Source: Candidatus Thalassarchaeum betae (GTDB lineage Archaea > Thermoplasmatota > Poseidoniia > Poseidoniales > Thalassarchaeaceae). Taken from it: a stretch of 64,000 bases of DNA. Below, in pieces: positions 1 through 64,000 of this stretch. Positions within the stretch are counted from its first letter, which is position 1. Each line of letters opens with the position of its first letter. Position numbers and translations under genes: made by a program. Under the pieces are notes generated by a model, which was not told where the DNA came from, did no database searches, and was given only the letters and a program-made list of their open reading frames with translations. The stretch lies in assembly GCA_022447095.1 (NCBI GenBank), contig JAKUUP010000005.1, forward strand, positions 2,065 to 66,064. Reading direction: 5' to 3'.

Positions 1-16
1 CGCTCCACTGGTTGGA

Positions 17-120
17 CCGCGCTTAGCTCAGTTGGCTAGAGCACCTGACTGTAGACTGGAAACACTTGGTTGTAGGCAGCCATCAGGGGGTCCCCGGTTC
101 AAGTCCGGGAGCGCGGACCA
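17..120 (+). tRNA. tRNA-Tyr (anticodon GUA) with a ~27-nt intron at the canonical 37/38 position; CCA encoded
   Basis: Cloverleaf folded by hand. Acceptor stem CCGCGCT (17-23) pairs with AGCGCGG (110-116), followed by discriminator A117 and CCA 118-120. D arm GCTC-AGTTGGCTA-GAGC (26-42). Anticodon stem CCTGA (44-48) pairs with TCAGG (83-87); anticodon loop CTGTAG has GTA at 51-53. The intron of ~27 nt (55-81) is inserted 3' of position 37. T arm CCCGG-TTCAAGT-CCGGG (93-109). The C1:G72 pair is the archaeal/eukaryal tRNA-Tyr identity element. Confidence 0.8.
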
Positions 121-127
121 CCTTCTA

Positions 128-149
128 CCTGAGTCCCTACGGGACTAGG
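128..149 (+). terminator. Hairpin immediately 3' of the tRNA (stem cct(g)agtccc / gggactagg, loop tac)
   Basis: Inverted repeat seen directly: a 9-bp stem with one bulged G, 8 nt after the CCA end. Possible 3'-processing or termination structure. Confidence 0.25.
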
Positions 150-201
150 TGGGCAGACTGATAAAGGAGAGTTTGGTCGGCGGGCCGCACGAGGTCTGAC
201 T

Positions 202-789
202 ATGGGTGTCCAGCAACATGTCCGCTCACTCTGGAAGTCCCCGAAGGCATCCCTTCCTCCTAGGTATCGACGTGACCGTATGGCGGGCTGGAGACGAGAG
301 CCGGTGTTCCAGAGAATCGAGCGCCCCACTCGCATTGACGCTGCTCGAAGAGTCGGCTACAAGGCGAAGCAGGGTGTCGTCGTAGTGAGGACTCGCGTAC
401 GCCGAGGAGGGCTGCGCAAGAGCAAGGTCCACATGAAGCGCAAGCCGTCCAAGGCGGGCATCAAGAAGATCACGATGGGCAAGTCCATTCAGCGTATGGC
501 CGAAGAGCGAACCAACAGGCGCTATCCAAACCTCGAAGTCCTCAACTCTTACTGGGTTGGAGAGGACGGCAAGAACAAGTTCTTCGAAGTCATTATGCTC
601 GATCCTGCCCACCCCGCGATCAAGTCGGACAAGCAGCTCGGATGGGTTTCGAGCGGCAATAGCCACAGCGGTCGCGCGTACCGCGGCAAGACCAGCGCTG
701 GCAAGCGCGGGCGTGGTCTGCGCAACAAAGGCAAGGGAGCGGAGAAGCTCCGCCCCAGCCTGAAGGCCAACAAAAACCGCGGCAAGTGA
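202..789 (+). CDS. rpl15e: 50S ribosomal protein L15e
   Basis: 195-aa very basic protein with the L15e-specific pattern (RYRRD..AGWR, GYKAKQG.V.RVRVRRGG, KGK...KGAEK.RPS), which is restricted to archaea and eukaryotes. Confidence 0.92.
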   Translation: MGVQQHVRSLWKSPKASLPPRYRRDRMAGWRREPVFQRIERPTRIDAARRVGYKAKQGVVVVRTRVRRGGLRKSKVHMKRKPSKAGIKKITMGKSIQRMAEERTNRRYPNLEVLNSYWVGEDGKNKFFEVIMLDPAHPAIKSDKQLGWVSSGNSHSGRAYRGKTSAGKRGRGLRNKGKGAEKLRPSLKANKNRGK

Positions 790-808
790 GTTCTTACTCG
801 CCGTCAGA

Positions 809-1093
809 TTGATGCCTGTCCCGTCTCGGCCAGTGTCGATGGCCGACCTTCAGGTGTCCGAGATTCGTGGACTCCCGGTGATTATGCCGAGTGGCAGGTT
901 GCTCGGGACCGTCCACGACACCGTCATAGATACTGATGGGTGGACCTGCACGCACATTTTCGTCGCCGACCCTCCAGCCGATCTTGTCGAGGGGCGAATC
1001 CACGTCGCCGTACCGTGGAACTGGGTTCGCTCGATCGGGGACGTCGTAATCCTGCGCTGGTTCCCTCCGACCCCGATTCCTCGCAAGTTGTGA
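809..1093 (+). CDS. PRC-barrel domain protein (alternative start at 839, MADLQV...)
   Basis: Small protein with the PRC-barrel signature (L.G..V....G..LG.V.D...D.DG..........VPW..V..IGD.VIL). Confidence 0.6.
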   Translation: MMPVPSRPVSMADLQVSEIRGLPVIMPSGRLLGTVHDTVIDTDGWTCTHIFVADPPADLVEGRIHVAVPWNWVRSIGDVVILRWFPPTPIPRKL

Positions 1094-1133
1094 GAGTTCA
1101 ATACAGGCAGGCTCCCGCATTGGCCTGATAGAG

Positions 1134-2201
1134 ATGCTAGAACTGCATGTACTAGGAACATCGGGCTCGCGTCCGACCCGCGGCCGCTCGGTCTCCGGCA
1201 ACTACCTCTCGACGCCATCCGGAGGAATCGTCATCGATTGCGGTGAGGGTTTCCAGGAGAGGCTGCTCAAACATGACCTCGCTCTGAAGGCTACCGGCAC
1301 CAACAAGCGCGCCCGCGCTTCCAAGATCAGGGCGGTTCTCCTAACTCACAGCCATCTCGACCACTGCTGGGGGCTACTGCCATTCCTCTACACGATGGAT
1401 CTCGACGGACGCACCGCACCGCTCACCATCATCGCACCGACCGCCGCACCGGGAAGTGAAAGCCATCCCGACTTCTCCGGGCTCTTCGAATCATGGCGGG
1501 ACCTGCTCTCGGGTGAGCTCTCGAAGGGTAGCCTTGGATTCCCCGTTGAGTGGGTACTGATTCCAGTCGAAGGCGACGAGCCGATTGACTCGCCGGTACA
1601 ACCTCTTGAGGGTGTACGCCTAACTGCCGTGCCGACGAGGCACGGCGTCGTCTCGCTCGGATGGATGGTCACAATTCCAGAGCGACCCGGCCGCTTCAAT
1701 CGCAAGCGCGCAGCATCGCTCGGACTCACTGCCCGTCAGGTTTCGCGACTCGCTGGAGGCGAGCCAGTCTCACATGACGGCGCGCAGTTGGACCCTACTG
1801 GCTTCCGCGCCGAGGCCAGACCTCCCTGCAGGCTCCTCGTCAGCGGCGACACCACTCGAGGTGTGGCCTCGTTCAATCAGGAGAGCTTGGGGGGTCCGGT
1901 GGACCTGCTAGTACACGAGGCCACTTACACCAGCGAGTATCATGACAAGTCCGTGAAATACGGACACTCGACCGCTGCGGACGCGGCAACCGCTGCATCG
2001 GCAATGGGTGCGGGTGTTCTTGGAATGGTGCATGTGAGCACGAGGATCAGGAATCCAGATACTCTCGAGTCTGAGGCGAGGGCGATTCATCCTAGCAGTT
2101 TTGTATGTGAGGATGGGGACATCATCGAAATCTCATCGGAGGGGGACATCCAGGTCTCCAGACGTCGTGAAAACGCTTGGATGCCACTGAGCATAGAATG
2201 A
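1134..2201 (+). CDS. rnz: Ribonuclease Z (tRNA 3'-processing endonuclease, metallo-beta-lactamase fold)
   Basis: N-terminus MLELHVLGTSGS..P...R.......GIVIDCGEGFQ and the zinc motif LTHSHLDHCWGLLPF (HxHxDH), with a C-terminal His motif (VHEATY). It is longer than a typical RNase Z (355 aa), with an internal insertion. Confidence 0.75.
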   Translation: MLELHVLGTSGSRPTRGRSVSGNYLSTPSGGIVIDCGEGFQERLLKHDLALKATGTNKRARASKIRAVLLTHSHLDHCWGLLPFLYTMDLDGRTAPLTIIAPTAAPGSESHPDFSGLFESWRDLLSGELSKGSLGFPVEWVLIPVEGDEPIDSPVQPLEGVRLTAVPTRHGVVSLGWMVTIPERPGRFNRKRAASLGLTARQVSRLAGGEPVSHDGAQLDPTGFRAEARPPCRLLVSGDTTRGVASFNQESLGGPVDLLVHEATYTSEYHDKSVKYGHSTAADAATAASAMGAGVLGMVHVSTRIRNPDTLESEARAIHPSSFVCEDGDIIEISSEGDIQVSRRRENAWMPLSIE

Positions 2202-2246
2202 ACGCGACTGCGATACGATTCAAAAGCAAGGGGCAAACCGTTCTGC

Positions 2247-4646
2247 GTGCGCCGAGCGTCCGCCAGCCTGCTAATCGCCCTGCTGCTGGTCAGCGCAGCT
2301 CCATTGGCACAGGCCGACTCCAAGGGAGTCATCTCCTGTCTCAACGCAGATCTCACGATGATGCCTGCCAACTGGGATATCGGAAATCAATCCTGCGTCC
2401 GCGTCGACCTCGGAGAACTGGAGCCCGGCGAGACGCTGTCGTTCGACATCACCTCCGACGAACTCATCGACATCCTGCTCTTCTCGGTCAACTCGATTTC
2501 CGTCTACCAGAACGAGCAGGCCTACAGGAGCAACTCAATCTGGGAGAGCGACTCCGTCTTCGAGAGTTTCAACGGCACAGGAGAATGGCACTGGACCGTA
2601 CCCGATGACCGTGACATGACCCGCTGGTACCTCGTTCTTGACAACCTCGCGCATCCACAGGACGGGGGCGGAGGGGCTCAGGGTGGAACTGACGCCTCAG
2701 TCAACCTCGACTCAGGAATCGTCTCACCCGCACCATTCACTCTAGTCGACACCATAGTGCGACTCGAAATCGGAGGACACTCGATACTCCACGGTCCATT
2801 CCTCGTCGACGCAGGCACACAGGTCAGAATCGACGCGACGACGATGGAAGGGGCTCCGGACGTCTTCCTGATGACAGAGTCCCAAGTGGCCCTTTACGAG
2901 GCCGGCGGCACCGCGGCCTCTCGCGTAGAGGGCACCGACATGCTCCTCATCATGACCGAGCGTCACATGGTCTGGCTCGTGCCCGAGACGTACGAGGGCA
3001 CCGATCTCTATCTTGTGGTTGACAACAGGGCAGGTCCGTCAGGAGGCGGCGCCGGGACTCAGGCAATCGCCACCACCGTCACACTCTCACTCACCCCCAT
3101 ACTGGAGCCGACCATCGGAGGAGGAATCTCCCTAGATGTCGTCGACGTGGGAGCCATCATCACCCTAGATGCCTCAGAGACTCCTAACCGCTCCGGCCAG
3201 ATACTCACCTCTGGATTCAAGTGGGACACCAACGCGGACGGTGTCGACGATACTATCGGCTCTACCGTCAACGTCAGTTGGTCAGACCCGACGAACATTA
3301 CCGTCAGACTCACCGTCGTATCCACAGACGGTCGCAGTGCGAGCGTGTATCAGGAAATCGAGGTCAGTGATATCTCCGAACCAGAGGTCAGCATCGGAGT
3401 CACCGCTGTCCTCGAGCGTACCTACGGTGACAACGTCATCCTGAGTGGGCAGGTCAGTGACAACTGGGGAATCGAGACAATCGAGTGGCTCGTCGACGAA
3501 CAACTCGTCCGATCCAATGCCGGAGACGATGAGGGTGCGACAGTATACAGCCACTCATTCGACTCCAGTTATGCGGCTGGGTCCCACACGGTCACCCTCC
3601 GCGCCACTGACCTCTCTGGCAGGGTGGCCGAGGATATCGCCAGCATTACTCTCTACGACTCGACACCTCCAGTGATCGGAATTTTCGTTGACGAGATATC
3701 CCTGCAGATTGGGCAGACATTCCGCTTTGAGGCCAATGTCACTGATGCTGAGTCTAACGACCTTCTCTTCTCTTGGGACTTTGACGACTCGGTCGACTCG
3801 GACGCGGATGGCGACCCTAGGAACGACGCCGACTCCTACGGTGACTCGGTGCTGTGGAGCTATGAGAAATCGGGCCCACAGTCGGTGGTCTGCCACATTG
3901 AGAACGATGCCGGGCTAGTCAGTGAATTCGAGATTCTCGTCAATGTGATGAGCGGCTCCGAAGACGATGGCGACTACGACCTGATGACCATGGGCATGAT
4001 TGGCCTTGCAGCCCTCATCGGCTTGCTTCTCATCGCGATGCTGTCTTGGCGAATCATCTCCAACCGCAGGCTGGCCACTCTTGTAGCACAGCAGGAGGAG
4101 ACCGAGGAAGCACCCACGACCGCTCCATCGGCGGACGAGCAGAAGGCGATGTGGGGCGGAGGGGGCGGCACGGGCGTATCAGTCCCAGAGTCAACCCCTC
4201 AGATTTTCGGCGACGTCTCCGGCGGGATGTCAGGGGTCACCGCTGATATTTCAACAGCGATGGGGGAGCCCGAGGGAGGCGAGATAGACCCCGACATCGC
4301 GGCACTGCTGGAGTCGGCTAGGCAGTCAGAGTCGGAACCTGCTTCCGGTGCCGCCAACGATTTGCTGTCCGCCTTTGAGAGCGACGACACCGTCGAGAGG
4401 GAAGATGTCGAGTTCTCGCACGAAGGAAGAACCGAGGAGGAAACCTCGACATGGGCTCCTGGTGAGGAAGGGGGAGATGTCTTCCAACCGGCCGATGAAA
4501 CGGAGCCCGAGGCGCAGGACCGGACCGTTCGCCAGAACTGCTCATCATGCGAGAAAATGTTCGAAGTCGATCTGCCGGAGGGCGTCGATGCCGCTAGAAC
4601 CGCATGCCCGCATTGCGACTCGATAGAATCGATCAGCCTCGACTGA
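2247..4646 (+). CDS. Large secreted acidic surface protein (type-I membrane topology) with a cytoplasmic C-terminal C4 zinc-ribbon tail
   Basis: Signal peptide MRRASASLLIALLLVSAAPLAQA; ~570-aa acidic ectodomain with Ig/PKD-like beta-rich segments; a single TM (LMTMGMIGLAALIGLLLIAMLSW); ~200-aa acidic tail ending NCSSCEK...ACPHCDS (CxxC-18-CxxC). Confidence 0.7.
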   Translation: MRRASASLLIALLLVSAAPLAQADSKGVISCLNADLTMMPANWDIGNQSCVRVDLGELEPGETLSFDITSDELIDILLFSVNSISVYQNEQAYRSNSIWESDSVFESFNGTGEWHWTVPDDRDMTRWYLVLDNLAHPQDGGGGAQGGTDASVNLDSGIVSPAPFTLVDTIVRLEIGGHSILHGPFLVDAGTQVRIDATTMEGAPDVFLMTESQVALYEAGGTAASRVEGTDMLLIMTERHMVWLVPETYEGTDLYLVVDNRAGPSGGGAGTQAIATTVTLSLTPILEPTIGGGISLDVVDVGAIITLDASETPNRSGQILTSGFKWDTNADGVDDTIGSTVNVSWSDPTNITVRLTVVSTDGRSASVYQEIEVSDISEPEVSIGVTAVLERTYGDNVILSGQVSDNWGIETIEWLVDEQLVRSNAGDDEGATVYSHSFDSSYAAGSHTVTLRATDLSGRVAEDIASITLYDSTPPVIGIFVDEISLQIGQTFRFEANVTDAESNDLLFSWDFDDSVDSDADGDPRNDADSYGDSVLWSYEKSGPQSVVCHIENDAGLVSEFEILVNVMSGSEDDGDYDLMTMGMIGLAALIGLLLIAMLSWRIISNRRLATLVAQQEETEEAPTTAPSADEQKAMWGGGGGTGVSVPESTPQIFGDVSGGMSGVTADISTAMGEPEGGEIDPDIAALLESARQSESEPASGAANDLLSAFESDDTVEREDVEFSHEGRTEEETSTWAPGEEGGDVFQPADETEPEAQDRTVRQNCSSCEKMFEVDLPEGVDAARTACPHCDSIESISLD

Positions 4647-4700
4647 TCCCCTAGTCTACAAACGATGCAGAGGACGTTCCTGTAGGGCAATACCCTATAG

Positions 4701-4719
4701 CGCACCTCTAGGAGGTGCG
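4701..4719 (+). promoter_or_regulatory. Hairpin that sequesters the Shine-Dalgarno sequence of the downstream giant gene
   Basis: cgcacctc-tag-gaggtgcg forms a perfect 8-bp stem. Its 3' arm contains GGAGGTG (a strong SD) 4-10 nt upstream of ATG 4723. Confidence 0.3.
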
Positions 4720-4722
4720 AGC

Positions 4723-7700
4723 ATGACCAGCACCTCTGTACGGCTCGTGCATCGAGCTCCTTCGGTGTCTCATTCACATACCCTAATGATGGTCCTACTC
4801 TTCCTATTCCCCGTCGTTTCACCAATCGCCAGCGTCAGCGGTGAGGCTAGAATAGAATCGCAGGACTTTGAGATTCTAGATCGACTATCGGAAGTATTGG
4901 AGGAGCGACAGGAGGTTCTGGATGGCAACTCCGTTGGGCAGATGGCCGGTCCGACAATCGAAGGCATCAGCAACTCAGTCACTCCTACCGGCTCGGCCGA
5001 TCCCCTCGCAGATGTCGATGGCGCTATCGAAGGGGCGACGATGGTGGTCACGAGACCCCCGGATCCAGTACACCCCGGTCCTTACCAACTCCTCGTCAAT
5101 CCCGGCAATAGTCCTCCCGGACAGGTGGATAACATATGGCAGACTCTGCTGAATATTACCGACTACGTAATCTGGACTCAGTACACCAACCTCGACGGCG
5201 ATGTCATCGAGAGTTTCGAGGTCGTCACATTTTCCTCCAATCTACTGTCGCTCTTGGATGTCAACTCAGATCCGCTTCTGCACGAAGTCGATATCGACAA
5301 CGACGGCGACGAAGACATCGAGGTCGGCCTCAAAATCGCATGGGAGTTCCTTGGCGGCTGGGGTGTCGAAGATGGGGTGCTTTGGATTGAGCCGGGGATA
5401 TCCTACTCGGTCAAGGTTCTGGACTCAAGCCAGAACGACCCAGACTGGGATAACATGGACAAACTCCAGGTCTCCTTGATCAAAGCCTTCGCCTATTCCG
5501 GACCGGACTCCATCCTCGCACTGGGAGAGGGGGAGACCTACATCTGGGTCGTTGATTCCCGATTCACGACCCAGCCCAACGATTTCACACTGAGGGTAGG
5601 GATAGAGAGATTCTACTTCGACGTCACAGGCGCTGGGTCGGACCTCATAGTCACGTTAATCCAGGCCCTTACACTCGGCATCATCAACTCGGGCGTCGAT
5701 GAGTCTGGAATCACTTTCGCATCGATTTCCGCCCCTTATGCCATAGGAATCAGCAATGACGGACAGTCAACCTGCCCCGACCGATACTCGCCGGACGAAC
5801 TGCTGTACGCCTCACACCTAGAACTGAACTGCGGCGTTGCCGCAGGCTTCGGGTACCTACACTTCTCACCACCCGATGACAGTGGAGACAGAGACATGTG
5901 GGAACTCGCTTACATTGAACTCTCACTACACCCCAACAAGGATGCAGTCATACTCCCCGAACAGGTAGAAATCGTCATCAGGACTGATAGTGTTCTGCCA
6001 GAGAATGGATTGGTCGACGGAGAAGATGGTCTGGACACTATCGAGTACTGGGCTGACGAGAGGACTGATCTCCATATCCACTTCCACGAGAACCGTTCTG
6101 AACTCCCTCCAGAGGAGTCCGCAGAAGGTGCTCGAGGCAATGTCACTGACTCCGTCGGCTGGCTACGCGGGATGCCCGCTGGGTCTCTGTCCGAGGGCGA
6201 GATCCAGAGAGTTTTCACGATGCTGGGTTCCGATGGATCGCAGTCGGAATTGCCCGGTGATCTGCCAGAGCGCCTAGGCCTGATTATCGGAATCAAAAAC
6301 TTCTCTCGCGACGACAGTCAGAATGTCAACGACCCAACATTGCCAGTTAATCCGGCCAATCCTCCGAAGACGCTTATTCTACTACGTTCCGTCCAATCCG
6401 TCGAGGAGGTTGATTACGACTCGTGGTTCCTCCGCGAGGGTGCCGTCGACGATCACAGGAAGATCCACATCTCGGCGAGGAACGTGCCTACGGCTGCGGT
6501 CTTATACGGCTCCTTCGAACTGGGAGGCAGCGACGAGGTCGAAACGAGTTTTGATTCGGAGGAAAGTCTGGACTTCGTATCGAAGATTGTGGACAACGTC
6601 CTGATTAACATAGTCGATTTGTTCCTAGACATCGGCAACGTGCTGAATGATGTCCCTTCGGCCGTAGTCGATGTCATCAGCGGCGGTGTCGATGGCACCA
6701 GCGGTCTTGAGGGACGCTCTTTTCACCTCCTGCTCAACGACAACTGGCTCGTCACCCGATCTGACATGCCAATCGACTACATTTCAGTTCAGATAGGCTC
6801 CAGCACCCATCCGGTCTTGCCCGGCGACCATCTGATGCTGGCTAAGGACAACGACCTCGCTACGGTCGATGGCCGCGATGGTCCCGTAGAGCCGCTGGTT
6901 CCGGTAGCGGCCAGCATCAGATTCAGCGGACTGATCGCATTCTCGTTAGTCGATGACAACGATCTCGACGAGCAAACCGTGACACTCCGAACGTCATCGG
7001 ACGAGTCGTTCGGATTCACCTACATCGAACATCCTCCGACTATACTCGAAGGAGCCTCCTACCAATCGCTGATCATGAGTGACATACCCGACAATCTCTC
7101 CACTCACATCACCCCCGAGAGAATGCAATACACGGCCTCGACCGGCATCGATTCAATCGTCTACGCCGGCCTAGATGGAACCCAGCGCCAAGCCGCGCAT
7201 ATCATTGGAGTTCCAGACAGTTTCACCACAACCTTCGGCACAGTAACCGGCTGGTCCTCCCTCACACCGATATCAACCATTGAGGCCCAAGTCAGCAACG
7301 CTTCCGAGCCGGTGACCATGACCGGTGACCACTTCCTGTTTCACCACGACCCGGTCTCCGAGACTTCGACAATCTCGACTAGGCTGACAGGTCTCAGTGA
7401 GGTCAGTTGGACAGCTCCCGACGAGGAAGGCGCTACCGGTCCAGCGGGCCGCGGCACCGCCCATATGTCAGTGGCCGGAGACAGACAACTGAGCATCAGT
7501 GTCGATCATGCACCCACACAAGGCGACGACGCACTATCTGTGCTCGCATCCATCGATCCGCTCCCTTCCTCGGTATCGGTCGAGATACCCACGGGGGCAG
7601 ACGCTGAATCAGCACTCGCAGTCCCAGAGTTCAACACATCCAATGGACTGTCTGGGGTCGCTTTCTTCATCAGTGGGTTCGCCAACCTCGGCCGCTCTGT

Positions 7701-9111
7701 CAACAGCGTCCTCTCAGGGATCACCTCAGACATATCCACGGGTGCCGAGTCCGAGGACGATGGCTTCTCCTTCGGTATCAAATTGAACGCTGACGCCGCT
7801 TTTGATCTCACAGTCGAGGCCATCCATGGAGATAGTTCTGTAGATGCTCCCCCGTGGGTCCACGGCATAGCGTTTCAATCATCACCCAACGGCATAGCAG
7901 ATGGCTTCCACCTCAGGACATGGCTGCCTAACTTGCCTCCGACCATCGACCTCTCAGTCAGCAGAGCACCCAACTTCAACGGTCAGGACTGGGCAATCAG
8001 CATGGGACTCGAGGATTGGGTGCCCGCGCACAGCGAGTTGATGATTCACGCATATGGAATCAACGGCCAGGATATGTTGCTCACTCTACAGGGCCTGAAT
8101 GTGGGTGAGCCAACTTCGCTGCTCATCGATTCGATATTTGAGATTAGGACGACAGGCGGTATCACAGAGGTTGGGACTACGACCCACTACTGGATGTCCA
8201 ATCGACTTGATTGGGTTCACGCCCTATTGATCAACAGGGAAGCCGGCAGTAGAACTGAGATTATGATACATGATATCCCAGAGGCAGTCGACCTGCAGTC
8301 CAGCATCGGAACCGCGGTATCGCTCGACATGACGGTGCCCGAAGAATATCGGCGTGATGGCACCGCAGTAGGGGCCATCATGCTGCAGCAGATGCAGTGG
8401 ATGGAGGATGCCTGGTGGCCTGCGACAGTCTTCCTAACCGATGTGCCCGGTTCGATCAGCCTATCGACGGCACCTGACCTGACTTTCGACATCACGCAGA
8501 ACATAGCCTTCCAAGGATCGCCAGTCCTCGACTTCACGGCCTCCGATGAAGGCATGTCCCTCTACATCGAGGCTTTCGGAAGGGCCATCAACAAGAAGGG
8601 CGACACCATATTACTGGCTCAGGGAATGACCGATAGGATGGAAATCGGTCCTACCAGTGACTTTGGTCTGACCATCAGATCAAGTGGCGAGGGCGTGGAA
8701 AGACTCTATCTCCGTATGAGCAACGTCCCAGCGACTCCGCCCATCGTCCTCGACGAGATGGAGGCCATGGGGGAGAACCTGCGGAAGGCCACCATACACG
8801 TCAGGGAGATTGTAGGACAGTACAGCATCATTGAGGTCGATGACGTGCAGGGCGGGAGAATCATCGCCTCGGCTCGAGCGTCTGCTCAAGTCGAAGGCAC
8901 CGACTGGGACCTCCGAGGTGTTCTACTGGACGCTCAGATAACCGGAGGAGTCCCGACGGGAACCACCCTCGGCGTGAATGGCATGGCTTCCGACTTGTCA
9001 CTATTGAACATGGTTCCGGGACTTGACGGCTCCACGAAGCACGTGATGGTGCCCGAACCTTTCTCCTCTGCGATTCTGACTTTGCTGGCGACTCTACTGG
9101 GGGGTACCTGA
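4723..9111 (+). CDS. Giant (1462-aa) secreted acidic surface protein with a hydrophobic C-terminal anchor preceded by a PEP motif
   Basis: N-terminal hydrophobic signal/anchor (LMMVLLFLFPVVSPIASVSG); very acidic, Asp/Ser/Thr-rich body; C-terminus VPEPFSSAILTLLATLLGGT, which resembles PEP/PEF-CTERM sorting signals. SD GGAGGTG lies upstream. Confidence 0.7.
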   Translation: MTSTSVRLVHRAPSVSHSHTLMMVLLFLFPVVSPIASVSGEARIESQDFEILDRLSEVLEERQEVLDGNSVGQMAGPTIEGISNSVTPTGSADPLADVDGAIEGATMVVTRPPDPVHPGPYQLLVNPGNSPPGQVDNIWQTLLNITDYVIWTQYTNLDGDVIESFEVVTFSSNLLSLLDVNSDPLLHEVDIDNDGDEDIEVGLKIAWEFLGGWGVEDGVLWIEPGISYSVKVLDSSQNDPDWDNMDKLQVSLIKAFAYSGPDSILALGEGETYIWVVDSRFTTQPNDFTLRVGIERFYFDVTGAGSDLIVTLIQALTLGIINSGVDESGITFASISAPYAIGISNDGQSTCPDRYSPDELLYASHLELNCGVAAGFGYLHFSPPDDSGDRDMWELAYIELSLHPNKDAVILPEQVEIVIRTDSVLPENGLVDGEDGLDTIEYWADERTDLHIHFHENRSELPPEESAEGARGNVTDSVGWLRGMPAGSLSEGEIQRVFTMLGSDGSQSELPGDLPERLGLIIGIKNFSRDDSQNVNDPTLPVNPANPPKTLILLRSVQSVEEVDYDSWFLREGAVDDHRKIHISARNVPTAAVLYGSFELGGSDEVETSFDSEESLDFVSKIVDNVLINIVDLFLDIGNVLNDVPSAVVDVISGGVDGTSGLEGRSFHLLLNDNWLVTRSDMPIDYISVQIGSSTHPVLPGDHLMLAKDNDLATVDGRDGPVEPLVPVAASIRFSGLIAFSLVDDNDLDEQTVTLRTSSDESFGFTYIEHPPTILEGASYQSLIMSDIPDNLSTHITPERMQYTASTGIDSIVYAGLDGTQRQAAHIIGVPDSFTTTFGTVTGWSSLTPISTIEAQVSNASEPVTMTGDHFLFHHDPVSETSTISTRLTGLSEVSWTAPDEEGATGPAGRGTAHMSVAGDRQLSISVDHAPTQGDDALSVLASIDPLPSSVSVEIPTGADAESALAVPEFNTSNGLSGVAFFISGFANLGRSVNSVLSGITSDISTGAESEDDGFSFGIKLNADAAFDLTVEAIHGDSSVDAPPWVHGIAFQSSPNGIADGFHLRTWLPNLPPTIDLSVSRAPNFNGQDWAISMGLEDWVPAHSELMIHAYGINGQDMLLTLQGLNVGEPTSLLIDSIFEIRTTGGITEVGTTTHYWMSNRLDWVHALLINREAGSRTEIMIHDIPEAVDLQSSIGTAVSLDMTVPEEYRRDGTAVGAIMLQQMQWMEDAWWPATVFLTDVPGSISLSTAPDLTFDITQNIAFQGSPVLDFTASDEGMSLYIEAFGRAINKKGDTILLAQGMTDRMEIGPTSDFGLTIRSSGEGVERLYLRMSNVPATPPIVLDEMEAMGENLRKATIHVREIVGQYSIIEVDDVQGGRIIASARASAQVEGTDWDLRGVLLDAQITGGVPTGTTLGVNGMASDLSLLNMVPGLDGSTKHVMVPEPFSSAILTLLATLLGGT

Positions 9112-9112
9112 A

Positions 9113-9694
9113 ATGGGTCTGCTGGAGAGATTGAGGCAAGATGGGAGTAATGAGGAGGAAGACGAGAGAATCGCTCATGATGTGCTGGAAAAAATCGAGG
9201 AAGGTGCTAAGGAAATCGAGGAACGTGCTAGGAGACACATCTCACCGACCAGAGTAATCTTCGCTTCAATCGCAGCCATTCTTCTGCTCGCTACGAGCCT
9301 GTTCGTTTTGACGTGGTTAGTCCCGTACGACAGGGTCAGCGTCGATGTGGTGTATCGTCAGGGTGGTCCCGGACACGTCGTGCTGGTAGAACTGGACAAC
9401 AAGGGCAGCAGGACGATCGAGGACATCAATCTGCACATCAGGTTCATTGATTCGAATGGTATCGAAGTCGATCGATCAATTTTCAATAAGGAGTCCTTGC
9501 CGGCGCATACCTCAGTCGCAGGGGACGACCTCGAGCTGCTCGTCAACGGGACTTCGGTATGGGAGAATTACACAATCGAGATACTGCTGAACTACGAGTA
9601 CTATGGAGGCGATCGCTCCGAGCGTTGGACCCACGATGTAGGAGAGTGGACGATGGAGATGTTCGTCGACAAGTCGCCGTACCGCTTCCTCTGA
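9113..9694 (+). CDS. Small bitopic membrane protein, translationally coupled to the giant gene
   Basis: Starts 2 nt after the upstream stop codon. Acidic N-terminus, one TM (VIFASIAAILLLATSLFVLTWLV), and a beta-rich C-terminal domain. Confidence 0.5.
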   Translation: MGLLERLRQDGSNEEEDERIAHDVLEKIEEGAKEIEERARRHISPTRVIFASIAAILLLATSLFVLTWLVPYDRVSVDVVYRQGGPGHVVLVELDNKGSRTIEDINLHIRFIDSNGIEVDRSIFNKESLPAHTSVAGDDLELLVNGTSVWENYTIEILLNYEYYGGDRSERWTHDVGEWTMEMFVDKSPYRFL

Positions 9695-9744
9695 GCAGTA
9701 TCAAGCATGACTATTGATGGGTTCAAAGAACCCATACGCTCAAA

Positions 9745-12700
9745 TTGGTTACGAGAAGGCGAGAGCCGATGACAAAGCGTTCAGTCTCAGTCGTGATGGC
9801 GGTTTTGTTACTTTCATACCTGCCTATTCTCGACCAGTCATCGTCCTATGAAAACTCCCCCGAAGAGGGCTTGGCACTGGATTCCGCAGTGGAGAGAATA
9901 GAGATATCTCCAGACCCTAACAGCATCCAGAACCTTGGCGCTCCAAACATCTACTCGGGCTATGAGGACATCCGTTCCCTCCGTGCTGACTCAACGATTG
10001 GAGTCTACACCGGGGCCGGACTCCTTCCCGGTGTCGCGATGAGCTCTAAATTGGCCGAGACGCGCTCCGATCTGGCTATCGTCCTAGTCGATGGTGAGGC
10101 CGGCCTCTGGGATGCCAGACAGGAGATCCTAGATGCAGTCGAAGTCGAGATAAGGTCTACCATCCCACCATCGGGATTCCTCGTCCAAGGTTCCCCCGGA
10201 CAACTCGCTGAGTTGACTCGCATCTCCGTGGTCAGCGCCGTACACGATGTCCCAGCCGGACTGTTGGTGCACCCGATGTTCTGGGAGGCTAATGGAGATG
10301 AGACCATCCTCGTTGAGGTACTCGGCTGGAAGGACTCCGAACTCATTCGTCACAGCGAGCCCGGACTAGGCTTGGACGACTCGCTCAGCATCGCTGCCTC
10401 GCTATGGCTCGAAGAGGCATGGTCGCCCGAGCAAGGTAGGATTTGGGGTGAGATTGGTATCAGCGATATCTCTCAGATTGTCAGGCATCCATCGGTGGCT
10501 TACGTGGCACCGCTGCCATTGCTGATGCTACATAACGACGAGGCCCGTGACCACATGGGAATCAACACCGTGGATAACACCTTCATCACCGGGCTAAACG
10601 GCAGCGGACAGAAGATAGCCGTAGGCGACTCCGGACTCGACAACGATCATGGTGACTTCACCGGTAGAGTCTCGGGGCTGACATCTGTCACTCCAGGCGA
10701 CTCATCCACCGCAGATCCTTCTGACGGGCACGGAACTCACGTTGCCTGCACCGTCCTCGGTGATGGCTACCGCAGTAGTGGGACCTACCAAGGAATCGCT
10801 CCAGAGGCCCTGCTTTACTTCCAGGCGATGGAGGATGACGACACCGGAGCCCTCTACAGTTATGGCATCAACAGCATGCTTAACTCGGCCTACAACAACG
10901 GTGCTCGCTTACACACCAACAGTTGGGGCGCAGGCAGTGGTTCAGGCAGCTACTCAACTCAGTCCGAGGACGCCGACGACCGCACCTCTACCTGGGACCA
11001 GTACTGGTCTTACCAAGGGATGACGGTGTTGTTCGCCGCTGGTAACGAGGGCAACGACGGGGTCTCCCCTCCAGGCACCGCGAAGAACGTCATCACCATC
11101 GGCGCCCATCAGAACCGATACAGCGGCGCTCCGGACGATATGTACTACTGGAGCAGCCGCGGACCGACCGACGATGGCAGGATCAAGCCGGATCTGGTCG
11201 CCCCGGGAGAATACGTTCGCTCTTGTAAGGCTCAGGAGGCGCAGGACGCAGAAGGCTCTTGGAGCAACAACTGGTATCTTGAATATACAGGGACATCGAT
11301 GGCAACGCCAGCAGCGGCCGGTGCCGCCGTCCTCGTCAGAGAGTACCTGATGGAGGTCGCTGGCAGACAGGCCCCTCAGAGTGCCCTCGTCAAGGGACTG
11401 CTAATCCTAGGTGCCATGGACATGGGCACCCGGGACATCCCCAACAACAACGAGGGTTGGGGAAGGGTCAATCTGGTCGACTCGCTAATTCCAGACAACG
11501 ATGTCGGCATATTCGTGGATGACCGCTCACGCCTCTCCAGCGGGCAGGTGAGCGAGTACACCTTCGACGTCACCCGCGCCGGCGAGCCGATGAAGGTGGT
11601 TCTGACTTGGTCCGACTACCCCGGCTCTTCATCCTCCTCAAGCCAACTCAGAAACGACCTCGACCTAGAGGTGATTTCGCCTAACGGGCAGGTCACATAC
11701 AAGGGGAACGCCTTCGTCAACGGCCACTCAGTCACTGGCGGTACCAAGGACTCCACCAACAACGTAGAAGTCGTCCTGATGGATAACGCCGCGACCGGCA
11801 CGTGGACAGTCCGCGTGCGCGATGCGCAGCATGGTGGTGGGCGTACATGGCAACCCTACGCGCTCGCAGTCCGTGGAGTGAACGTGAACGACCTGACCCC
11901 CGACCCAGCATTCGTACAGAACTCATTCGAGATTACCTCTGCGATTCCACAGGTCGGCGAGGAGGTCGATGTCACTGTGACTGTTCAGAACCTAGGTGCC
12001 GGTTCCGTAGCCGAAGTCGCTGTGATTGCAAGAGCCGACAGTGAACTACTCGGTACTCAAACTCTGAGCATGTCCCCAGGAGAGTCTGCCGAGTTGTCTT
12101 GGAACTGGACCCCCGACCATGAGGGAGAGGTGGAGTTCACTTTCCACATCGACCCGAGCGATACGGTAGAGGAGACCTCGGAATCGAACAACTACTTGTC
12201 ACAGACGGTGGTGGTCAGCGCACCTGGGGTTCGCGTTACCACCGAGCAGGACACCATGACGCTGGCAGATGCGACCGACAGTTCGACGACTTGGGAGTTG
12301 TTCCTGATGAACACGGCTCTGTTTGAGACCAACGCCTCCATTGTCGTCACCGATCCCGTGCGAGTACAGGACGGCGTCGAGTTCGACTGGTTCACATCTT
12401 TCACCTCGAATACCTTCAACCTCGAAGCCGCCGAGATGACAACCATTGGCCTGACGGTAGTCCATCCGGCCCCACCTCCGCCCGGCCTCTATCGGATGGT
12501 GGTGACCGGGACCGACATTGAGAACGATATCGATTCTGAACTGATGCTCTACTTCGAGGTCCCGATACTGGCTGAGGCCGACATAGTCCTCCCCGGAGAG
12601 CAGTTCCTAGTCAGTCCACTCGAGCCGACAGATCTCCAGATACTGGTCTTCAACGATGGCAACGGTGCTCAGGCCTACGATGTCGAACTCGTCTCCCCTG

Positions 12701-14271
12701 CTGGCTGGCACCTCGGTCTAGATACTCTCGGGGCCTTCGCAGGCTCCTCGCACGGCTCCACAGGCACGCTCGCAAAGGACGCCGGCCGGGCCGTTGACAT
12801 CACAATCAACCCACCGGGCGCGATGATTCCAGCCGACTCTGTCTACGACGCGGCCATCATAGTCCACTCTCGTGTAAGCTCCGACTCCTGGAGTGCAGAC
12901 ATCCAATTAGTCGTCAAGGTGATAGACCAAGTCAGTACCACTCCCTCATCAGATGGCATTGAGCATGACATCGCACCTGATGCTCTTCTGGAGTTTGAGA
13001 TTGAGTTCAACAACCAAGGCAACCGCTTGATAGTCTTCCAACCTTATGTGAGGAGCATTCCTGGTGGCTGGGAAGTCTTAGGCGGTCTGTACCCAGCCCA
13101 CGTCCCAGCCGGTGAGACAGCAGTTTGGCCGGTCTCCCTGCAAGGCAACGGTGTAGCGGTCAGCGGCGATCTTCAATTGAGGTTCGCGACCGAGGACGGC
13201 TACTACGTGGATTGGAACAGGACCTTGGACGTTCTATCCGGAGCCATGCCGACTTTGGATTTCCACCTTGTCGCCCTCCCGGATGGAACCACCGCCGATT
13301 ACCCGCTTGGAGTGCCCGCTCATCCAGTCGGGGCACCGGGGTTCGATCTCGGTTGGACGGTTACCAACGAAGGCTCCACCACATGGCGTCCTATGACCTA
13401 CATGGAAGTGCCTAACGATGATTGGTCTTCGACGTGCGTCGGTCCATCCACCCTCTCCGCCGGTGCCACTTCTACGGTCTGGTGCACCGTCGTCATCCCA
13501 CTGTCAGCCGAAGCCAACTCCGAGCCGATTGTGACTCTGGTAATGGAGGGCGAGGGAGTTGAGGTGAGTGACTCAATCTCGCTGTTGGTCGAGTCCGTAG
13601 CCCGAGTGAGTTGGACCGTCACCAACCAGCAGGTCGCACATGAGGGCTACGAGACCGTGCTCTACCTCGACCTTCAGAATGTCGGCAACTCGGATATCGC
13701 CCATGTCCTGCAAGCCTCTGGTCCGGATGATTGGAACGCACTGATTCTCGATGGGGTGGTTGTCAATCTGCGCCCTGGCGAGACGCGCAATCTCCAACTC
13801 GGATTCACACCCAACACTGGGGTGGATGGAACACTAGTGGTGGAACTCGGTGATTCCAACGATATCGAGGACTCCACCTTCACCATAGAGATCGACGTGC
13901 TGCCAGCGAGGATAGAGGAGGGCATGTCCGCTCTCGAGATGGTACTTGTTGCAACCCTCATCCTCGCCTTCGCCGGAGGAGTCGGATTCTTCGTTTACTC
14001 TAGGACTGGAGCCGATAAGGCCAGTCTGATCAAAACTGAGACACTCAGCAAGATTGCGGACAGCTTCGGGCTTGCCGAGGAGGAGAGAGTGGAGGGCAGC
14101 GGCGTTCCCTGCTGGATATGCAGCCAAGACATCGTCCTCGGCGGGGCGTGGGCTTGCTCTGAGTGCGGAGCGAGGTATCACAAGGGTGGCCAGGTCGATG
14201 GCTGTGACATCGTTTCGATGGGACACTGCATGCACTGCGATGCCGACGTGGACGGGCTTGTAGAAGCGTGA
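9745..14271 (+). CDS. Membrane-anchored subtilisin-like serine protease (peptidase S8) with beta-sandwich repeat domains and a cytoplasmic Cys/His-rich zinc-binding tail
   Basis: Signal peptide. Catalytic triad motifs in order: Asp (AVGDSGLDNDHGDF), His (DGHGTHVACTVLGDG), Ser (GTSMATPAAAGAAVLV). Post-catalytic VLTWSDYPG...NDLDLEV beta-sandwich. CARDB-like repeats, TM (LEMVLVATLILAFAGGVGFFVY), and a tail with CWIC, CSEC, C-x7-CMHC. Confidence 0.85.
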   Translation: MVTRRREPMTKRSVSVVMAVLLLSYLPILDQSSSYENSPEEGLALDSAVERIEISPDPNSIQNLGAPNIYSGYEDIRSLRADSTIGVYTGAGLLPGVAMSSKLAETRSDLAIVLVDGEAGLWDARQEILDAVEVEIRSTIPPSGFLVQGSPGQLAELTRISVVSAVHDVPAGLLVHPMFWEANGDETILVEVLGWKDSELIRHSEPGLGLDDSLSIAASLWLEEAWSPEQGRIWGEIGISDISQIVRHPSVAYVAPLPLLMLHNDEARDHMGINTVDNTFITGLNGSGQKIAVGDSGLDNDHGDFTGRVSGLTSVTPGDSSTADPSDGHGTHVACTVLGDGYRSSGTYQGIAPEALLYFQAMEDDDTGALYSYGINSMLNSAYNNGARLHTNSWGAGSGSGSYSTQSEDADDRTSTWDQYWSYQGMTVLFAAGNEGNDGVSPPGTAKNVITIGAHQNRYSGAPDDMYYWSSRGPTDDGRIKPDLVAPGEYVRSCKAQEAQDAEGSWSNNWYLEYTGTSMATPAAAGAAVLVREYLMEVAGRQAPQSALVKGLLILGAMDMGTRDIPNNNEGWGRVNLVDSLIPDNDVGIFVDDRSRLSSGQVSEYTFDVTRAGEPMKVVLTWSDYPGSSSSSSQLRNDLDLEVISPNGQVTYKGNAFVNGHSVTGGTKDSTNNVEVVLMDNAATGTWTVRVRDAQHGGGRTWQPYALAVRGVNVNDLTPDPAFVQNSFEITSAIPQVGEEVDVTVTVQNLGAGSVAEVAVIARADSELLGTQTLSMSPGESAELSWNWTPDHEGEVEFTFHIDPSDTVEETSESNNYLSQTVVVSAPGVRVTTEQDTMTLADATDSSTTWELFLMNTALFETNASIVVTDPVRVQDGVEFDWFTSFTSNTFNLEAAEMTTIGLTVVHPAPPPPGLYRMVVTGTDIENDIDSELMLYFEVPILAEADIVLPGEQFLVSPLEPTDLQILVFNDGNGAQAYDVELVSPAGWHLGLDTLGAFAGSSHGSTGTLAKDAGRAVDITINPPGAMIPADSVYDAAIIVHSRVSSDSWSADIQLVVKVIDQVSTTPSSDGIEHDIAPDALLEFEIEFNNQGNRLIVFQPYVRSIPGGWEVLGGLYPAHVPAGETAVWPVSLQGNGVAVSGDLQLRFATEDGYYVDWNRTLDVLSGAMPTLDFHLVALPDGTTADYPLGVPAHPVGAPGFDLGWTVTNEGSTTWRPMTYMEVPNDDWSSTCVGPSTLSAGATSTVWCTVVIPLSAEANSEPIVTLVMEGEGVEVSDSISLLVESVARVSWTVTNQQVAHEGYETVLYLDLQNVGNSDIAHVLQASGPDDWNALILDGVVVNLRPGETRNLQLGFTPNTGVDGTLVVELGDSNDIEDSTFTIEIDVLPARIEEGMSALEMVLVATLILAFAGGVGFFVYSRTGADKASLIKTETLSKIADSFGLAEEERVEGSGVPCWICSQDIVLGGAWACSECGARYHKGGQVDGCDIVSMGHCMHCDADVDGLVEA

Positions 14272-14277
14272 TTGAAC

Positions 14278-14297
14278 CGCGACCCTAAGGGGTCGCG
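14278..14297 (+). terminator. Perfect hairpin (8-bp stem cgcgaccc/gggtcgcg, loop taag) 7 nt after the subtilase stop
   Basis: Inverted repeat seen directly in the 67-nt intergenic spacer. Confidence 0.35.
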
Positions 14298-14338
14298 ATG
14301 CCCGAAGTCCTTAGAGGGGCGATTGAGTCGGAGCGACG

Positions 14339-17035
14339 ATGAAGCGTGATTCATCGGCCTCTGTGCTGACGGCTTTGCTGCTATTGACTATCATGTCACC
14401 ACTAGCCACCGCTGCAGTCTCAGTGTCGCTTTCTGCGAGTCCGACGGCCCAAGAGGCCACCACCGATGACGATGCAGAGTACGACATCATCGTGACTAAC
14501 GACGGCGATGAGGATATCTCGGTCACTTTGAGCACCCAGCAGGGTAACGACTGTAACGGCTTTTCATCCTCTTTGGACTCCTATCAGGTCTCAGTCGATG
14601 AGGGGACATCTGAGACGGTCGTACTGACTGTCTCTGTGAATGACCAGGCAGACGGTGACTGCGAGACCACCGTAAACGCTCAGGCTACAGCAGGTATCGG
14701 ATCGCCGGCCAACGACGATGTTACGGTAACCACGACTGCTGGTGACGGAGGCGGCCTATACTCGGTGAAACTCACTACCGACGAGCAGATGAAGACCTAC
14801 GGGGGCGAGGATAGCGATGAGGGCGATAGCGTTGCCTGGGATGTCGAAGTGGAGAACAATGGCGAGCAGCAGGCCAACGTCCAACTCGAGATGATATCAG
14901 ACAGCGATTGCGAGTCCGACACCCTCGATGCCACTGTGGATCCACAGGTCCTGCAGTTGGAGCCGGAGGACAAAGAGACCGTCGAGGTCACAGTCGAAGT
15001 TCCTGACGGTAGTTCCACCGAGGCAGGAGACCACTGCTTCATCCTCAGAGCAACGGTGACCAACGACCCTAACGCAGCAGATCAGGCTGAGGACAATATC
15101 ACACTCACTCTGAAGATTCCTGAGCGCAAGGAGTGCGACCCGAACCTCCAGTACACCTCACACAACCTCGACCCCGATGAATCTGCGACCAATTCCTTTG
15201 AGGTCGAGAATATCGGCAACACCGAGTGGACGGTGACGGCAAACGCCCAAGCCCATGATTCGGACCACGACATAACTGACTGGATAGACTTCAACAGCCC
15301 ACTCAGCAAACTGCTCTCCGAGCCCGGAGGCTCTCAGGACGGCCATACGTTCACCTTCTCAGTCACCCCTGACGACTCGGTCGAGTCGGGAACCCAAGTG
15401 GGTATCAGGATACAGGGGCGTGCTGGTACCGCTGTGGGCTGCGAGCAAACGCTCACTGTCACCGTGGGCCAGAGCCACGCCGCTACTATGACCCTGAGCA
15501 AGAACAAACTCTCAAACGTCGAACCAGGGAGCTCAGAAACGGTTTCGGTTCAGATAACCAACCTCGGCAACGGGATGGAAACTCTCTCAGTAGGCGCCAC
15601 AGGACTGCCTCCTGGCTGGCAGATATCCTTCTCCCAGAATTCGGTCACCGTAGGAAGCGTGCACTCCGGCAACAACAGGCAGACCATCAACGCCGAGGTC
15701 TTCGTGCCCGAGGATGCCAGCGCCGAGGATGAGACGGTGATCACCTTCACAGTCGGACGCGGCGGCGGCACCACTCCTTACGACACCAAGGACCTCACAG
15801 TTTCCGTCGCTGCCCGACATGACCTGACCACTTCGATCCTGTCGACCCAGCAGACGGGCCGCTCAGGGCAGACGGTGCAGTTCCCAATAGATGTCACCAA
15901 CTCGGGTAACATCCGTGACACCTTCAAACTCCTGACTTGCGACCCAGGTGACCAGACTGGATGCAACCAGCCGATGTGGGAATCATCCTACTCCGATAGT
16001 CAGGGCAACACGATCACGCAGGTAATCCTTGACCCCAGTCAGACTCAGACAGTGTACCTCGACATCCTCGTCGAGGGTGAGGAGGAGGCCGATTCAGCGA
16101 ACGTGCTCGCTCGAATCGCGATATACGGTACAACTGTAGTGGACGAGCATACTGTGAGCGTAATAGTCTCAAACTACAACTACGCCATGGCGATCACTGC
16201 GCAGAATCCTGGTGATATCCCTGATCAGATTGATGCTACTCTCCCACCAGGAGGCACCCTGACCACTGCATTCTGGGTCGAGAATACCGGTGATTACCCC
16301 GGTGGCGATACTGCCGTGATATCATTGAGCGGCATGGAGTCGTCAGTACTGCGGACAATTACCGTTGAGGGGGTGGAGATCGAGAGTACACTCTCTCTGG
16401 GAATGGGCGAGAGAGTGCTCATTGAAGTAGAGATAGAGATTCTCGATGGCGTGGCGAATGGCGTTTCTGGGGTAGTAAAAGTCAGCGCTTCATCAGAGAA
16501 GAACACTGCCCAGAGCACCTCAGTCGACCTGATTGTCGCAGTCATGACCATCCATGATCTCAGATTCACCCTTGAGGGAGAGGACGAGCAGACCGCAGAG
16601 TATCCAGACAAGGCCATCTTCATCTTGTATGTCACCAATCACGGCAACATACTCGAGACAGTACAGGTCCTGTCCAGTGAGTCACTCAGGGGTTGGTCGG
16701 TCGATGTGGTAGGTGAGGAGTTTGAACTTGAATCGGGGGAGACTCGGGAAGTCGAAGTGAGAGTCACTCCACCTAGCGATTTGCTTGATGATGACACCTA
16801 TCTTTTCACTCTGACCGTGCAGCCGGAAGACCTTGCTGTGGCAGGTCAGCCAATTGACCTGACAGTGATATCGGAGATGCCATCGTCGTTCATCGGCTTG
16901 ACTGAGGAGCAGGCTCAGGCACTGGTCTACGGCTCCATCATTCTCGGTGGGATTCTGGTCGTCGTCCTGTTCTTTCGTTCCCGCGCTGAAAATCGCAGAA
17001 TCGTGGAAGCGCTCGAAAATGAGTTCGAAGACTAG
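14339..17035 (+). CDS. Secreted cell-surface protein built from ~8 CARDB-like (NxGN) beta-sandwich modules, with a C-terminal TM anchor
   Basis: Signal peptide MKRDSSASVLTALLLLTIMSPLATAAV. Recurrent motifs VTNDGDEDI, VENNGEQQA, VENIGNTEW, ITNLGNGMET, VTNSGNIRDT, VENTGDYPG, VTNHGNILET. C-terminal TM (LVYGSIILGGILVVVLFF) and a short tail. Confidence 0.75.
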   Translation: MKRDSSASVLTALLLLTIMSPLATAAVSVSLSASPTAQEATTDDDAEYDIIVTNDGDEDISVTLSTQQGNDCNGFSSSLDSYQVSVDEGTSETVVLTVSVNDQADGDCETTVNAQATAGIGSPANDDVTVTTTAGDGGGLYSVKLTTDEQMKTYGGEDSDEGDSVAWDVEVENNGEQQANVQLEMISDSDCESDTLDATVDPQVLQLEPEDKETVEVTVEVPDGSSTEAGDHCFILRATVTNDPNAADQAEDNITLTLKIPERKECDPNLQYTSHNLDPDESATNSFEVENIGNTEWTVTANAQAHDSDHDITDWIDFNSPLSKLLSEPGGSQDGHTFTFSVTPDDSVESGTQVGIRIQGRAGTAVGCEQTLTVTVGQSHAATMTLSKNKLSNVEPGSSETVSVQITNLGNGMETLSVGATGLPPGWQISFSQNSVTVGSVHSGNNRQTINAEVFVPEDASAEDETVITFTVGRGGGTTPYDTKDLTVSVAARHDLTTSILSTQQTGRSGQTVQFPIDVTNSGNIRDTFKLLTCDPGDQTGCNQPMWESSYSDSQGNTITQVILDPSQTQTVYLDILVEGEEEADSANVLARIAIYGTTVVDEHTVSVIVSNYNYAMAITAQNPGDIPDQIDATLPPGGTLTTAFWVENTGDYPGGDTAVISLSGMESSVLRTITVEGVEIESTLSLGMGERVLIEVEIEILDGVANGVSGVVKVSASSEKNTAQSTSVDLIVAVMTIHDLRFTLEGEDEQTAEYPDKAIFILYVTNHGNILETVQVLSSESLRGWSVDVVGEEFELESGETREVEVRVTPPSDLLDDDTYLFTLTVQPEDLAVAGQPIDLTVISEMPSSFIGLTEEQAQALVYGSIILGGILVVVLFFRSRAENRRIVEALENEFED

Positions 17036-17065
17036 TCACGAGTCGAAAGTTGACTCTGGATAGGC

Positions 17066-17118
17066 TTATTTCTCTGTTTCAGGTGGAATGACCCGTCGGT
17101 CCCTTAGGGACCGTCGGG
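17066..17118 (+). promoter_or_regulatory. T-rich tract (cttatttctctgtttc) followed by an imperfect 13-bp hairpin (17090-17118) between the surface-protein block and nuoA
   Basis: An oligo-pyrimidine/T tract typical of archaeal termination, then acccgtcggtccc-tta-gggaccgtcgggt (one central mismatch), ending 2 nt before the likely nuoA start. Confidence 0.3.
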
Positions 17119-17120
17119 TG

Positions 17121-17576
17121 ATGCTGATGACTTCTGTTCCCGAGGCCTATGTCGCAGTCGCTGTGATGACTCTAGTTGGAATTGGTTTTCCGGTAGTCAG
17201 TTTCATCGCATCGGCCTTCCTAAGGCCTAGAAAAGTCTCCAACGAGCCGTTCAAGATGCGCTCTTGGCTACTACCCGGTTACGAGACCGACCAGAGCCTG
17301 TACCTCCGTAGGGACAGCACCTACGAGTGTGGCGCCGAGCCTGTCGGGGACGCGCACATCAACTTCCACTTCCAGTACTATTGGTACGCCCTTATTTTCC
17401 TAGTATTCGACATCGCGTTCATGTTCCTTGCCTTCGGCGGGGTCATAGCAATGCAAGAGGGAGTGCTAGAAAGACCGGAGGTAATCGGAGCTTTGGCCAC
17501 CCTGACCGCGTTCATAGTGCTCATGAGTCTAGGCGTATGGCACGTCTTCCGAAAGCGGGGCAGGATATACATCTGA
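17121..17576 (+). CDS. nuoA: NADH-quinone oxidoreductase subunit A (ND3 family)
   Basis: YECGAEPVG...INFHFQYYWYALIFLVFDIAFMFL matches the NuoA signature. The longest ORF starts at 17088, but 17121/17127 is more likely. Confidence 0.85.
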   Translation: MLMTSVPEAYVAVAVMTLVGIGFPVVSFIASAFLRPRKVSNEPFKMRSWLLPGYETDQSLYLRRDSTYECGAEPVGDAHINFHFQYYWYALIFLVFDIAFMFLAFGGVIAMQEGVLERPEVIGALATLTAFIVLMSLGVWHVFRKRGRIYI

Positions 17577-17585
17577 GGTGAGGGA

Positions 17586-18182
17586 ATGGCGGACGAAGGT
17601 CAGAACTACTCCATGTTCAACAGCAGGATGCTGGTCGATGTCGTTGGAGATGTCACTGATGAGGCCCTCAAAGCGAGTCGAATCAAGGACATCATCGGGG
17701 TACTCGCAGGGAGGGTCTTCAATTGGGGTCAGCGCAAATCCCTGTTCCCACTCCATCTCGGTATCAAGTGCTGCGCCCTAGAGATGGCCGCCGCCGGAGC
17801 CAGCCGCTTCGACGCCGAGCGCTTCGGCGTCTTCTTCCGATCCAGCCCCCGACAGTGCGATGTCCTGCTTGTAAACGGACCGATTAGCAAGAAGTTCGCC
17901 GATCCGATAGTCCGACTCTGGGAGCAGATGCCCGAGCCCAAGTGGTGCATAGCCATGGGCGAGTGCTCGATTTCCGGCGGACCCTACTTCCAATCCTACA
18001 ACATCCTCGAGGGTGTTGACACTATCATCCCTGTCGATGTATACATCCCAGGTTGCCCACCACGACCAGAGGCTCTGATAGACGGCTTTGACAAACTTCG
18101 ACAGAAGATCATCCGCATCGGCGCTGTTCCGAGTGACGCAAGACCAGAGACAGAAGCACCACTCATCATCGGAGATGAGTGA
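17586..18182 (+). CDS. nuoB: NADH-quinone oxidoreductase subunit B (20 kDa, N2 cluster)
   Basis: CCALEM..., GECSISGGPY, PGCPPRPE. Confidence 0.92.
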   Translation: MADEGQNYSMFNSRMLVDVVGDVTDEALKASRIKDIIGVLAGRVFNWGQRKSLFPLHLGIKCCALEMAAAGASRFDAERFGVFFRSSPRQCDVLLVNGPISKKFADPIVRLWEQMPEPKWCIAMGECSISGGPYFQSYNILEGVDTIIPVDVYIPGCPPRPEALIDGFDKLRQKIIRIGAVPSDARPETEAPLIIGDE

Positions 18183-18197
18183 AAGGGGGGGGTTTCG

Positions 18198-18857
18198 ATG
18201 GGTAAGATAGTACCAATCAAGACGCAGAGGGCCGAGGCTGACAAACTCGCTGCCGCCATTTCGGAGATCGATGGAGTCGAAGCCGAGGTGGCCGAGCGAG
18301 CAAGTGGCACCAACCCCCGCCCGGTCGTGCTCGGAAACAGCTCTCCAGAGAGTTGGAGGGCACTAGCTGAGAAACTCCGCTCCGAGCATGGCGTCGACTA
18401 CTGCTCGATGGTAACCGGCATCCACTGGCCAGAGGGTGATGATGACAAGAAGTGGGAAATCGTCTACCACTTGATGAGAACCGGTATCAGAAACCCACCT
18501 ATTGAGGATGGCCTAGTTCAGCCAGTCATTGTCGACCCCTCTACGGTCAGGGGCTCCGGCACTCCACTGGAGTTGGAATTACATGTCCACCTGCCGGATA
18601 CGAGAACCCCTTCGGTGGACTCGGTTCAGGACATCTGGGTCGGTGCCGATTGGAATGAGAAGGAGACCTGGGATCTCGTTGGGATAGATTTCGATGGGCA
18701 TCAGGGAATGAGGAGGGTGCTGCAGCCCCACGAGACCCCCAAGGGCTTCCACCCTCTGCAGAAGCAGCATCGCCTCCGCTACCACGATTTCCAAGATATG
18801 TACGACGATTCCCAGGGATTCATGCGTAAGCCTGCTGACGCTGGCAAGATCAAGTGA
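18198..18857 (+). CDS. nuoC: NADH-quinone oxidoreductase subunit C (30 kDa)
   Basis: WEKETWDLVGIDFDGHQGMRRVLQPHE (the E.E..D..GI.F.GH...RRIL motif). Confidence 0.85.
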   Translation: MGKIVPIKTQRAEADKLAAAISEIDGVEAEVAERASGTNPRPVVLGNSSPESWRALAEKLRSEHGVDYCSMVTGIHWPEGDDDKKWEIVYHLMRTGIRNPPIEDGLVQPVIVDPSTVRGSGTPLELELHVHLPDTRTPSVDSVQDIWVGADWNEKETWDLVGIDFDGHQGMRRVLQPHETPKGFHPLQKQHRLRYHDFQDMYDDSQGFMRKPADAGKIK

Positions 18858-18866
18858 GGTGAGAAG

Positions 18867-20003
18867 ATGGCAGAGATGTGGATTTCGATGGGCCCCCAGC
18901 ACCCGATGACCCATGGTCTGTGGACTCTCAAAGTCAAAGTCGACGGCGAGACCGTCGTCGACACTGAGCCTGATTTGGGCTACATCCATCGTGGAGTCGA
19001 GAAGATCTGCGAGGCTCGGGATTTCACCCAGATCACGACTTACTGCGACCGCCTCTGCTACGCCAGTGCCAACACCTGGTCCCACTCCTACATCTACGCG
19101 GCTGAGGACCTACTCGAGGTCGAGGTCCCTGAGCGAGCCGAGTACATCCGCTTGGTGGCAATCGAGATCCAGCGCATTGCTAGCCACCTGATGTGGTTGG
19201 GCGCATATGGTCCCGACATCGGCAACTTGTCCGTGATGGTTTGGTGCCTGCGCGAGCGCGAGATGATGATGGATCTTCTCCAAGAACTAGGCGGCTCACG
19301 CATGCACTACAACTTCCCCCGTGTCGGTGGCGTCAAACGCGACCTACCACATGGCTTCGCTCAGCGAGCCCGCGCCAAGCTCAAGTTGTTCCTCAACAGG
19401 ATCCAAGAGTACGAGGCGCTGTTCGACGAGAGCACGGTGTTCCTAGTGCGCAGTCAGGGTGTGGGCTACGCAAAGCCGGAGGAGATGGTGAACCACGGCG
19501 TCACCGGACCCAATCTGCGCGCTGGCGGCGTAAACTACGACATCCGCTGGGCTCACCCTTACTCGGTGTACAGCGAACTTGATTGGGAGCCCCCGGTGGA
19601 ACGCTCCTCGATCAAGGGCGCTGACTGCTACGACCGCTACAGAGTCAGAGTCGAGGAGATGCGTGTGAGCGCGTCGTTGGCGTTACAGGCTCTGGACAAA
19701 ATGCCCGGAGGCGCCGACACCCACCACGAGCCAGGGGACCCGATGATACTCGCTAAGGCGCCCGCCCGGGCCCCTGAGGGAACCACTGGCGCACACCACT
19801 TCGAGGACAGCAGAGGCGAGTCGATGTTCTACATCGCCGGCGGCGGCGAGAGTCGAGGCAAGCAGCCTTACAGGGTCTCGATACGCTCTCCGATTTTCAT
19901 CACAATCCCGTTCGCGGCCAAGTGCATGATCGGTTACAAGGTCGCCGATATACCGGCCATCATGGGCTCCTTTGACCCATGTATAGGGGAGACAGACAGG
20001 TGA
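18867..20003 (+). CDS. nuoD: NADH-quinone oxidoreductase subunit D (49 kDa)
   Basis: MGPQHPMTHG, GYIHRGVEKICE, TYCDRL.YASAN. Confidence 0.92.
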   Translation: MAEMWISMGPQHPMTHGLWTLKVKVDGETVVDTEPDLGYIHRGVEKICEARDFTQITTYCDRLCYASANTWSHSYIYAAEDLLEVEVPERAEYIRLVAIEIQRIASHLMWLGAYGPDIGNLSVMVWCLREREMMMDLLQELGGSRMHYNFPRVGGVKRDLPHGFAQRARAKLKLFLNRIQEYEALFDESTVFLVRSQGVGYAKPEEMVNHGVTGPNLRAGGVNYDIRWAHPYSVYSELDWEPPVERSSIKGADCYDRYRVRVEEMRVSASLALQALDKMPGGADTHHEPGDPMILAKAPARAPEGTTGAHHFEDSRGESMFYIAGGGESRGKQPYRVSIRSPIFITIPFAAKCMIGYKVADIPAIMGSFDPCIGETDR

Positions 20004-20008
20004 TTCAC

Positions 20009-21586
20009 ATGGCTAGCGGCGACTGGTTGAACATCGTTGGTTGGTCCGAGTCTTTGACCAGTTGGTCGATGGACAACGTGCACGACGTCCTGCCTTCCAA
20101 CGACATCGACATGCAGGTCACCATACCGAGCACTTGGGCATGGCCGGAACCGATAACCATGGGTCCAATCTTCAATCTGCAACAGGGCTTCGCTAGCATT
20201 CAACCAGCTCTTGAGTCGTTCATGCATGCCACCATCATGTGCACGGTCGTCTTCACTGTCATGATGCTCACTATGCTGGCCATCCCATACATCGAGAGGA
20301 AGTTCATCGGACGGCTGATGGACAGACTCGGTGCCACCACCACCATGAGGAGCCTGTGGGTCGGCGAGAGCGGAGTGACAGCGGGGGAGTGGTGGAAGCA
20401 GTTGCCCTTCGGCATGGGTATCCCTATTGGATGGGTCGTCAACCTGCTGAACTCGTATTGGGGTAACAGTCACGAACTTGAGACTGTATCCAGAGTCAAC
20501 AACCGTAGTTATCATGGCTACTGGTTCCTTCTTCCCGGATTCTTTCAGGCGTTCGCCGACTTCATGAAATTCGCTACCAAGGAGCACATCGTACCGAAGA
20601 ACGCCGACAAGGTGGTCTTTGAGATCGCCCCTGTCATTATCCTCGCGACCACTATCATGGTGTTCGCCTTCGTACCGTTCGGCCCGCATATCTATGCTGC
20701 CAATCCAGAGCTCTCCCTCCTTTTCATGATGGCAATCTTCGGAGTCGCTCCGCTCGGGGTTTTCTTCGCCGGATGGGCCTCTAACACCAAGTACACTTTG
20801 ATCGGCGGGATGCGCTCGGCAGCCCAACTCACAGCATACGAGATACCGCTACTCATCACGGTTCTCGGCGTCGCGGTGCTCAGTGGCTCGTTCAACATCA
20901 TCGAGATAGTCGACTTCCAAATGGGCCAGAACGAAGGCAACGTCTGGAACATCTTCCTACTGCCGTTGGGCGCGGCTCTGTTCCTCATCACCATGATCGC
21001 CGAGGTCGAGCGCATACCGTTCGACATGCCCGAGGCCGAGGCCGAACTCGTTGAGGGCTGGTGGACCGAGTATGGGGGCATCCGGTGGGGCCTGATGTTC
21101 GCTGCCGAGTACATGCGCTCGTACGCCGCATGCATACTGTTCGCACTATTCTTCCTCGGCGGTTGGGAGGCGCCGTTCCAGCATACGCTCGCGGGCTTGC
21201 CAATCGTTGGAGGCACCTTCGAGACTGTCTTCACCGTCGTCCCAGGTCTCGTATGGGTCCTGATCAAGGCTTGGCTGTTGTTCGCTGTGTTCGTCTGGAT
21301 CCGCGCCTCTCTCCACAGGGTTCGCACGGATCAGATACTGGAGTTCGGCTGGCGCTATCTCCTGCCACTATCGATGGTCAACCTCGTTGTAGCGACCATA
21401 CTGCGATTGGAGGTCTGGACAGGAGAGCCATGGGACCTGTGGGTCCCGGTCGCCCTCACACTTGCCGCGCTAGTACTGTTCGTGATACTCGCTATCGATG
21501 AGGACGAGGAGGCGCTGGAAGTCCAACGCCGTCCCTACAGCACTCAGGCCGTGGTCAAGGCATCGCCAGGGAGTCACAGGGACTAG
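20009..21586 (+). CDS. nuoH: NADH-quinone oxidoreductase subunit H (ND1), with N- and C-terminal extensions and an internal insertion
   Basis: IERKFIGRLMDRLG, GFFQAFADFMKFATKE, AEVERIPFDMPEAEAELVEGWWTEYGG. About 525 aa versus ~330 typical. The ORF can extend to 19979, overlapping nuoD. Confidence 0.85.
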   Translation: MASGDWLNIVGWSESLTSWSMDNVHDVLPSNDIDMQVTIPSTWAWPEPITMGPIFNLQQGFASIQPALESFMHATIMCTVVFTVMMLTMLAIPYIERKFIGRLMDRLGATTTMRSLWVGESGVTAGEWWKQLPFGMGIPIGWVVNLLNSYWGNSHELETVSRVNNRSYHGYWFLLPGFFQAFADFMKFATKEHIVPKNADKVVFEIAPVIILATTIMVFAFVPFGPHIYAANPELSLLFMMAIFGVAPLGVFFAGWASNTKYTLIGGMRSAAQLTAYEIPLLITVLGVAVLSGSFNIIEIVDFQMGQNEGNVWNIFLLPLGAALFLITMIAEVERIPFDMPEAEAELVEGWWTEYGGIRWGLMFAAEYMRSYAACILFALFFLGGWEAPFQHTLAGLPIVGGTFETVFTVVPGLVWVLIKAWLLFAVFVWIRASLHRVRTDQILEFGWRYLLPLSMVNLVVATILRLEVWTGEPWDLWVPVALTLAALVLFVILAIDEDEEALEVQRRPYSTQAVVKASPGSHRD

Positions 21587-21594
21587 GAGGTGGG

Positions 21595-22566
21595 ATGATG
21601 AGTTACAAGGCGAATACCGGACATCCTCACGCGACTCCGAACTTCCGCAACCTCATTATCCGTCCGATGTGGATGACCCTCAAAACCGCACTAAGGACAG
21701 TCCCCTTCGTCGGCAAATTGAGATTCCTGAAGAACGACTATCACGGCAAACCCACAGTCATGGTGGACCAAGTCACGATGGACAGGGTCGGCTCAGAGCA
21801 CCCGAGCGTCGGCCAGAAATTCGCTCCTGACAGGGAGACCAGCCAAGTCATGCCTTTCGTCGAGCGACCGGTCACGGTGATGTACCCCTACGAGCGCCTT
21901 GAGGATCTCGAGCCATGGCTCTTCGTGCCCGGGAATTACTTCGGCCGTATCGGAATAGTATGGGAAACCTGCACAGCTTGCAAGTTGTGTATCCACGCTT
22001 GTCCAAATGACTGCCTCCACATGACCACCGAGGTCCGAGTGAACGTGCTTGAACTCTCCGAGGATGGCGACGAGTGGCACGGCTACGGGGGCGAACTCGA
22101 GGAGGGCGGCTACGCAGCTAGGGAGAAGGAGGAGTACCACGACATTGCCGCAAGTTTCGATTTGGTCAACGCGCACGCCGACGCACCTCAACAGTACGAC
22201 TTCGCCGAAGTCATCGAGATCTCTGGCGACAAGGCGACTGTGCGGTGGTCCGACGGCTCGGGAATCGAGACCGTTGACTCTACGTCCCTCAAACCGGCCG
22301 AGCAGGACATCGTGTCGGGTCAGATAGACCTCGGCAGGTGCATGTTCTGCGGGCTGTGCGCCGAGGCGTGCCCGTTCGAATCCTTCTTCATGACCAACGA
22401 GTATGACGGGATGTCTGGTTTCTCCCGAGAGGAGCTGTGGATGGACGCCAGCAGAACCCGCGTCTTGCCTGCAGTCCACCAAGAGAGAGTTGACATGGAA
22501 CTCGCTAAGCGCGCTGAGAAGGAGAAGCAGAAGCGCGCTCGCAAGGCTGCCCGAGCAGAGGCGTGA
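21595..22566 (+). CDS. nuoI: NADH-quinone oxidoreductase subunit I (2x[4Fe-4S] ferredoxin), with a ~100-aa insertion between the cluster motifs
   Basis: CTACKLCIHACPNDC and CMFCGLCAEACPFES are separated by ~115 aa, against the usual ~30. The C-terminus is Lys-rich (KRAEKEKQKRARKAARAEA). Confidence 0.85.
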   Translation: MMSYKANTGHPHATPNFRNLIIRPMWMTLKTALRTVPFVGKLRFLKNDYHGKPTVMVDQVTMDRVGSEHPSVGQKFAPDRETSQVMPFVERPVTVMYPYERLEDLEPWLFVPGNYFGRIGIVWETCTACKLCIHACPNDCLHMTTEVRVNVLELSEDGDEWHGYGGELEEGGYAAREKEEYHDIAASFDLVNAHADAPQQYDFAEVIEISGDKATVRWSDGSGIETVDSTSLKPAEQDIVSGQIDLGRCMFCGLCAEACPFESFFMTNEYDGMSGFSREELWMDASRTRVLPAVHQERVDMELAKRAEKEKQKRARKAARAEA

Positions 22567-22570
22567 GACA

Positions 22571-22834
22571 ATGCAAATCGACCTCGAGGCACTGGTGTTC
22601 GTAATTCTGGCAGCGACCGCCATTGGCGGCGCGCTGGGGTGTGTCTACGCCCGTAAGGTCGCCCACTCGCTGCTTTCACTCATGATGATGTTCTTCGCGG
22701 TTGCAGGAGTCTTCGTGATGGCCAGTGCGGAGATGCTGGCAGCGATTCAGATTCTCGTGTACCTCGGCTCCGTGATGCTCGTAGCCATGTTCGCAGTAAT
22801 GCTCACCCGCAGGCAGATACAGGAGGGCTTGTAG
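22571..22834 (+). CDS. nuoJ1: NADH-quinone oxidoreductase subunit J, N-terminal half (J1)
   Basis: MQIDLEALVFVILAATAIGGALGCVYARKVAHSLLSLMMMFFAVAGVF matches the NuoJ N-terminal helices. A stop codon is followed 1 nt later by the J2 start. Confidence 0.75.
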   Translation: MQIDLEALVFVILAATAIGGALGCVYARKVAHSLLSLMMMFFAVAGVFVMASAEMLAAIQILVYLGSVMLVAMFAVMLTRRQIQEGL

Positions 22835-22835
22835 G

Positions 22836-23102
22836 ATGAGGGCACTGTCCGCACTGGCCCGACTGGGTATATTTGCATTCATCCTGATTCTGCTCTCCGA
22901 GGTCATGTCCCACTCGATGTGGGGCTCGACTGAGGTGGCACCTTCCACACTCGACTTTGCGGTAGCTCTGTTCGGCGAGTGGTCGATGGCCACTGTGGTC
23001 CTCGGCGCGTTGCTGGCAATGGCCATGATCGGGGCCTCCTATCTAGTCCGTGACGAGCGCTTAGTCAATCTAATCTGGGATATGGAAGGTGATGACCAGT
23101 GA
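22836..23102 (+). CDS. nuoJ2: NADH-quinone oxidoreductase subunit J, C-terminal half (J2)
   Basis: Two-TM protein contiguous with J1 and ending 4 nt into nuoK. A split nuoJ is known in some archaeal operons. Confidence 0.65.
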   Translation: MRALSALARLGIFAFILILLSEVMSHSMWGSTEVAPSTLDFAVALFGEWSMATVVLGALLAMAMIGASYLVRDERLVNLIWDMEGDDQ

Positions 23103-23401
23103 TAGAGGCTAGTTGGATAGCTGGACTCGGCGTCATACTGTTCGGAATAGGTCTTCTCGGCGCTTTCAGCCGCAAGAACGCCATCGTGGTACTGATGTGC
23201 ATCGAGGTGATGCTCAACGCAGCCAACCTCAATTTCGTCGCCGGTGCTGTCCACTACGGCGACGTCAACGGCTGGGTGTTCACTGCCATCGCAATCGCAA
23301 TTTCAGCAGCCGAAGTAGCAATCGGGCTCGCTATCCTGTTGTCCTTGTACAGCACGCAGGAGACGATATACCTCGATGAGGCGAATATACTGAAAAATTG
23401 A
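23099..23401 (+). CDS. nuoK: NADH-quinone oxidoreductase subunit K (ND4L); GTG start overlapping the J2 stop
   Basis: LLGAFSRKNAIVVLMCIEVMLNAANLNFVAG. Confidence 0.9.
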   Translation: MIEASWIAGLGVILFGIGLLGAFSRKNAIVVLMCIEVMLNAANLNFVAGAVHYGDVNGWVFTAIAIAISAAEVAIGLAILLSLYSTQETIYLDEANILKN

Positions 23402-23410
23402 GGTGAGAGC

Positions 23411-25738
23411 ATGAGTGAGTCGAACAACGAGTGGCACCTCCTGCTACCGGTACTACCGTTCCTAGCAGTCACGCCATACCTATATTCGACTGGCTGGGAG
23501 TCTGTAGAGGCCGCTTACCTGATCGTCGTGGTCCCGCTGCTGACTTTCCCACTGATCTTGATTCTGGGTCAGATGTACAACGGCAACGAGACCTGGAAGC
23601 AGCGCTACAAGGAAGGAGGCATCTTCGCCCTTGGCGCCCTCGCACTGTCCCTCAGCATAGCCGTCTGGATAATCTACGACTATATTTCCGGATCAGCACA
23701 CTTCGAGGCCAACTCGGTGGTCGACCCGTTCTCGTGGCTAACCTTCGATGTCCTACAACATAGCGGCTCGCAGTGGGAACTCAGCACCGGCTTCGCCGAC
23801 ATCGGAGTCGGCGTTTGGATAGACTCGATCAGCCTGATGCTGCTTTTCGTCGCGACCTTCCTGTGCTTCCTGATCTGCTGGTTCAGCCTCGGCTACATGA
23901 ACACGGACTCGATCAACGAGGACCGGAACCACCGCTTCTACGGGGAGTTCGTGCTCTTCGGCATCGGCATGTTCGGAATGGTGCTCGCTGACAACTTCCT
24001 GTGGCTGTTCATCTTCTGGGAGATAATGGGACTCTGCTCCTATCTCCTCATCGGCTTCTACTTCTGGAAGGAGAGTGCCGCTGCGGCTGCCAAGAAAGCC
24101 TTCCTGACTACTCGCGTGGGTGATGTTTTCCTGATGGTCGGTTTGCTGATTCTGTACAACATCTACGGATCGCTGGAGTTCGCAGTGATATTCGACGACC
24201 CCTCGACTGGCGTCGGCGGGGCGCTCGTCGACTCAGGAGAGTTATTTTGGGCGTTGATGATGCTCTTCATCGGGGCAGTTGGCAAGTCGGCCCAGTTCCC
24301 GCTCCATGTCTGGCTGCCGGACGCGATGGAGGGCCCGACACCGGTTTCCGCGCTCATACACGCCGCGACGATGGTGAACGCCGGCCTCTACCTCGTCGCT
24401 AGGATGGTGCCTTTCGTTGACATCGGTCATGGCGGAGTCGCAGGACTCGAGGACATCGGACTCATCATCGCTTGGATAGGTGGCATCACAGCGTTCATGG
24501 CCGCCGCCATCGCCCTCGTCCAGAACGACATCAAGAAGGTCCTCGCCTACTCGACGATGAGCCAACTAGCCTACATCTTCACTGGGTTGGGTGCAGCCCT
24601 CTTCCTCCTCAATATCGGGGAGAACCATGCCGGGTACTTCGTCCTCGGTGCTTCGATGTTCCACCTGTTCAACCACGCCATGGCCAAGGGGATGCTGTTC
24701 ATGGCGAGCGGCTCGGTCATACACGAGGTGCATCACGCCCACGACCATGTACGTGAGTTGAGCCTCAAGTATAGCAGCCATGAGGGAGAGGACCCATCGG
24801 CCTTCGACCCGCAGGACATGCGGATCATGGGCGGATTGGCAGCCAAGATGCCGGTTACTGCCACAGCGATGATGTTCGGATCGATGTCCATCATCGGCAT
24901 ACCTCTCATTGGCGGCTTCTGGTCCAAAGAAGGCATCATCGCTGAGACCTGGGCCACCTGCCTGCACGAAGAGCCGATGATGTTCGTACCCGCCCTCCTT
25001 GTTCTCGCGACTGCGGGTATGACGGGCTTCTACATGACGAGGATGTGGCTGATGACCTTCGCCGGGCCACCCAAGAGCGAGGTGGTCGGGCACGTTCACG
25101 AAGCCACCCCTTGGATTAAGGAGCCGCTGATCATACTCACACTAATCACAGCCATTGGCGGATTCGGTTTCGCATTACTGGGAGCAATTAACTTCCTCGG
25201 TGGCGAGTCGGACCACTTGGCTATTCACGGCGACGACCTCATTTCAGCGATACTGAATGAACTCGAACACGCCTTCCTGCCCGATGATCCCAATCTGAGA
25301 CTGGTTGGCTGGACTACGATCCTCATCGCTATGGTTCTGGGGCCTGTGATGGCCTCACGCATCCACGGCGGACGGCTCATCGACGGGGTCGAGTCCAGTC
25401 CCTTCGTTGCTTGGCTGGTCAACCTCTCCAGCCGCTTCGGCTCGCAGAATGTCGACGAGTTGGCTAACTCGCAACTCGCTGAGGCTCTGCGGAGGAGGTT
25501 GTACTTCGATGACCTCTACGAAATGGTACTGGCAAAGACCGCTATTCCCCTCGCATCCTTCTCGGCTTGGTTCGACCAGAATGTCATCGACGGAGTCATC
25601 AAACAAATCGAGTCAAAATCAGCTTCCGGTTCGGTGCAAATCCGCAGAGTGACCACGGGTAACGCGCGCGACTACATCCTGATGGCAGCGGTCGGAATGC
25701 TCTCTATCTTCGCACTGATATGGGGGGTGAGCGCTTGA
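23411..25738 (+). CDS. nuoL: NADH-quinone oxidoreductase subunit L (ND5), elongated to 775 aa
   Basis: FWEIMGLCSYLLIGFYF, WLPDAMEGPTPVSALIHAATMV, plus a long C-terminal amphipathic region. Confidence 0.9.
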   Translation: MSESNNEWHLLLPVLPFLAVTPYLYSTGWESVEAAYLIVVVPLLTFPLILILGQMYNGNETWKQRYKEGGIFALGALALSLSIAVWIIYDYISGSAHFEANSVVDPFSWLTFDVLQHSGSQWELSTGFADIGVGVWIDSISLMLLFVATFLCFLICWFSLGYMNTDSINEDRNHRFYGEFVLFGIGMFGMVLADNFLWLFIFWEIMGLCSYLLIGFYFWKESAAAAAKKAFLTTRVGDVFLMVGLLILYNIYGSLEFAVIFDDPSTGVGGALVDSGELFWALMMLFIGAVGKSAQFPLHVWLPDAMEGPTPVSALIHAATMVNAGLYLVARMVPFVDIGHGGVAGLEDIGLIIAWIGGITAFMAAAIALVQNDIKKVLAYSTMSQLAYIFTGLGAALFLLNIGENHAGYFVLGASMFHLFNHAMAKGMLFMASGSVIHEVHHAHDHVRELSLKYSSHEGEDPSAFDPQDMRIMGGLAAKMPVTATAMMFGSMSIIGIPLIGGFWSKEGIIAETWATCLHEEPMMFVPALLVLATAGMTGFYMTRMWLMTFAGPPKSEVVGHVHEATPWIKEPLIILTLITAIGGFGFALLGAINFLGGESDHLAIHGDDLISAILNELEHAFLPDDPNLRLVGWTTILIAMVLGPVMASRIHGGRLIDGVESSPFVAWLVNLSSRFGSQNVDELANSQLAEALRRRLYFDDLYEMVLAKTAIPLASFSAWFDQNVIDGVIKQIESKSASGSVQIRRVTTGNARDYILMAAVGMLSIFALIWGVSA

Positions 25739-27336
25739 TTGATGACCCCCTGTCAGTGATCACCCTCGTCCCTCTGGCGGCAGGCTTGATTCTGCTGGTA
25801 CTGCCTCAGATACTACCAGGCGACTCGGCTGACGGCCTCAGGCGTGTATCGCGCAACATCAGTATGGGCGTGGCCCTAGCTATCGCCACGATCACGACCA
25901 TGCTGTTCGTGGGAGAGATAGGCAACATAGACTGGACCAACATCACTCAGGGAGGATACGTCCTAGAGAACGAGGCCGTCTCCCTAATCCCCTCCATAGG
26001 AGTGTCTTGGAAAGTAGGTGCTGACGCACTCTCGTTTCCGATGATTTGGCTCACAGCGATCCTCATACCAGTCTCGATGCTGGTCGAGTGGGACGCCAAG
26101 AGGGGGCACCTCTTCCACCCACTTCTCCTGATTATGGAAAGCGCACTCATCGGCGTCTTCGTCGCTCTCGACCTGTTCGTCTTCTACGTCTTCTGGGAGC
26201 TTACTCTGATTCCGATGTTCCTACTTATCCTTGTTTGGGGTGGGGAGGATCGCCGCTACGCGGCGATGAAGTTTTTCATCTACACATTCACAGCAAGTGT
26301 CTTCATGCTCGTCGGCATCCTCGTGATGTACTTCCATACCGACCCGATATCCGGCCTCGGCGACTTGTCCGGACACCACTTCGACTTGGTTGCCATGACG
26401 GCTCAGGAAAATCTGATTCCCAGCGAGGGCCTCAGGCACTTCGTCTGGTTCCTCCTGCTCATCGGCTTCGCCACCAAGATGCCCAGCGTACCGGTCCACA
26501 CTTGGTTGCCGGACGCACACGTGCAGGCTCCCACGGCCGGCTCGATGCTGCTTGCTGGAGTGATGCTGAAGATGGGCGCCTACGGATTCCTGCGAATCTC
26601 GGTCACAATCTTCCCTGAGTCAACAGTGGTGTTCATCCCCCTACTGATAGTTCTGGGGATGGTGAGTTTGGTCTACGGAGCATGGGTCTGCATGGGCCAG
26701 ACCAATCTCAAGCGCATGGTCGCCTACTCCTCAGTCTCGCATATGGGACTGATCTTCCTCGGTATCGCCACTATGCAGCCTCTGGGTATCGCTGGGGCGC
26801 TGTTCATGATGTTGGCCCACGGTATCATCAGCCCGCTTCTGTTCGCCGTGGCTGGGGCGTTCAAGCACCACTATCATACTCTAGAGATTGGCTCTATGAG
26901 GGGCATGGCGCATCACAGCCCGTGGCTTGCTGGCCACATGATGTTCGGCTGGATGGCCAGCCTCGGCCTACCGCTGCTCGCCGGATTTGTCGCAGAGGTT
27001 ACAATCCTGATCGCATTTTGGATGTCTTACGGTTGGCTAGTGCTGCTACCAGCGCTCACACTCATAGTCACGGCCGCGTATTACCTGAATTCGATGCAGC
27101 GCACCATCTTCGAGTCGAACGACCCGCATCAGGGAGACCTACCTGACTCCTTGCACGGTGAGCAGCCGAGCGACATAACCTGGCACGAGAATATCGGGAT
27201 GTTCGTGCTGGCTGGCATGACCGTACTCTTCGGCATTATGCCATTCATCTTCTGGGACATGATGTCAGACTGGAGTTCCAGCTTCGTACTCGATACGATG
27301 GTGGAAGCGATGCACTCACAGGGGTGGAGACCATGA
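25720..27336 (+). CDS. nuoM: NADH-quinone oxidoreductase subunit M (ND4)
   Basis: WLPDAHVQAPTAGSMLLAGVMLKMGAYGFLRI. Start choice is uncertain; the longest ORF overlaps nuoL by 19 nt. Confidence 0.88.
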   Translation: MGGERLIDDPLSVITLVPLAAGLILLVLPQILPGDSADGLRRVSRNISMGVALAIATITTMLFVGEIGNIDWTNITQGGYVLENEAVSLIPSIGVSWKVGADALSFPMIWLTAILIPVSMLVEWDAKRGHLFHPLLLIMESALIGVFVALDLFVFYVFWELTLIPMFLLILVWGGEDRRYAAMKFFIYTFTASVFMLVGILVMYFHTDPISGLGDLSGHHFDLVAMTAQENLIPSEGLRHFVWFLLLIGFATKMPSVPVHTWLPDAHVQAPTAGSMLLAGVMLKMGAYGFLRISVTIFPESTVVFIPLLIVLGMVSLVYGAWVCMGQTNLKRMVAYSSVSHMGLIFLGIATMQPLGIAGALFMMLAHGIISPLLFAVAGAFKHHYHTLEIGSMRGMAHHSPWLAGHMMFGWMASLGLPLLAGFVAEVTILIAFWMSYGWLVLLPALTLIVTAAYYLNSMQRTIFESNDPHQGDLPDSLHGEQPSDITWHENIGMFVLAGMTVLFGIMPFIFWDMMSDWSSSFVLDTMVEAMHSQGWRP

Positions 27337-29030
27337 GTTCGATTTTTACCGACATAGACGCCGAGACGGTGGAACTTATCCTGCCTGAACTCATCATGCT
27401 GGCGGGCATGCTCGCGATGATTCTCATACCCAATCTCGGAGACGCCACGATGAGGATCCCCCTCACAAAGACGCGAATCCCCATCCTGTTCGGAGGGACG
27501 AGGTTCGCAACGACGAACAACCCGAAGATCCCCAATCAGATTGCATCGACGACCTTTGGGCTTGCATTGGTCTCAGCCTTCCTGTTAATACACAATGAGG
27601 GCGATGTCGGAAACGCCCTGCACGTTGACGAGTTCAGCAGGTTGTTCACGATTATTTTCACAGCGGCCTTGTTGCTTGCTTCGATTGCTACGACTCACAG
27701 GTTGCCGGCGAGGCCCAAGGTGACCGCGCCGATCGAGACAGACTCGTTGGCTAGGGCCGATGCGAAAATCAACGCACTGATAGACAATCGGAGGCAGGTC
27801 GACTTCCACATCCTTCTGGTCACGACCGGACTTGGGATGAGCCTGATGGCGATGGCCACCAACTTGTTCATGCTCTTCGTCTGCCTTGAGCTCGCCTCAC
27901 TCTCATCGTACATCTTGGTCGCCTTCCACAAGGAGATTGATGTCGGCGGCGAGGCCGGGACGAAGTACTTCATCGTCGGCTCGGTGGTCTCAGCGATCGG
28001 AATCTACGGTATGTCCCTTCTTTACCTCTGGAACGGCAACTTGGACATGGCCAACCTAGAGACCTCTTGGGATGCAATGGAGGCGATGGACCCATTCGCT
28101 GCTATCGGTGCCGGCCTGATGCTGGTCGCCTTCGCATTCAAGGTCGGCGCAGCCCCATTTCACCTCGCTGTTCCCGATGCCTACGCAGGTGCCTCTTCAC
28201 CTGTGGCTGGGGTCTTGGCAACGGCCTCCAAGGCGATGGGCTTCGTCGCACTGATGCGCCTCCTACTCATCGTAACCATGCCAGCGGCTGGAGAGGCGTT
28301 CTGGTTCGCAGTGCTTGCCTTAATCTCGGTGGTGACTATGACGTGGGGCAATCTGGCAGCGCTGACCAGCGACAACCCGAAGCGCATTCTGGCATACTCG
28401 AGCGTAGCCCACGCTGGCTACATGCTGGCCGCACTCACCGCCGTCGGCAGTGGGCTGGCTGACGCCGATGCAACGGCCCTACTGATGACCGCGGTGTTGT
28501 TCCACCTCGTCGTCCTCTTGCTGTTCAAGTTCGGCGCCTTCCTCGTCCTCTCGATGCTCGAGACTGAAGGACGCAGTCATCGACTCGAGGACCTCCACGG
28601 ACTGGCTCGAAGGGATCCGATTGTAGCCGCCTCCATGTTCATCTTCATGCTCTCGTTGGCGGGTGTCCCACCGCTTTCCGGGTTCCTGTCGAAACTCTTG
28701 ATGATCAACGGTATAGTCAACGTCTCCGCCGGCACTGGAGCACTGTCGTCTACATCGATAGTATCTTGGGCTCAGGGCGTCGAACCCATCTTCTGGCTGG
28801 CCGTCGCGATAGTCCTCAACAGCGCCCTGTCTCTGTTCTACTATCTCAGAATCGGACTGGTGATGTTCTTCGAGTCCCCAGAGAGCGAGAGGACGCTCAA
28901 GCGCGCAGGATCCCTCAGGATGGCCATAGTGGGATGCGCGCTGCTCACCCTGCTCTTCGGGGTCGGTCCGATGAGCGAGTCACTTCTCGACTTGGTTAGC
29001 GCAGCAGTCGACTCTTTCGCGGGCAACTGA
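27324..29030 (+). CDS. nuoN: NADH-quinone oxidoreductase subunit N (ND2), elongated to 568 aa
   Basis: ASLSSYILVAFHKE..., AAPFHLAVPDAYAGASSPVAGVLATASKAMGF. There is a ~40-aa insertion after TM1. Confidence 0.85.
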   Translation: METMSSIFTDIDAETVELILPELIMLAGMLAMILIPNLGDATMRIPLTKTRIPILFGGTRFATTNNPKIPNQIASTTFGLALVSAFLLIHNEGDVGNALHVDEFSRLFTIIFTAALLLASIATTHRLPARPKVTAPIETDSLARADAKINALIDNRRQVDFHILLVTTGLGMSLMAMATNLFMLFVCLELASLSSYILVAFHKEIDVGGEAGTKYFIVGSVVSAIGIYGMSLLYLWNGNLDMANLETSWDAMEAMDPFAAIGAGLMLVAFAFKVGAAPFHLAVPDAYAGASSPVAGVLATASKAMGFVALMRLLLIVTMPAAGEAFWFAVLALISVVTMTWGNLAALTSDNPKRILAYSSVAHAGYMLAALTAVGSGLADADATALLMTAVLFHLVVLLLFKFGAFLVLSMLETEGRSHRLEDLHGLARRDPIVAASMFIFMLSLAGVPPLSGFLSKLLMINGIVNVSAGTGALSSTSIVSWAQGVEPIFWLAVAIVLNSALSLFYYLRIGLVMFFESPESERTLKRAGSLRMAIVGCALLTLLFGVGPMSESLLDLVSAAVDSFAGN

Positions 29031-29074
29031 TTCTGTATGCTCAACTTCACATAGGGGACGCTCGACGGAGCCGC

Positions 29075-29590
29075 ATGGCCCGTAGGGAAGAGAAGGTCGA
29101 CACCGAGCTTCTGGCTAGGCTGGAATCAAGTGGAGACCGCATCCGCGTCCCTCTTCCCAACCGGAAGGTGAACGAGATGTTCGCAATCGCCGATCAGATA
29201 CTCGGCGGACGCAGGGTGCGCGCTGTGTGTGAGGACGGCGAGAGCCGACTCGCGCGCATCCCTGGCAAGATGCGCCGTAGGCAGTGGGTCCGCGAGGGTG
29301 ATCTGATTGTCGTCCAGCCATGGGACTTTCAGGATGAGAAGGCCAACGTCTGCATGCGCTACACCAAGACACAATCACTCTACCTCTCAAGGAAGGGTGT
29401 GCTGCCTGAGATAGTCGATCTGTTTGGCATGGCTGACTTTGAGGCCGTAAAAGGTCCCGACCAAGAGATACCCGAAGCTGCCTCAGAGCCTGAAGCAGTG
29501 GAGGCTACAGATACCGAATCCGTCGAGCCTGAACCAGTAGCAGAACCTGCTCAGGATTCTGAGGACGACATAGACTCATTCTTCGGGTGA
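29075..29590 (+). CDS. eif1a: Translation initiation factor 1A (aIF-1A/eIF-1A, OB fold) with an acidic C-terminal tail
   Basis: VRAVCEDGESRLARIPGKMRRRQWVREGDLIVVQPWDFQDEKANVCMRY matches the eIF-1A S1-like core. Confidence 0.85.
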   Translation: MARREEKVDTELLARLESSGDRIRVPLPNRKVNEMFAIADQILGGRRVRAVCEDGESRLARIPGKMRRRQWVREGDLIVVQPWDFQDEKANVCMRYTKTQSLYLSRKGVLPEIVDLFGMADFEAVKGPDQEIPEAASEPEAVEATDTESVEPEPVAEPAQDSEDDIDSFFG

Positions 29591-29594
29591 GAGA

Positions 29595-30476
29595 ATGTCC
29601 GACGAGTTCGACAACCAACCCGACATCGACGCTCTGATGAGGGGCGAGAAGAAGCACGAGTGGATGTCAGAGCCGCGCTTCAAGAGGATGTTCACCGAGG
29701 TCGAAGACGCATTGCAAGGAGTCCTTGGAAAGGGCAAGTTCGAGTGGGTGGACAGAAGAGTCTTCGACCAAGTTTTCGACCGCTCGACCCTGCTGGCCGT
29801 CCACAAACTCATGCAGAAGGGGGAGATCGAAACCATCGACTATCCCATAGCCCGAGGAAAGGAAGCTCACGTCTTCCACGCCACGACCAACCACGGTCCA
29901 GTAGCAGTCAAGATATTCCACACAACCAACGCCGTGTTCAAGGGTCTGGCGAAGTACATCGATGGAGACCCCAGATTCAGCGGCCTCTCACGACGCCACC
30001 GGGAACTGGTCAATATTTGGGTGCGTAAGGAGTTCCGCAACCTCAAGCGAATGCGCAAGCACGGACTCAAGGTCCCCGAGCCCCTTGACAGCCTGAAGAA
30101 TGTCCTCGTCATGAGCTATCTTGGAGACGACAAGGGCGCGAGCCCCCGTCTCAAGGACATCACCATCGACAAGCCGTACGAGGTGTTCGAGGACCTTCTC
30201 GACTTCATCGCCATCAACTGGCAGACCTGCAAACTCGTCCATGCAGACTTCAGTGAGTACAACATCCTCTGGTACGACGGCGAACCTTGGGTCATCGACG
30301 TCGGTCAAGGAGTGACGCACCAACATCCCAATGCCGAGGAGTTCCTAGTCAGGGACATCACTCGGCTGGTTGAATGGATAAACAGACAGGGACACACCAT
30401 TGACGTGGCCGAGAGCCTAGCGAGAGTGCTGGATGACCCTGTTCCGACCCTGCCCCCGCTCTCGGGCGGAGATTAA
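29595..30476 (+). CDS. rio1: RIO-type serine/threonine protein kinase (Rio1)
   Basis: GKEAHVF....G..VAVKI(FH)T, LVHADFSEYNILW, VIDVGQGV (RIO kinase catalytic/metal-binding motifs). Confidence 0.85.
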   Translation: MSDEFDNQPDIDALMRGEKKHEWMSEPRFKRMFTEVEDALQGVLGKGKFEWVDRRVFDQVFDRSTLLAVHKLMQKGEIETIDYPIARGKEAHVFHATTNHGPVAVKIFHTTNAVFKGLAKYIDGDPRFSGLSRRHRELVNIWVRKEFRNLKRMRKHGLKVPEPLDSLKNVLVMSYLGDDKGASPRLKDITIDKPYEVFEDLLDFIAINWQTCKLVHADFSEYNILWYDGEPWVIDVGQGVTHQHPNAEEFLVRDITRLVEWINRQGHTIDVAESLARVLDDPVPTLPPLSGGD

Positions 30477-30502
30477 AGCAGGGTGGCGGGTCGGCCGCAT
30501 TC

Positions 30503-31234
30503 GTGGAGCCACTAGCACGCATCCCACAGGACCGCATAGCCGTGCTGATAGGCAAGGGCGGCGAGACCCGGAGGATGCTCGAGGAGGCCAGTGGAGCCAC
30601 GATCGAAATCGATTCGAAGTCCGGCGAGGTGATGGCGGACTGGGGTGAAAGCGAGGCGGATCCGGTGATTCGCATGAAGATGCCCGATGTCATCGTGGCC
30701 ATAGGACGCGGCCTCGCTCCCAAGAGGGCAGTCCAACTCATCGAGGACGAGGTCTTCCTCAAGATGTACGACATCCGTGATTGGGTCGGACGCCAGCCGA
30801 ATCAGACGCGTAGGATGAGGAGCAGGCTGATCGGCAGAAACGGACGGATACGCACCCTCATCGAGGAGATTTCCAATTGCGAGATGGCGATTTACGGCTC
30901 GACCGTGCTCGTCATCGGCGATGAGGACGGACTCGCCCTCGCCAATCCTGCGATTGAAGGAATCCTACGCGGCTCCGAGCACAGCACAGTGCTCCATGGA
31001 TTGGAGCAGGACCGCAAGCGCCAGAGATTACGCTCGCGTAGCCTGGAGAGTTACGAGGAGCGCGACCCGAACGAGCCTTCGGTTTTCGAGACCCTCGTAC
31101 CGGGGCTGGCTCAGGCCCGCAGTCGCCGAGAGCGCCGTTACACAGATTCCCAAGTTGACCCTAATGACGAGACCGAGGTCGCACGAACTCTCGAACTCGC
31201 AGAAGATGAGGAAATCATCTACGAAGAGGAGTGA
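30503..31234 (+). CDS. KH-domain RNA-binding protein (Dim2/Pno1-like, two KH domains) with an acidic C-terminal extension
   Basis: IGKGGETRRMLEEASGATIEID and LIGRNGRIRTLIEEISNCEMAIYG carry GxxG KH loops. Adjacent to aIF1A and rio1. Confidence 0.75.
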   Translation: MEPLARIPQDRIAVLIGKGGETRRMLEEASGATIEIDSKSGEVMADWGESEADPVIRMKMPDVIVAIGRGLAPKRAVQLIEDEVFLKMYDIRDWVGRQPNQTRRMRSRLIGRNGRIRTLIEEISNCEMAIYGSTVLVIGDEDGLALANPAIEGILRGSEHSTVLHGLEQDRKRQRLRSRSLESYEERDPNEPSVFETLVPGLAQARSRRERRYTDSQVDPNDETEVARTLELAEDEEIIYEEE

Positions 31235-31253
31235 TTCATACCGCCATGCATAA

Positions 31254-32561
<1,308 letters not shown>

Positions 32562-32629
32562 AATCGACATCTATGATGTCGAGCCCATTCAATTGAAGGC
32601 TCGCGTGCTGTCTGAGGGGTCCGAGAGAC

Positions 32630-34189
32630 ATGGACAGGCTGCCTACTCGTATCGACCGTGGAAGCGACGACTTCCAGTCCCGGCGAGAGAAGAACGTGAC
32701 TCTGGCAGAGGAACTCAGAGACAGGCTAGACTCTGTCAAGGACGGCGGAGGGGGCAAGTAGGTCGAGCGTCACCGAGAGCGAGGCAAGAGCCTGCCAAGG
32801 GAAAGGATCTCCGAGATATGCGATGTCGGGACTCCGTTCCTTGAACTCTCGACCCTAGCGGCAAACGAACTGTATGACGGGAGAGCCCACTCTGCAGGTA
32901 TCGTAACCGGAATTGGGGTGGTGCACGGCAAGGAGTGTATGTTCGTGGCCAACGATGCGACAGTAAAGGGAGGCTCGTACTACCCGATGACAGTCAAGAA
33001 GCACATCAGGGCGCAGGAGGTCGCCGAGGAGAACAACCTCCCCTGCATATATCTGGTCGACTCGGGGGGAGCCTTCCTACCGATGCAGGACGAGGTCTTC
33101 CCCGACAAGTTGCACTTTGGCCGTATCTTCCGCAACCAAGCCATCCTCTCCAGCAAGGGGATTCCGCAAGTGGCCGCCGTGCTCGGATCGTGCACCGCTG
33201 GAGGCGCCTACATCCCGGCGATGTCCGATGAATCGATTATTGTCAAGGGCAACGGCACCATCTTCCTTGCCGGCCCGCCGCTGGTCAAGTCGGCCACCGG
33301 TGAGGAGGTCACCGCCGAGGAGCTCGGCGGGGCCGACTTGCACACCAAGGAGTCGGGCGTCGCTGACCACTTTGCTAACGATGAGCCTGAGGCATTGCGC
33401 ATGGTGCGCAGTGTAGTTGAGAACCTAAATGTCGACCCCAAGCACAGGCTCGATGTCTCGCAACCCGAGGAACCTGCACACGACCCTCAGGACCTGATGG
33501 GCATCATCCCAGGCGACAATCGTACACCTTACGATGTCAGGGAGGTCATATCCAGAATCGTCGACGGTTCGCACTTCCACGAGTTCAAGCAACGCTACGC
33601 CAATACTCTGGTCTGTGGCTTCGCTAGAATCCATGGTTATCCCGTTGGAATCGTCGCTAACAACGGAATTCTGTTCTCCGAGTCCGCGCTCAAGGGAGCA
33701 CACTTCATCGAGCTCTGCGGCCAACGAGGCATCCCACTTGTGTTCTTGCAGAACATCACCGGGTTCATGGTCGGCCGTGATGCCGAGGCCGGAGGCATCG
33801 CCAAGGACGGGGCTAAACTCGTCACGGCCGTATCATGTGTCCCAGTTCCGAAGTTCACAGTCATCATCGGCGGCTCACACGGTGCAGGTAACTACGGCAT
33901 GTGCGGCCGGGCCTACGACCCGCGATTCCTGTTCATGTGGCCGAACGCCAGAATCTCGGTGATGGGCGGCGAGCAGGCTGCCAGCGTTCTGTCGTCGGTA
34001 GGAAACGTCGATCCCGACGAGATTCGCGTGCGGTACGAGAGTGAGAGCAACCCATACTACTCCAGCGCACGGCTCTGGGACGACGGTGTAATCGACCCCC
34101 GAGACACCCGTGATGTGCTCGGACTGTGCATATCAGCCAGCCTCAACGCGCAGATGCCGGACCAGGACTACGGCGTTTTCAGGATGTGA
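32630..34189 (+). CDS. Acyl-CoA carboxylase carboxyltransferase (beta) subunit (propionyl-/methylcrotonyl-CoA carboxylase beta family) with one in-frame TAG at 32759-32761
   Basis: Downstream of the TAG: [45 protein letters not shown], and the second CT domain. Upstream, in the same frame: [15 protein letters not shown]...[45 protein letters not shown]. The total is 519 codons, i.e. the normal beta-subunit length. Confidence 0.7.
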
Positions 34190-34190
34190 T

Positions 34191-35063
34191 ATGGTGAGGA
34201 TGAGCGATGTCAGGCCGTCAGCGGAATTCTGCTCGTTGAGCATCGACGCCTCGGTCGCCACTCTAACTCTAGAGCGAAGCGACGTCTACAACGCACTCAA
34301 CGTGCAATTAATCAGCGAACTCGTCGACACACTCGACTGGACCGCGCAGCGCTCCGTCGGCACAACCGGCTCGCTGCGCGATCAGGACGACTCCGAGTAC
34401 CTGCGGGTGCTGGTGCTCCGTGGCGCAGGACGGCACTTCTGCGCAGGAGCCGACATCAACATGATGCGCGATGCAGGGGTAAAGACCCCGGAGGAGAACC
34501 GCGCCGACTCCGAGCGACTCGACCGCTTATTCAACACCCTGTGGACACATCCTTGTTTCACCATCTCCACCGTTCAGGGGGTGGCGCTGGGTGGCGGTGC
34601 CGGCCTCCTCGCCTGCTCTGACCACGTAATCGCTCTGGAAAGCGCGAGAATCGCCCTGTCCGAGGCCAAGTTGGGAATCCTGCCTGCGGTAATCGGGCCA
34701 TACGTCCTCCGCCGTGTAGGCAGTGCTCAGTTCCGACGGCTCGCCATGCTCGCAGGGCGCTTCGACGGACACGAGGCGTTGAATATCGGAATGATCGATC
34801 AGGTCTCCACCTCATCGGAGGAGTCTGCTGAGATGGTCGACGCCGCGATTGCTACGGTGATGAGCACCGGTCCCGTGGCGGTTACTGAGGCCAAGAAACT
34901 CGTTCAGACCCTCGAACGCTGGCATGGCACCGATGAGGATCTGCGTCGGTGGACGATGGACAAGACCAGCGAGATGAGGGGCTCACCCGAGGGTCAAGAG
35001 GGGCTGTCAGCGTTCCTCGACCGCCGGCCGCCGGCCTGGTCACCGGAGGATCAGGACGGTTGA
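34191..35063 (+). CDS. Enoyl-CoA hydratase/isomerase (crotonase fold)
   Basis: LTLERSDVYNALN...ELV and VLRGAGRHFCAGADI (oxyanion-hole motif). Starts 2 nt after the beta-subunit stop. Confidence 0.8.
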   Translation: MVRMSDVRPSAEFCSLSIDASVATLTLERSDVYNALNVQLISELVDTLDWTAQRSVGTTGSLRDQDDSEYLRVLVLRGAGRHFCAGADINMMRDAGVKTPEENRADSERLDRLFNTLWTHPCFTISTVQGVALGGGAGLLACSDHVIALESARIALSEAKLGILPAVIGPYVLRRVGSAQFRRLAMLAGRFDGHEALNIGMIDQVSTSSEESAEMVDAAIATVMSTGPVAVTEAKKLVQTLERWHGTDEDLRRWTMDKTSEMRGSPEGQEGLSAFLDRRPPAWSPEDQDG

Positions 35064-35065
35064 AC

Positions 35066-36619
35066 ATGACATCAGGACCCTTGGACAACGCTCCTCGACC
35101 CTTCGGCACGGTGCTGGTCGCGAACCGCGGCGAGATCGCCGTACGGGTGCTGCAAGCTGCCAGAGAGGCAGGGCTCCGTGGGATAGCCGTCTACTCGGAC
35201 GCTGATGCCAACTCCCTGCACATCGAGGTGGCTGACGATGCAGTCCACCTTCCTGGCTCCACCCTCGCTGAGACCTACCTCAACTCAGAGGCCCTGATAT
35301 CAGCGGCCGGCGATTGTGGGGCCGAAGCGATACACCCGGGATACGGTTTCCTCTCCGAGCGAGCTGACTTCGCCATAGCCGTCGAGGACGCTGGACTGGT
35401 TTGGATCGGCCCACCTTCAGGCGCTATCTCAACGATGGGAGACAAAATCTCAGCGCGCATTCGGATGCTTGAGTCAGGAGTGCCCGTGATACCCGGCGAG
35501 GAACTCTCGGTTCCTGACGGAGCGGATCACCTCGGCGCGCTAGCATCCTGCGCAGCCAGAGTCGGCTACCCCCTACTGCTCAAGGCCAGTGCGGGAGGAG
35601 GCGGCAAGGGGATGCGCGCGGTGCACGAGCCCAAGATGCTCAGGACTGAGTACGAGGCGGCATCGCGAGAGGCTTCAGCCGCCTTTGGTGACGGTACGAT
35701 ATACGTCGAGCGACTACTCTCTGGCGCACGGCACGTGGAGGTGCAGATTCTCGCCGACTCCCACGGAAATTGCATCCACCTCAACGAGAGGGACTGCTCT
35801 TTGCAGCGCAGGCACCAGAAGGTGATTGAGGAGTCTCCTTCCCCGGCTGTGGATCATCAGTTGCGCCAGGCCATGGGGGACGCAGCGGTGACGGCAGCCA
35901 AGGCAGTGGATTACATTGGTGCCGGAACTGTGGAATTCATGTTGTCTCCAAAAGGAGATTTCTATTTCCTTGAGATGAACACCCGATTGCAGGTCGAGCA
36001 CCCTGTGACAGAGATGACCACGGGCATAGATATCGTTCAGAAACAGTTTGAGGTGGCTGCGGGCTTGCAATTGGGAATAGCGCAAAGTGATGTCGGTATG
36101 AGCGGCCACGCCATCGAAGCGCGAATCTACGCAGAAGACGCATCGAAGGGATTTCTTCCTGTGGTTGGCAGACTGGCATTGTGGAAGCCGCCGCATGGCC
36201 CGGGAATCAGAGTCGACTCGGGAGTCAGGCAGGGCGATGTCGTAACCACCGATTTCGACCCGATGCTAGCCAAACTAGTCGTCCACGCCCCAACTCGCCA
36301 GGCTGCTCTGCGCAGGCTCGACGCCGCCTTAGCTGACCTAGTGGCGCTGGGAGTGACCACCAATATCGGATTCCTCCGTAATGCGGCCGCGCATCACGCA
36401 TTCGCGAGCGGGAGTATCACCACTGAGTTTCTGGACTCCGCTCCCATCTCCGAATTCGCCGAGCCGGGAGCAGATCCGGCCGTCCTCGTCGCCATAGCTT
36501 CTGCAGCCCAGCGACTTGGGATGGAGCGAGCCCCTTTGGATGTCGCGTCTGGCTCCGTAGACGAGCACACAGGACATTCAGGTGACCCGTTCAGGACCCT
36601 GTCGAGGTCATTCCCCTGA
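35066..36619 (+). CDS. accC: Biotin carboxylase subunit of acyl-CoA carboxylase (ATP-grasp)
   Basis: VLVANRGEIAVRVL.A..E.G, HPGYGFLSE, LLLKASAGGGGKGMR, EMNTRLQVEHPVTE. No C-terminal biotinyl domain. Confidence 0.9.
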   Translation: MTSGPLDNAPRPFGTVLVANRGEIAVRVLQAAREAGLRGIAVYSDADANSLHIEVADDAVHLPGSTLAETYLNSEALISAAGDCGAEAIHPGYGFLSERADFAIAVEDAGLVWIGPPSGAISTMGDKISARIRMLESGVPVIPGEELSVPDGADHLGALASCAARVGYPLLLKASAGGGGKGMRAVHEPKMLRTEYEAASREASAAFGDGTIYVERLLSGARHVEVQILADSHGNCIHLNERDCSLQRRHQKVIEESPSPAVDHQLRQAMGDAAVTAAKAVDYIGAGTVEFMLSPKGDFYFLEMNTRLQVEHPVTEMTTGIDIVQKQFEVAAGLQLGIAQSDVGMSGHAIEARIYAEDASKGFLPVVGRLALWKPPHGPGIRVDSGVRQGDVVTTDFDPMLAKLVVHAPTRQAALRRLDAALADLVALGVTTNIGFLRNAAAHHAFASGSITTEFLDSAPISEFAEPGADPAVLVAIASAAQRLGMERAPLDVASGSVDEHTGHSGDPFRTLSRSFP

Positions 36620-36628
36620 GGTTAGAAT

Positions 36629-37129
36629 ATGGATTGGAGCGTGGGAGAGGACAGCAGGCGGTACACCGCCGCCCTGAATGACTCAGACGGCGCTCTGATA
36701 CTCTCGTCGGTACAACAGGATGGAATGGAACTCGACTCTCCGGAAATCTCAATCACCCGTGATGACCATCACGGGCGACTCAGGGTGGAAATCGCCGGGA
36801 CTCCTCGACTCGCCCACGTGGCCAAGGTCGGTGATGCTTGGTGGATACACCTAGACGGGCGAATCCACATCGTGCGCGCGCACGAGCCCGGCAGCGCCGG
36901 GACCGAACCCTCCGAAGGAACCCTCTCTGCACCGATGCCCGGGACGGTGCTCAAGATCCACGTCAAGGAGGGGCAGAGAGTGCGCAAGGGACAGACACTA
37001 GTTGTGTTGGAGGCGATGAAGATGGAGCACCGAATACAGGCCCCGAAGGCGGGCGAGGTCACAAATCTCCACTTTTCCGAGGGCGACAGAGTCGATATGG
37101 GTGAGATTCTGGTACAAATCGGCGATTGA
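36629..37129 (+). CDS. accB: Biotin carboxyl carrier protein (biotinyl domain, EAMKME)
   Basis: PMPGTVLKIHVKEGQRVRKGQTLVVLEAMKMEHRIQAP contains the biotinylation motif AMKM. Confidence 0.85.
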   Translation: MDWSVGEDSRRYTAALNDSDGALILSSVQQDGMELDSPEISITRDDHHGRLRVEIAGTPRLAHVAKVGDAWWIHLDGRIHIVRAHEPGSAGTEPSEGTLSAPMPGTVLKIHVKEGQRVRKGQTLVVLEAMKMEHRIQAPKAGEVTNLHFSEGDRVDMGEILVQIGD

Positions 37130-37171
37130 TGCCGGGTTTGGGTTAATATCACGCCCTGCAGTCGGACGCCC

Positions 37172-37762
37172 ATGCAAGAGGTGACCATCATCATGGCCAC
37201 CCTGATGGGCATCAGCCTAGCCGCAGCCTCGGGATTCCGTGTCTTCCTGCCCCCGTTCCTGCTATCACTGGCTGCTCGCTTCAACGTGGTTTGGTTTCTA
37301 GACATAGATCTCATAGGAACCCAGTTTGAATTCTTCACGTCCACTCTGTCGATAGTCGTCTTGGGAATAGCTACAGTAGCGGAGTTCGCTGCGTTCTATG
37401 CTCCTTGGGTCGACAGCGTTCTCGATACCATCGCAACGCCGGCTTCTATCGTAGCAGGCGTCGCGATGACGGCCATAGTACTCGAGGGCAACGACCCGAT
37501 TATTCAATGGACAATTGCTATTGTCGCTGGAGGCGGTGTGGCGGCTACCATCCAGTCTGCCACGGTAGCCATTAGGGGTCTGAGCTCGACTTTCACCTTC
37601 GGATTGGGGAACCCGGCTGTGGCTACAAGTGAGAACGTCGCGAGCGTGGCACTGACTCTGATTGCGATTCTGATTCCATTCCTCTCTGCGTTGTTCGTGC
37701 TACTGATAGTGGCCCTGCTTCTAAGAATGAAGCGAAAGAAGAAGGAACCAGTGGTTCATTGA
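37172..37762 (+). CDS. DUF4126-family integral membrane protein
   Basis: SGFRVFLPPFLLSLAARFN...., Gly/Ala-rich helices and a basic C-terminus (RMKRKKKEP). Confidence 0.5.
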   Translation: MQEVTIIMATLMGISLAAASGFRVFLPPFLLSLAARFNVVWFLDIDLIGTQFEFFTSTLSIVVLGIATVAEFAAFYAPWVDSVLDTIATPASIVAGVAMTAIVLEGNDPIIQWTIAIVAGGGVAATIQSATVAIRGLSSTFTFGLGNPAVATSENVASVALTLIAILIPFLSALFVLLIVALLLRMKRKKKEPVVH

Positions 37763-39036
37763 AGTGGCTCAAGGGCGCCCTGCCCACCCATGTAGGGCCT
37801 GAGGACCTCGGGGATGCTGACGCGACCGTCCTCCATCTGGTTCTGTTCCATTATGGCTACTAGGGCTCTGCTCGTGGCCACGGCGGTCGAGTTGAGCGTG
37901 TGGACCGCCGCATTACCCTCAGTGGTACGGTATCGCATGCGCAGTCGGTTGGCTTGGTAGTCGGTGCAGTTGGAACAAGAGACGACCTCCTTGTAGCCCC
38001 CTGCTCCCGGTAGCCAAGCCTCCAAGTCGTACTTCCTAGATGCCACTGTCCCCATGTCTCCTGTGCAGATGTTGACCACCCGGTAGTGCAGTCCGAGGTT
38101 GTCCCATAGGCCGATCGCGTTGTCTAGAAGCTCCTCGTGGTGACCCCAGCTGTCATCGGGATGACAGATGACGATCTGCTCGATTTTCGTGAACTGATGG
38201 ACGCGCCATATACCCCGATCCGAGAGTCCATGCGCACCAACCTCGCGACGGAAGCATGGCGAGACACCGACGAGTCTGATTGGCAATTCCGATGGTTCGA
38301 TGATCTCATCCATCCTCATCGCTGTGAGCGGATGCTCACTAGTTGCGATGAGATAGTGCTTGTCCGGCTCGACTCCGTACATCACGGTCTCAAAGTCCTC
38401 GAGGTCGGTGACGCCCTCGTAGGCTTCTCGATTCATCATCAGCGGCGGCTGGACAAGTGTGTATCCTCTATCCATCAAGAAGTCGGCTCCGTACTGCTGG
38501 AGGGCCATCTCCAGCCGCGCCAAGTCACCCTGCATGAAGTAGAAGCGACTCCCGGTGACCTTGGCACCTCGAGCCTGGTCGACCCATCCATTCATCTCTA
38601 TCAAGTCGTTGTGGTTGCGCGCCTCGAAGCCCAACTCGACCTTCTCTCCGTGCATGCTACGGAGCGTATTCTTCTGATCGTCCTCACCTACGGGAACGTC
38701 AGTGTGCAGGATGTTCGGGATTCGCATCCTCAGAGCATCGCGTTGTGCTAGGCACTCGTTTGAGTGCGCACCCAACTCATCGATTTTCGCGCCGATGTCA
38801 GCAACTTCCGCCATAATTGAGTCAGCAGCGGCGGAGTCGCCCGACTTCTTAGCCGCCGCAACCCCTCTCGCAGCTTCGTTTCGGGCCTTACGCAGTTGGT
38901 CGGCGTCGTATCTAGCCCTGCGCCACTCCTCATCGAGACGGATGACCTCGTCGATGTTCTCGTGCGTCAGCCCACGCCTGTCGTGGTCGGCCCGAATGAC
39001 GTCAGCGTGTCCCCTGAACATGCTGATGTCGAGCAT
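37756..39036 (-). CDS. serS: Seryl-tRNA synthetase (bacterial-type class II)
   Basis: MLDISMFRG N-terminal coiled coil, FRREVGAHG (motif 2), and a motif 3 region. Confidence 0.9.
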   Translation of the reverse strand: MLDISMFRGHADVIRADHDRRGLTHENIDEVIRLDEEWRRARYDADQLRKARNEAARGVAAAKKSGDSAAADSIMAEVADIGAKIDELGAHSNECLAQRDALRMRIPNILHTDVPVGEDDQKNTLRSMHGEKVELGFEARNHNDLIEMNGWVDQARGAKVTGSRFYFMQGDLARLEMALQQYGADFLMDRGYTLVQPPLMMNREAYEGVTDLEDFETVMYGVEPDKHYLIATSEHPLTAMRMDEIIEPSELPIRLVGVSPCFRREVGAHGLSDRGIWRVHQFTKIEQIVICHPDDSWGHHEELLDNAIGLWDNLGLHYRVVNICTGDMGTVASRKYDLEAWLPGAGGYKEVVSCSNCTDYQANRLRMRYRTTEGNAAVHTLNSTAVATSRALVAIMEQNQMEDGRVSIPEVLRPYMGGQGALEPLQ

Positions 39037-39090
39037 TGCGACCAGCCCTCAGGGCTGGTCAGCATCCCTTCAATCAATCGGCTATTCCGC

Positions 39091-40179
39091 TCAGAAGAAC
39101 GAGATGTCCTGCCAAAGAGCGGTTGGGCCAAGCGCGATGATGGTCGCAATCAGGTACCCGAGTATGCTGCCGCCGTTAAGAAGAGGCAGACCCGCCTGCG
39201 GATTCCCGCGTGCGACCTGAGTCATCAGAGCAACATAACCGGCTAGGCCACCGACAAGAGTTCCCAGTCCAACAGTCAGGGGGCCTGCGTGCATGGTCCC
39301 GCCGAATAGCGTAGGGATCTCAGGACCCATCTCAGGCAGGAAGGAGACAGCCGAGATGACCAGCATTCCCGGGAAGATGACGTCTCCCAGACCCATGAAC
39401 AGAGCGTCCCTGCCACTCTTCTTCGGCTCGGGCATGTTCTTGACAGGGTCATCCCAGTCCATGTCCTCGGGCGTCTCGCTACGCATCACCTGATCCCCCT
39501 CTTCGAGGAATGAGTAGTCCTTGCTTTTCGGAGCGACCAGTAGCACAGGCAGTTTGAGGTCGATCATGGTGTCTGCCAGTTCGAGCATGTGCTTGCTACT
39601 GTTGACCGCCCAATGGTCGTAGACTGCTGCTATCACCATGAAGAGTATGATGAGGACGGGCACGAATGTGACCCCGATAATCGTGATGACCCCGGCTCCG
39701 ACCAGAATCCCGACCCCGTTCACCACATACCACTCAGGATACCGATGCAGCAGCACCATCAACGCGGTGTTGATGAGAACGATGCTTCCAACCACTGTTG
39801 TGAAGTTGTGGATCCTGATCATAATCCAAAACAACTCGATGTAGGGGGCCAAAGCATAGAACATACTGAACCACAGCGCGACCATCACGATTCCCTTGAT
39901 GATGAAGTCCAAACCCTTTCGTGCTAGCCAGATTATTACGACAGTGAAGATCAGAATGAAGAACATCTCCAGAATGACGTTACTGGCTTTCGTGGCACCC
40001 TCCTCTCCGAAGGCCCTAGCTTCGGGTACGTTGTAGATTGGCTGGATACTCAGTCCGAGCAGAATCGTTCCCACGAACATCCCAGCCATCCCGGTCATCG
40101 AGGCCCATTGCTCCTGCATCTCCTCAAGAATACTGGAGGACTCACCTTGGGCCATGCTCCCACGAACTTCAAGGCCCAT
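39091..40179 (-). CDS. Presenilin / signal-peptide-peptidase family intramembrane aspartyl protease (A22) homologue
   Basis: Nine predicted TMs with YD (AAVYDHWAV), GxGD (FMGLGDVIFP) and a PAL-like (ALGPTAL) motif in the canonical order. Confidence 0.7.
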   Translation of the reverse strand: MGLEVRGSMAQGESSSILEEMQEQWASMTGMAGMFVGTILLGLSIQPIYNVPEARAFGEEGATKASNVILEMFFILIFTVVIIWLARKGLDFIIKGIVMVALWFSMFYALAPYIELFWIMIRIHNFTTVVGSIVLINTALMVLLHRYPEWYVVNGVGILVGAGVITIIGVTFVPVLIILFMVIAAVYDHWAVNSSKHMLELADTMIDLKLPVLLVAPKSKDYSFLEEGDQVMRSETPEDMDWDDPVKNMPEPKKSGRDALFMGLGDVIFPGMLVISAVSFLPEMGPEIPTLFGGTMHAGPLTVGLGTLVGGLAGYVALMTQVARGNPQAGLPLLNGGSILGYLIATIIALGPTALWQDISFF

Positions 40180-40230
40180 ATCACCTTGACCCGTTCGCGC
40201 CTGAGCCCATCCGGCGACCGGGGATCCGAA

Positions 40231-41448
40231 ATGAGCGTCCGAGACTGGCTTGAAGAGCGCAAATCAATGGGCGTAAAACTAGGCCTTGACAACTGCCAGA
40301 TAATCCTCGAGCGGCTTGGGGACCCGCACTTGGAATTCCCCTCTATCCATGTCGCAGGAAGCAATGGCAAGGGCTCCCTGTGCGTTCAACTGTCCGCTGC
40401 CGCAACCGCTAGCGGTCTGACTACGGGACTGTTCACCTCACCACATTTGGTCACTGTCGAAGAGAGAGTCCGCATCGATGGCAGGCCAATCGCTCCCGCA
40501 ACCTTCGACCGGCTCCTCAATGCCGTCAGGGATGCTGCCTCCATCAAACCGGTCTGCAACCCTACCTACTTTGAAGCGACTTTCCTAGTCGCGATGCTTG
40601 CGTTCAGCGAGTCCGGGGTGGATCGAGGTATCATAGAGACTGGCATGGGCGGCAGGCTAGATGCCACGAGATTGGTCGATGCGGACTTGTGTATTCTGAC
40701 CACAGTTTCTCTGGAGCACACCGAATACCTCGGCGATACCCTTGCAGAGATTGCCGCCGAGAAGGCTGCAATTCACCGCCCCGGCACCACATTCATTGCC
40801 CTAGAACCTGAGGATGCAGAGGTCAGGCGCGTCATACAGAAGACCGCTGGAGATGACCTGTCTTGGTGGCCCAACGAAAGACTCGACTCGACATGGGATG
40901 ATCATGGTTCGATAGTCGATACCGTCGCCAGTATCAGAGGATGGGCGACTACTCGTGCAGATTGCCACTGGCCAGGGCGTTCACCAGGGTATGGAGAAGA
41001 TTGGGTTGAAGGCGTTGTGACCAGTCTCAGCGCGGCTCACAACGCCGAGAGCCTCGAGCGTGATTTATCTGAGAATCATCCCATCACTGTGGTGCTGCTG
41101 GGGATGAGCGAGAAGGCAGATTTGGAGGCGACCTTGGAGCCCGTTGTCGCCGAGATATGCATGGACACGCCCCTTCCAAAGGTCGTATTCACCGAGCCTC
41201 GGACCGGCCGCAATCCTGCAGTATCGGTAGAGGCGCTTTCCGAGATGATGGAGAGGATGGGTGCCGGACACATTCCGACAGCTGTGGAGAAAGACCCCAC
41301 AAAAGCGTTTGAGATGGCCGGGCAGATGGCGAGGGAGGAGGGGCACCAACTGCTCGTGATAGGAAGCGTGTATCTCATCGGTGACTTGCTGAAACATGTC
41401 GTCGAGAGAGACGGATTGAATCTCTGGGATGAGTTAACTGTCCACTAA
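40231..41448 (+). CDS. folC: Folylpolyglutamate synthase / dihydrofolate synthase (Mur ligase family)
   Basis: IHVAGSNGKGS P-loop and TSPHLV.V.ER. The longest ORF starts at 40108, but ATG 40231 (MSVRDWL) fits family N-termini. Confidence 0.8.
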   Translation: MSVRDWLEERKSMGVKLGLDNCQIILERLGDPHLEFPSIHVAGSNGKGSLCVQLSAAATASGLTTGLFTSPHLVTVEERVRIDGRPIAPATFDRLLNAVRDAASIKPVCNPTYFEATFLVAMLAFSESGVDRGIIETGMGGRLDATRLVDADLCILTTVSLEHTEYLGDTLAEIAAEKAAIHRPGTTFIALEPEDAEVRRVIQKTAGDDLSWWPNERLDSTWDDHGSIVDTVASIRGWATTRADCHWPGRSPGYGEDWVEGVVTSLSAAHNAESLERDLSENHPITVVLLGMSEKADLEATLEPVVAEICMDTPLPKVVFTEPRTGRNPAVSVEALSEMMERMGAGHIPTAVEKDPTKAFEMAGQMAREEGHQLLVIGSVYLIGDLLKHVVERDGLNLWDELTVH

Positions 41449-41466
41449 GAACCCAAGTATGATGAC

Positions 41467-41814
41467 TTGCTGAGATGCTCGCATCACATGTCTGAGAAGG
41501 ATGATGACAAGGTCGAAGTCAAGGTGGTAGTCGAGTCTAGGGACTCGGCATCAAAAGTCATCCTGATCGCCCTCACATTGGCCCTCGTCGGCGTTCTGAT
41601 CGCAGTCATCTCCGGAGGGGGCGTCGAGGACCTGCTGCTCAAGAGGGGCGAAACCGGAGAGGGTAACTGTGGGGACGGGATCGACAATGACAAGGGTGGC
41701 CAGGCCGACGATGACGACCCCGACTGCTATTCGAATCCTGAGGTCTGGGAGGGATACGACCCTAACCGCACCGAGGCAAACCGCGATAACGACCCGCCCG
41801 GAGGCAAGCCCTGA
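41467..41814 (+). CDS. Small membrane-anchored protein with an Asp-rich Ca-binding-like exodomain (alternative start 41488)
   Basis: TM (VILIALTLALVGVLIAVI) then GNCGDGIDNDKGGQADDDDPDCYSNPE (thrombospondin-type-3-like D.D.DG.D motif). Confidence 0.45.
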   Translation: MLRCSHHMSEKDDDKVEVKVVVESRDSASKVILIALTLALVGVLIAVISGGGVEDLLLKRGETGEGNCGDGIDNDKGGQADDDDPDCYSNPEVWEGYDPNRTEANRDNDPPGGKP

Positions 41815-41823
41815 GGTGACGGC

Positions 41824-42261
41824 ATGAGTGAGAAGTGGGACAGACGTTTTCTTGAGCTCGCCTCGCACATCTCCACTTGGAGCAAGGACCCATCGACCAA
41901 GGTCGGTTGCGTAGTGGTAGGCGAGGATAGGGAAATCCGCTCAACGGGCTTCAATGGTTTCCCGCGAGGCATCGAGGACGATGCCGAGAGACTCGAGGAC
42001 CGTGCACAGAAGTACCCACTGATTTGCCACGCCGAAGAGAATGCGATTATGCACGCTGCAAGGATCGGGATTTCGCTCAAGAGCAACACAGCCTATGTCA
42101 CATGGCCTCCTTGCTCGCGCTGCACGCGCTCACTCATCCAAGCCGGCGTCTCCGAAGTCGTCTATCCGGCTGGAATCGACATCCCGGAGCGCTGGGAGGA
42201 GGACCTAGAGATAGCACTGGGGATGATGGAAGAGGCTGGAATATCGGTCAGGCAGGTCTAG
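41824..42261 (+). CDS. dCMP deaminase (cytidine/deoxycytidylate deaminase zinc-binding family)
   Basis: CHAEENAI (H(A/C)E zinc ligand) and PCSRCTRSLIQAGV (PCxxC). Confidence 0.85.
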   Translation: MSEKWDRRFLELASHISTWSKDPSTKVGCVVVGEDREIRSTGFNGFPRGIEDDAERLEDRAQKYPLICHAEENAIMHAARIGISLKSNTAYVTWPPCSRCTRSLIQAGVSEVVYPAGIDIPERWEEDLEIALGMMEEAGISVRQV

Positions 42262-42881
42262 GACAGGCTGCCCAGCAGATTCTCCAGATCCTCGTGCAAA
42301 CCCTCGACGGTGCCTTCGTTTATCAGTATCAGGTCAGCCATCTCCGCAGTTGCGACAAGGGCCTGACCGGCTTCATCGCTAGCCACCTCCTCGGACTCCT
42401 CCTGCGCCACGAAGGTCGCTCTGTCCGCAGGGTCCCCTAGACGAGCCCGGCTCTGCGAGCGTGTCCATCGCGAATCGGCGCCAGCCGTGACTTCGATGAG
42501 GATGAAATCATCACGAGCCCGCAGCGCCTCGACCTCGCCGGGCGTGCGGATCGAGTCGATGACCGCATCCTCGCCTCCGAGAGCCTCCAGCAGCATCTCA
42601 GCGAGTATGCCAGGTCCTCCACGGCGCCGCAACTCTCTACCGCCTTCGATTAGCGCCTCGCGACTCTCCTCGATGCCCTGTTCAGCAAGCCAGGCGCGAA
42701 TCGAGTCCGAACATGAAACCGTTCGAATCCCTCTGCCAGCGAACCACTGCACTACCGTGGTCTTCCCTGAGGCGTTTCGCCCAGTCAATCCGACCAACAC
42801 AACCCACACCGCGGGTCGAACGCGCATAGGGATTGCGTCATGACCAGTATTGCCGCGTTCTAGCATACTGTAGTTCAGCAT
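42258..42881 (-). CDS. P-loop nucleotide/nucleoside kinase (dephospho-CoA kinase / NMP kinase-like)
   Basis: VLVGLTGRNASGKTTV Walker A. The start is more likely at MRVRPAVW (42827). Confidence 0.5.
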   Translation of the reverse strand: MLNYSMLERGNTGHDAIPMRVRPAVWVVLVGLTGRNASGKTTVVQWFAGRGIRTVSCSDSIRAWLAEQGIEESREALIEGGRELRRRGGPGILAEMLLEALGGEDAVIDSIRTPGEVEALRARDDFILIEVTAGADSRWTRSQSRARLGDPADRATFVAQEESEEVASDEAGQALVATAEMADLILINEGTVEGLHEDLENLLGSLS

Positions 42882-45819
42882 TGTGAATCGCCCTCAGCAG
42901 TCGAACCCTCTCGCCAGCGATGTGTCCTCGTAGCACCCTTGTCGCAGTCTCCTCGGCGATACCACGTCCCATAAGGCACAGCACCGCATCGAAGCCGTGT
43001 GTCCGGACCAGTTCTGCGTTCTTCTCCATCTTGCCGCGGACCTTTGGGTCCCCACTGTCAACCCACTCTGCGAGCATTGCCTCCATCCTCTCGGGTGCAC
43101 ACGCCTGCATCGTTCCGCTGCATGACGAGCAAGGCTCAATCCTAGCTTCGAAGCGATCGACTCGCCTTCGACTCCTGCTCTTGCAGTTCAGGCAAATCAG
43201 GACCGCCCGCTCGTTGAGCAGACGCAATTCTAGGCGCTCTCGCAGGTCCTTGTCGGACCACGATGGCAGAAGCAGGTCACGCTCGCTCTTCGGACTCATT
43301 CCCAGAGGCCCTGGCACCGTGTGCACCACCTCGATATCCTCTTCTTGCACCTGCCTCAACAGGTCCATGGTCGCATCGATATCCATCCTCTCGTGGAAGA
43401 GCTTGTCGAACGACTCCTCGATGACAGGAGTCCCTCGGTAGCGTTGCATCAAGCCATCCAAATTGACTTTGCGCGGGTCGACGCCTTTCTTCAGAACGCC
43501 CATCCGACGAGCCACTTGAACTACTCTCCACCGTATTGCACGCCCGTGTGGGATGGTCATCTTCAGTATCGAAGGCAGCGCTATCGGCGGCGTCTCTTTC
43601 AGCCATTCAATCACATTTTGAGGAGTCATTCCAGGGACTTGGAAGGCTATTCGGTATGGGTCAATCAGGGCCCTGCCCATTTTTCCTTCACGCATCGAGC
43701 CCATGGCTTGGATGAGATGAGCCAAGGTCTCGTTGACCTTCGAGCCGCTGCAGGTGTTCAGTACCACCGTACCGTTCCTGTCCTCAACAGTGATGCACCT
43801 ATCGTCAGGAAGGTATCCTGTCGCATCCACATGCTCTGCGACGGTCGAGATTAGAGTATGTCCGGCATCTTCCGATAGTGGGTAAGCATCGAAAGCCAGG
43901 TAACCGTCTTCAGGTGGCAGGATGCCTATTGCAATCGCTGCACTGCGCCTCAGTCTACCGACTTCTTGAGCGACCTCTTGGGGCACTGGCGGCAACTCGC
44001 CGGCCCACACCGGCGCCTCACCAGTCTCCTTCACGGGGGCCACCACGAGTTCCTCTTGCTCCGGGTCGGCGTCGATAATCTCCCAAGTGCGTCCAGCCAT
44101 CACGAATCTACGTGCTCGCCCAATCGAGTCCTCGCCGCCATTTCCCAGCGAGAGGACGAAGGCCTCGTCGACAGAACCCAGTACCTTGCGAGTGACGACG
44201 TCTCGAACGCGGTAGGACATCTCATCGGGGATCATCGATATGTGGTCAGTCCGAGTCTTCCCCAATCTACCGGCCGGTGAGAACCACCCGCTCTTGAGGG
44301 AGTCGGGTAGCGCCGGCAGGAACTGCCGACGCCATTTCTCCTTGTCTGTCTCTGAATGATCCTCATCCCAGCGTGGCCTCTCCATTGGCGCATCGCCTTG
44401 GCTCCTCGATGCCAATTCCACCCACAGTTTCGCAGACCATGTGGTCACATCGGATTTCGACGGCTCGTCCACGAGTCTGACTAGCCAGCGATCGTCCAGC
44501 ACCCTCAGTAGAGCAAGAGTCGACTCATGACTCCACTCGTGGAAAATCGAGCATCTCTGGATGATATCCGTCGCCTTCTCCAGAGGCACGACCCCCCTCT
44601 CCATTGACATCTGCAGGAGTTGATTGGCGGCGACCACTCCTGGATCGGTGCGCCACCCGACCCCCTCGATCTCGCCGACCATCGCCCTGCGCGCGATGAC
44701 CGCGCCCTCTGCAATGCCGTCCACCTCCCATGCGAGTATCTCTCCTCTACCGGTCCCTCCAAGATGATGCTCGGCGCGACCGACCCTCTGCAGCATCCTG
44801 TCTACTGCCCGCGGGCTCTGCAGTTGGTGGACTCTGCGAATCGAGCCGATGTCTATACCTAGCTCGAGGCTGCTGGTGCAGATCAACCCGTGCAGTTCGC
44901 CTGCACGGAGTGCATTCTCCATATCGAAACGAGTCTCGGCGGCGAGGCTCCCGTGGTGAACTCCTACCACAATTTCGGGAACGAGGGTAGCCAGCCTCTG
45001 TGCAACGGTCTCCGCAGTGCTTCTGGAGTTGACAAAGACCAGTGATGGCGAGTCCTCCATCAACGAGGCTGCCAGCCTGCGGAATGCAGCGATGGAACTG
45101 GGCGATACCGACCATTCTACAGAGAGCAACTCGTCCTCTGCCGAGGCAGGCTCTCGATGGACCAGCAAGCGAGTCGTTCTCGGAGCGGGCCCAATCACAG
45201 GCTCGGTCGAGTCAGACATCCATTTGGCTACCTCGTTGGGGTTGCCAACAGTCGCAGACAGACCAATTCGTTGGATCGGGTCAGAGCAGTAGTCCTCTAT
45301 ACGCTCGATGCCGATTAGGAGTTGTGAGCCCCGCTCCGAGGCAGCGAGGTCGTGAACCTCATCGAGTACAATTGCCTTGAGTCCTGCCAGATGCTGCCTC
45401 AGCCGGCTACCGAGCAGCATGATCTGCGTGGTCTCAGGAGTTGTGACCAGCAGGTTCGGCGGGTTCCTAGACTGTCGAGTTCTCTCCTTCTGGGACGTAT
45501 CACCGTGTCTCAGACCGACGCTCAGTCCCAACGGCTCAAGCATCTCTGCGAGTCGCCTGTCGATGTCGCGGTTCAGCGCACGCAGAGGAGTGACATACAG
45601 TATCGATAATCCTTCCCAGCCCTCTTCCAGTGCGCGCGAGGCGAGAGGCAGGACGGCCGCTTCGGTCTTGCCGCTCCCTGTGGGAGCCAGCAGCAGTCGA
45701 TGCTCGCCATCGACTATCTCTGCCATAGATTCATTTTGTATCGGAGTCAGAGTCCAGCCCAGTTCCTCGACCAACTCCCTTACCTTAGGGTGAAGTCGGT
45801 CGAGCGGAGTGCTGGCCAT
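42838..45819 (-). CDS. lhr: Lhr-family large ATP-dependent helicase (superfamily 2, DEAH)
   Basis: LLLAPTGSGKTEAA (motif I), VLDEVHDL (DEVH), SSLELGID (motif VI region), plus a ~500-aa C-terminal Lhr-specific extension. Confidence 0.85.
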   Translation of the reverse strand: MASTPLDRLHPKVRELVEELGWTLTPIQNESMAEIVDGEHRLLLAPTGSGKTEAAVLPLASRALEEGWEGLSILYVTPLRALNRDIDRRLAEMLEPLGLSVGLRHGDTSQKERTRQSRNPPNLLVTTPETTQIMLLGSRLRQHLAGLKAIVLDEVHDLAASERGSQLLIGIERIEDYCSDPIQRIGLSATVGNPNEVAKWMSDSTEPVIGPAPRTTRLLVHREPASAEDELLSVEWSVSPSSIAAFRRLAASLMEDSPSLVFVNSRSTAETVAQRLATLVPEIVVGVHHGSLAAETRFDMENALRAGELHGLICTSSLELGIDIGSIRRVHQLQSPRAVDRMLQRVGRAEHHLGGTGRGEILAWEVDGIAEGAVIARRAMVGEIEGVGWRTDPGVVAANQLLQMSMERGVVPLEKATDIIQRCSIFHEWSHESTLALLRVLDDRWLVRLVDEPSKSDVTTWSAKLWVELASRSQGDAPMERPRWDEDHSETDKEKWRRQFLPALPDSLKSGWFSPAGRLGKTRTDHISMIPDEMSYRVRDVVTRKVLGSVDEAFVLSLGNGGEDSIGRARRFVMAGRTWEIIDADPEQEELVVAPVKETGEAPVWAGELPPVPQEVAQEVGRLRRSAAIAIGILPPEDGYLAFDAYPLSEDAGHTLISTVAEHVDATGYLPDDRCITVEDRNGTVVLNTCSGSKVNETLAHLIQAMGSMREGKMGRALIDPYRIAFQVPGMTPQNVIEWLKETPPIALPSILKMTIPHGRAIRWRVVQVARRMGVLKKGVDPRKVNLDGLMQRYRGTPVIEESFDKLFHERMDIDATMDLLRQVQEEDIEVVHTVPGPLGMSPKSERDLLLPSWSDKDLRERLELRLLNERAVLICLNCKSRSRRRVDRFEARIEPCSSCSGTMQACAPERMEAMLAEWVDSGDPKVRGKMEKNAELVRTHGFDAVLCLMGRGIAEETATRVLRGHIAGERVRLLRAIHNAELQYARTRQYWS

Positions 45820-45861
45820 GGCTTCCGGCCGAGGTCGTGTGAAGAAAACCCTCCCACCGAA

Positions 45862-46890
45862 CTACGGATGAGGAGGGACCTCTGATGACCAGTTTTCCAT
45901 CTTGTTCAGACTGATGGTGACGTTGGTGATTTCACCGTCCTCCCAGTAGTCAACGGCGATGAAAGTGGGCCTATCATCAACTTCTTCCCAGCACCCCAGT
46001 GCTCTTTCGAGCAGGGTATCGTAGTCGTTGACCTCCTGAGCGCGTACAGGGTCAGCCAAGCCGAAGACGCTGGACAGCCAGTTGTTCAGGTGCCAAACCG
46101 GCTGTACCCCATCGCCCCTGCCGACCCTGCATGACATGTCGTCTTGCTCATCCTCACCGTATGGGGTGTCCCAGCTGTGCGTCCATGCATGGTGGAGCCA
46201 GGGATACCGCTCATCGTACTGGTAGTCCCAATAGACGACGAGGTCCGTACCGTTGAGCGCCATCTCGCCGATGCTTGGCCAAGGCTCGCCGGGAGTGTGT
46301 ACGAAGGTCCTATCGAGCATCCCCGTTTGGTTGAACAGAACCTCAAGATGCTCGCCCGGGACGTAGTTCTCCAGCAGCAGGCTGACCACGTCGCCACTAC
46401 TGTTATTCATCAGTGAGCTCAGATGCCTCAGCCAGGAGTATGCATCAACCTCGGAGTAGATGCACGGGTGTAAGAAGGTCGAATCGGGATCTCCGTGGCA
46501 AAATCGAACATCGTCGACGCTGGTATCGTCCTTGGACAGGTGATGCGTGTCGAGCATGTATGCACGAATCCCTCCATCCCACTGCGCCTGCAATGCGGTC
46601 TTGTGATTCATCGCCATCCAAACTCCGTCTTCGATGGTCGCGAACGAATTGTGAGTCTCGGGGAATGTGAAGTTGTCATACGAGCGTAGGCAATACTCGG
46701 CCTTGCCGTGGCATAGCAGGGAATCACTCGCATTCAGGGGGTCAAGACCATGTTCTCCCTCCCAGCCGTTCGGCAGACCATCTCCGTCATCGTCTGCGTA
46801 AGGATCGAGTTCCGCCCCCTCCTCATTACCAAAGCATCCTGACGAAATTAGACTGCAACCCACGAGAACAACCATCCATGGGTGCTTCAT
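45862..46890 (-). CDS. Lipoprotein with a PLC-like phosphodiesterase domain
   Basis: Lipobox-type signal MKHPWMVVLVGCSLISSGC and FPETHNSFAT (the H-N-S catalytic motif of the PI-PLC X-domain family). Confidence 0.5.
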   Translation of the reverse strand: MKHPWMVVLVGCSLISSGCFGNEEGAELDPYADDDGDGLPNGWEGEHGLDPLNASDSLLCHGKAEYCLRSYDNFTFPETHNSFATIEDGVWMAMNHKTALQAQWDGGIRAYMLDTHHLSKDDTSVDDVRFCHGDPDSTFLHPCIYSEVDAYSWLRHLSSLMNNSSGDVVSLLLENYVPGEHLEVLFNQTGMLDRTFVHTPGEPWPSIGEMALNGTDLVVYWDYQYDERYPWLHHAWTHSWDTPYGEDEQDDMSCRVGRGDGVQPVWHLNNWLSSVFGLADPVRAQEVNDYDTLLERALGCWEEVDDRPTFIAVDYWEDGEITNVTISLNKMENWSSEVPPHP

Positions 46891-47023
46891 GGTATGCAAT
46901 ACCGCGTTCCACTCATGAAATAATCGGATTTCACCCTCTTTGGGACTACCTGTCATGTTGCAGAGCGTGAAACGACTCGTCGGAAGGCACTAATCGGGAG
47001 AGCATGACCCCGCGAGGAGGAAG

Positions 47024-47854
47024 ATGGCGCGTAGAGGCACTCGAAAACTCGGTCTGTTCGGCCGTTGGTGGGAAAGTCAGAGGGACCGCCACTTCCAGAT
47101 AATCACCTACTCGACCATAATCTCGGTCGCCTGTCTGGTGTGGGGCTTCGTCTTCCTGTTCGTTCTCGGAGGCTATGGCGACCCGGAGCAGCAAGCGCTG
47201 GTACCGTGGAGTTGGCTAGCGTTAGTTGGCGGGCTCGTCGTAGCGTTCTACGTAGCACCCGAGTTTTTCGTCTACATGGGACAGCGTCAGATTCTTGAGG
47301 ACATCCTGCTGATTGACTCGCGTCCTGAGATCCTGCGTCGCAGGAAGGAGGCGGAGGACGCCGCAGACATGCTTGGCAAGTCCTACCAAGCGCGTCTGAT
47401 GGGCCTGTACCAGTTGCACAACATCAACATCGGCAAGAAGTACAAGGTCGAGTCCGTCGGTCCGATCAGAGATGACGACTCGTTCGACGAAGAGGATTTC
47501 ATCGAACTCCCATCGGTAACTGACTCGTGGTGGAGCACCAGTGACTCGACTCTCTCCAGACTCCTCCCCGGACTTTGGGTGCTGAGGAATCCGATGGCGA
47601 ACCGCGGTTTGATCACGGGGTTTTCGTTTACCACAATGCTGCTTCTGTCTAACAGCGTGTTCGGTATCTTCACTGGAGCCAGTGGCGAGAGAGACCACAC
47701 TCTAGACCTGACTGCATCTATTCACGAGATGGAGAGGATCTACGAATCTTCGCCGCATTACGACGTCATTAGCCTACTCTTCATCGTCGTATTCGCAACT
47801 CTTCTGTTGTCAACGCGACCTCACATTGAATCACCTAACAACGAGGAGGAGTGA
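47024..47854 (+). CDS. Membrane protein of unknown function
   Basis: SD GGAGGAAG upstream; four predicted TMs; acidic C-terminus. Confidence 0.5.
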   Translation: MARRGTRKLGLFGRWWESQRDRHFQIITYSTIISVACLVWGFVFLFVLGGYGDPEQQALVPWSWLALVGGLVVAFYVAPEFFVYMGQRQILEDILLIDSRPEILRRRKEAEDAADMLGKSYQARLMGLYQLHNINIGKKYKVESVGPIRDDDSFDEEDFIELPSVTDSWWSTSDSTLSRLLPGLWVLRNPMANRGLITGFSFTTMLLLSNSVFGIFTGASGERDHTLDLTASIHEMERIYESSPHYDVISLLFIVVFATLLLSTRPHIESPNNEEE

Positions 47855-47855
47855 C

Positions 47856-48722
47856 ATGGCATCCGGATTCTCTTGGATTAGAGAGGCCATGCTGGCCGGT
47901 GGTCTCGTAGTGCTGGTACTGATATCCATGTGGGTTGCCACCGGCTCATTCCCTCCTATGGTCGTGGTCGAGTCAGGCTCGATGATGCATACCGAAGAGG
48001 GCTCAGTCGGGGCCATCGACCCGGGCGACCTAGTACTGGTCATGAACCCCGACAGGGTCGAAATAGTGACCTTCGTCGAGGCAACAGAGGAGGACAACGA
48101 GAATTTCGGCTACGAGACGCACGGGATGGCTGGAGACGTCATCATCTACCAGAAGAACGGAGGTTCAGACACCCCGGTAATACACCGGGCCCTGCTCAAG
48201 GCCGTGGCAAACGACTCGGGAGGATGGGACGTTCCCGGAACCACATTGCTCAATGTGGACAGCATAACCTGGACCTTGGATTACCAATGTTCGTACCACG
48301 GCGGCACTTACGACCTCATGATAGATCGTTGGGTGCCACCGCACGAAGGTTATCTGACTACAGGTGACAATGTGGACACCAACGGTTGCAAGATTGACCA
48401 ATTAAGAGCCACCAATCCAGATGCTAGCGAGCAGTACATCCGAGGGAATGGACTCAAGGACGAGAACGGCAATCCGGTCCAAGCCGTGAAAGACGAGTGG
48501 GTCGTCGGAGTGGCCTCAACAGAGATTCCATGGCTTGGGGCGGCCAAACTCTTCTTTTCTGGGACATCGTCATCAGTAACCGACACGGCATGGAGGAGTC
48601 TCGCAGTTGTGATAGCCGTGATCATAGCGGCCCCGTACATCCTCGAGACTGTGGTGGAAAGACTCAGGGTCTCCTCCGACGAGGAAGAACCCGAGGAATC
48701 CGCCGACGAATCATCGAATTGA
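47856..48722 (+). CDS. Signal peptidase I (archaeal/eukaryal Sec11-type S26B) with a C-terminal TM and acidic tail
   Basis: VVVESGSMMHT (catalytic Ser), GDLVLV.  The Sec11-type conserved His/Asp region is present. Confidence 0.75.
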   Translation: MASGFSWIREAMLAGGLVVLVLISMWVATGSFPPMVVVESGSMMHTEEGSVGAIDPGDLVLVMNPDRVEIVTFVEATEEDNENFGYETHGMAGDVIIYQKNGGSDTPVIHRALLKAVANDSGGWDVPGTTLLNVDSITWTLDYQCSYHGGTYDLMIDRWVPPHEGYLTTGDNVDTNGCKIDQLRATNPDASEQYIRGNGLKDENGNPVQAVKDEWVVGVASTEIPWLGAAKLFFSGTSSSVTDTAWRSLAVVIAVIIAAPYILETVVERLRVSSDEEEPEESADESSN

Positions 48723-48730
48723 TGGGGCGA

Positions 48731-50242
48731 CTAGCCCATCATTCTAGGCAGGATGATCGGCACAGCCACGATGATGAGCACTAGTATACTGCTCATGCTG
48801 CTGATTCTGTCGGCTAAGTATTCCAAGCGCATAGGGTGCATGTTTCTATTCAGTCTGGTGAGTATGGAGTGGGTGCCATCGCGTACGATGTGACCCCCAT
48901 CGAACGGGATCATTGGAATCAGGTTGGCGAAACCCAGCAGGAAGTTGATCCAAACCAACCAGAAAAGGAAGTCGAACAGCATGAGCATGCCGTCGGTGCC
49001 CAGAGCAGATGCTATCGCACCGCCACCAGCCTCGAGCATGGCCCGCTCTTCGAGTAGCATCGTCTGACCATCGAATTGTATTGGGATCCCAATCATTGCC
49101 AAAGGAGTCAGAGACGTCGCTAGGACGGTCTGCCTTAACGAGAACTCGCCACTCATGATGTTGGAGTAGTAATCGACTGAGGAAGACCCGGATCGCAGTC
49201 CGCTGACCCCTAGGAACGCATCACCCGGCTCGATGCCTAAATCAGCCAACAGGACCTCTGTATCCTCGATGCACACAGCATCTCCATCACATTGCCCTAG
49301 GTGGTACTGGTAGCGATCCCCGAGAGTTACAATCAGATCACGTTCCACACGCTCCCCCTCCTGGTCAGGATGAGAGAGTACCGTGAATATCGCTTGGTCC
49401 CCGACCGACAGCTCGACCATCTCGTTGGAGAAGGCCTCGTAGCCCAGCACCTCGTTGCCGTCGATGTGAGTGATTATCTCATAGGGTAGCAAGCCTGCTT
49501 CCTCAGCAGCCTCATCGGCGATTATCCCAGACGCGTGTACCCCAGGGTTGCTGGCGACGAGCCCCGCAGCGGTTACGGATAGCAGAATGAGAATAACATA
49601 GGTCGCGATGATGTTGATGGATGGCCCGGCGGCGTACAGTCTCATCCTCTCTCTTCGAGGAGCGCGAATCATCTCGTGCATCTGCGGTTCCGCAAAAGCT
49701 CCGATAGGAACAGGTCCAGCTAGTAGGAGTCCGAAACTACTCACACGCATCCCATGCGCACGAGCTTGGATGCCATGACTGTACTCGTGTATCACCAGTG
49801 CGAAGACCAAGGCGAGAACCGGCCACCAGAACGGCACGAAACTGTTTACACCTGGTATCAGCAGCAGGTCACTGGCTGGCAGGTACTCCTCAGGCGGAGC
49901 CATCGCGGTGCTGATTGCCGTGAGCACGAGTAGTGCGACAACGCCGAGCATGACGAAAAGGCAGAGCCAGATCGACATCTCCCCGAAGCCCCGCCAGAAT
50001 CTCCTGTTCCGAGAAATTTTCTCCAGCACATCCTGGCCGTGCTTAGTTCGAATCATTAGGACGATTCCGAGCACTCTCGAAATTCCTAACTTATCGAGAG
50101 ACCCATTGTCCTCGAGATACAGCAGACCGAAGTACCACAGTCCTGCAACCCCCACTCCCCATAGCGGCGTACCCAGTGAGTAAAGCAGGTACAACAGCAG
50201 CAGCGGAATCAGATAACTCCTCGACTGCCCGTCCTCTTGCAT
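48731..50242 (-). CDS. Site-2 protease family (M50) intramembrane zinc metalloprotease with a PDZ domain
   Basis: HEYSHGIQARAHG (HExxH), NLIPMIPFDGGHI (the LDG motif) and a PDZ-like segment in between. Confidence 0.85.
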   Translation of the reverse strand: MQEDGQSRSYLIPLLLLYLLYSLGTPLWGVGVAGLWYFGLLYLEDNGSLDKLGISRVLGIVLMIRTKHGQDVLEKISRNRRFWRGFGEMSIWLCLFVMLGVVALLVLTAISTAMAPPEEYLPASDLLLIPGVNSFVPFWWPVLALVFALVIHEYSHGIQARAHGMRVSSFGLLLAGPVPIGAFAEPQMHEMIRAPRRERMRLYAAGPSINIIATYVILILLSVTAAGLVASNPGVHASGIIADEAAEEAGLLPYEIITHIDGNEVLGYEAFSNEMVELSVGDQAIFTVLSHPDQEGERVERDLIVTLGDRYQYHLGQCDGDAVCIEDTEVLLADLGIEPGDAFLGVSGLRSGSSSVDYYSNIMSGEFSLRQTVLATSLTPLAMIGIPIQFDGQTMLLEERAMLEAGGGAIASALGTDGMLMLFDFLFWLVWINFLLGFANLIPMIPFDGGHIVRDGTHSILTRLNRNMHPMRLEYLADRISSMSSILVLIIVAVPIILPRMMG

Positions 50243-50322
50243 GGCATCAGGGTCGCATTTTCCCTCTTCAACCTGCGTCTTGGAGTAGCAAGCGACTTGA
50301 GACGGAACCTCCTCCGCTGTCC

Positions 50323-50514
50323 ATGGCGGACGACCTGCTGGAAGACGACAGGAGCCTGAACCGTCGCATTGACTCCCTCAGACGCGAGCGTGACAGCGTC
50401 AGAAGACTACTCAAGCAGGCCTCACTGGACGATATCACTGTTAATCTCGAGCGCCTGAAGAATAGGCTCGATATCTTGGAAACGGAGTTATCCGGAGAGC
50501 GGGACTCTGACTAG
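50323..50514 (+). CDS. Small coiled-coil protein (63 aa), hypothetical
   Basis: MADDLLEDDRSLNRRIDSLRRERDSVRRLL... The ORF could extend upstream to 50176. Confidence 0.3.
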   Translation: MADDLLEDDRSLNRRIDSLRRERDSVRRLLKQASLDDITVNLERLKNRLDILETELSGERDSD

Positions 50515-51095
50515 TTTGCCGACTCAAGCATCGATTTGTAGATCTGTGCACTGGTCTGGTCGGACTCGATGGAGCGCGCCCCGTCAGAGCGGCAGACCAG
50601 AGCAAGGAAGCGATGCAGTGGCATACCTTTCCCCCAGTCAAGGTGAGGGGTCCCATTACGCGTCAGTGGAAGCTTGGGGATGCTCCTCGACAGATGACGT
50701 AATTTCCCAGTCAACGTCTCCACCTCAACTCTCATAATTCTCCAACTGTCACCCCTGACGCCCTTCAGTCTGTATGCGTAGAGTGGCAGCAGCCCGCACC
50801 TCTCTCCGGTCGAACGGAGGGCCTCGTACTGGGCCATCGTCCTCCCGGACAGGTACTGCCGCGGGTACTTCGATGACTTGACTTCGATTGGAAAGCACAT
50901 GTCACCGCGTAGAACCAGTAAGTCACCAGTGCCTTCGGAGCCGCTACCAGGCGCCCTGACGACTAGGAAGGGGCGCTGGATGACTTGCATCGCGCGGGCG
51001 CGTTCCATCTCACTGCAAGACCTAGTGATAGCACGGACGCCCTTCAGTTCACCTGCGAGTACTGCACGCAACTCACGCTCGTAAACGCCGCCCAC
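50511..51095 (-). CDS. hjc: Holliday junction resolvase Hjc-like nuclease
   Basis: ERELRAVL...(insert)...VVRAPGSGSEGTGDLLVL.....FPIEVKSS shows the PD-(D/E)xK arrangement of Hjc (GSG...D...E.K). It carries extra insertions and a C-terminal extension. Confidence 0.55.
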   Translation of the reverse strand: MGGVYERELRAVLAGELKGVRAITRSCSEMERARAMQVIQRPFLVVRAPGSGSEGTGDLLVLRGDMCFPIEVKSSKYPRQYLSGRTMAQYEALRSTGERCGLLPLYAYRLKGVRGDSWRIMRVEVETLTGKLRHLSRSIPKLPLTRNGTPHLDWGKGMPLHRFLALVCRSDGARSIESDQTSAQIYKSMLESAN

Positions 51096-51139
51096 GGTGC
51101 TATCGCATTCTCAGGGTTCTTGAGAACATTGGTCGGGGA

Positions 51140-51781
51140 TCACTCGAACTTGCCCTTTCGGTATTCACGAGTCCTGTCGACACCCGGAAAACGGTCCTCA
51201 CTTTCACGATAGACCGTCTTCATGTTGGTGAGGAAGTTATTCTCGTCGGTGACAATTAGCACCATGTCAACCCCAGGGTCTTCCTCGGCATCCATCCAAT
51301 CGAGAATAATTTCCATTGTCATTCGCGCTCCTTCTCTGTGAGGATATGCGAAGACATCCATTCCTAGGGGTGGAGTGACCAGAGTTTCGCGGGGCTTGAG
51401 TTTCTTGACCTCGGCGAACAGAGCCATGTACGACTTCTTCAGCATCTCACGCCTGAATGTATCCTGAGTCGGTCTCCTGCAATCCGGTCCGACCACATGT
51501 ATGAGGTGCTTCGCTGGCAGGTTGAACGGAGGAGTAGTCACAGCCTCGCCGACGCCGCATGGCTGGAGATTTGTCTTGCGCCGCTCTCTTGCGATACCGG
51601 CGCAGAATTCTCTCAGCTCGGGTCCGGCGGCTTGATGCATCTTCTCATCCAGACCCTCCCTACCGGCTAGTCTGTTGTTGGCAGGGACGACCATGATGTC
51701 GCCCTCTATGCGGGGCAGATTACCGAACACGACTCTGACCTGGCCATGAAGACATTCTCTGACGATGACTACCTCTGCCAT
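51140..51781 (-). CDS. Macro-domain protein (ADP-ribose / O-acetyl-ADP-ribose processing)
   Basis: IMVVPANNRLAGREGLDEKMHQAAGPEL resembles the VVNAAN..L..GGGV motif. Confidence 0.65.
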   Translation of the reverse strand: MAEVVIVRECLHGQVRVVFGNLPRIEGDIMVVPANNRLAGREGLDEKMHQAAGPELREFCAGIARERRKTNLQPCGVGEAVTTPPFNLPAKHLIHVVGPDCRRPTQDTFRREMLKKSYMALFAEVKKLKPRETLVTPPLGMDVFAYPHREGARMTMEIILDWMDAEEDPGVDMVLIVTDENNFLTNMKTVYRESEDRFPGVDRTREYRKGKFE

Positions 51782-51853
51782 AAGTCTCCCAAGGTGGGGC
51801 CATCGGATATCTATTCATCGTAGGGATTCCAGTAGATTTTCGAATAGGCAACC

Positions 51854-52117
51854 TTGATTCGCGATGACTACTCAGATTCGGACATGTCGGTGGGATATGT
51901 GCTGATTTACGTTGAGCCAGGCTCGGAATCCAGCGTACATCAGGCCGCTTCCGACCTTGCTTGTGTCACCGACGCAAATCTTCTCTTCGGTGATTACGAT
52001 CTCATAGTCAAGGTTGAGGGCGACAGTATGGGCGACATAGCACGAAATGTCGTTGAATCCATTCGTTCGATACCTGGTGTAGTTAACACGAAGACACTGG
52101 CTTGCGCAGAAATCTGA
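51854..52117 (+). CDS. Stand-alone Lrp/AsnC C-terminal (RAM) ligand-binding domain protein
   Basis: YVLIYVEPGSE..V...A.....V.......GDYDLIVKVEGDSM..I...V..I..IPGV..T.T is the RAM fold pattern. There is no HTH domain. Confidence 0.65.
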   Translation: MIRDDYSDSDMSVGYVLIYVEPGSESSVHQAASDLACVTDANLLFGDYDLIVKVEGDSMGDIARNVVESIRSIPGVVNTKTLACAEI

Positions 52118-52133
52118 GATTTCAACCCCTTCG

Positions 52134-52149
52134 GTTTCTTCAGAAACCC
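52134..52149 (+). terminator. Hairpin (ggtttc-ttca-gaaacc) 17 nt after the RAM-domain gene stop
   Basis: Perfect 6-bp inverted repeat flanked by C-runs. Confidence 0.25.
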
Positions 52150-52232
52150 CCTCATAGAGGCGCAGTATAGCGTTTCTCCGCCCATAACTTCATTATCTCT
52201 TCTGAAAGCCGCCGAGACGGAGGAATTGCTTC

Positions 52233-52496
52233 ATGTCTGGAAAGAAATACTTCGTACTGATGGAAGGCGGTAGCGACACCACACAGGTGTTTGTGAGCAA
52301 GCAGCCCCGCGGTGCAGCCCTCAAGGCCGCCACGCGAGGACACACCAACATTGAGCTGAGGGAGCGCGGGACTAACAAGGTCCACTGCTTCAGTGGCTGG
52401 ACTGAGATGGTGAACAAGCCCAAGAATGGGCCTGCATGGCTACCGGCTAAGATCAAGAAGGCGAACGTCAAGAAGAGTGGAACCAAGCGCCTCTAA
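52233..52496 (+). CDS. Archaeal chromatin protein MC1
   Basis: KQPRGAALKAATRG..., ELRERGTNKVHCFSGWTEMVNKPKNGPAWLPAKIKKANVKK is near-colinear with Methanosarcina MC1 (KQPRQAALKAANRG, RLRERGTKKVHVFKAWKEMV.APKNRP.WMPEKISKPFVKK). Confidence 0.9.
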   Translation: MSGKKYFVLMEGGSDTTQVFVSKQPRGAALKAATRGHTNIELRERGTNKVHCFSGWTEMVNKPKNGPAWLPAKIKKANVKKSGTKRL

Positions 52497-52590
52497 GCGC
52501 TCGGTGCACTTTTCCTGTCATCGTAGTACGGATTGCCCGTAAAGAGTAGCGTAGCGTATACTCGGATACTATTCGGGGTCTATACGCTCT

Positions 52591-53361
52591 TCATCCACGC
52601 AGACCTAGTTTGCGCGCCAGCATGGCCAGTGGATCGTAGTATTCGGTCACCACTCTCTCCTTGAGAGGGATGATCGCGTTGTCTGTGATGTTGATGCCTG
52701 CAGGACATACCTCGGTACAGCACTTGGTGATGTTGCAGTAGCCGATGCCGAAATCATCCTTGATCTCAGGAATTCGGCTCACGGTGTCCAGTGGGTGCAT
52801 TTCGAGATTGGCGAGTCGGACGAAGAAGCGCGGGCCGGCGAACTCGTCGAACTTCTGGTGCTCGCGCAGAACATGGCAGGTGTTTACGCAGAGCATGCAT
52901 TCTATGCAGGAGCGGAACTCCTGCAACCGCTCAGCCTCCTCTTGGTGAAACTCCCAGTCGGGTTCCTCGTGGCCGCTAATCGGCTCGATGAGCTTGACCA
53001 TCTCGTATGCCCAAGAATTGTCAGTCACCAAGTCCTTAGTCAGCGGGAAGGCCTGCATCGGCTTGATCAGGACAGGCTCGCCATCTGGGGTCTCCTCAAG
53101 GACGTCTTCCATCCTAGTCATGCACATCAACTTCGGCTTGCCATTGACCTCAGCGCTGCACGAGCCGCACTTGCCCGCCTTGCAGTTCCAGCGGCATGCA
53201 AGGTCCGGGGACTGCTCGGCTTGTATCCGGTGAATGACGTCTAGCACCACCATGCCCTCATCCATCTCGACGGTGTAATCGACCATCCGTCCGAATGGCT
53301 CGCCGTCGGCATCCGACTCCCCTCTGAACACCCTGAACGTGACCTCGTTACTCATACTCAT
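52591..53361 (-). CDS. sdhB: Succinate dehydrogenase/fumarate reductase iron-sulfur subunit
   Basis: CRWNCKAGKCGSCSAEVNG ([2Fe-2S]), CIECMLCVNTC and CNITKCCTEVCPAGI. Confidence 0.9.
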   Translation of the reverse strand: MSMSNEVTFRVFRGESDADGEPFGRMVDYTVEMDEGMVVLDVIHRIQAEQSPDLACRWNCKAGKCGSCSAEVNGKPKLMCMTRMEDVLEETPDGEPVLIKPMQAFPLTKDLVTDNSWAYEMVKLIEPISGHEEPDWEFHQEEAERLQEFRSCIECMLCVNTCHVLREHQKFDEFAGPRFFVRLANLEMHPLDTVSRIPEIKDDFGIGYCNITKCCTEVCPAGINITDNAIIPLKERVVTEYYDPLAMLARKLGLRG

Positions 53362-55220
53362 TCCTCCTCATGCAGGTCATCCGCGTCCAGCAGCGACCTG
53401 AGCTTCTCCGATATCGGAGGGTAAGAAGCGTAGTCGATGTCCATAGAGCCGCCCTCGCCCATTGAGATCACGCTGGTGACCTTGCCCCAGTGGTGGTGGT
53501 CCGTCTCGGGGAAATCGTCGCGGGTGTGCGCGCCACGGCTCTCTTCGCGTCTGTGAGCAGCGAGAGCGCACATCCGACTGACTTCGATCATCGCACTCAA
53601 CTCGAGCGCCTGATGCCAACCCGGGTTGTACGTTCTTCCTCCGCCTGGAGATGTGGCAGCAGCGCGCTCTTCCAGAGAGTCTAGGTCTGCAATGGCCTCC
53701 AGAAGCAGATCCCTGGTCCTGATGATGCCGGCCTTCTGCTGCATCATCTGGCGCAGGTCGCTCACGACCTTGGCCGGGTTCTCACCGCCTTCGCGGCTCA
53801 AGGGCTCTAGAGTTTCTGCCACTACATGGTCGACCTCGGACTGGTCTACGTCAGTGAAGTGACTCATCAGTTTGGCCGCCTCGGCGGCCTGCTCACCAGC
53901 AATCTTACCGAACACTAAGAGGTCGGTCAGAGAGTTGCCACCCAGTCGATTGGCTCCGTGCAGGCCGGTTGCCACTTCTCCGGCAGCATATAGGCCGGTC
54001 ACCGAGGTCTCCTGGGTGTTGGAGTTGACCTTGACGCCACCCATCACGTAATGGGCTGTTGGCCCGACCTCCATTGGTTGCTTGGTGATGTCCACTGCAG
54101 CGAGTTCCTTGAATTGGTGGTACATCCCAGGGAGCTTCTTCATAATCTGCTCTGGATCGCGCCAGGAGATGTCGAGGTAGACGCCGCCGTGCTCGGACGC
54201 TCTCCCAGCATCACGCTCGCTGTTGATCGCCTTGGCAACCACGTCGCGGGTCAGCAGCTCGGGAGGCCTGCGATGCGTAGCGGGCTTATCGGAGATGACC
54301 TCGTCGACCCAAGCGAGCGCCTCCTCCTCGGTGTCGGCGAACTCATCTGCGTACATCTCAGGGATGTAGTCGAACATGAAACGCGCACCCTCGGAGTTTC
54401 GTAGTACGCCGCCTTCCCCGCGAACTCCCTCGGTGACCAGTATGCCCTTGACTGAGGGGGGCCAAATCATGCCGGTGGGATGGAACTGGACGAACTCCAT
54501 ATCGCCCATCTCGGCCCCAGCCCAGTATGCCAGAGCGTGACCCTCGCCTGTGTATTCCCACGAGCCCGAGCAGACCTCCCAGCAACGCGTGAGCCCCCCG
54601 GTTGCGAGAATAATCGTCTTGGCCTTGAAGACGTGTAGTGAACCGTCGTTGCGATCATACGCGAAGCATCCGGAGATGCGACCATCGGTCTCGAACAACC
54701 TGCGCACGGTGAATTCCATGAACACGTCCATCCCCATGTGGATGCCCCTCTGCTGCAGCGTTCGAATGAGCTCGAGGCCGGTGGCATCGCCGATGTGCGC
54801 CAGCCTCGGATAGGTGTGCCCGCCGAAGTTGCGCTGGCTGGTCAGCCCCTCCGCCGTCCTGTCGAAGACAGCGCCCCATTGTTCGAGTTCGCGAATCCTG
54901 TCCGGCGCCTGCTGAGCATGGATCTGCGCCATCTGCCAGTCTCCGAGGTACTTGCCTCCTTTCATGGTGTCACGGAAATGGATCTCCCACGAGTCCCGGG
55001 GGTCCTTGTTGGCGAGGGCCGCGGCAGCGCCGCCCTCGGCCATCACAGTGTGGGCCTTGCCCAGCATTGACTTACAGATCATGGCCACGCTGACTCCCGC
55101 TGCGCTGGCCTCGATAGCGGCCCGCAGCCCAGCTCCCCCAGCGCCGATGACGACAACGTCATGCTCATGCATCACGATGTCTTCCATCAGACACCACCCC
55201 ACAGGATGATCTCTGTCCAC
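53358..55220 (-). CDS. sdhA: Succinate dehydrogenase/fumarate reductase flavoprotein subunit
   Basis: DVVVIGAGGAGLRAA (FAD binding), FHPTG (covalent FAD His), and an active-site R/H region. Confidence 0.92.
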   Translation of the reverse strand: MDRDHPVGWCLMEDIVMHEHDVVVIGAGGAGLRAAIEASAAGVSVAMICKSMLGKAHTVMAEGGAAAALANKDPRDSWEIHFRDTMKGGKYLGDWQMAQIHAQQAPDRIRELEQWGAVFDRTAEGLTSQRNFGGHTYPRLAHIGDATGLELIRTLQQRGIHMGMDVFMEFTVRRLFETDGRISGCFAYDRNDGSLHVFKAKTIILATGGLTRCWEVCSGSWEYTGEGHALAYWAGAEMGDMEFVQFHPTGMIWPPSVKGILVTEGVRGEGGVLRNSEGARFMFDYIPEMYADEFADTEEEALAWVDEVISDKPATHRRPPELLTRDVVAKAINSERDAGRASEHGGVYLDISWRDPEQIMKKLPGMYHQFKELAAVDITKQPMEVGPTAHYVMGGVKVNSNTQETSVTGLYAAGEVATGLHGANRLGGNSLTDLLVFGKIAGEQAAEAAKLMSHFTDVDQSEVDHVVAETLEPLSREGGENPAKVVSDLRQMMQQKAGIIRTRDLLLEAIADLDSLEERAAATSPGGGRTYNPGWHQALELSAMIEVSRMCALAAHRREESRGAHTRDDFPETDHHHWGKVTSVISMGEGGSMDIDYASYPPISEKLRSLLDADDLHEEE

Positions 55221-56068
55221 CAGCCCATGGTGCAGGCGTAGATGTACAAGTCAGCGAACATGACGATGAACAGAGAATAGAGGGCCCATTCTTTGTGGTA
55301 CTCGTTAAACCACGTCGACACTCTCCACATCCGGTATCCCAGTATGGGTCTGGAATCTCTCGTCCAGAGATTAGCTCCCCCTCCGACCAGATGTCGGAAG
55401 GCATGGCAACCGAAGGTGTAGCCAGCTAGGGCAATGACGTTGACAGCTAGGACCAAGGAGCCCACCGAGACCCCGTATGAGTGAGCATGACTCACCGGGT
55501 CGTGGAAGTTGACTGACATCCAGACGTCGTACGACAGTATTGGCAGGTATGCCAACGCGGCGTAGAGGAAGTAGCGATGCAGGTTCTGGACGAGCAGCAG
55601 CCCGGTCTCGCCGCTGTACTCGTTCCACGGCTTGGAGACCGCGCAACCGGTGGGTTGCTGCATGAAGGCCCGATAGTACGCCTTGCGGTAATAGTAGCAT
55701 GTTCCTCTGAAGCCAGCGGGGAAGATCAGAATGAACATCGCCGGACTCATCCACCACAACTGCTGAGGAATCCAGGAGTTCTCATCTGGGTAAATAAGCG
55801 GACTAAACAACGGACTTAGAACGTGACTACCTTCGCTCTCTATGGCCATTGTTTGGTTGCCCGCACTCCTGCCGAACTCCTCAAAGATCCAGAAGTCGGC
55901 TTCCATGAACCCACGCCAGGTGGCGTATACGATCATGATCCCAAGGTAGGCGGCCATCGCCGTCGGCCCCTTCCACCAGTCATCGACCCGGTCTGTGACA
56001 CCGAACCCCTTCTTCATCGGGAGCGGGAGTTTGATGCCCTCACTCATGTCCATCCCTGATGCCCGCAT
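55187..56068 (-). CDS. sdhC: Succinate dehydrogenase/fumarate reductase diheme cytochrome b membrane anchor (five-TM type)
   Basis: Five predicted TMs with conserved His. The N-terminal DDWWKGPTAMAAYLGIMIVYATW resembles Wolinella FrdC (LDWWQSATGLFLGLFMIGHMF). Confidence 0.5.
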   Translation of the reverse strand: MRASGMDMSEGIKLPLPMKKGFGVTDRVDDWWKGPTAMAAYLGIMIVYATWRGFMEADFWIFEEFGRSAGNQTMAIESEGSHVLSPLFSPLIYPDENSWIPQQLWWMSPAMFILIFPAGFRGTCYYYRKAYYRAFMQQPTGCAVSKPWNEYSGETGLLLVQNLHRYFLYAALAYLPILSYDVWMSVNFHDPVSHAHSYGVSVGSLVLAVNVIALAGYTFGCHAFRHLVGGGANLWTRDSRPILGYRMWRVSTWFNEYHKEWALYSLFIVMFADLYIYACTMGWWTEIILWGGV

Positions 56069-56161
56069 CGCGCGGTCCTAGCCCCATAAGGGATTGCATG
56101 AGTCCCCTTGGGACTCAACCGTCGGTGCAAGGTTCAAGGCGCACAGCCCTAATCGTCAGAT

Positions 56162-56269
56162 ATGGTTGGGGGAGACATCGAGACATCGATCTGCCTCAAC
56201 TGCGGGCACATGCCGGGAGCGTGGCTGCCCGGGCTGCCCTGCCCAGAGTGCGGGGAGCCAATGCTCTGA
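56162..56269 (+). CDS. Candidate 35-aa zinc-ribbon micro-protein (MVGGDIETSICLNCGHMPGAWLPGLPCPECGEPML)
   Basis: Lies below the ORF-track cutoff; translated by hand from the 209-nt gap between sdhC and the aldehyde dehydrogenase gene. CxxC-x12-CxxC. Confidence 0.35.
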   Translation: MVGGDIETSICLNCGHMPGAWLPGLPCPECGEPML

Positions 56270-56277
56270 GCGTAGCG

Positions 56278-57924
56278 TCATGCAAGGCCCGCGTAGTCAG
56301 CGTCGGCTTCCTCGATGTGGACTTCGTCAACGTCCATCTGCGCCAGTTGCAACTTGCCGGAGAGCTCGTCGTTGACGGCGTGCCAGTACGAGTATGCCTC
56401 GATAACCCAGATGCCCGACTCACGAGTGCCGTTGCCGCTGCCCTTGACACCACCGAACGGCAGGTGAGCCTCAGCCCCAGTGGTGGAGTTGTTGATACCG
56501 GTCATCCCGGCCTTGATACCGGTCTTGAATCGGTATGCCTCAAGCCTGTCATTGGTGTAGCAGGCGCTGGATAGACCGTAGGGAGAGGCGTTGGCGAGGT
56601 GGAGCGCGTGGTCGAAATCCTTCGCCTTCACAACAGTCACCGCGGGCCCGAAAATCTCCTCGTGGAAGCACTCCATGTCTTCAGTCACATCGGCATATAC
56701 GTGAGGCCACATGTAGACTCCCTCGGAGGCGTCCCCGACGAAGTTAATCGGCTTGTTTTCGTTCGTAATTATCCCCTCACCCCAAAGTTTGGTCGCACCA
56801 CTGGATTCGCACATCCCGAGATCGCTCAGGAAGTCCTTGGCGTACTTCTCCGACAGCATGGGTCCGTACAGGATATCGTCGTGGCGCATCGAGTCGCCGA
56901 CGCTGGTTGACTCCACTTTAGCCATGAACTTCGACATGAATTCGTCGTAGATCTCTTCGTGGATGATGAGATTGCCTAAGGAAGTGCAGCGCTGACCCGC
57001 TGTGCCGAAGCCAGCCCAGTAGGCTCCCTCCACTGCGTTGTCAAGGTTGGCTGATGGCATCACGACGAGAGGATTCTTGCCGCCGAGTTCTAGTGAGCAG
57101 GAGACTAGGTTACGACCGCAGATCTCGCCGATCATCTTGCCCACTGCGGTCGAGCCAGTGAAACTAATCTTGTTGACCATGCCCTCGTCGACAGCATCGA
57201 CAAGGCTCTGACCGGCACCTCTGCCCTTTCCGTGAACTAGGTTGATGACTCCATCAGGCAGACCCGCCTCATGCATTATGCGCGTGAGCATGAAGGATAG
57301 CAGAGGCGCGTCCTGCGGCGACTTCCAGACGCAGGTGTTGCCGCACATGATGGCGGGAATCATCTTCCAGAACGGCACTGCGGCTGGGAAGTTACAGGCG
57401 TTGATGATGCCGCAGACCCCCAAGGGTCGGCGGTAGGTGAAAAGCTCCTTGTCCGGCAATTCGGAGTTGACCGTTTGACCGTACAGTCGGCGACCCTCGG
57501 ATTGGAAGAATAGGCAGGTGTCGATGGCCTCTTGGACCGACCCCGCGCTCTCCATGAGTGTCTTACCGATTTCGCGAGTCTCGACTCGAACGATGTCATC
57601 TTTGTATTCCATCAGTAGGCGCCCCATGTTTCCTATGATCTGACCGCGTGTGGGAGCGGGCGTTGAAGCCCAGCCAGGGAAGGCCGCCTTTGCTGCACTC
57701 AAGGCATCGTGAACATCCTCTTTTTCGGAGAGCGGAAACTCGCCGAGGCAGTCGTCCAGCCAAGCCGGGTTGTGACTCTCGAACGTGCCTCCGTCCTTGG
57801 CCAGAGTCAACTGCCCGTTGACGATGTTGTAACCACGAACCTTTGGACTCCCGTTTGGATTGGCGTTCTCCATAACTTCGAATCCAGTCTCAAGCACATG
57901 GGTCATGTCTCCCGCGAATCGCAC
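56278..57924 (-). CDS. NAD(P)-dependent aldehyde dehydrogenase
   Basis: ELGGKNP (catalytic Glu), GQRCTS (catalytic Cys), FTGST.VG. Confidence 0.9.
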   Translation of the reverse strand: MRFAGDMTHVLETGFEVMENANPNGSPKVRGYNIVNGQLTLAKDGGTFESHNPAWLDDCLGEFPLSEKEDVHDALSAAKAAFPGWASTPAPTRGQIIGNMGRLLMEYKDDIVRVETREIGKTLMESAGSVQEAIDTCLFFQSEGRRLYGQTVNSELPDKELFTYRRPLGVCGIINACNFPAAVPFWKMIPAIMCGNTCVWKSPQDAPLLSFMLTRIMHEAGLPDGVINLVHGKGRGAGQSLVDAVDEGMVNKISFTGSTAVGKMIGEICGRNLVSCSLELGGKNPLVVMPSANLDNAVEGAYWAGFGTAGQRCTSLGNLIIHEEIYDEFMSKFMAKVESTSVGDSMRHDDILYGPMLSEKYAKDFLSDLGMCESSGATKLWGEGIITNENKPINFVGDASEGVYMWPHVYADVTEDMECFHEEIFGPAVTVVKAKDFDHALHLANASPYGLSSACYTNDRLEAYRFKTGIKAGMTGINNSTTGAEAHLPFGGVKGSGNGTRESGIWVIEAYSYWHAVNDELSGKLQLAQMDVDEVHIEEADADYAGLA

Positions 57925-58050
57925 TTACGCCATGAATCCTACTCCTCGGGTCCCATTGTTCCGATAACCGTTTGAGCCAAAGGGACAACTCTTTGTTGGT
58001 AGGTTTAACTAGCCTCATGAACGAAGGGTATCTGCTAGGAGCGTGCCGTT

Positions 58051-60276
58051 GTGTCAGAAGACTCGTCAGAATCCTTGACTCTCAGGGTGGCGAAGGCCAT
58101 ACCAAGCGATGTAGGACACGGCCGAGCGCGTGTTCCTTTCGACAACGAACTCAATCTCAAACCCGGCGACATAGTCGAGATCGCGGGCGAACAAAGCACC
58201 GCCGCCATCGTCTGGCGCTGCCGACCCGAGGACGCAAACCTAGGAGTTATCAGAATTGACGGAATAATCAGAAAAAACGCAGGCGTGAGCCTCGGTGACC
58301 GCGTCACCATCACCAAGGTAGAGACCCAACCGTGCGAGCGTTTGGTGCTCAGCCCTGTGATGGCGAAGCAGCAGAAGGTCCGCTTCGGACCAGGCATCGA
58401 GGGCTTCGCCCGACGCGGCCTCAACAAGCGACCGGTGGTCGCCGGCGACCGCATTTTCATCCCAGGCATGACTCTGTTTGCCGAGGCCCTCCCGTTCGCA
58501 ATCGTCTCGACCAATCCGAAAGGCATCGTACAGGTACTCCCGGACACTGAGATAATCATCAAGGAGGATGCCGTAGATGAGGAAGAAACCGGACAGATCC
58601 AGACCATCTCCTACGAGGACATCGGTGGCATCGGAGAGCAACTGCAGAAGGTTCGTGAGATGATTGAACTCCCGTTGAAGCACCCCATCCTCTTCAGGCG
58701 TCTCGGAATCGACCCTCCGAGGGGTGTACTGCTCCATGGCCCACCCGGGACCGGTAAGACCCTAATCGCCAAGGCAGTCGCCTCAGAGACGAAAGCCCAT
58801 TTCACTTCAATCAACGGTCCGGAGATTATCTCGAAGTATTACGGGGAGAGCGAGAAGCAACTCCGCGAAATTTTCGACGAGGCCGCTGCCAACGCCCCAG
58901 CGATCATCTTCATTGACGAACTCGACAGTATCGCGCCCAAGCGAGAGGACGTCACCGGGGAGGTCGAGCGTCGGGTCGTAGCCCAACTCCTGACTCTCCT
59001 CGATGGTATGGAGGGGCGCGACAACGTCGTTGTGATCGGCGCAACCAACCGCCGTGACGCCATCGACCCGGCTCTGCGCCGACCCGGCCGCTTTGACCGT
59101 GAGTTGGAGATCGGCGTTCCCGACAAGAACGGCCGCGAAGAGATCATCAATATCCACACCCGTGGAATGCCGATTAGCGACGACTTCGACATCGATTGGC
59201 TGCTCGATAACTCGTACGGCTTTGTCGGCGCCGACATCTCGGCCCTTGTCCGCGAGTCGGCGATGAAGGCGCTGCGCCGATACCTCCCTGAGATTGACCT
59301 CGACGAGGAGCAGATTCCTCCCGAGGTTCTCGAGAAGATGGAGGTCACCATGTCTGACTTCCGTCAGGCCATCAAGGAGATAGAGCCGAGCGCTCTGCGC
59401 GAGATATATCTCGAGGTCCCTGAGGTCTCTTGGGACGAGGTCGGTGGTTTGGAAGAGGTCAAGGAGAGGCTCAAGGAAAGCATCGAGTGGCCTCTGACCA
59501 AGCCCGAATTGTTCGAGCATTTTGGAATCAGCCCTCCGAGGGGAATCATCCTGTTCGGAGCCCCCGGGACTGGCAAGACCCTGATTGCCAAGGCGATAGC
59601 CAACGAGGCCAAGGCCAATTTCATCACCATCAAAGGGCCGGAATTAATCTCTAAGTGGGTAGGTGAATCGGAGAAGGCCGTCCGCGAGGTTTTCAAGAAG
59701 GCCAAGCAGTCCAGCCCCTCCATCGTCTTCCTCGACGAGTTCGAGAGCATTGCAGGCATGCGGCGATCCTCTTCAGGTGATGGCTCCGACGTCATGAACC
59801 GCGTCGTGAACCAACTACTGAGCAGCATGGACGGCGTCGAGAGCATGGAAGGCGTCATAGTGGTCGCCGCGACAAACCGTCCAGAGATGATCGACCCCGC
59901 ACTCCTGCGGAGCGGCAGGTTCGAGCGCGTCCTACACATCCCACCGCCCGACGCTGCCGCGATGGAAGAGATCCTCAAGATTCACACCGCGGACATGCCG
60001 CTTGGCAGGTTCAAGCTCAACAGCCTTGCTTCAAGTCTGCAGAATTACACCGGCGCCGACATTGAGGCTATTTGTCGCGAGGCCGCTTTGATAGCGATGA
60101 GGGCTGAGCGAAAGACAGTCTCGAAGAAGCACTTTGAGCAGGCAATCGGGCGAGTACGCCCAACCGTTACCGATGAGATGATGCAGTACTACGGTCGCAT
60201 GGAAGCGATGCTCACCAGTGGCCTCGAGTCGGTCCGCCGGCGTCCTGATGGCCTCTCGGGTATCGAATCTGTATGA
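58051..60276 (+). CDS. cdc48: Cdc48/VCP-like AAA+ ATPase (N-domain plus D1 and D2)
   Basis: Two Walker A motifs ([30 protein letters not shown]), two Walker B motifs ([16 protein letters not shown]), second-region-of-homology arginine fingers, and an N-terminal double-psi barrel. Confidence 0.92.
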
Positions 60277-60285
60277 GGTAGAAGA

Positions 60286-60528
60286 ATGCCTACGACCTTC
60301 GGCCGGGAGATCCTAGGCAGAGAAGTCGTTGACGAATCCGGCGACAAACTGGGCCACATGGCAGACTTCAGGCTCGACACCGACACCGGTAGTATCGTGG
60401 CTTTGCTGGTCTCGATCAAGTCCGACATAGATCCCACTATGCTGCCTTGGCCCACCGTTGACGGGCTTCTCTCGGTCCCCGTTGAGGAAGTCGCCGGGGT
60501 CGGTGCGACGGTTCAACTAGCACGTTGA
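60286..60528 (+). CDS. PRC-barrel domain protein
   Basis: ILGREVVDESGDKLGHMADFRLDTDTGSIVALLV; paralogous to 809..1093. Confidence 0.65.
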   Translation: MPTTFGREILGREVVDESGDKLGHMADFRLDTDTGSIVALLVSIKSDIDPTMLPWPTVDGLLSVPVEEVAGVGATVQLAR

Positions 60529-60577
60529 CTAGTGATGCACGGTCCGTTCATCGCCACATAATGGTCTTAAGACGAAG

Positions 60578-62281
60578 TTGAGGCTCGTAGCCCGTTCCTA
60601 CGGAACGGAGGCTCCCAGCATGGCGGATTGGCGCGTTTTGTCAAAGCAATTGACGACGCACCGTGCTCGCCGCGGAGCTCTCATTTTCGCTTTCTGGGCG
60701 CTTCTGCTGATTCTGGTCTCGTCAGTGCTCCAGACCTACATCATCGACGGGCAGACCCACCAGTCGGCCTATGGCGATGACTGGAATGATCTGGGGGCAT
60801 TCAGGGCGGACATCAACAGCATGGGGATCGAGACCACGGCTCTGGTATCGAGCCCTCTACTGCTGAGCGAGATTGACCACCCAGAGGAGGCAATTTTCAT
60901 CGTCTCGGGGGTCGAGCGTGACACCATTTCACTTCCTCGCTTCACTGGAGATGAGAATGTCATCGAGTTCTCCGAGGGCGAGGGATACACCACATCCGAG
61001 ATACTGGCAATCGAGGCCTTCGTCGAGAGCGGCGGGACTGTCCTGCTGATGGACGACTTCGGCTACTCGAGCAACCTCGCTGATCAGTTCGGCCTTGACT
61101 ACTCGGGCCACAGATTGTACGACGAAGGCTCGTATGCTGTGGAACTCGGGGCTGATTACGTGTGGATCAACACCGGATCTGCATTCAACTTCACTACAAA
61201 CTCTGGATCTCTAGCTTCGATCCACCCCTGCCTGAAGGACCTCGACAACGACGGGGTCATTGACATCCTCGACCCGGAGCCCCTAGATCCTTCTATCTCC
61301 TCTTTTGTAACTGAGTCCGACGCAGGACTGTGCGCACACCGCTATTCATCCACCGGAGAGTGGGACTTCACGGAGGGCTACCGCCTCCTGACCAACGCAC
61401 CCTCCGCCTTCGAGAAGGCAACATCGTACAACCCCGTCGAGAACCGCTATGCGATTGGCAAGTCCTCCCTCGACTCGTACCTCGATACCAACGACGACGG
61501 CAACCTTACCGTCGGCTTTGAGTCATTGGGAATCGAAGGTGACGAGCAGGGCCCCTTCGCAGTCTACGTTCGATACTGTCAGGACAGGCTGTGCATCGAT
61601 GCCGATTCGGGCAGAGTGCATTTCGTAGCCGACGGCTCGCTGCTGATCAACGCACTATACGACCCGACCTCGGTCGGGCAGTTCGCAGCCGGTGGAGGTT
61701 CGACCGCTTCGATCTCCATGCCGGAAACTGACAACCGCAAGTGGGCTCTGGATATCATCGCGGAGGCCCTTCTAGTGAGCCCCAACTCGACCGAGGCCAG
61801 CTCTAACGCCATAGTCATCTTCGACGAGAGCCGCCACCAGCAACCGACGCTGTTCGGAGATACCTACAACCTGCTGTACTATCTCCTGATTTACTTCACC
61901 AACGACTGGATGGCGATGCTACTGCTCTTCCTCACACTGTTCATCGTTCTCGAAGCCGTCCTCATCCGCAAGGAGGACCCTGAGGACTGGCGCCACGTGT
62001 TCCGAATCATCTACTACGGATTCGGCGATGCCAGACGCTACGAGTACTACCAGCGCCCCGAGAAGATACGACAGGTCCTGCTGTCTCGAATAAGGAACCT
62101 GAACACGTTATCCCGTGAGGAATTCGACGCGCTGCCGGCTGTGGAGTTGCAGCGAATGGTCGATGACCCGGTCCTCGTAAACTTCATCTTCGAAGACAGG
62201 AGATACAAGCCGGACGAGCTGGTCGGCGTCATCAAACGGATCAAGGAATGGGGTCGCACCGATTCGGGAGTGGAGGCGTAG
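60578..62281 (+). CDS. DUF4350-like membrane protein (GATase-like ectodomain between two TMs), first gene of a MoxR-associated module
   Basis: N-terminal TM, AIFIVSGVE........ILAIEAFVESGGTVLLMDDFG, a second TM near the C-terminus, and a cytoplasmic tail. Confidence 0.45.
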   Translation: MRLVARSYGTEAPSMADWRVLSKQLTTHRARRGALIFAFWALLLILVSSVLQTYIIDGQTHQSAYGDDWNDLGAFRADINSMGIETTALVSSPLLLSEIDHPEEAIFIVSGVERDTISLPRFTGDENVIEFSEGEGYTTSEILAIEAFVESGGTVLLMDDFGYSSNLADQFGLDYSGHRLYDEGSYAVELGADYVWINTGSAFNFTTNSGSLASIHPCLKDLDNDGVIDILDPEPLDPSISSFVTESDAGLCAHRYSSTGEWDFTEGYRLLTNAPSAFEKATSYNPVENRYAIGKSSLDSYLDTNDDGNLTVGFESLGIEGDEQGPFAVYVRYCQDRLCIDADSGRVHFVADGSLLINALYDPTSVGQFAAGGGSTASISMPETDNRKWALDIIAEALLVSPNSTEASSNAIVIFDESRHQQPTLFGDTYNLLYYLLIYFTNDWMAMLLLFLTLFIVLEAVLIRKEDPEDWRHVFRIIYYGFGDARRYEYYQRPEKIRQVLLSRIRNLNTLSREEFDALPAVELQRMVDDPVLVNFIFEDRRYKPDELVGVIKRIKEWGRTDSGVEA

Positions 62282-62283
62282 TC

Positions 62284-63552
62284 ATGTGGACGCGCAAGGC
62301 GGCCCTGATGCTGACCAGCGGAATCAGCCTGATTTTGGTCGGAATGATGATTTCGAACTTCCAACTGATGATAGCCGGTCTGACATTCATCTCGTTCCTA
62401 GCCATCAACGGTTGGGTTTCAGGCCATTCCGATCTGGAGATCACGCGAACCATCAACGGCACGGAGACCACGATGGCCAACGTCTACAAGGGGGACGACG
62501 TGATAGTCGAACTCACCATTTCCAACAACTCGTACCGCAGGACCCAGCAACTGGAGGTCTTCGACAACGTCCCGCACGAGATGAAGATGAGACAAGGCAT
62601 CAACCAGATGCGCATGAACCTCGGACCGGGACAGTCCACGCGGATCAAGTACAGGGTTAGATGCCCGCTCCGTGGACACTACACCTTAGGTCCCGTTTCA
62701 GTGCGATACCGCAACGCGTTCAACCTCTTTGCGAACGAGTCCAAAGTGCAGGACAGGACCGACATCACCGTGTTTCCCCAGGTCAGGGAGATCGAGGAGG
62801 CCCTGCTACGCTCTGACGTTCCCAAGATGTACACCGGGGCAACCACCCTCAAGACCCCCGGGCCGGGGATGGAATTCTACTCCCTCCGCGAGTATCTGCC
62901 CGGAGATGCCTTCCGCTCGATCAACTGGAAGGCGTTCGCCAGAACCGGCGAGCTGATGGTCAACGAGAAGACGAGGGACGCCGTAACGGACGTCTTCATC
63001 ATTCTCGATACCAGAGATGTCTCCAGGATCGGGACCGTCCTCAAGAACCCGCTGGAGATGGGAACGATAGCCGCTGCGTCGGTATCAAACTACTTCATCC
63101 GCAGACGTGACTCGGTCGCTCTGGTCACCTACGGTGACAAGATGGACTACCTGCCGCCGGAGACCGGTGACAAGCAGGGCTACAAGGTCCTGAGCAATTT
63201 GGCTGCGGTCCGAGCAAAAGGCTCCATGCCTCTGCAGGCCGTCACCAACGCGATGTCGTCGAGGATGAGTCGCGGCTCCCCAGTCTTCATCATCAGCAGC
63301 CTTGAGGGGGACGGCACGACGCTGCCCGCTATCCGCAACCTCGCAGGCAGGGGGCACGAAGTCATCGTGCTGTCTCCGAGCAGCATAGACCTCGAGAGGC
63401 TGATCAGCAGGATCCCACGCATGTCCTACGAGGTCCTCAAACTGGAGAGGCAGAACCGACTGACGGCAATCTCCGGCTACGGCGCCAAGGTGATCGACTG
63501 GATGCCCGATGTAGAGCTCTCTCAGGCTCTGTTGCAAGTGAGAACAGTCTAG
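62284..63552 (+). CDS. DUF58 (vWA-like) protein
   Basis: Two N-terminal TMs; YSLREYLPGDAFRSINWKAFARTGELMVNEK (the DUF58 signature) and DVFIILDT. Confidence 0.75.
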   Translation: MWTRKAALMLTSGISLILVGMMISNFQLMIAGLTFISFLAINGWVSGHSDLEITRTINGTETTMANVYKGDDVIVELTISNNSYRRTQQLEVFDNVPHEMKMRQGINQMRMNLGPGQSTRIKYRVRCPLRGHYTLGPVSVRYRNAFNLFANESKVQDRTDITVFPQVREIEEALLRSDVPKMYTGATTLKTPGPGMEFYSLREYLPGDAFRSINWKAFARTGELMVNEKTRDAVTDVFIILDTRDVSRIGTVLKNPLEMGTIAAASVSNYFIRRRDSVALVTYGDKMDYLPPETGDKQGYKVLSNLAAVRAKGSMPLQAVTNAMSSRMSRGSPVFIISSLEGDGTTLPAIRNLAGRGHEVIVLSPSSIDLERLISRIPRMSYEVLKLERQNRLTAISGYGAKVIDWMPDVELSQALLQVRTV

Positions 63553-63573
63553 GGGATGAGGTGATGGCAATGG

Positions 63574-64000
63574 AAGCGGTACCGGACTCGCAGACCCTGC
63601 ATATTCCGAAACTGCGTCGGCGCTGGCAGGTACTCTTACTCCAGATTATCTCGACGGCCTCCCTCCTCATGGTGATGAAGCGTATGAGCGTCGTCTTCGG
63701 CTCCTGCACCGAGCAGTTCATTGAGGACTCAGGAGGGATCGAATCCACTTACTGGTGCCCCGCATACGAGCACACCAGAGGCCTGAACTACTGGCAGAGC
63801 TCGGGCTCAATTGAACTGATCCTGCCGGATTTCCTGCATGGACTCACCGATATGTCTGGAGAGCCGCTCACAGGGGATGCCACCTTCGTGGCTCCTCTGG
63901 CGCTGTGCATCGCCGTCACAGTGGCCTGGGTCTTCCTGCTTCATCAGAGCGAGAAGATCCAGACCTTGGTCAACAGGGCGGTCTCCATCGGCTTCGTCGC
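63574..64000 (+). CDS. Membrane protein, 3'-truncated by the window end
   Basis: Open frame to the last base; a TM (VLLLQIISTASLLMVM) and Cys/Trp-rich segment. Confidence 0.3.

Follow-up and report, generated by a model that had tools for sequence, protein, structure and literature searches.

Marine Group II (MGII) archaea are uncultured and rank among the most abundant archaea of the surface ocean. Several described surface systems offer points of comparison. In Staphylothermus marinus, tetrabrachion is a surface-layer scaffold with a bound subtilisin-type protease, STABLE; in the Sulfolobales the slaA and slaB genes are adjacent; and the major membrane glycoprotein of Thermoplasma acidophilum is a protein of ~150 kDa. 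Among the subtilases, the Bacillus KP-43-type enzymes are free secreted, broad-specificity proteases of ~430 aa, and lactococcal PrtP has a nutritional role. The Thermoplasmatales are reported to bear an unidentified exterior protein layer (PMC12448462). As regards MGII itself, all MAGs have 1-4 extracellular S8 peptidases (PMC6864105), S08A peptidases account for over 40% of peptidase transcripts (PMC5069720) and an MGII subtilase is highly transcribed (PMC9723583).

The locus described here is a block of ~15 kb (2247-17035) within the 64-kb stretch of DNA that was analysed (hereafter the window), from Candidatus Thalassarchaeum betae (MGIIb, Poseidoniales); it showed 97% identity to a MAG of that species. 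It comprises five co-directional plus-strand genes, designated g1-g5:
2247-4646, plus strand: g1, 799 aa, type-I membrane protein
4723-9111, plus strand: g2, 1462 aa, secreted, beta-meander-rich protein of an unnamed family
9113-9694, plus strand: g3, 193 aa, small type-II (N-in) membrane protein
9745-14271, plus strand: g4, 1508 aa, membrane-tethered S8A subtilase
14339-17035, plus strand: g5, 898 aa, type-I membrane protein with Ig-like repeats
The coordinates and sizes match those of the first-pass annotation, and the five are real genes, each having full-length homologues in ~100 related loci and being under purifying selection. Spacing between them is mostly 45-76 nt, the exception being g3, which starts 1 nt past the g2 stop codon. 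No clear TATA/BRE elements, archaeal promoters or terminators were recognisable when the intergenic regions were read by eye, and there were no DNA repeats of note across the block. The strong acidity that had been claimed for the products was borne out, with pI values of 4.05-4.7 versus a window median of 5.2, mainly because Lys+Arg is low (3.9-4.6% in g1, g2, g4 and g5, 10.4% in g3, window median 9.9%). Sec-type N-termini (AQA/D, VSG/E, ATA/A) were likewise read by inspection on the four proteins annotated with signal peptides, g1, g2, g4 and g5. The same four had been described as having beta-rich ectodomains and C-terminal anchors, which held in part: a single TM helix is present near the C-terminus of g1, g4 and g5, whereas g2 has a short hydrophobic tail; beta-richness was apparent for g2 from AF2 secondary structure and is implied for the other three by Ig-type Pfam matches. 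The anchor of g3 is an N-terminal TM helix, oriented N-in. Comparison of modules among the five proteins returned a weak similarity between the g4 stalk and g5, and nothing else.

The order L15e-(RNase Z)-g1-g2-g3-g4-g5-nuoABCD was identical in all loci as far as their contigs extended (21 from genomes, 79 from metagenomes), g1 being present wherever upstream sequence was available. This synteny persists down to identities of 40% for g2, ~32% for g1, ~40% for g4 and ~37% for g5, and at one locus (L025) the g2-g3-S8-g5 order was also kept at 31% identity. Relative to a genome whose corresponding proteins are 81-87% identical, dN/dS of the five genes was 0.10-0.16, similar to the 0.09 obtained for the neighbours nuoA and nuoC; for a protein exposed at the surface g2 evolves slowly, in which it differs from many S-layer glycoproteins of archaea. 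The block is thus not an assortment of unrelated enzymes with close characterised homologues and no shared gene order, since the order is strictly conserved over ~100 loci and only one protein, g4, has such homologues; the description of the block as mostly uncharacterised is also sustained. An unvarying gene order within a core region of low recombination is by itself no proof that g1, g4 and g5 are coupled to g2 and g3, and the adjacency could reflect shared descent in a stable part of the genome, the five being functionally unrelated surface proteins. On the flanks, L15e and the nuo genes show equal synteny and are clearly unrelated in function, and the longer intergenic gaps could hold separate promoters. 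However, g2 and g3 are nearly contiguous, linked in every lineage examined and once fused, and export, anchoring and compositional bias are common to all five proteins; we regard adjacency through shared descent alone as very unlikely.

The product that could be assigned furthest is g4, in which the following features were located:
9745-9843, plus strand: signal peptide
9844-10533, plus strand: pro-region of ~230 aa, preceding the start of mature SubHal
10534-11823, plus strand: KP-43/SubHal-type catalytic domain and beta-jelly-roll (D295, H329, S518)
11929-12201, plus strand: CARDB domain (Pfam 3e-19)
to ~13914, plus strand: further Ig-like stalk domains
13930-13998, plus strand: TM helix (hydropathy)
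14080-14244, plus strand: Cys/His-rich part of a cytoplasmic tail of ~90 aa after the TM helix, differing between clades
The start codon is TTG, with an ATG in the same frame 8 codons further on. Pfam Peptidase_S8 (PF00082) was matched at 1e-42 (146.8 bits versus a cut-off of 21.8), as was P_proprotein, and PDB entries 5fax and 1wmd matched g4 residues 264-693 (E 1e-76), the alignment covering chain residues 1-416 of 433. The motifs containing D295 (VGDSG), H329 (HGTHV), the oxyanion Asn (AAGNEG) and S518 (GTSMATP) align with those of SubHal, the catalytic triad being in subtilase order. An I9-type propeptide was not recognisable, there being no Pfam match to residues 1-272 at E<=1. As judged from its sequence, g4 is an intact S8A subtilase of the KP-43/SubHal type with an Ig-like stalk and a membrane anchor, and it is the already catalogued MGII "extracellular S8". 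The earlier view that no giant of the block can be placed beyond domain level does not extend to g4, given its solved homologues.

It could be argued that g4 is a maturation protease or sheddase acting on its neighbours (for example on pro-forms of g2, g1 and g5) and is not nutritional, given that in Poseidoniales it invariably comes right behind g2-g3 and that membrane tethering keeps it beside other anchored proteins. We consider this very unlikely: KP-43 and SubHal, the nearest relatives with solved structures, are entered in the PDB as subtilase/protease, pairs of g2 and g3 outside Poseidoniales have no linked protease, and no conserved processing site fitting a maturation role was identified. 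We instead favour a nutritional g4, which would cut environmental proteins at the cell surface and so lead to peptide uptake.

At the two ends of the block lie g1 and g5, with these features:
2247-2315, plus strand: g1 signal peptide
2316-3131, plus strand: g1 N-terminal ectodomain, in which a YL(V)LDN..P..GGG repeat occurs twice
3144-3956, plus strand: about three g1 PKD/Ig domains (PKD_4)
3993-4061, plus strand: g1 TM helix (hydropathy)
4539-4622, plus strand: g1 CxxC..CPxC zinc ribbon at the end of an acidic cytoplasmic tail of ~194 aa (weak Zn_ribbon_8 match)
14339-14413, plus strand: g5 signal peptide
14414-16888, plus strand: g5 ectodomain of about eight Ig-like (CARDB/NEW3-type) domains
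16919-16978, plus strand: g5 TM helix, followed by an 18-aa cytoplasmic tail
For g1, Pfam PKD_4 scored 35 bits versus a cut-off of 27, and residues 307-570 of the family profile matched PKD domains of ColH and KIAA0319L; the N-terminal 275 aa had no match in Pfam or PDB. The zinc-ribbon cysteines of g1 were invariant in all 20 of 20 MGIIb orthologues. The g5 protein matched NPCBM_assoc (2.6e-11) and FixG_C (4e-10) in Pfam, and in three stretches it exceeded the cut-off of the NCBIfam choice_anch_T model NF041740 (81.6 versus 70 bits), a family with no assigned function. It also matched the putative S-layer family NF033506 below threshold, and no relative was found among PDB sequences. Only one N-x-S/T sequon was present in g5, versus 8.3+-2.4 expected; this depletion in N-glycosylation sequons, which g4 shares, again contrasts with many S-layer glycoproteins of archaea. 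These matches assign g1 and g5 as predicted type-I membrane proteins with PKD/CARDB-type Ig repeats.

In g2, three features were recognised:
4723-4842, plus strand: signal peptide (Sec-type, by inspection)
5290-5316, plus strand: DxDxDG calcium-loop-like motif
9040-9108, plus strand: C-terminal H-x3-P-E-P and short hydrophobic tail, conserved in the family
Searches of Pfam and of PDB sequences, and a fold comparison, gave no significant match. The AF2 models used were of moderate confidence (pLDDT 72-73), so that errors in the models could account in part for the lack of a fold relative. Full-length relatives with 21-45% identity occur in other Thermoplasmatota; the few taxon labels obtained for distant relatives were Poseidoniales, Thermoplasmata and Thermoplasmatota as well as the generic Euryarchaeota/Methanobacteriota. 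In the family alignment (27 sequences, ~23% identity) the invariant residues are solely Pro, Tyr, Trp and Gly, together with one near-invariant Asp, and a profile search with this alignment returned at least three proteins. The family has no conserved residues of a catalytic type, and g2 may be structural rather than catalytic. A search for internal duplication (hhalign, six segments) revealed a single short local repeat, residues 679-743 versus 845-897. A link to the ~150-kDa membrane glycoprotein of T. acidophilum is possible.

The small gene that follows, g3, is organised as follows:
9113-9250, plus strand: acidic cytoplasmic N-terminus
9251-9319, plus strand: TM helix
9320-9691, plus strand: [ILV]-P-[RY] motif and CARDB-like beta-sandwich ectodomain (family alignment, weak FxLYD_dom match)
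A small g3 homologue was found directly 3' of the g2 homologue at L022-L027, L029 and L109, and the g2-then-g3 order held in every lineage examined that had room on the contig (six further lineages). In addition, one metagenomic ORF on one contig (Ga0452210_071394), P0303, is a natural fusion of the two, a single ORF of 1603 aa with a match of 5e-23 to a g3 homologue. In this protein the g2 tail runs on as a complete TM helix; a basic loop on the cytoplasmic side comes next, and then the TM helix and ectodomain of g3. The fusion points to g3 as the likely anchor partner of g2.

The conserved C-terminus of g2 raised the question of whether it is instead a sorting signal of the exosortase/archaeosortase type, which would be cleaved and exchanged for a lipid or other covalent anchor, leaving g3 with a different role. 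P-E-P was present in 60 of 74 distinct g2-family tails and, as in the PEP-CTERM and PGF-CTERM substrates of those enzymes, a Pro-containing signature precedes a run of hydrophobic residues that closes the protein (PMC6098224). The substrates of exosortases and archaeosortases have a tripartite C-terminus (motif, full TM helix and basic cluster), of which the g2 tail has the motif only: in most family members just 9-17 residues follow P-E-P, ending in GG[DT] and containing no Arg or Lys, and g2 itself has a hydrophobic tail of 13-16 residues with no basic cluster. NCBIfam sorting-signal models gave no match to the tail at E<=10, and no archaeosortase- or sortase-like gene was present among the ORFs scanned in the window. 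Also unlike those signals, the H-x3-P-E-P motif was confined to the g2 family in a scan of 3623 ORFs from 1.9 Mb of fetched DNA, and in P0303 the tail runs on in frame as a TM helix into g3. There is accordingly little probability that g2 is a sortase substrate, and we retain g3 as its candidate membrane partner.

In other Thermoplasmatota the pair occurs beside unrelated genes with no adjacent protease (L022, L023, L026 and L027), and at a second Poseidoniales locus (L109) it adjoins ftsZ; g4 and g5 accompany it only in Poseidoniales-type clusters. By these comparisons g2 and g3 form an older, self-standing pair, and since they occur elsewhere without g4, their primary role should be independent of it. 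The proposal of a dedicated envelope and extracellular-proteolysis locus is supported, but the locus is not homogeneous. The same distribution bears on an alternative in which all five proteins form one machine for protein capture and degradation, with g1, g2 and g5 binding substrates or particles for g4 and having no coat function. In its favour, the five genes are always together in Poseidoniales, PKD/CARDB modules occur in secreted collagenases and proteases as well (hence the ColH matches), and MGII live by protein/peptide heterotrophy with highly expressed S8 enzymes (PMC6864105, PMC5069720, PMC9723583). Given the pairs of g2 and g3 that lack a protease neighbour, we consider such a machine unlikely.

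Our preferred interpretation, which we hold to be reasonably probable, is that the block is a conserved Poseidoniales envelope cluster in which a tethered protease accompanies g2 and g3 as a coupled pair. It would be a core, vertically inherited cluster, fixed between L15e/RNase Z and the nuo operon, whose five products would all leave the cell by the Sec route and be exposed on the outside of its single membrane. In this model, g2 and g3 would form an ancient two-component surface complex, with g2 as the exposed body, its H-x3-P-E-P hydrophobic tail dipping into the membrane beside the g3 TM helix, and the g3 beta-sandwich ectodomain holding it at the surface. More tentatively, the role of the pair may be structural and not enzymatic, as a surface scaffold or a coat resembling an S-layer or "exterior protein layer". 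The KP-43-type subtilase g4, predicted to be active, would be held off the membrane by its Ig-like stalk, and g1 and g5 would fill out the coat, possibly binding substrates or particles. Some coupling of the coat to the cell interior is suggested by the cytoplasmic tails, which carry zinc ribbons in g1 and g4 and are acidic in g1 and g3. A still broader reading, which at present seems somewhat doubtful, is that g2/g3 are a hitherto unrecognised, phylum-wide envelope system of the Thermoplasmatota, accounting for both the Thermoplasmatales "exterior protein layer" and the MGII coat. It would be characterised by a new beta-meander fold and a new "split anchor", in which the short H-x3-P-E-P tail of the giant subunit and the TM helix of the small partner are paired in the membrane, and in the Poseidoniales the main extracellular protease and a pair of Ig-repeat proteins would have been drawn into a single fixed cluster with this scaffold.

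The cluster makes up ~1% of an MGIIb genome of ~1.4 Mb (PMC6864105) and did not vary among the sampled lineages, and therefore provides concrete candidates for the MGII envelope and for the surface display of its protease, the latter being thought to drive protein-based heterotrophy in MGII. The S8 protease was already known; what is new in the block is g2 and g3, a testable candidate for the Thermoplasmatota surface protein layer (PMC12448462). Should these two be minor components, the block would amount to a set of well-conserved surface proteins around a known protease, and no more.

Relative to described systems, g4 shares with KP-43 and SubHal (1wmd, 5fax; MEROPS S8A) the catalytic domain, the beta-jelly-roll and the Asp/His/Asn/Ser motifs, to which it adds the ~230-aa pro-region, an Ig/CARDB stalk of ~700 aa, the TM anchor and the Cys-rich tail. 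An S8 domain on a long Ig/Fn-like stalk at the cell surface is likewise found in PrtP, C5a peptidase/ScpA and SpyCEP of Gram-positive bacteria; g4 resembles these weakly and in its catalytic domain alone (E 1e-8 to 1e-6), they belong to another S8 subfamily, and g4 has a TM helix in place of LPXTG/sortase anchoring. Tetrabrachion and STABLE offer a parallel for an archaeal surface scaffold physically tied to a subtilisin-family protease, although STABLE binds non-covalently to a coiled-coil stalk, in another organism with a different envelope architecture. No homology of g2 or g3 to SlaA or SlaB was found in sequence or fold. Their organisation is nonetheless alike, in that the Sulfolobales layer combines a large, beta-rich exposed subunit (SlaA, ~1400 aa) with a small, membrane-anchored beta-sandwich subunit (SlaB; PMC6098224), and g2 and g3 are encoded side by side as a large, predicted exposed protein and a small membrane-anchored one.

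The 15-kb surface-protein block proposed in the first-pass annotation was built on five plus-strand open reading frames, all of which are present as described:

2247-4646, plus strand: g1, 799 aa
4723-9111, plus strand: g2, 1462 aa
9113-9694, plus strand: g3, 193 aa
9745-14271, plus strand: g4, 1508 aa
14339-17035, plus strand: g5, 898 aa

The intergenic gaps from g1 through g5 are 76, 1, 50 and 67 nt, and g5 is separated from nuoA by 52 nt. The window is archaeal chromosome, with genes for ribosomal protein L15e, a PRC-barrel protein, an RNase Z-like protein, the nuo (complex I) operon, seryl-tRNA synthetase, CDC48 and similar housekeeping functions, and g2 is 97% identical to its counterpart in a Candidatus Thalassarchaeum betae MAG (Marine Group IIb, Poseidoniales). 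Scans of the block for DNA repeats and Rfam elements returned nothing significant. A GC-rich hairpin lies in each of 9695-9744 (after g3, GGGTTCAAAGAACCC) and 14272-14338 (after g4, CGCGACCCTAAGGGGTCGCG), and these could be signals for transcript processing or termination. Elsewhere in the window, a 101-nt tRNA at 17-117 scored 56 bits with Rfam and was not called by ARAGORN; it is consistent with an archaeal tRNA containing an intron. The apparent 344-nt gap between the L15e and RNase Z-like genes is occupied by a 94-aa PRC-barrel-domain ORF (809-1093, plus strand; Pfam 7e-8).

A tblastn comparison of the five proteins and their neighbours covered 79 metagenome loci and 21 loci from genomes of GTDB species representatives. 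Each of them showed the arrangement L15e-(RNase Z)-g1-g2-g3-g4-g5-nuoA-B-C-D up to the limits of its contig. Gene order was kept down to identities of 40% for g2, ~32% for g1, ~40% for g4 and ~37% for g5, and in one locus with a g2 identity of 31% (L025) the order g2-g3-S8-g5 was retained. Measured against a relative with 81-87% identity in the five proteins, dN/dS was 0.10-0.16 for all five genes, with nuoA and nuoC in the same range. The block as a whole therefore does not show the combination of close characterised homologues and absent synteny that the first-pass annotation had named as contrary to its proposal. The best-supported reading is that the five genes form a core cell-envelope cluster; that they are adjacent merely by inheritance is less well supported.

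The products of g1-g5 have pI values of 4.05-4.7 (window median 5.2), mainly because Lys and Arg are scarce, at 3.9-4.6% in the four large proteins relative to a window median of 9.9%. By inspection, g1, g2, g4 and g5 have Sec-type signal peptides at their N-termini. The C-terminal anchors previously attributed to these four were borne out for g1, g4 and g5, each with a single TM helix followed by a cytoplasmic tail of ~194, ~90 and 18 aa, respectively, but not for g2, which ends in a hydrophobic tail of just 13-16 residues without a basic cluster. The TM helix of g3 is N-terminal and flanked by Arg on its N side, indicating an N-in orientation with the C-terminal ectodomain outside. N-x-S/T sequons are strongly depleted relative to shuffles in g5 (1 observed, 8.3+-2.4 expected) and g4 (4 observed, 9.7+-2.8 expected); no such depletion was found in g1, g2 or g3. 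Other acidic, Lys/Arg-poor proteins (pI 4.3-4.4) are encoded at 45862-46956 (minus strand), 47826-48722 (plus strand) and 60578-62281 (plus strand, followed by a DUF58 gene); they have weak TSP3, FG-GAP or DUF4350 matches and may be extra secreted or surface proteins.

No match to g2 was found in Pfam or NCBIfam, and no relative among PDB sequences with either the single sequence or profiles. An exhaustive HMMER search identified 181 cluster representatives in two groups. Those of the first are full-length relatives within Poseidoniales with 31-45% identity; the second comprises many proteins that are also full-length, measure 1200-1840 aa and are 21-26% identical. Named sources were Poseidoniales, Thermoplasmata or Thermoplasmatota MAGs and generic Euryarchaeota/Methanobacteriota labels, and these relatives are all annotated as hypothetical. 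Across 27 family sequences the only invariant residues are Pro, Tyr, Trp and Gly, with one near-invariant Asp that might align with the DxDxDG loop of the window protein, a pattern that speaks for a structural rather than an enzymatic role.

The g2 stop and the g3 start are 1 nt apart, and a small gene directly follows the g2 homologue in all further lineages with enough contig (loci L022/L023/L024, L026, L027, L029, L025 and L109). A BLAST chain (E 1e-42 to 2e-5; L109 5e-11) establishes the small proteins as g3 homologues, and they share a plan of a TM helix, [ILV]-P-[RY] and a ~110-aa beta-domain with a CARDB-like N-x-G-[ST] motif. In one JGI metagenome contig, and seen only once, the two are fused: P0303 (L028:3568-8379), one ORF of 1603 aa, extends the g2-type tail (VIFPNLFASVVVTLAP...) into a full TM helix, after which come a Lys-rich loop of ~45 aa, another TM helix, IPRVEL and finally a domain of the g3 type, which matches a g3 homologue at 5e-23 and g3 of the window at 6e-7. 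Its predicted topology is self-consistent, placing the body of g2 outside, the tail within the membrane and, with g3 oriented N-in/C-out, the g3 domain outside as well. The fusion supports a physical association of g2 and g3.

Nearly every full-length g2-family protein has the motif [RKS]-H-h-h-h-P-[EAD]-P-h-[ST]-[ST] close to its C-terminus, and the 9-17 residues after it are mostly hydrophobic, as a rule without a basic one. Although similar to the PEP/PGF motifs of exosortase/archaeosortase substrates (PMC6098224), this tail has only a short hydrophobic stretch and lacks their basic cluster. NCBIfam sorting-signal HMMs did not match it at E<=10, no sortase gene was found among the ORFs scanned in the 64-kb window, and the motif was found on no other protein among 3623 ORFs in the 1.9 Mb of DNA compared. 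A sortase-type signal is thus less well supported, and the favoured reading is a tail specific to this family and paired with the TM helix of g3.

Pfam matches in g4 were to Peptidase_S8 (1e-42), a P-domain-like module and CARDB. Residues 264-693 align with nearly the whole of mature SubHal (5fax) and KP-43 (1wmd) at E 1e-76, including their C-terminal beta-jelly-roll, and the catalytic D295, H329 and S518 are in place, as is the oxyanion Asn. The ~230 aa upstream, with no Pfam match, are probably a pro-region; downstream are ~700 aa of Ig-like domains, the TM helix and a tail (window 14080-14244). In a comparison with L009, L011-L014, L016 and L018, this tail was Cys/His-rich and zinc-finger-like (CWIC..CSEC..H..C..CxHC) only in the Thalassarchaeum clade, with PGWLWDP..EEWV.DPEYD instead in other MGIIb genera. 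Every MGII MAG has 1-4 predicted extracellular S8 peptidases, and S08A dominates MGII peptidase transcripts (PMC6864105, PMC5069720, PMC9723583); thus the protease of g4 is of a known kind, and what is new is its tethered architecture and fixed genomic neighbours.

Several g2/g3 pairs have no nearby protease, their neighbours being Pus10, ABC transporters or ftsZ; that the five proteins are a dedicated proteolysis machine, or that g4 acts in maturation, is less well supported than a core envelope cluster. In two Thermoplasmata-like loci with g2 homologues 80% identical to each other (L022:5354-9802 and L023:5379-9809), the pair is divergent from two ABC-transporter ATPase/permease pairs, one permease bearing an NPCBM_assoc (Ig-like) domain of the g5 type. 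A very distant second pair (L109:10001-15861; 1806 and 148 aa, genes overlapping), whose cluster is named 'Ca. Poseidoniales archaeon' at NCBI, adjoins ftsZ-secE-nusG-L11 divergently, with another S8 peptidase (792 aa) ~7 kb downstream.

The g1 ectodomain begins with an unassigned stretch of ~270 aa, in which a YLV(L)DN..P..GGG unit occurs in two related copies, followed by approximately three PKD/Ig domains (PKD_4 above the Pfam threshold; profile matches to the PKD domains of ColH and KIAA0319L), the TM helix and a long acidic tail that ends in a zinc ribbon, CxxC-17-CPxCGS, invariant in all orthologues. The g5 protein comprises ~eight Ig-like domains in series, of the NPCBM_assoc/FixG_C/CARDB type; it was above the NCBIfam cut-off for 'choice-of-anchor T', matched a putative S-layer family below threshold, and had no sequence relative in the PDB.

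The initial observation of the locus is confirmed, with its anchoring corrected, while the interpretation given to it is supported in part; the protease is already known in kind. We propose that g2 and g3 would constitute an ancient two-component surface scaffold; in Poseidoniales-type clusters the pair is fixed beside a tethered, probably nutritional subtilase (g4) and two Ig-repeat membrane proteins (g1 and g5). In the annotations and literature searched, no description was found of the g2/g3 family, of the tail conserved in it or of the fusion, and the main value of the block would lie in testable envelope candidates for a very abundant uncultured archaeal group. The analogy with SlaA/SlaB is functional only, as g2 and g3 fall outside that system in both homology and anchor design. 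The two proteins might form either a lattice or an unordered layer resembling the 'exterior protein layer' of Thermoplasmatales (PMC12448462).

Follow-up and report, generated by a model that had tools for sequence, protein, structure and literature searches.

Membrane proteins that combine a generic zinc ribbon with a transmembrane (TM) helix and extracytoplasmic parts typically carry the ribbon at their N-terminus. The closest described systems to the one reported here are bacterial. In Caulobacter crescentus, the ribbon of ZitP (CC_2215; Pfam zinc_ribbon_5) binds PopZ and is by itself enough for polar localization (PMC5182065). In Myxococcus xanthus, the ribbon of GltJ binds the protein's own linker and recruits MglB, acting as a partner-binding switch (PMC11135422). 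ZitP is bitopic, with a small cytoplasmic C4 ribbon on a flexible linker, and the archaeal protein that we analyze here has the same plan. GltJ also resembles this protein, in its cytoplasmic ribbon and its long flexible linker with a conserved motif.

The archaeal protein, below called the PKD-ZnR protein, is encoded in a 64,000-nucleotide stretch of DNA (the window) from a Marine Group II archaeon of the Poseidoniales, nearest to Candidatus Thalassarchaeum betae. Its parts are, in order, a signal peptide, an N-terminal ectodomain, a PKD/Ig region, a TM helix and a 198-aa tail. The gene and the parts up to the membrane are as follows, in positions of the window.

2247-4646, + strand: gene of the PKD-ZnR protein, a 799-aa type-I membrane protein, with GTG start and TGA stop (ORF list)
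2247-2315, + strand: Sec-type signal peptide, aa 1-23, with cleavage after AQA (read from the sequence)
2316-3116, + strand: N-terminal ectodomain, aa 24 to about 290, the protein's most conserved block
3117-3980, + strand: Ig-like/PKD region of about three domains, plus a short acidic stalk (Pfam)
3981-4049, + strand: single TM helix, aa 579-601, LMTMGMIGLAALIGLLLIAMLSW, with a Kyte-Doolittle (KD) 19-residue mean of 2.39

A database search returned more than 640 homologues. An orthologue is present in 80 Poseidoniales species genomes, and all Marine Group II archaea sampled have one; throughout the order, the protein belongs to the core of the envelope. Conservation was measured on 71 complete orthologues from species-representative genomes. 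The signal peptide (MRRASASLLIALLLVSAAPLAQA, followed by DSKG after cleavage) has an RR n-region, a hydrophobic core with a KD value of 1.83 and an A-x-A motif. The N-terminal ectodomain has an identity of 0.7-0.8 and contains the motifs YQNEQxYRS, WHWTVP, RWYxVxDNxAHPQD and GAQGG, with C31 and C50 invariant; no Pfam or NCBIfam profile matched it. Further along, the ectodomain passes the cutoff of Pfam PKD_4 (1.5e-08, 35 bits vs. a cutoff of 27), and the Pfam profiles PKD and Big_7 fall slightly under theirs.

The TM helix is the only strong hydrophobic segment C-terminal of the signal peptide by the Kyte-Doolittle scale. It is equally placed in all homologues, with KD values of 2.3-3.5, and its sequence identity is only 0.25. 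The sequence RIISNRR directly follows it, and by the positive-inside rule the tail is therefore cytoplasmic. The original prediction thus describes the anatomy correctly: the protein is of type I, crosses the membrane once, and has a long acidic tail with a C4 zinc ribbon at its end. An ORF of 208 aa on the opposite strand (4199-4825) overlaps the tail. Relative to L002, the ribbon shows synonymous differences in 17 of 41 codons and three amino-acid changes; because substitutions in the + frame are rich in synonymous ones, so that the + strand codes, we treat this ORF as a shadow ORF. The tail itself is divided as follows.

4050-4118, + strand: juxtamembrane basic/helical segment RIISNRRLATLVAQQEE, with N609 invariant (tail alignment)
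4119-4517, + strand: intrinsically disordered acidic linker (tail alignment, AF2, block identity, dN/dS)
4137-4160, + strand: conserved motif EQKAMWGG in the acidic linker
4209-4235, + strand: conserved motif GDVSGGMSG in the acidic linker
4281-4316, + strand: conserved motif EIDPDIAALLES in the acidic linker
4356-4388, + strand: conserved motif NDLLSAFESDD in the acidic linker
4407-4421, + strand: conserved motif VEFSH in the acidic linker
4452-4460, + strand: conserved motif WAP in the acidic linker
4518-4643, + strand: C-terminal C4 zinc ribbon, aa 758-799, DRTVRQN-C765SSC768-EKMFEVDLPEGVDAARTA-C787PHC790-DSIESISLD

The ribbon has the pattern C-x2-C-x18-C-x2-C, and its cysteine codons run from 4539 (start of C765) to 4616 (end of C790), exactly as had been claimed. 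When the protein was shuffled 200,000 times, the pattern CxxC-x10-30-CxxC arose four times anywhere and never within the last 45 residues. Of the 120 best homologues in the database, 118 keep the exact spacing, and the other two end before the ribbon; it is also kept in 70 of the 71 complete orthologues, the exception running off a 2.4-kb contig. A failed TM prediction or non-conserved cysteines had been named as grounds for rejecting the proposal; the KD mean of 2.39 and the cysteines of those 70 orthologues show that neither applies. Very divergent members of the family also retain the ribbon, and it forms the extreme C-terminus in every orthologue. Invariant in the tail alignment are the four Cys and R, V, S, F, E, P, G and P. 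The block identity of the ribbon (0.68-0.73 among the 71 orthologues) is on par with the best part of the ectodomain, and its dN/dS is 0.03-0.13 vs. 0.09-0.15 for the ectodomain. The ribbon is thus under strong purifying selection, at least equal to that on the ectodomain.

Modeling of the tail by AlphaFold (AF2), which had been suggested along with the original prediction, bore out the ribbon and left the linker disordered. Only the last ~40 residues are confidently modeled (pLDDT 89-94), as a four-stranded zinc ribbon with strands at tail residues 163-167, 174-178, 185-189 and 196-200. These strands and the invariant cysteine pattern agree with the zinc-ribbon fold, which is defined by two CxxC knuckles, each at a beta-hairpin turn, and an antiparallel sheet of 3-4 strands. 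From sequence and model, we infer that the four Cys bind a single Zn2+. The top Foldseek match in the PDB is the ZitP zinc finger 2nb9 (TM 0.62 normalized to the target, rmsd 2.4 A over 41 columns), at an E-value of 1.7 that is not statistically significant, and the fact that small zinc ribbons match one another generally would weaken this match. The PDB matches also include the zinc ribbon of the MCM N-terminal domain.

No curated zinc-ribbon family in Pfam or NCBIfam reaches its cutoff for this ribbon. The best Pfam match is Zn_ribbon_8 (PF09723; 22.7 bits, cutoff 34.4), for which a few orthologues have a precomputed match, and NCBIfam's TIGR02605 (FmdB CxxC_CxxC_SSSS) gives 17.1 bits (cutoff 31.3). 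Among families of the ZitP/GltJ type, partial matches are seen to Zn_ribbon_4 (PF13717; 15.3 bits, cutoff 30.3), Zn_ribbon_5 (PF13719; 14.1 bits, cutoff 29.3) and NCBIfam's TIGR02098 (MJ0042_CXXC; 15.5 bits, cutoff 20.9). These values are for the ribbon in the window; the best member of the ribbon alignment reaches E-values of 1.5e-05 with Zn_ribbon_4 and 2.6e-05 with Zn_ribbon_5. When the ribbon sequence was compared with the PDB, 2nb9 was found at E 0.12 and the rest were generic CxxC matches, for example to DnaJ, RpoP and eS27. The NCBI pipeline names some orthologues "zinc ribbon domain-containing protein".

Between membrane and ribbon, the tail has a moderate-pLDDT helix at its residues 3-24 (juxtamembrane) and is otherwise poorly ordered: the linker has pLDDT below 50 between the motifs, with short helices at EQKAMW, DPDIAALLESARQ and NDLLSAF. 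The linker's block identity is 0.27-0.53 among the 71 orthologues and its dN/dS 0.09-0.38; its invariant columns are Q, K, A, M, G-M-x-G, L and L..F. A Pro/Glu-rich insertion site of 0-80 aa, N-terminal of the ribbon, varies among orthologues. Such a disordered linker, with conserved islands that coincide with predicted helices, is the usual signature of binding motifs and suggests that these may be such. Asp and Glu make up 22.6% of the tail, vs. 13.4% for the window's 50 genes and 16.8% in the protein's own ectodomain; distant orthologues have tails that are not acidic but Q/S/T-rich or A/P-rich. We also observed that the tail motifs resemble eukaryotic acidic di-leucine signals and the C-terminal peptide of the archaeal ribosomal stalk, a resemblance that could easily arise by chance because short acidic-hydrophobic helices fit many such patterns.

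The PKD-ZnR gene is the first of five surface-protein genes whose order is syntenic throughout the order (~80 species). This synteny extends to very divergent lineages, in which the ribbon tail is accompanied by the RING-like tail described below. The other four genes, and one domain within them, are the following.

4723-9111, + strand: gene 2, a 1462-aa secreted/surface protein, immediately downstream in all loci
9113-9694, + strand: gene 3, a 193-aa bitopic protein, abutting or overlapping gene 2 in all loci
9745-14271, + strand: gene 4, a 1508-aa membrane-anchored S8 subtilase (Pfam; syntenic)
14095-14268, + strand: C4HC3 RING-like finger of the subtilase, cytoplasmic (orthologue alignment, pLDDT, Foldseek)
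14339-17035, + strand: gene 5, an 898-aa Ig-like repeat surface protein (NCBIfam, Pfam)

Gene 2 has no domain recognizable by Pfam or NCBIfam. Its hydrophobic C-terminus, ...EPFSSAILTLLATLLGG[DST], is conserved in ~60 orthologues. An archaeosortase-type signal (PGF-/PEF-CTERM) was considered for this protein and rejected, as no NCBIfam model matches its C-terminus; the ending ...GG[DST] is acidic or neutral, whereas CTERM models call for a tripartite motif with a TM helix and a basic tail. The product of gene 3 has a charged cytoplasmic N-terminus of 42 aa, a TM helix at aa 43-61 and an outside domain of ~130 aa, with a weak match to the FxLYD domain. That of gene 5 has a C-terminal TM helix followed by a 20-aa tail free of Cys (RSRAENRRIVEALENEFED); it matches NCBIfam's choice-of-anchor T (81.6 bits, cutoff 70), Pfam's Ig-like domains NEW3 and FixG_C and, below threshold, the PACE-CTERM "putative S-layer protein" model. 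No conserved soluble partner gene occurs in the operon among the loci compared. PRC-barrel proteins function in archaeal division, and the PRC-barrel gene at 809-1093, two genes upstream, was considered as a partner. It was dropped because PRC-barrel genes commonly adjoin translation/RNA-processing genes, which here are those of L15e and an MBL-fold protein.

The subtilase (Peptidase_S8 1e-42, CARDB 3e-19, and also a P-domain and Ig-like domains) keeps its place in every locus that extends far enough to contain gene 4. The original prediction gave it the same arrangement as the PKD-ZnR protein. This is true of its topology, with a TM helix at about 13939-14007 and a cytoplasmic tail, but not of its module, which is a C4HC3 RING-like finger behind a short, non-acidic linker of 45 aa. 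The finger (C-x2-C-x11-C-x2-C-x4-H-x7-C-x7-C-x2-C, with CGARYH invariant and two predicted zinc sites) is not homologous to the ribbon. Its pattern of eight predicted zinc ligands is present in 47 of 48 complete orthologues, the 48th having ambiguous bases, and divergent lineages also keep it; its pLDDT is 83-92. RING domains are the top Foldseek matches of the tail (probability 0.8-0.9) at E-values of 0.04-0.3, below significance. Prok-RING_1 is weakly matched by 18 of 25 subtilase orthologues (best E 1.7e-4), and the copy in the window scores 13.4 bits (cutoff 29.1). The eukaryotic PA-TM-RING E3 ligases (such as RNF13/GRAIL) are likewise type-I proteins that span the membrane once, with a luminal or extracellular domain on one side and a C-terminal two-zinc finger in the cytoplasm, theirs being of the cross-brace type. 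All of the subtilase's matches to RING and Prok-RING_1 are below significance or gathering thresholds. The H-x7-C spacing differs from that of canonical RING and PHD fingers, and no E1, E2 or ubiquitin-like gene lies in the five-gene operon.

We also searched more widely for the ribbon and tail. A profile of the tail, compared with 1.84 billion representatives, found the whole tail in the PKD-ZnR family only; it therefore co-evolves with the ectodomain and is not a freely shuffled adaptor. Two of the matches, P0225 and P0249, were discarded as compositional or repeat false positives. The only other architecture consists of archaeal M14-peptidase proteins (P0238 and P0240), unrelated surface proteins with 3-4 tandem, related ribbons on a cytoplasmic tail. 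These ribbons share the core F-[DE]-V-x-L-P with that of the PKD-ZnR protein, and P0238 has faint precomputed Zn_ribbon_5 matches. A profile of the ribbon only gave six short fragments from an index of 5.8 billion proteins, for which a 45-aa query is too short for the word index to be effective. We found nothing relevant to the PKD-ZnR operon in the literature on Marine Group II or Poseidoniales.

For the function of ribbon and tail, we give about even odds to a cytoplasmic docking or assembly adaptor, similar to ZitP and GltJ with inverted topology. This prediction draws on sequence, model and analogy. The ribbon and linear motifs would be protein-protein docking sites, neither catalytic nor nucleic-acid-binding, and through them the envelope complex might be assembled, clustered or positioned on its cytoplasmic face. 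Candidate partners come from the operon itself (the RING-like finger of the subtilase and the charged N-terminal segment of the gene 3 product), and a soluble scaffold may take their place or act beside them. The mechanism would be akin to that of ZitP with its PopZ scaffold and GltJ with its ribbon-linker switch, in the opposite orientation. The original suggestion of a tail that does more than anchor the protein passively is supported by the selection on the ribbon, by the six motifs and by the precedents of ZitP-PopZ (PMC5182065) and GltJ-MglB (PMC11135422).

However, conservation by itself may fit a role in folding, stability or biogenesis as well as it fits docking. The ribbon could be a compact folded cap, holding the C-terminus in the cytoplasm without any heterologous partner and shielding the disordered tail from proteases, setting topology or half-life, or mediating homo-oligomerization. 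Its position at the extreme C-terminus of every orthologue is what such a cap would lead one to expect. Folded zinc modules are likewise found at the ends of the subtilase and the M14 peptidases, pointing to an "end cap" as a general theme among large archaeal surface enzymes. We nonetheless consider this explanation unlikely, as it accounts neither for the six conserved linear motifs nor for the invariant surface residues that are not ligands (R759, V761, F775, E776, P780 and G782), and the fifth protein of the operon manages with its 20-aa Cys-free tail.

Another explanation, in which the inside-out or outside-in coupling of the original prediction would lie, is a regulatory switch or transmembrane signaling. 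The ribbon would close on a motif of its own linker, and its release, set off by an event in the cytoplasm or one triggered by the ectodomain, would couple the state of the surface to the cytoplasm. A ribbon on a long, flexible, motif-bearing linker follows the ZnR-Linker logic of GltJ (PMC11135422), and the linker motifs are conserved order-wide. The tail, though, contains neither an enzymatic domain nor any known output domain, and the operon has no kinase, GTPase or response regulator. Moreover, a single TM helix with an identity of 0.25 is a poor conduit for conformational signaling, and the pTM of the tail model (0.26) is too low to judge intramolecular contact. Such a switch therefore seems rather improbable to us.

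More doubtful still is a broader proposal that brings in the second tail. The principal envelope complex of Marine Group II archaea, S-layer-like in kind, would have a cytoplasmic face made up of the ribbon tail together with the subtilase's RING-like tail, physically coupling the extracellular adhesin/protease machinery to a cytoplasmic system, which may be the division/shape apparatus or RING-dependent protein modification and turnover. If true, this would be an archaeal counterpart of focal-adhesion/integrin-type coupling or of the membrane-bound PA-TM-RING ligases.

Zinc ribbons often bind nucleic acids or form part of ribosomes or RNA polymerase, and the ribbon might tether the chromosome, the operon mRNA or ribosomes to the membrane by binding DNA or RNA. 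There are weak sequence matches to ribbons of RpoP, eS27 and TFIIS type, and one pipeline called an orthologue "RPC12/RpoP". These matches are to generic CxxC and far under the family cutoffs, and nucleic-acid binding is disfavored because of net charges of -4 for the ribbon and -34 for the tail, so we hold this to be very improbable. Equally hard to credit is a metal or redox sensor whose four thiolates report cytoplasmic zinc or oxidation and tune the envelope complex: Cys4 sites can be redox switches and two Zn-Cys modules lie within one operon, but the gene context has no metal-homeostasis or oxidative-stress genes, and the site has the fold and spacing of a structural ribbon.

Marine Group II archaea rank with the most abundant archaea of the plankton; to our knowledge, they have no cultured representative, and we know of no account of the construction of their envelope. 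Its synteny across all examined genomes makes the operon a good candidate for the group's core envelope/protein-degradation machine. That two of its proteins have strictly conserved cytoplasmic zinc fingers suggests that the envelope complex may possess an organized inner face. A domain of ~40 aa and six short peptides now provide a concrete handle for tracing what the complex connects to.

It remains to set the PKD-ZnR protein against the known systems. Its ribbon belongs to the C4 zinc-ribbon superfamily, as do zinc_ribbon_2, DZR, Zn_ribbon_8/FmdB and haloarchaeal zinc-finger micro-proteins such as HVO_0758, and its best profile matches, Zn_ribbon_8 and Zn_ribbon_Nudix, are both below threshold. 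In contrast to generic zinc-ribbon membrane proteins, it is tied to a single ectodomain family and a single operon. The layout of ZitP and GltJ (bitopic, with a cytoplasmic ribbon and a flexible linker) is present here in inverted orientation. GltJ, whose partners are MglA and MglB, is part of an envelope-spanning machine; its ZnR-Linker-GYF region is N-terminal and bacterial, and the PKD-ZnR protein has no GYF domain. ZitP has a similar-looking F-x-V...P...C-x2-C core, with a sequence similarity that is insignificant (E 0.12, and Zn_ribbon_5 under its cutoff). It is a bacterial type II protein with the ribbon N-terminal and DUF3426 outside, whereas the archaeal protein is type I with the ribbon C-terminal, and the linker of ZitP is ~60 aa long, vs. 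~160 aa with six motifs here. PopZ is an alphaproteobacterial protein. Docking by the PKD-ZnR tail would thus carry the adaptor principle of ZitP and GltJ from bacteria to archaea, in the opposite membrane topology.

We analyzed the PKD-ribbon protein, a type-I membrane protein that ends in a C4 zinc ribbon, together with the block of surface-protein genes that it heads. The relevant features are:

202-789: gene for ribosomal protein L15e (Pfam search), which marks the window as archaeal
2247-17035: five-gene surface-protein block (PKD-ribbon protein, 1462-aa protein, 193-aa bitopic protein, S8 subtilase, Ig-repeat protein)
2247-4646, + strand: PKD-ribbon protein gene, an ORF with GTG start, 799 aa
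9040-9108 (gene 4723-9111): conserved C-terminal end of the 1462-aa protein
9745-14271: S8 subtilase gene, with a cytoplasmic C4HC3 finger at 14095-14268
14339-17035: 898-aa Ig-repeat protein, above cutoff for NCBIfam 'choice-of-anchor T'

The PKD-ribbon protein starts with a typical Sec signal peptide (MRRASASLLIALLLVSAAPLAQA, with DSKG after the cleavage point). Past this peptide, the sole strongly hydrophobic segment is aa 579-601 (Kyte-Doolittle 19-mer mean 2.39), in agreement with the single TM helix of the original prediction. Because RIISNRR lies directly behind this segment, the N-terminal part of ~555 aa is expected to be extracellular and the C-terminal 198 aa cytoplasmic. PKD/Ig-like domains are the only Pfam matches in the ectodomain. 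The tail is as acidic as had been claimed, with 22.6% Asp+Glu and a net charge of -34, compared with 16.8% Asp+Glu for the ectodomain and a mean of 13.4% for the window's 50 genes. The ribbon cysteines (C765/C768 and C787/C790, nt 4539-4616) fall exactly where they had been placed. When the protein was shuffled 200,000 times, CxxC-x10-30-CxxC arose 4 times anywhere and 0 times in the last 45 residues. The window's only other gene with a similar pattern (CxxC-x17-CxxC, aa 876-900) encodes a 993-aa Lhr-type DEAD/DEAH helicase (42838-45819, - strand), which lacks a TM helix and has no connection with the surface-protein theme.

Database homologues of the full-length protein number more than 640, and every one comes from Marine Group II archaea (MGII, Poseidoniales) or 'Thermoplasmatota' metagenome bins; the closest genomic match is Candidatus Thalassarchaeum betae (92% identity in the tail, 94-99% in flanking genes). 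The original prediction depended on conservation of the cysteines, and they are conserved: the C-x2-C-x18-C-x2-C end occurs with the same spacing in 118 of the 120 best homologues, the other 2 terminating ahead of the ribbon. Scanning a single genome for each species gave 80 loci with the gene; the ribbon is present in 70 of 71 complete orthologues from these genomes, and the lone exception is truncated by the end of a 2.4-kb contig. Even highly divergent members that are detectable only by a tail profile (E ~1e-5) retain it. Among the 71 orthologues, the ribbon (per-block identity 0.68-0.73) is as conserved as the best ectodomain blocks (0.70-0.80), with values of 0.27-0.53 for the disordered linker and 0.25 for the TM helix. 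Nei-Gojobori dN/dS is 0.03-0.13 for the ribbon versus 0.09-0.15 for the ectodomain, 0.09-0.38 for the linker and 0.29-0.80 for the TM helix, and such selection lends good support to the earlier view that the tail is more than a passive anchor. Relative to the orthologue at locus L002, the ribbon has synonymous differences in 17 of its 41 codons and only 3 residue changes, so the + frame is coding; this pattern rules out a reverse ORF overlapping the tail (4199-4825) as the coding frame.

The layout of the tail was derived from an alignment of 19 diverse tails, which was also the basis for an AlphaFold2 run. A juxtamembrane basic helix (xRxxSNRRxAxLLAEQ) is followed by five more short islands, namely [VA][ED]EQKAMWGG, FGxxSSGMSG, EIDPDxAELL, S.A.[DE]LLSAF.DD, and VEYSH with W.P after it. 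The alignment also reveals an insertion hot-spot of 0-80 Pro/Glu-rich residues, depending on lineage, and a ribbon block with the consensus DRTVRQxCSxCxxxFEVxLPxGxDxARTxCPxCGSIE. The modeling that the original prediction had proposed built the ribbon confidently, with four beta strands; confidence was limited to the last ~40 residues (pLDDT 89-94). Short helices were modeled at the EQKAMW, DPDIAALLESARQ and NDLLSAF islands, with pLDDT <50 in between. So modeled, the tail looks like a typical disordered tether that bears binding motifs and ends in a folded domain. Distant orthologues have linkers rich in Q/S/T or A/P, yet they still carry the ribbon and remnants of the motifs; the acidity of the tail is not conserved.

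It had been claimed that the neighboring subtilase has the same arrangement. This is true of its topology (a signal peptide, a very large ectodomain, a single TM helix and a Cys-rich cytoplasmic end) and does not extend to the module itself, which follows a non-acidic linker of ~45 aa. Its consensus, SG[IV]PCW[IV]CSxDxxxGxAWACxxCGARYHxxGQVxGCxxxxxGxCxxC[DN]A, with CGARYH invariant, has the spacing C-x2-C-x11-C-x2-C-x4-H-x7-C-x7-C-x2-C, and these eight ligands (C4HC3) predict two zinc sites. The pattern is found in 47 of 48 complete orthologues, and divergent lineages have it with slightly altered spacing. For the AlphaFold model (pLDDT 83-92), the top Foldseek matches are RING domains (TRIM-type RING, Ring1b/Bmi1, Rad18, Bre1, IDOL, cIAP1; probability 0.8-0.9, E 0.04-0.3). 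RING-H2 proteins come first when a profile of the finger is compared with the PDB (E ~0.04), and Pfam Prok-RING_1 matches 18 of 25 orthologues weakly (best E 1.7e-4). No single one of these lines is significant, but jointly they point to a RING-like binuclear treble-clef finger. Such a finger on the cytoplasmic side of a surface protease from an archaeon may be more unusual than the PKD-ribbon protein's own ribbon.

A whole-tail profile, searched against 1.84 billion representative proteins, gave 81 matches, nearly all of which are fragments or full-length members of the PKD-ribbon family; the tail as a whole is therefore tied to a single ectodomain family. Two archaeal proteins are informative exceptions: P0238 (1552 aa, at L081:1233-5891) and P0240 (1427 aa), in which an M14 carboxypeptidase ectodomain and Ig-like domains are joined by one TM helix to a cytoplasmic tail with 3-4 tandem ribbons (VSCPxCxSxFDVELPxxDKxTVKTMCIECGEIFSFDR) plus an additional terminal ribbon. 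Their ribbons have a C-x2-C-x3-F-[DE]-V-x-L-P core in common with the MGII ribbon. The theme of a large archaeal ectoenzyme with one TM helix and cytoplasmic ribbon(s) has thus turned up in at least one further, unrelated family.

All loci that are long enough show the same succession of genes: L15e, (PRC-barrel), MBL-fold protein, PKD-ribbon protein, ~1460-aa protein, ~190-aa bitopic protein, ~1500-aa S8 subtilase and Ig-repeat protein. The five-gene block keeps its synteny in the genomes of ~80 Poseidoniales species, always downstream of L15e, and the order is identical in two highly divergent lineages (L082 and L083). Little space separates the genes, and the second and third touch or overlap; judging only from gene spacing and synteny, the block is probably co-expressed. 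Downstream of the block, the window continues with a nuo (complex I) operon. We consider the five genes a candidate core envelope complex of MGII, possibly its S-layer complex. The 1462-aa protein has no recognizable domain, and its weakly hydrophobic conserved end, ...EPFSSxxLTxxATxxGG[DST] (more broadly, [VP]EP[FVIL][ST]S[AG]xxTxxATxxGG[DST]), has no basic tail and matches no curated archaeosortase-type model; from its sequence, it looks like an anchoring or sorting signal. The 898-aa Ig-repeat protein has a weak likeness to the PACE-CTERM 'putative S-layer protein' model (NCBIfam). Its 20-aa cytoplasmic tail (RSRAENRRIVEALENEFED) has a juxtamembrane NRR[IL] in common with the PKD-ribbon protein (SNRRLATL).

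A 94-aa PRC-barrel protein (809-1093) is encoded between the L15e and MBL-fold genes, and is also found in L082 and L083. Haloarchaeal PRC-barrel proteins have a role in FtsZ-based division. Since PRC-barrel genes often adjoin translation and RNA-processing genes, a link of this gene to the envelope operon is unsupported. Separately, one contig (L030, PAHZ01000001.1), filed in the database under a 'Chloroflexota bacterium' MAG, carries a complete archaeal L15e / PKD-ribbon / subtilase operon, and is probably a mis-binned Poseidoniales contig.

None of the curated zinc-ribbon models tested attains its threshold on the ribbon: Zn_ribbon_8 scores 22.7 bits (cutoff 34.4), Zn_ribbon_Nudix 20 (25.6), Zn_ribbon_4 and Zn_ribbon_5 ~15 each (~30), TIGR02605 17 (31) and TIGR02098 (MJ0042) 15.5 (20.9). 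PDB sequence searches returned nothing beyond generic CxxC matches. In a Foldseek search of the PDB with the ribbon model, the ZitP zinc finger (NMR structure 2nb9) comes out on top, with a target-normalized TM-score of 0.62, an rmsd of 2.4 Å over 41 columns and 22% identity, followed by MCM N-terminal zinc ribbons; every E-value is >1, which is not surprising for a domain of 40 residues. The modeled link to ZitP is a resemblance, short of demonstrated membership. Because the ribbon scores below every threshold tested, it is not placed in the ZitP/MJ0042 family, and we file it as a variant among cytoplasmic zinc-ribbon adaptors of bitopic membrane proteins.

Prokaryotes often have zinc ribbons beside TM helices, and the labels 'zinc ribbon domain-containing' and 'PKD domain-containing' are already attached to some orthologues by annotation pipelines, so the ribbon's bare existence is not new. 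In a limited literature search, we found no description of a C-terminal ribbon on a type-I surface protein, of the long motif-bearing tether, of a ribbon strictly conserved across a whole uncultured, ecologically dominant archaeal order, or of a ribbon gene heading a five-gene envelope operon with a RING-like cytoplasmic finger on the subtilase. The finding is solid and offers a concrete way into MGII envelope biology, although its domain class is familiar and its function inferred.

The coupling function originally proposed for the tail is plausible. We see an even chance that the ribbon and linker motifs are docking or assembly sites, by which an envelope complex would be assembled, clustered or positioned from inside. 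The nearest candidate partners would be in the same operon: the RING-like finger that ends the subtilase, the first 42 residues of the 193-aa protein, which are charged, and the fifth protein's short tail. A soluble scaffold is an alternative candidate. It is unlikely that the ribbon is instead a cap for folding, stability or self-association. Docking has a precedent in ZitP, a bitopic protein whose N-terminal ribbon (Pfam zinc_ribbon_5) directly binds the scaffold PopZ, and whose residues 1-43 are enough for polar localization (PMC5182065). In bitopic GltJ, the ribbon, structurally similar to that of ZitP, binds to a motif of the 95-residue linker of the same protein, and MglA-GTP on that motif frees the ribbon, leading to recruitment of MglB (PMC11135422); a switch of this type, or a signaling role, seems rather improbable for the MGII tail. 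Nucleic-acid tethering is very improbable, as the net-negative ribbon (-4) and tail argue against it, and metal or redox sensing is equally hard to credit; a small remainder of the probability goes to none of these readings. If the ribbon does dock, it would do so in an orientation inverted relative to ZitP: the ZitP ribbon is N-terminal, whereas the MGII one is C-terminal, on a type-I surface protein.

Follow-up and report, generated by a model that had tools for sequence, protein, structure and literature searches.

A surface-anchored subtilase of the Poseidoniales with a predicted RING-like two-zinc tail

The surface-gene cluster and the anchored subtilase

Marine Group II archaea (Poseidoniales; MGII) are among the most abundant archaea of the surface ocean, are uncultured, and are thought to degrade proteins and polysaccharides (PMC9258230). 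The window analyzed here is a stretch of 64,000 nucleotides from one of them, Candidatus Thalassarchaeum betae (GCA_022447095.1, contig JAKUUP010000005.1). It carries a cluster of five surface-protein genes upstream of nuo, and in the 56 Poseidoniales loci compared the order of the cluster is invariant and the subtilase gene always lies within it. The features of the cluster are as follows.

2247 to 4646, plus strand: first cluster gene, with a signal peptide, an ectodomain with Pfam PKD_4 and Big_7 matches, a TM helix (residues 581-599) and an acidic cytoplasmic linker of about 165 aa
4539 to 4616, plus strand: C4 zinc ribbon ending the first cluster gene, C765 to C790 (from CxxC positions; zinc binding predicted)
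4723 to 9694, plus strand: two genes, for a 1462-aa secreted protein and a 193-aa type-II membrane protein (open reading frames)
9769 to 14271, plus strand: membrane-anchored S8 subtilase, full coding sequence (from the list of open reading frames; the frame opens with TTG at 9745)
9769 to 9834, plus strand: N-terminal signal peptide (MTKRSVSVVMAVLLLSYLPIL...), a hydrophobic peak after basic residues that is kept in orthologues
10600 to 11463, plus strand: Peptidase_S8 catalytic domain, residues 286-573 (Pfam PF00082, E = 1e-42, 146.8 bits)
11641 to 11829, plus strand: P-domain-like beta-sandwich, residues 633-695 (Pfam P_proprotein, marginal: 21.8 bits, cut-off 21)
11929 to 12201, plus strand: CARDB domain, residues 729-819 (Pfam PF07705, E = 2.9e-19)
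12202 to 13914, plus strand: extracellular stalk, residues 820-1390, of apparent, putatively Ig-like repeats
13933 to 14001, plus strand: single TM helix, residues 1397-1419, LEMVLVATLILAFAGGVGFFVYS (Kyte-Doolittle mean 2.45)
14002 to 14100, plus strand: putative cytoplasmic linker, residues 1420-1452, with the motif KIADS[FL]GL and an acidic run
14101 to 14268, plus strand: predicted C4HC3 two-zinc RING-like domain, residues 1453-1508, with ligands C1456, C1459, C1471, C1474, H1479, C1487, C1495 and C1498
14339 to 17035, plus strand: 898-aa Ig-rich surface protein with a C-terminal TM helix, choice-of-anchor T family (NCBIfam NF041740)

The reading frame of the subtilase (9745 to 14271, plus strand) is unbroken and gives 1508 aa when counted from the TTG. 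Given that orthologues align from residue 9, the true start is probably the ATG at 9769 (M9, 'MTKRSVSVVMAVLLLSYLPIL'); a start motif, M-x-KR-[ST]-V, is common to 44 full-length orthologues. The protein of about 1,500 aa thus comprises a signal peptide, an S8 domain, a P-domain-like segment, a CARDB domain, an Ig-like stalk, one TM helix and an 89-aa tail.

The preliminary description had recognized an S8 subtilase, and both the Pfam match and the motifs bear this out. The PF00082 match exceeds its cut-off (21.8 bits) and covers the whole profile (1-288), and the catalytic triad is intact and in order, with D295 (DSG), H329 (HGTH) and S518 (GTSMA), so that an active enzyme is predicted. Conservation along the protein also peaks in the S8 domain, with a majority frequency of 0.90 and 182 of 288 columns invariant among 45 sequences (the window protein and 44 orthologues). 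Conservation in the stalk is 0.67-0.75; the stalk of the window protein is without a Pfam match, and orthologous fragments have NPCBM_assoc matches there.

The TM helix is the sole 19-residue window with a Kyte-Doolittle mean above 1.8, and is flanked by acidic residues before and R/K after it. The signal peptide is the second-highest hydrophobic peak (2.75 in an 11-residue window). From a conserved N-terminal signal peptide followed by one C-terminal TM helix we infer a type-I membrane topology with the tail in the cytoplasm, in agreement with the anchor and cytoplasmic tail first proposed for this gene. The linker between the helix and the zinc domain is on the whole poorly conserved (0.50), its KIADS motif is at least 90% conserved in close orthologues, and its pLDDT in the AlphaFold model is below 55.

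This order of domains resembles that of the furin/kexin convertases, eukaryotic proteins in which a signal peptide, an S8 domain, a P-domain and further domains are followed by one TM helix and a non-catalytic cytoplasmic tail. The P_proprotein match of the subtilase just clears its cut-off. Furin tails carry short unstructured sorting motifs and no zinc domain, and the subtilase differs further in a stalk built of CARDB and apparent Ig-like repeats.

The genes for the 1462-aa protein, which has no Pfam match, and the 193-aa protein are collinear in 47 of 56 and 49 of 56 loci, which is every locus whose contig extends there. The 898-aa protein is S-layer-like, scores 81.6 bits against the NF041740 cut-off of 70, and its gene is collinear in 54 of 56 loci. 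The first cluster gene had been described as a mirror of the subtilase. The two do share a layout of signal peptide, ectodomain, TM helix and predicted cytoplasmic zinc-binding tail, but their zinc modules differ, since the first gene ends in a single C4 ribbon after its long acidic linker. This ribbon is kept in all 34 loci that reach the end of that gene.

Translation, ligands and distribution of the tail

Seven of the 11 Cys of the protein fall within 43 residues (1456-1498; hypergeometric p = 2.8e-9), and this clustering is not of chance origin. In the MAG L001 (GCA_045559695), the tail is annotated as its own 157-aa ORF overlapping the end of a 1362-aa S8 ORF, as would be expected if the Cys-rich stretch came from a frameshift, read-through or a separate small gene and lay outside the protease. 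The frame there shifts by one base within a G-run, which accounts for the split; the window and at least 44 other genomes have a single ORF of about 1,500 aa that spans TM helix and tail. Across the 56 tail codons in 54 orthologous loci, 1190 differences are synonymous versus 829 non-synonymous, and changes number 1758 at the third codon position versus 612 and 491 at the other two. This pattern is contrary to an artefact and indicates that the tail is translated and under purifying selection in the frame of the 9745 to 14271 ORF. With the uninterrupted ORF, the G-run, the orthologues and the codon pattern all speaking against it, we regard an artefactual origin as ruled out to near certainty. 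The stop codon lies at 14269-14271, and therefore the Cys-rich part precedes the real stop, which disposes of the concern that it might lie beyond it.

The tail contains the motifs that had been noted in it, namely CWIC, CSEC, a further C and CMHC, together with three His (C1456, C1459, C1471, C1474, H1479, C1487, H1494, C1495, H1497 and C1498; nt 14110-14238). Exactly eight of these positions are invariant among 18 diverse family members, in the pattern C-x2-C-x10-11-C-x2-C-GAR(Y)H-x5-7-C-x7-C-x2-C (C4HC3), and the same eight are invariant in the 56 loci. The G-A-R-(Y) signature is kept alongside the ligands across the 18 members. Most orthologues have N or R at the position of H1494, and H1497, invariant in close orthologues, gives way to N, S, R or G in the more distant members of the family. 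Thus, of the Cys7/His3 composition originally given for the tail, the seven Cys stand, but H1479 is the only conserved His and the other two are lineage-specific, which makes it Cys7/His1. Eight invariant positions are nevertheless enough for two predicted zinc sites, as had been suggested.

Loss of the tail from orthologues would have refuted the original description, and was not seen: the tail and its Cys pattern are kept, on the same gene of about 1,500 aa, in 56 of 56 species-representative loci of the Poseidoniales. Conservation is 0.78 in the tail versus 0.50 in the TM helix and linker. A tail-bearing gene with the same synteny is also found on two more divergent long-read contigs. An exhaustive search of 1.84 billion representatives with a tail profile gave 41 matches. 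Matches in multiple stretches were rejected as spurious, being Cys-rich repeats in KRAB/C2H2 zinc fingers, Bacteroidetes T9SS repeat proteins and a topoisomerase zinc ribbon. The 12 single-stretch C-terminal matches that were tested are all collinear with the C-terminal half of the subtilase, including the ectodomain, and two of them sit in the same synteny; on these grounds we take them to be orthologues. A word-indexed search with a wider profile added only short fragments. Within this search of 1.84 billion representatives, the tail domain was found on no other type of protein.

Predicted fold of the tail

AlphaFold modeled the tail with a pLDDT of 85.2 (82-85 in all five models). Fold matches to the model point to an interleaved cross-brace of RING type that would hold two zinc ions, an arrangement shared by RING, U-box and ZZ domains, in preference to a pair of separate zinc ribbons; the pairing of ligands was deduced from these matches. 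Of the double zinc ribbon or treble-clef-like structure originally proposed, the two predicted sites are retained, but independent ribbons are not what the fold matches suggest.

Some observations favor a double zinc ribbon, with sequential sites C1456/C1459/C1471/C1474 and H1479/C1487/C1495/C1498, that would serve as a fast-folding plug to fix the topology or as a generic binding module. DZR (PF12773), a short Cys-rich two-zinc module like the tail, is the most consistent weak Pfam match, found below threshold in 18 of 18 members (best E = 2.4e-5; for the window tail, E = 0.0016 and 19 bits, the cut-off being 27.3). The first four Cys (C-x2-C-x11-C-x2-C) have the short spacing typical of zinc ribbons, rubredoxin-type folds are among the Foldseek matches and score nearly as high as RINGs, and a plain zinc ribbon ends the neighboring gene. 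Bacterial and archaeal membrane proteins often carry DZR modules. However, DZR has four knuckles in tandem, whereas the tail has three CxxC knuckles and an H...C pair in a fold predicted to be interleaved, and we consider a double ribbon rather unlikely.

Known zinc-finger patterns fit the tail in part. RING spacing is C-x2-C-x9-39-C-x1-3-H-x2-3-C-x2-C-x4-48-C-x2-C, PHD fingers have ...C-x2-4-C-x4-5-H-x2-C..., and the C1 pattern is H-x12-C-x2-C-x13-14-C-x2-C-x4-H-x2-C-x7-C. In the tail (C-x2-C-x10-11-C-x2-C-x4-H-x5-7-C-x7-C-x2-C), ligands 1 to 5 are spaced as in PHD and C1, and the H-x5-7-C gap between ligands 5 and 6 matches no canonical RING, PHD or C1 pattern. Could the tail instead be a lipid-binding module of the C1, FYVE or PHD type, sensing or stabilizing lipids of the inner leaflet around the anchor? 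The C1 domain of GEF-H1 is the best PDB sequence-profile match (E = 0.005), and C1_1 (PF00130) was matched below threshold in 15 of 18 members (13.7-15.7 bits against a cut-off of 26.5). The domain also lies within about 35 residues of the membrane, and its conserved Arg-Tyr pair might touch head groups. C1 domains have a His ligand upstream of the first Cys, and the 18 diverse members share no conserved His at such a place. We give a lipid-binding role little credence.

The closest relatives suggested by sequence are the small RING fingers of Aigarchaeota. With hhalign, the tail aligned to four aigarchaeal RING sequences over 47 columns with a probability of 96.8% and a score of 47.5, against 10.5 +/- 2.4 for column-shuffled controls and 14.4 +/- 4.3 for controls in which the ligand columns were fixed; none of 200 ligand-fixed controls reached the real score. 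The aigarchaeal srfp and apparently membrane-anchored RINGs (Caldiarchaeum/pSL4) have in common with the tail the order C-x2-C-x11-C-x2-C-G-A-x-[FY/M]-H ... C-x2-C (C4HC3) and the 'CGAxxH' signature, and in some pSL4 members, as in the subtilase, the finger is at the C-terminus of an apparent membrane protein. We therefore propose that the tail is probably a divergent relative of these fingers. It differs from them in that their ligand 6 comes two residues after the His and opens a Trp-containing E2-binding helix, whereas the tail has x5-7 and no Trp, and in that their linchpin Arg/Lys is not conserved in the tail. None of the four aigarchaeal sequences compared has a protease or other ectodomain.

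C4HC3 has been described as the typical ligand set of prokaryotic RINGs (PMC11354881), and Prok-RING_1 (PF14446) shares it with the tail. This model matched 17 of 18 members below threshold (best E = 6.6e-5). On the window tail it scores 14.7 bits against a gathering cut-off of 29.1 and aligns over only the first half of the model (positions 4-32 of 54); by the Pfam criterion, then, the tail falls outside this family. No Pfam or NCBIfam model scored above threshold on the tail; zf-C3HC4_3 and zf_RING-like matched only 2-3 members. Foldseek against the PDB gave nothing at E <= 0.001, and a PDB sequence search with the tail alone gave only noise (E >= 0.9). In the PDB sequence-profile search, the RING-CH of KSHV K3 (E = 0.04) has the same 'CWIC' first knuckle as the tail.

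Possible roles of the tail

The predicted fold and the kinship to aigarchaeal fingers raise the question of whether the tail is a working RING-type E3, which would recruit an E2- or E1-like enzyme charged with a ubiquitin-like (Ub-like) protein, SAMP or Urm1, and mark the protease or nearby membrane proteins for turnover in the manner of eukaryotic TM-RING ligases. A member of the aigarchaeal group, from C. subterraneum, is a demonstrated E3 (PMC5654768), and some aigarchaeal RINGs (Grau-Bove supplement) are C-terminal to long hydrophobic N-terminal regions, read as membrane-anchored. The tail domain is at the extreme C-terminus and has a conserved hydrophobic end. This is also the arrangement in RNF4, BIRC7 and MDM2, dimeric RING E3s that are among the matches to the tail.

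The C. subterraneum E3 requires I30, W58 and R69 (PMC5654768). The Ile of 'CWIC' occupies the position of I30, before ligand 2, in the window protein and throughout the 56 close orthologues, in keeping with a ligase, but across the wider family this residue is S, A, N, T, V, L or M. There is no Trp after ligand 6 that would correspond to W58, the helix reading 'DIVSMG' or variants, and the residue after C8, the equivalent of the linchpin R69, is D in the window and D, G, Q, R, S or E in the family. Since the residues through which RING E3s recruit an E2 are not kept, the tail is most likely no ligase of ubiquitin-like proteins.

The genomic setting also argues against a ligase. Archaeal srfp genes, including those for aigarchaeal RINGs, sit in Ub/E1/E2 operons (PMC5654768), whereas the subtilase gene lies in a surface-protein cluster beside nuo. 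Surface-protein genes and nuo flank the cluster in every locus, and the syntenic loci hold no Ub, E1, E2 or JAB gene. Nor did a Pfam scan of 16 ORFs of the window, reaching up to 39 kb, find one; the other ORFs of the nuo region were viewed as translated termini. Judging by titles and abstracts, the papers retrieved that mention both Poseidoniales and ubiquitin describe no such system in them. 'RINGv' and RING matches reported earlier for an MGII single-cell genome (PMC4327156, supplement) are unrelated proteins, seemingly AT-rich and eukaryote- or virus-like, and lend the ligase no weight. Taken together, we hold a functional E3 to be improbable.

A bolder version deserves mention. Eukaryotic TM-RING ligases, such as the PA-TM-RING proteins (RNF13/GRAIL/RMR) and the MARCH RING-CH proteins, have the same layout as the subtilase, with an outer domain, one TM helix and a cytosolic two-zinc finger of RING type. 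They are eukaryotic or viral, their ligands follow the canonical RING-H2 or RING-CH spacing, and their binding of E2 enzymes is proven. To our knowledge, where they have an ectodomain it is a non-catalytic PA domain and never an active subtilase; the Pfam scan found no PA domain in the subtilase protein. One could imagine a receptor-like device of Marine Group II, 'ectodomain, TM helix, RING', in which a functional, dimerizing RING-type ligase or adaptor inside the cell is joined to an extracellular protease. If so, events at the surface (substrate load, damage, mis-assembly of the protease) would be coupled to modification or degradation inside, and the eukaryotic TM-RING ligases would have in this protein a prokaryotic counterpart or forerunner. 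We know of no ubiquitin system in this lineage, and consider such a device more doubtful still than a ligase as such.

The reading that we favor, by a modest measure, is a type-I anchored surface subtilase whose cytoplasmic C4HC3 two-zinc tail serves as a docking or dimerization knob. The active S8 protease would be held outside the cell on its long Ig-like stalk, with one helix through the membrane and the last 56 residues folded in the cytoplasm around two zinc ions. As a rigid, zinc-stabilized knob, the tail may link the protease, on the cytoplasmic side of the membrane, either with itself or with partner proteins, for which the zinc ribbon that ends the first cluster gene and the N-terminal tail of the 193-aa protein are candidates. 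In this way it could control the assembly, positioning or turnover of the conserved five-protein surface module. The docking or dimerization role is one that we infer by elimination and analogy.

In public records the protein is named 'S8 family serine peptidase' or 'hypothetical protein', and neither the record names nor the literature retrieved mention the tail or the five-gene module. The combination suggested by these sequences, a RING-like two-zinc finger joined through the membrane to a protease predicted to be active, was not found described. Given that the gene is single-copy, strongly conserved and syntenic across the order, the subtilase is a good candidate for the main cell-bound protease of the Poseidoniales. 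With this putative member, the small set of archaeal RING-like fingers now extends outside Aigarchaeota and Asgard archaea. Were the tail a ligase, it would bear on the pre-eukaryotic history of RING signaling; if it docks partners or dimerizes, it may provide a handle on how the surface proteolytic machinery of these archaea is assembled and controlled.

The subtilase gene and its surface cluster

Five surface-protein genes (window 2247-17035) form a cluster in which the subtilase gene stands fourth. A survey of one genome per GTDB species gave 56 orthologous loci, and the order of the cluster is constant in 56/56 as far as the contigs reach, as well as in two more divergent long-read contigs. 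The complex I operon (nuoABCD) lies directly downstream. The cluster looks like a conserved cell-envelope module.

Genes of the surface cluster (window coordinates, strand, product)
2247-4646, +, gene 1: signal peptide, PKD/Ig ectodomain, TM helix (residues 581-599), acidic linker of ~165 aa, C4 zinc ribbon
4723-9111, +, gene 2: secreted protein of 1462 aa, no match in Pfam or NCBIfam
9113-9694, +, gene 3: 193-aa type-II membrane protein with a charged cytoplasmic N-terminus of 42 aa
9769-14271, +, gene 4: the subtilase
14339-17035, +, gene 5: 898-aa Ig-rich protein of the choice-of-anchor T family, C-terminal TM helix

Gene 5 scores 81.6 bits against the NCBIfam 'choice-of-anchor T' model (threshold 70) and matches the PACE-CTERM 'putative S-layer protein' model below threshold, and its product may belong to the envelope or the S-layer. 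The last residues of the gene 2 protein (window 9040-9111, '...MVPEPFSSAILTLLATLLGGT') form a short motif and, after it, a terminal hydrophobic helix, an arrangement that we presume to resemble a PEP/PEF-CTERM-type sorting signal; no Pfam or NCBIfam model matched this end.

The subtilase is encoded by a single unbroken ORF on the + strand, from 9745 to 14271 (1508 codons when a TTG is taken as the first, the numbering used for residues here). Given that 44 full-length orthologues share a Met at codon 9, with 'x-KR-[ST]-V' and then hydrophobic residues behind it, the ATG at 9769 is most likely the true start, rather than the mechanical TTG (window 9745-9768), and the N-terminus is then a signal peptide.

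Domains of the subtilase (residues, strand, assignment)
286-573, +, Peptidase_S8 (Pfam, E = 1e-42)
633-695, +, P-domain (Pfam, marginal match)
729-819, +, CARDB (Pfam)
1397-1419 (nt 13933-14001), +, TM helix, the sole strong hydrophobic segment apart from the signal peptide

The triad motifs DSG, HGTH and GTSMA are all intact. The protein looks like an active S8 protease; it has a signal peptide, one TM helix near the C-terminus and a conserved tail with eight ligands. The protease domain is borne on a stalk of ~570 residues (820-1390) that is predicted to be Ig-like. Acidic residues precede the TM helix and R/K residues follow it, and a type-I topology with the protease outside is predicted.

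Gene 1 had been described as mirroring this arrangement. The layout is indeed alike, but the domain type differs: a C4 zinc ribbon (window 4539-4616, 'RTVRQNCSSCEKMFEVDLPEGVDAARTACPHC') behind a probably disordered, highly acidic linker, as against the eight-ligand tail of the subtilase. Since the ribbon consensus 'RTVRxxCSxCxxxFEVxxPxGxxxA[RK]TxCPHCxS[IV]E' is kept in 34/34 loci that reach that far, two proteins of one conserved surface module would present different zinc modules to the cytoplasm.

Elsewhere in the window, an ORF of 993 aa that lacks a TM helix (42838-45819, - strand) contains, at residues 876-900 close to its C-terminus, a CLNC...CSSC pair. GC content is uniform (0.54-0.61), the large ORFs within the first ~37.8 kb of the window are mostly on the + strand, and housekeeping genes include eIF-1A, RIO kinase, acyl-CoA carboxylase subunits and seryl-tRNA synthetase. 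No tRNA genes were detected in the 64 kb.

Ligands and conservation of the C-terminal tail

The 89 residues that follow the TM helix contain C1456, C1459, C1471, C1474, H1479, C1487, H1494, C1495, H1497 and C1498 (nt 14110-14238), just as the preliminary description had listed them, and 7/11 Cys of the protein sit within 43 residues (hypergeometric p = 2.8e-9). Across 18 diverse family members, exactly eight ligand positions and a G-A-R-(Y) signature are invariant, in the pattern C-x2-C-x10-11-C-x2-C-G-A-R-Y-H-x5-7-C-x7-C-x2-C. Seven Cys and one His are thus conserved, but the other two His are not a family-wide feature, so the 'Cys7/His3' originally proposed should read 'Cys7/His1'. With this C4HC3 set, two zinc ions could each be bound in a tetrahedral site.

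With the last 118 residues as query, matches came solely from Marine Group II (MGII) proteins (Poseidoniales, Thalassarchaeum) with an identical Cys pattern. Among the 56 loci, 54 are labelled Poseidoniales, MGII or generic archaeal; the other two (L046 and L050) are labelled as Chloroflexota and Gammaproteobacteria MAGs, yet their synteny is identical. The nearest locus, also Ca. Thalassarchaeum betae, has a tail 93% identical. At every locus with an uncut contig the tail ends an ORF of ~1,500 aa, except at L010, where the open frame before the stop is merely 227 codons. In L001 (GCA_045559695, Ca. Thalassarchaeum sp.), a one-base frame change within a G-run at about 10020-10035 splits the subtilase into ORFs of 1362 and 157 aa, the latter carrying the tail; the gene is a pseudogene there unless the change stems from a sequencing error. 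Frame breaks of the same kind are numerous in the long-read contigs L061 and L062.

Regional conservation in 45 full-length proteins (the window protein and 44 orthologues): majority-residue frequency, invariant columns
S8 domain: 0.90, 182/288
Zn tail (residues 1453-1508): 0.78, 23/56
TM helix: 0.53, 1/22
Linker between TM helix and Zn tail: 0.50, 0/33

Compared with 54 orthologues, the 56 tail codons show 1190 synonymous and 829 non-synonymous changes, with third positions predominating. The tail is therefore translated in the subtilase frame and is under purifying selection. It is present in the orthologues, and the frame is unbroken to 14271, so the Cys-rich region lies inside the ORF rather than beyond the real stop.

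Fold and distribution of the tail

No curated Pfam profile reached threshold on the tail in any of the 18 members tested, and no NCBIfam model matched it.

Sub-threshold Pfam matches of the tail (members matched, best E, window tail score, cut-off)
DZR: 18/18, 2.4e-5, 19 bits, 27.3
Prok-RING_1: 17/18, 6.6e-5, 14.7 bits, 29.1
C1_1: 15/18, 0.011, 13.7 bits, 26.5

Marginal matches in a PDB sequence-profile search were the GEF-H1 C1 domain (E = 0.005), the KSHV K3 RING-CH (E = 0.04) and the MDM2 and TRIM37 RINGs. Less likely readings of the tail than a RING-like finger are a tandem double zinc ribbon serving as a passive plug and a lipid-binding C1-like module. The AlphaFold model of the tail has a pLDDT of 72 with a shallow alignment and 85.2 with a diverse one (five models, all 82-85). 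Its order of elements is a knuckle, a beta-hairpin with ligands 3-5, a short helix after ligand 6, a second knuckle and a C-terminal strand, which matches the RING layout. From the structural matches of this model we deduce that ligand pairing would be interleaved, and a cross-brace fold is predicted. Structural matches include the ZZ domains of Ada2 and RSC8, the U-boxes of Prp19 and CHIP, and the RINGs of BIRC7, TRAF6, RNF4 and RING1B; the Foldseek ranking concurs, with rubredoxins scoring slightly lower and no match at E <= 0.001.

Searching 1.84 billion representative proteins exhaustively with a profile returned 41 matches. Those with many stretches are spurious and align to C2H2 fingers and other Cys-rich repeats. 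Every single-stretch match is a C-terminal tail behind a TM helix. The 12 that were tested are collinear with the C-terminal half of the window protein, including the ectodomain (20-32% identity), and two on long contigs share the gene order (S8, tail, 898-aa homologue, nuo); on these grounds we regard the single-stretch matches as divergent orthologues. The same search found the domain on no other protein type. The finger forms a separate family, uncaptured by curated models and restricted to this one orthologous group.

Relation to archaeal RINGs and possible role

Prokaryotic RINGs are typically C4HC3 (PMC11354881). Aigarchaeal (pSL4 / Caldiarchaeum-type) RINGs have the pattern C-x2-C-x11-C-x2-C-G-A-x-F-H-x2-C...C-x2-C, and in some the finger terminates the protein behind long, hydrophobic N-terminal regions (PMC4327156, Grau-Bove et al., supplement), which we read as putative membrane anchors. 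Profile-profile comparison of the tail family with four of these RINGs gave Prob 96.8% and a score of 47.5 over 47 columns. Cys-rich patterns inflate such scores, so two shuffle controls were run: shuffling all template columns gave 10.5 +/- 2.4 (maximum 20), and keeping the ligand columns while shuffling the rest gave 14.4 +/- 4.3 (maximum 33.4), with 0/200 at the real score. The likeness therefore exceeds the ligand pattern. A 'RINGv' described from an MGII single-cell genome is a different, unrelated protein.

The small RING finger protein (srfp) of C. subterraneum is a demonstrated E3, and its activity requires I30, which precedes ligand 2, W58 in the central helix and the linchpin residue R69 (PMC5654768). 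In the tail family, the position ahead of ligand 2 is Ile in 56/56 close orthologues and S/A/N/T/V/L/M in the wider family, no member among the close orthologues and diverse sequences has a Trp after ligand 6, and ligand 8 is followed by Asp in the window tail and by varying residues in others. Archaeal srfp genes lie within Ub/E1/E2 operons, whereas the subtilase gene lies outside such an operon at the window locus and syntenic loci. Given that the E2-contact residues are not kept family-wide and that such an operon is absent from these loci, we consider ligase function improbable.

The tail is more probably a rigid docking or dimerisation knob at the cytoplasmic face, given that selection on it is as strong as on most of the ectodomain, that it lacks conserved E2-binding determinants, and that it keeps a constant extreme C-terminal position, where its hydrophobic end ([FL]-[VI]-x-[AVG], 10 residues past ligand 8) is conserved. 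Among the structural matches, RNF4, BIRC7, cIAP and MDM2 have C-terminal RINGs that use such an arrangement to dimerise. Candidate partners would be another copy of the protease, the gene 1 product through its zinc-ribbon tail, or the 193-aa protein of gene 3 through its N-terminal tail.

Taken singly, the subtilase, the TM anchor and the RING-like binuclear finger are of known kinds; we found no description in the literature of an active ecto-protease, a TM helix and a cytoplasmic RING-like finger in combination. The closest analogies are presumably the eukaryotic PA-TM-RING ligases and furin-type convertases. The tail is well established, taxonomically important and structurally suggestive, and the function that we infer for it, coupling to the candidate partners named above, would give control over how the surface module is assembled, spaced or turned over.

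Follow-up and report, generated by a model that had tools for sequence, protein, structure and literature searches.

Herein we describe a NuoI subunit in which a conserved extra domain of about 86–88 amino acids (aa) is inserted at the tip of the β-hairpin that links the two [4Fe-4S] cluster motifs. The insertion, which is predicted to combine a glycine-rich acidic loop with a Tudor/SH3-like β-barrel, belongs to the 11-subunit complex I of Marine Group II (MGII) archaea, is negatively charged in every sequence compared and is under purifying selection. Its location suggests that it may serve as a built-in accessory module for electron entry, a reading that we put forward tentatively. All positions refer to the window, i.e., the whole 64-kb stretch of DNA that was analysed.

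Identity and genomic context of the NuoI subunit

The gene is the sixth of a nuo operon (Table 1), and a Shine-Dalgarno-like GGAGGTG lies a few bases 5′ of its ATG (21595, + strand). Its product contains both CxxCxxCxxxCP motifs, which serve as ligands of clusters N6a and N6b, together with PVTxxYP(Y/E)E before the first motif and NEY...(F/Y)xR after the second. In a phmmer search against PDB sequences the closest entries were NdhI chains of chloroplast and cyanobacterial complex I, with query residues 91–150 pairing with NdhI 33/36–88 and query residues 239–283 with NdhI 91/94–134/136. Pfam detected just two Fer4 halves, and the NuoI model TIGR01971 (NCBIfam) matched in two separate stretches (E 1.8e-20) with 72.7 bits, short of its curated cut-off of 113.05 bits; the protein likewise scored under the own cut-off of every NuoI equivalog model in NCBIfam. 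These scores are explained by the insert, which splits the match in two, and for the same reason public records annotate it merely as ‘4Fe-4S binding protein’ or ‘hypothetical protein’, next to others that name it ‘formate hydrogenlyase subunit 6/NADH:ubiquinone oxidoreductase subunit I’. The rnfB model TIGR01944 is also weakly matched by the protein.

A preliminary description had called the protein NuoI, and both cluster motifs, the PVTVxYPYE signature and the place of the gene between nuoH and nuoJ, an order kept in related loci, agree with that name. A mis-assignment of the motifs can be set aside, as the NdhI alignment and the Fer4 matches place both of them as called. Judged by its sequence, the protein is the NuoI (Nqo9/TYKY/NdhI-type) 2×[4Fe-4S] subunit of an 11-subunit complex I from an MGII archaeon, and in our reading it should be filed as a divergent family member with a domain insertion, not as a non-member. 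With the canonical NuoI/Nqo9/TYKY (NDUFS8) of the 14-subunit complex I it shares both motifs, PVTxxYP, an N-terminal amphipathic helix (aa 17–34, modelled at low confidence, which would match the NdhI N-helix as described in PMC6992706) and the nuoH–nuoJ position. It differs from canonical NuoI in length (323 aa, against 145–231 aa in the listed solved chains), in the hairpin insertion, in two further additions (aa 38–90 and an EPWLFVP segment) and in the operon around it, which has no NuoG gene.

The neighbouring genes were named by Pfam, except that nuoJ(C) gave no match and was named by its position and by the weak Oxidored_q3 match of its counterpart in a related locus, L081. The gene order is identical in 65 of 80 related loci, the rest being cut by contig ends, and nuoD is directly followed by nuoH in related loci (median gap 8 nt). 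The two adjoining ORFs that make up nuoJ, J(N) at 22571–22834 and J(C) at 22836–23102, are a layout common to L081 and to all of the related loci that reach so far (77 of the 80). Neither in the operon nor among the scanned ORFs of the window was nuoE, nuoF or nuoG found; archaeal complexes are described as lacking NuoEFG (PMC11237513).

Other genes of the window were noted as well. Directly 5′ of nuoA (2358–17035) lie very large, very acidic ORFs of 762–1500 aa with a pI of about 4.1. In the two of these upstream ORFs that were scanned, PKD or NPCBM-associated/Ig-like domains were detected, and the one of 898 aa is in addition hydrophobic in a stretch at the N-terminus and in a segment at the C-terminus. 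The group probably represents cell-surface proteins. On the − strand, sdhA and sdhB (the flavoprotein and iron-sulfur subunits of succinate dehydrogenase) occupy 52594–55187, followed by a 293-aa ORF (55190–56068) for which there was no Pfam match.

Table 1 Features of the nuo operon and of NuoI, with positions in the window.
Feature	Residues (aa)	Position	Strand	Basis or detail
11-subunit-type nuo operon, nuoA-B-C-D-H-I-J(N)-J(C)-K-L-M-N		17088..29030	+	ORFs and Pfam matches
nuoI	323 aa	21595..22566	+	coordinates include the stop codon; TIGR01971 match, closest PDB sequences NdhI/NuoI
N-terminal amphipathic helix	17–34	21643..21696	+	H17–34 in AF2 model, low confidence
Second lineage-specific NuoI insertion, from N-helix to PVTVMYPYE	~38–90	21706..21864	+	NdhI alignment, dN/dS 0.047
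First CxxCxxCxxxCP motif, CTACKLCIHACP	126–137	21970–22005	+	motif read and Fer4 family match
Outgoing hairpin strand	141–150	22015..22044	+	strand E141–149 in AF2; NdhI alignment until residue 88
Acidic Gly-rich loop, motif W161-H162-G163-Y164-G165..E167.E169.G171-G172	151–172	22045..22110	+	conservation; pLDDT about 50–55
Tudor/SH3-like small β-barrel (predicted)	173–238	22111..22308	+	strand, helix 181–187, four strands
Return hairpin strand, continuous with last barrel strand	239–248	22309..22338	+	E232–244 in AF2; NdhI alignment from 91/94
Second CxxCxxCxxxCP motif, CMFCGLCAEACP	249–260	22339–22374	+	motif read and Fer4 family match
Basic C-terminal helix, ELAKRAEKEKQKRARKAARAEA, net +4	296–323	22480..22563	+	H296–322, pLDDT 64–77 in AF2

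Size and position of the hairpin insertion

The first cysteines of the two motifs are 123 aa apart, with 111 residues between the motifs, which is close to the spacing of ~115 aa given in the preliminary description. The alignment coordinates with solved NdhI chains set the corresponding spacing in NdhI at 37, and in place of the short hairpin of the family (first-Cys spacing of about 37–45) the homologues of our protein that show both motifs have 107–123. As NdhI joins the same two aligned blocks by a few residues, the net insertion amounts to ~86–88 aa (aa ~151–238), located at the tip, or turn, of the β-hairpin linking both cluster motifs. The insertion reported earlier is thus real, although its size had been overstated at ~100 aa: the span first assigned to it, 22012–22340, corresponds to aa 140–249 and hence to the entire inter-motif stretch.

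Predicted fold of the insertion

Structure prediction points to two parts, a Gly-rich acidic loop and a Tudor/SH3-like β-barrel, of which the barrel is confidently modelled (pLDDT 72–89). The full-length AF2 model, built from a shallow alignment, has a mean pLDDT of 53 and a poor ferredoxin core, and is unfit for judging where the barrel lies with respect to the clusters; within it, aa 171–180 and 201–230 reach a pLDDT of 86–89. When aa 139–248 were modelled alone, the core (pLDDT 72–85) was predicted as a strand, a short helix and four more strands, the last of which continues into the return strand of the hairpin. The model thereby has the five-stranded, strongly bent antiparallel architecture of about 50–70 aa expected of such barrels, and the earlier suggestion that the insert contains an independent small domain is borne out at the level of prediction.

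The affiliation of the barrel within this fold class is generic. A Foldseek search with the barrel gave no match at E ≤ 0.001 and ranked NdhO third and NdhS 26th, and the matches to NdhS and NdhO are weak and no better than those to Tudor or KOW domains. The structural alignments with NdhS/NdhO have identities of 13–17%, and no Pfam match to the NdhS/NdhO family was obtained at E ≤ 1. None of the Pfam Tudor, KOW and SH3 models was significant either, the sole match being to the SH3-like Myosin_N (E 0.12). An hhalign comparison of the insert with Tudor-like repeats gave 93% probability, for a target that had been picked since it already matched the insert profile; the Tudor-like sequence signature spans aa 201–234. 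The predicted five-stranded barrel is shared with Tudor/KOW/SH3-like domains in general, while for a Tudor-type barrel inside an iron-sulfur subunit we found no precedent.

Distribution, conservation and selection

The insert is present in all of at least 120 listed homologues, which are 65–97% identical to the query and 295–334 aa long if complete, and the motif spacing is 107–123 in 114 of 120, i.e., in every homologue with both motifs recognised. When GTDB was scanned with each species represented by a single genome, 440 species genomes proved to encode a relative. The best 80 of these 440, all metagenome-assembled genomes, are labelled Thalassarchaeum, Thalassarchaeaceae, Poseidoniales or Marine Group II, or else carry generic archaeal labels, and the closest match was Candidatus Thalassarchaeum betae (97% identity). 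A divergent form in Candidatus Poseidoniaceae (MGIIa) also carries the insert (~46% identical), which makes the insertion older than the split of the two MGII families. When a profile of the insert only was searched against 1.84 billion representative proteins, the 32 matches comprised NuoI fragments or variants of the same kind together with multi-repeat Tudor and Big_3 proteins, and there was no NuoI-type match outside this insert-bearing kind. The Big_3 proteins were rejected as relatives, as we regard the matches to their multi-repeat ‘VTATYSDGS..DVT’ strand pattern as generic β-strand similarity. The literature searched held no description of a NuoI hairpin insertion, an absence that is no proof of novelty.

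Across these sequences, MGIIa included, the barrel residues H194, F203, G211, W218 and A235 are invariant, and the loop residues W161-H162-G163-Y164-G165, E167, E169 and G171-G172 are nearly so; in one relative (P0103), 16 aa are missing in the acidic-loop region. Since synonymous sites were saturated when all pairs were compared, dN/dS was redone on 74 close pairs, which gave 0.006–0.013 for the ferredoxin core, 0.033 for the barrel, 0.070 for the acidic loop, 0.047 for the N-terminal insertion, 0.035 for the tail and 0.05 for the insert as a whole. The insertion is under purifying selection. A loop that is conserved and yet modelled at low confidence would be typical of an interface segment.

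These data bear directly on a view of the insert as artefact or neutral passenger, which would make it a misassembly, an intervening element that went unrecognised or an expansion tolerated despite having no function. The suspicion has a source in public gene calls of ~184 aa that start at the internal Met143, and in two adjacent calls on a 1.24-Mb contig, which at first sight resemble a broken or split gene. The DNA accounted for these calls by contig ends, single-base frameshifts or one nonsense variant. In L082, L084 and L085 the gene runs off the contig end and an internal start was picked. In L081 (3970–3980; the 1.24-Mb contig, from a long-read assembly) and L083 (about 150–170; a Tara contig), 1-nt deletions within motif 1 cause a frameshift and split gene calls. 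In L086 (about 1170–1210) and L087 (about 230–270), from different samples, the conserved GAA (Glu) in the YPYERL*DMEPW stretch of nuoI reads TAA, which by its sequence is a nonsense variant shared within one Poseidoniaceae population. A split NuoI was accordingly rejected: all of the 80 loci fetched from genomes hold one intact ORF with both motifs. With the low dN/dS of the insert and residues invariant in both MGII families, the artefact or passenger explanation is already refuted and retains practically no probability, and the concern that the insert might be an assembly artefact absent from relatives no longer stands, given its presence in all of the listed homologues and the 440 species genomes that encode a relative. 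As a corollary for databases, a large number of the ~184-aa proteins listed publicly as ‘ferredoxin’ represent truncated NuoI.

Charge of the insertion and of the C-terminal tail

The acidity noted in the preliminary description is confirmed, with 26 D/E against 7 K/R and a pI of 4.1 over aa 138–252. The net charge is −11 for the loop part and −7 for the barrel, and it is negative in all 81 sequences compared, ranging from −7 to −13 over aa 151–190 and from −6 to −11 over aa 191–238. For every 100 aa the insert carries about −20 charges, whereas the proteins of the window (median pI 5.1) carry about −4, a contrast that identifies the acidity as a conserved property of the insert and not as proteome background.

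The C-terminal tail has the opposite sign. It had been described as strongly basic and Lys-rich, and basic it is (net +4 here, +2 to +6 across the 81 sequences); however, it is a short predicted helix and not a long extension, reaching ~17 residues beyond the stretch aligned to Paracoccus NuoI (8qby_I). K305 and R306 are invariant, and K309, K313, R314 and K317 are nearly so. A Lys-rich C-terminal extension of FpoI in Methanothrix (Methanosaeta) thermophila was reportedly proposed by Welte and Deppenmeier to bind ferredoxin. The Methanothrix FpoI resembles our protein in being a NuoI-type subunit with a basic C-terminal tail in a complex lacking a dedicated input module, but the tail is short here (~28 aa). 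To our knowledge, FpoI has not been reported to contain an insertion in its hairpin. Methanothrix is without FpoF, and FpoB or FpoI may take electrons from ferredoxin (PMC10470525).

Additions elsewhere in the complex

The hairpin insertion is accompanied by others. Within NuoI, a second lineage-specific insertion of ~50 aa is deduced from the position of PVT, at aa 92 here versus 34–37 in NdhI; Y49, H50, D58, R64, G66, H69 and D79–E81 are conserved within it. An invariant 7-aa insertion, EPWLFVP (aa 105–111, window 21907–21927), precedes motif 1. NuoH (19979–21586) is 535 aa long and aligns to solved NuoH/NdhA chains from about aa 187, equal to chain residues 44–71; because the alignment starts only there, ~130 N-terminal residues are counted as extra, and ~60 of the extra residues lie between ERKFIGRLMDRLG and GFFQAFADFMKF, in the TMH1–2 loop region near the quinone cavity. 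In NuoC, 147 residues matched the Pfam profile over 119 profile positions. NuoD (18867–20003) has Cys60, Cys64 (in R-L-C-Y) and Cys372 (in a C-terminal DPCIGETDR), which are invariant in the 74–77 related loci covering each position. We take these cysteines to be at or near the ancestral [NiFe]-ligand positions, and the RLCY tyrosine presumably occupies the position of the quinone-site Tyr in ‘RMDY’ of Thermus Nqo4.

Lineage-specific additions of this kind, in NuoH, in the N-terminal part of NuoI and in other subunits, fit general structural decoration equally well. The hairpin insert could then be a purely structural cap without donor recognition, one of several additions (to NuoH, NuoA, NuoC and the N-terminal part of NuoI), an explanation that is possible but that we hold to be rather doubtful. 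Its function, in our estimate a similarly doubtful one, would be to stabilise the peripheral arm and to shield the exposed N6a from solvent or oxygen in an aerobe without N-module, which would suit the description of MGII archaea as aerobic heterotrophs (PMC6336850). The late start of the NuoH alignment, the aa 38–90 insertion and the excess length of NuoC speak for a cap; purifying selection suits any structural role, and an acidic surface is ill-suited to ferredoxin binding. Set against it is the place of the insert, on the one hairpin known for donor contacts in a related enzyme (PMC7021789, PMC6992706), where even a cap must affect donor access. The invariant WHGYG in the low-confidence loop, with H194, would moreover suggest a specific partner over simple packing.

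Comparison with the ferredoxin site of NDH-1L

The related enzyme in question is the cyanobacterial NDH-1L (PDB 6HUM, 6KHI, 6L7O, 6NBQ), which has a complex I core without NuoEFG, subunits for which the MGII operon likewise has no genes. In NDH-1L, ferredoxin is contacted by NdhI Lys86, Lys89 and Lys91 and by NdhH Lys315 and Lys321 (PMC7021789), and basic patches bind the acidic ferredoxin (PMC6992706). The NdhI hairpin projects above the hydrophilic arm with ferredoxin and NdhV on its two sides, 9.6 Å from N6a; it swings upon ferredoxin binding, and the loosely bound NdhV has a regulatory role (PMC6992706). NdhS ‘sits in a groove of NdhI’ and NdhO is on the other side (PMC7021789), so that small barrels around a NuoI-type subunit have a precedent as separate subunits. 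The apex of NdhI resembles that predicted for the MGII protein in its SH3-like small barrels, NdhS and NdhO both being among the fold matches of our barrel.

The differences are equally clear. Judged by the table coordinates of the phmmer search, residue 91 of T. elongatus NdhI corresponds to residue 237 of the query, which indicates that the insert replaces the Lys-bearing turn of NdhI; the basic feature of the hairpin tip (Lys86/89/91) is not found, as the junction reads LKPAEQDIVSG with one Lys. In NuoD, the ferredoxin-contact lysines of NdhH correspond to A298 and E304, which have K297 and R301 as neighbours, in a loop for which the alignment is uncertain. NdhS and NdhO are separate subunits whose basic residues face the ferredoxin site, whereas the MGII barrel forms part of NuoI itself, taking the place of the Lys-rich turn at the hairpin tip, and has a net charge of −6 to −11; the host is a non-photosynthetic archaeon. 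Judged by sequence, the likeness to NdhS/NdhO would be one of fold and location only, and the barrel is not a member of either family.

A further parallel is offered by the stromal face of photosystem I, where PsaC, like NuoI a 2×[4Fe-4S] protein, has two small neighbours, PsaE and PsaD, which give the ferredoxin site its shape. Although PsaE is an SH3-like barrel, it is absent among the listed fold matches of our barrel. Unlike the arrangement here, PsaE and PsaD are separate subunits, and the electron flow is reversed. Ferredoxin has been reported to bind NdhI in a PsaC-like manner (PMC7021789).

Possible roles in electron entry

The reading that we tentatively favour, and which we would rate as having a reasonable, if not the better, chance of being correct, is that the insert forms a built-in accessory module at the electron-entry apex that covers or shapes the N6a docking site and thereby selects or steers the donor. 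In this scenario a Poseidoniales ancestor would have gained the ~86-aa insertion at the tip of the inter-cluster β-hairpin, as a fused counterpart of the NdhS, NdhO (and NdhV) barrels around NdhI in NDH-1L. The apex would be the face at which electrons enter, as suggested by the operon, in which NuoEFG are missing, and the module would cover and shape the docking site around N6a and so select or steer the physiological donor.

As the negative charge of the insert is conserved, two variants of the accessory module may be considered. In one, the donor would have a basic surface; in the other, an acidic ferredoxin would dock on the NuoI C-terminal helix and NuoD, with the acidic module fencing or gating the site. 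Should the donor be ferredoxin, it is unlikely to make contact through the insert, whose charge of about −18 is opposite to that of basic ferredoxin sites. The preliminary description had proposed that the insertion could form the missing electron-input docking surface; the hairpin-tip position and an operon without nuoEFG are consistent with this, but the conserved charge is the opposite of the ferredoxin patches of NDH-1L, and a docking role would follow from position only.

Two more specific roles can be set beside the accessory module. In the first, the acidic barrel and the WHGYG loop would act as a receptor for a donor other than a conventional acidic ferredoxin, which we consider unlikely. 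Redox proteins that are basic or specific to the lineage could fill this place, as could a dehydrogenase or polyferredoxin module that is tethered to the complex, e.g., an orphan RnfB-like protein. An orphan RnfB, unaccompanied by the other Rnf components, is reported for many MGII genomes (PMC6336850) and would be a candidate partner of the NuoEFG-less complex I. In the second, to which we assign a still smaller likelihood, the acidic loop would be a regulatory pseudo-substrate gate that mimics ferredoxin and fills the basic patch formed by the NuoI C-terminal helix and NuoD until it is displaced, so tuning electron entry. In 81 of 81 sequences the loop is acidic (−7 to −13) and the helix basic (+2 to +6), which would be in line with a gate, as would the low model confidence of the loop, which is hence probably mobile, and the swinging hairpin and NdhV-based regulation of NDH-1L (PMC6992706); P0103, which does without 16 aa of the loop, speaks against it.

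Implications for complex I in Marine Group II archaea

Marine Group II is among the most abundant groups of archaea in the surface ocean. Its complex I has been termed ‘canonical’ in a genomic survey (PMC6336850), but with a conserved extra domain on the inter-cluster hairpin it is not. That hairpin makes the donor contact in the sole 11-subunit-type enzyme for which a donor complex has been solved, and what donates electrons directly to the 11-subunit complex I, the form that lacks the NADH-oxidising module, has long been debated as an open question (PMC11238625). For MGII, the 86-aa insert provides a defined handle for identifying it. The finding also raises the possibility of convergence, in that a small β-barrel has come to lie by the 2×[4Fe-4S] subunit, as NdhS/NdhO do in NDH-1, but here through fusion. 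If the insert were indeed a receptor for the donor, the complex would represent a new class of electron input, partly encoded within NuoI itself, in abundant archaea of the ocean.
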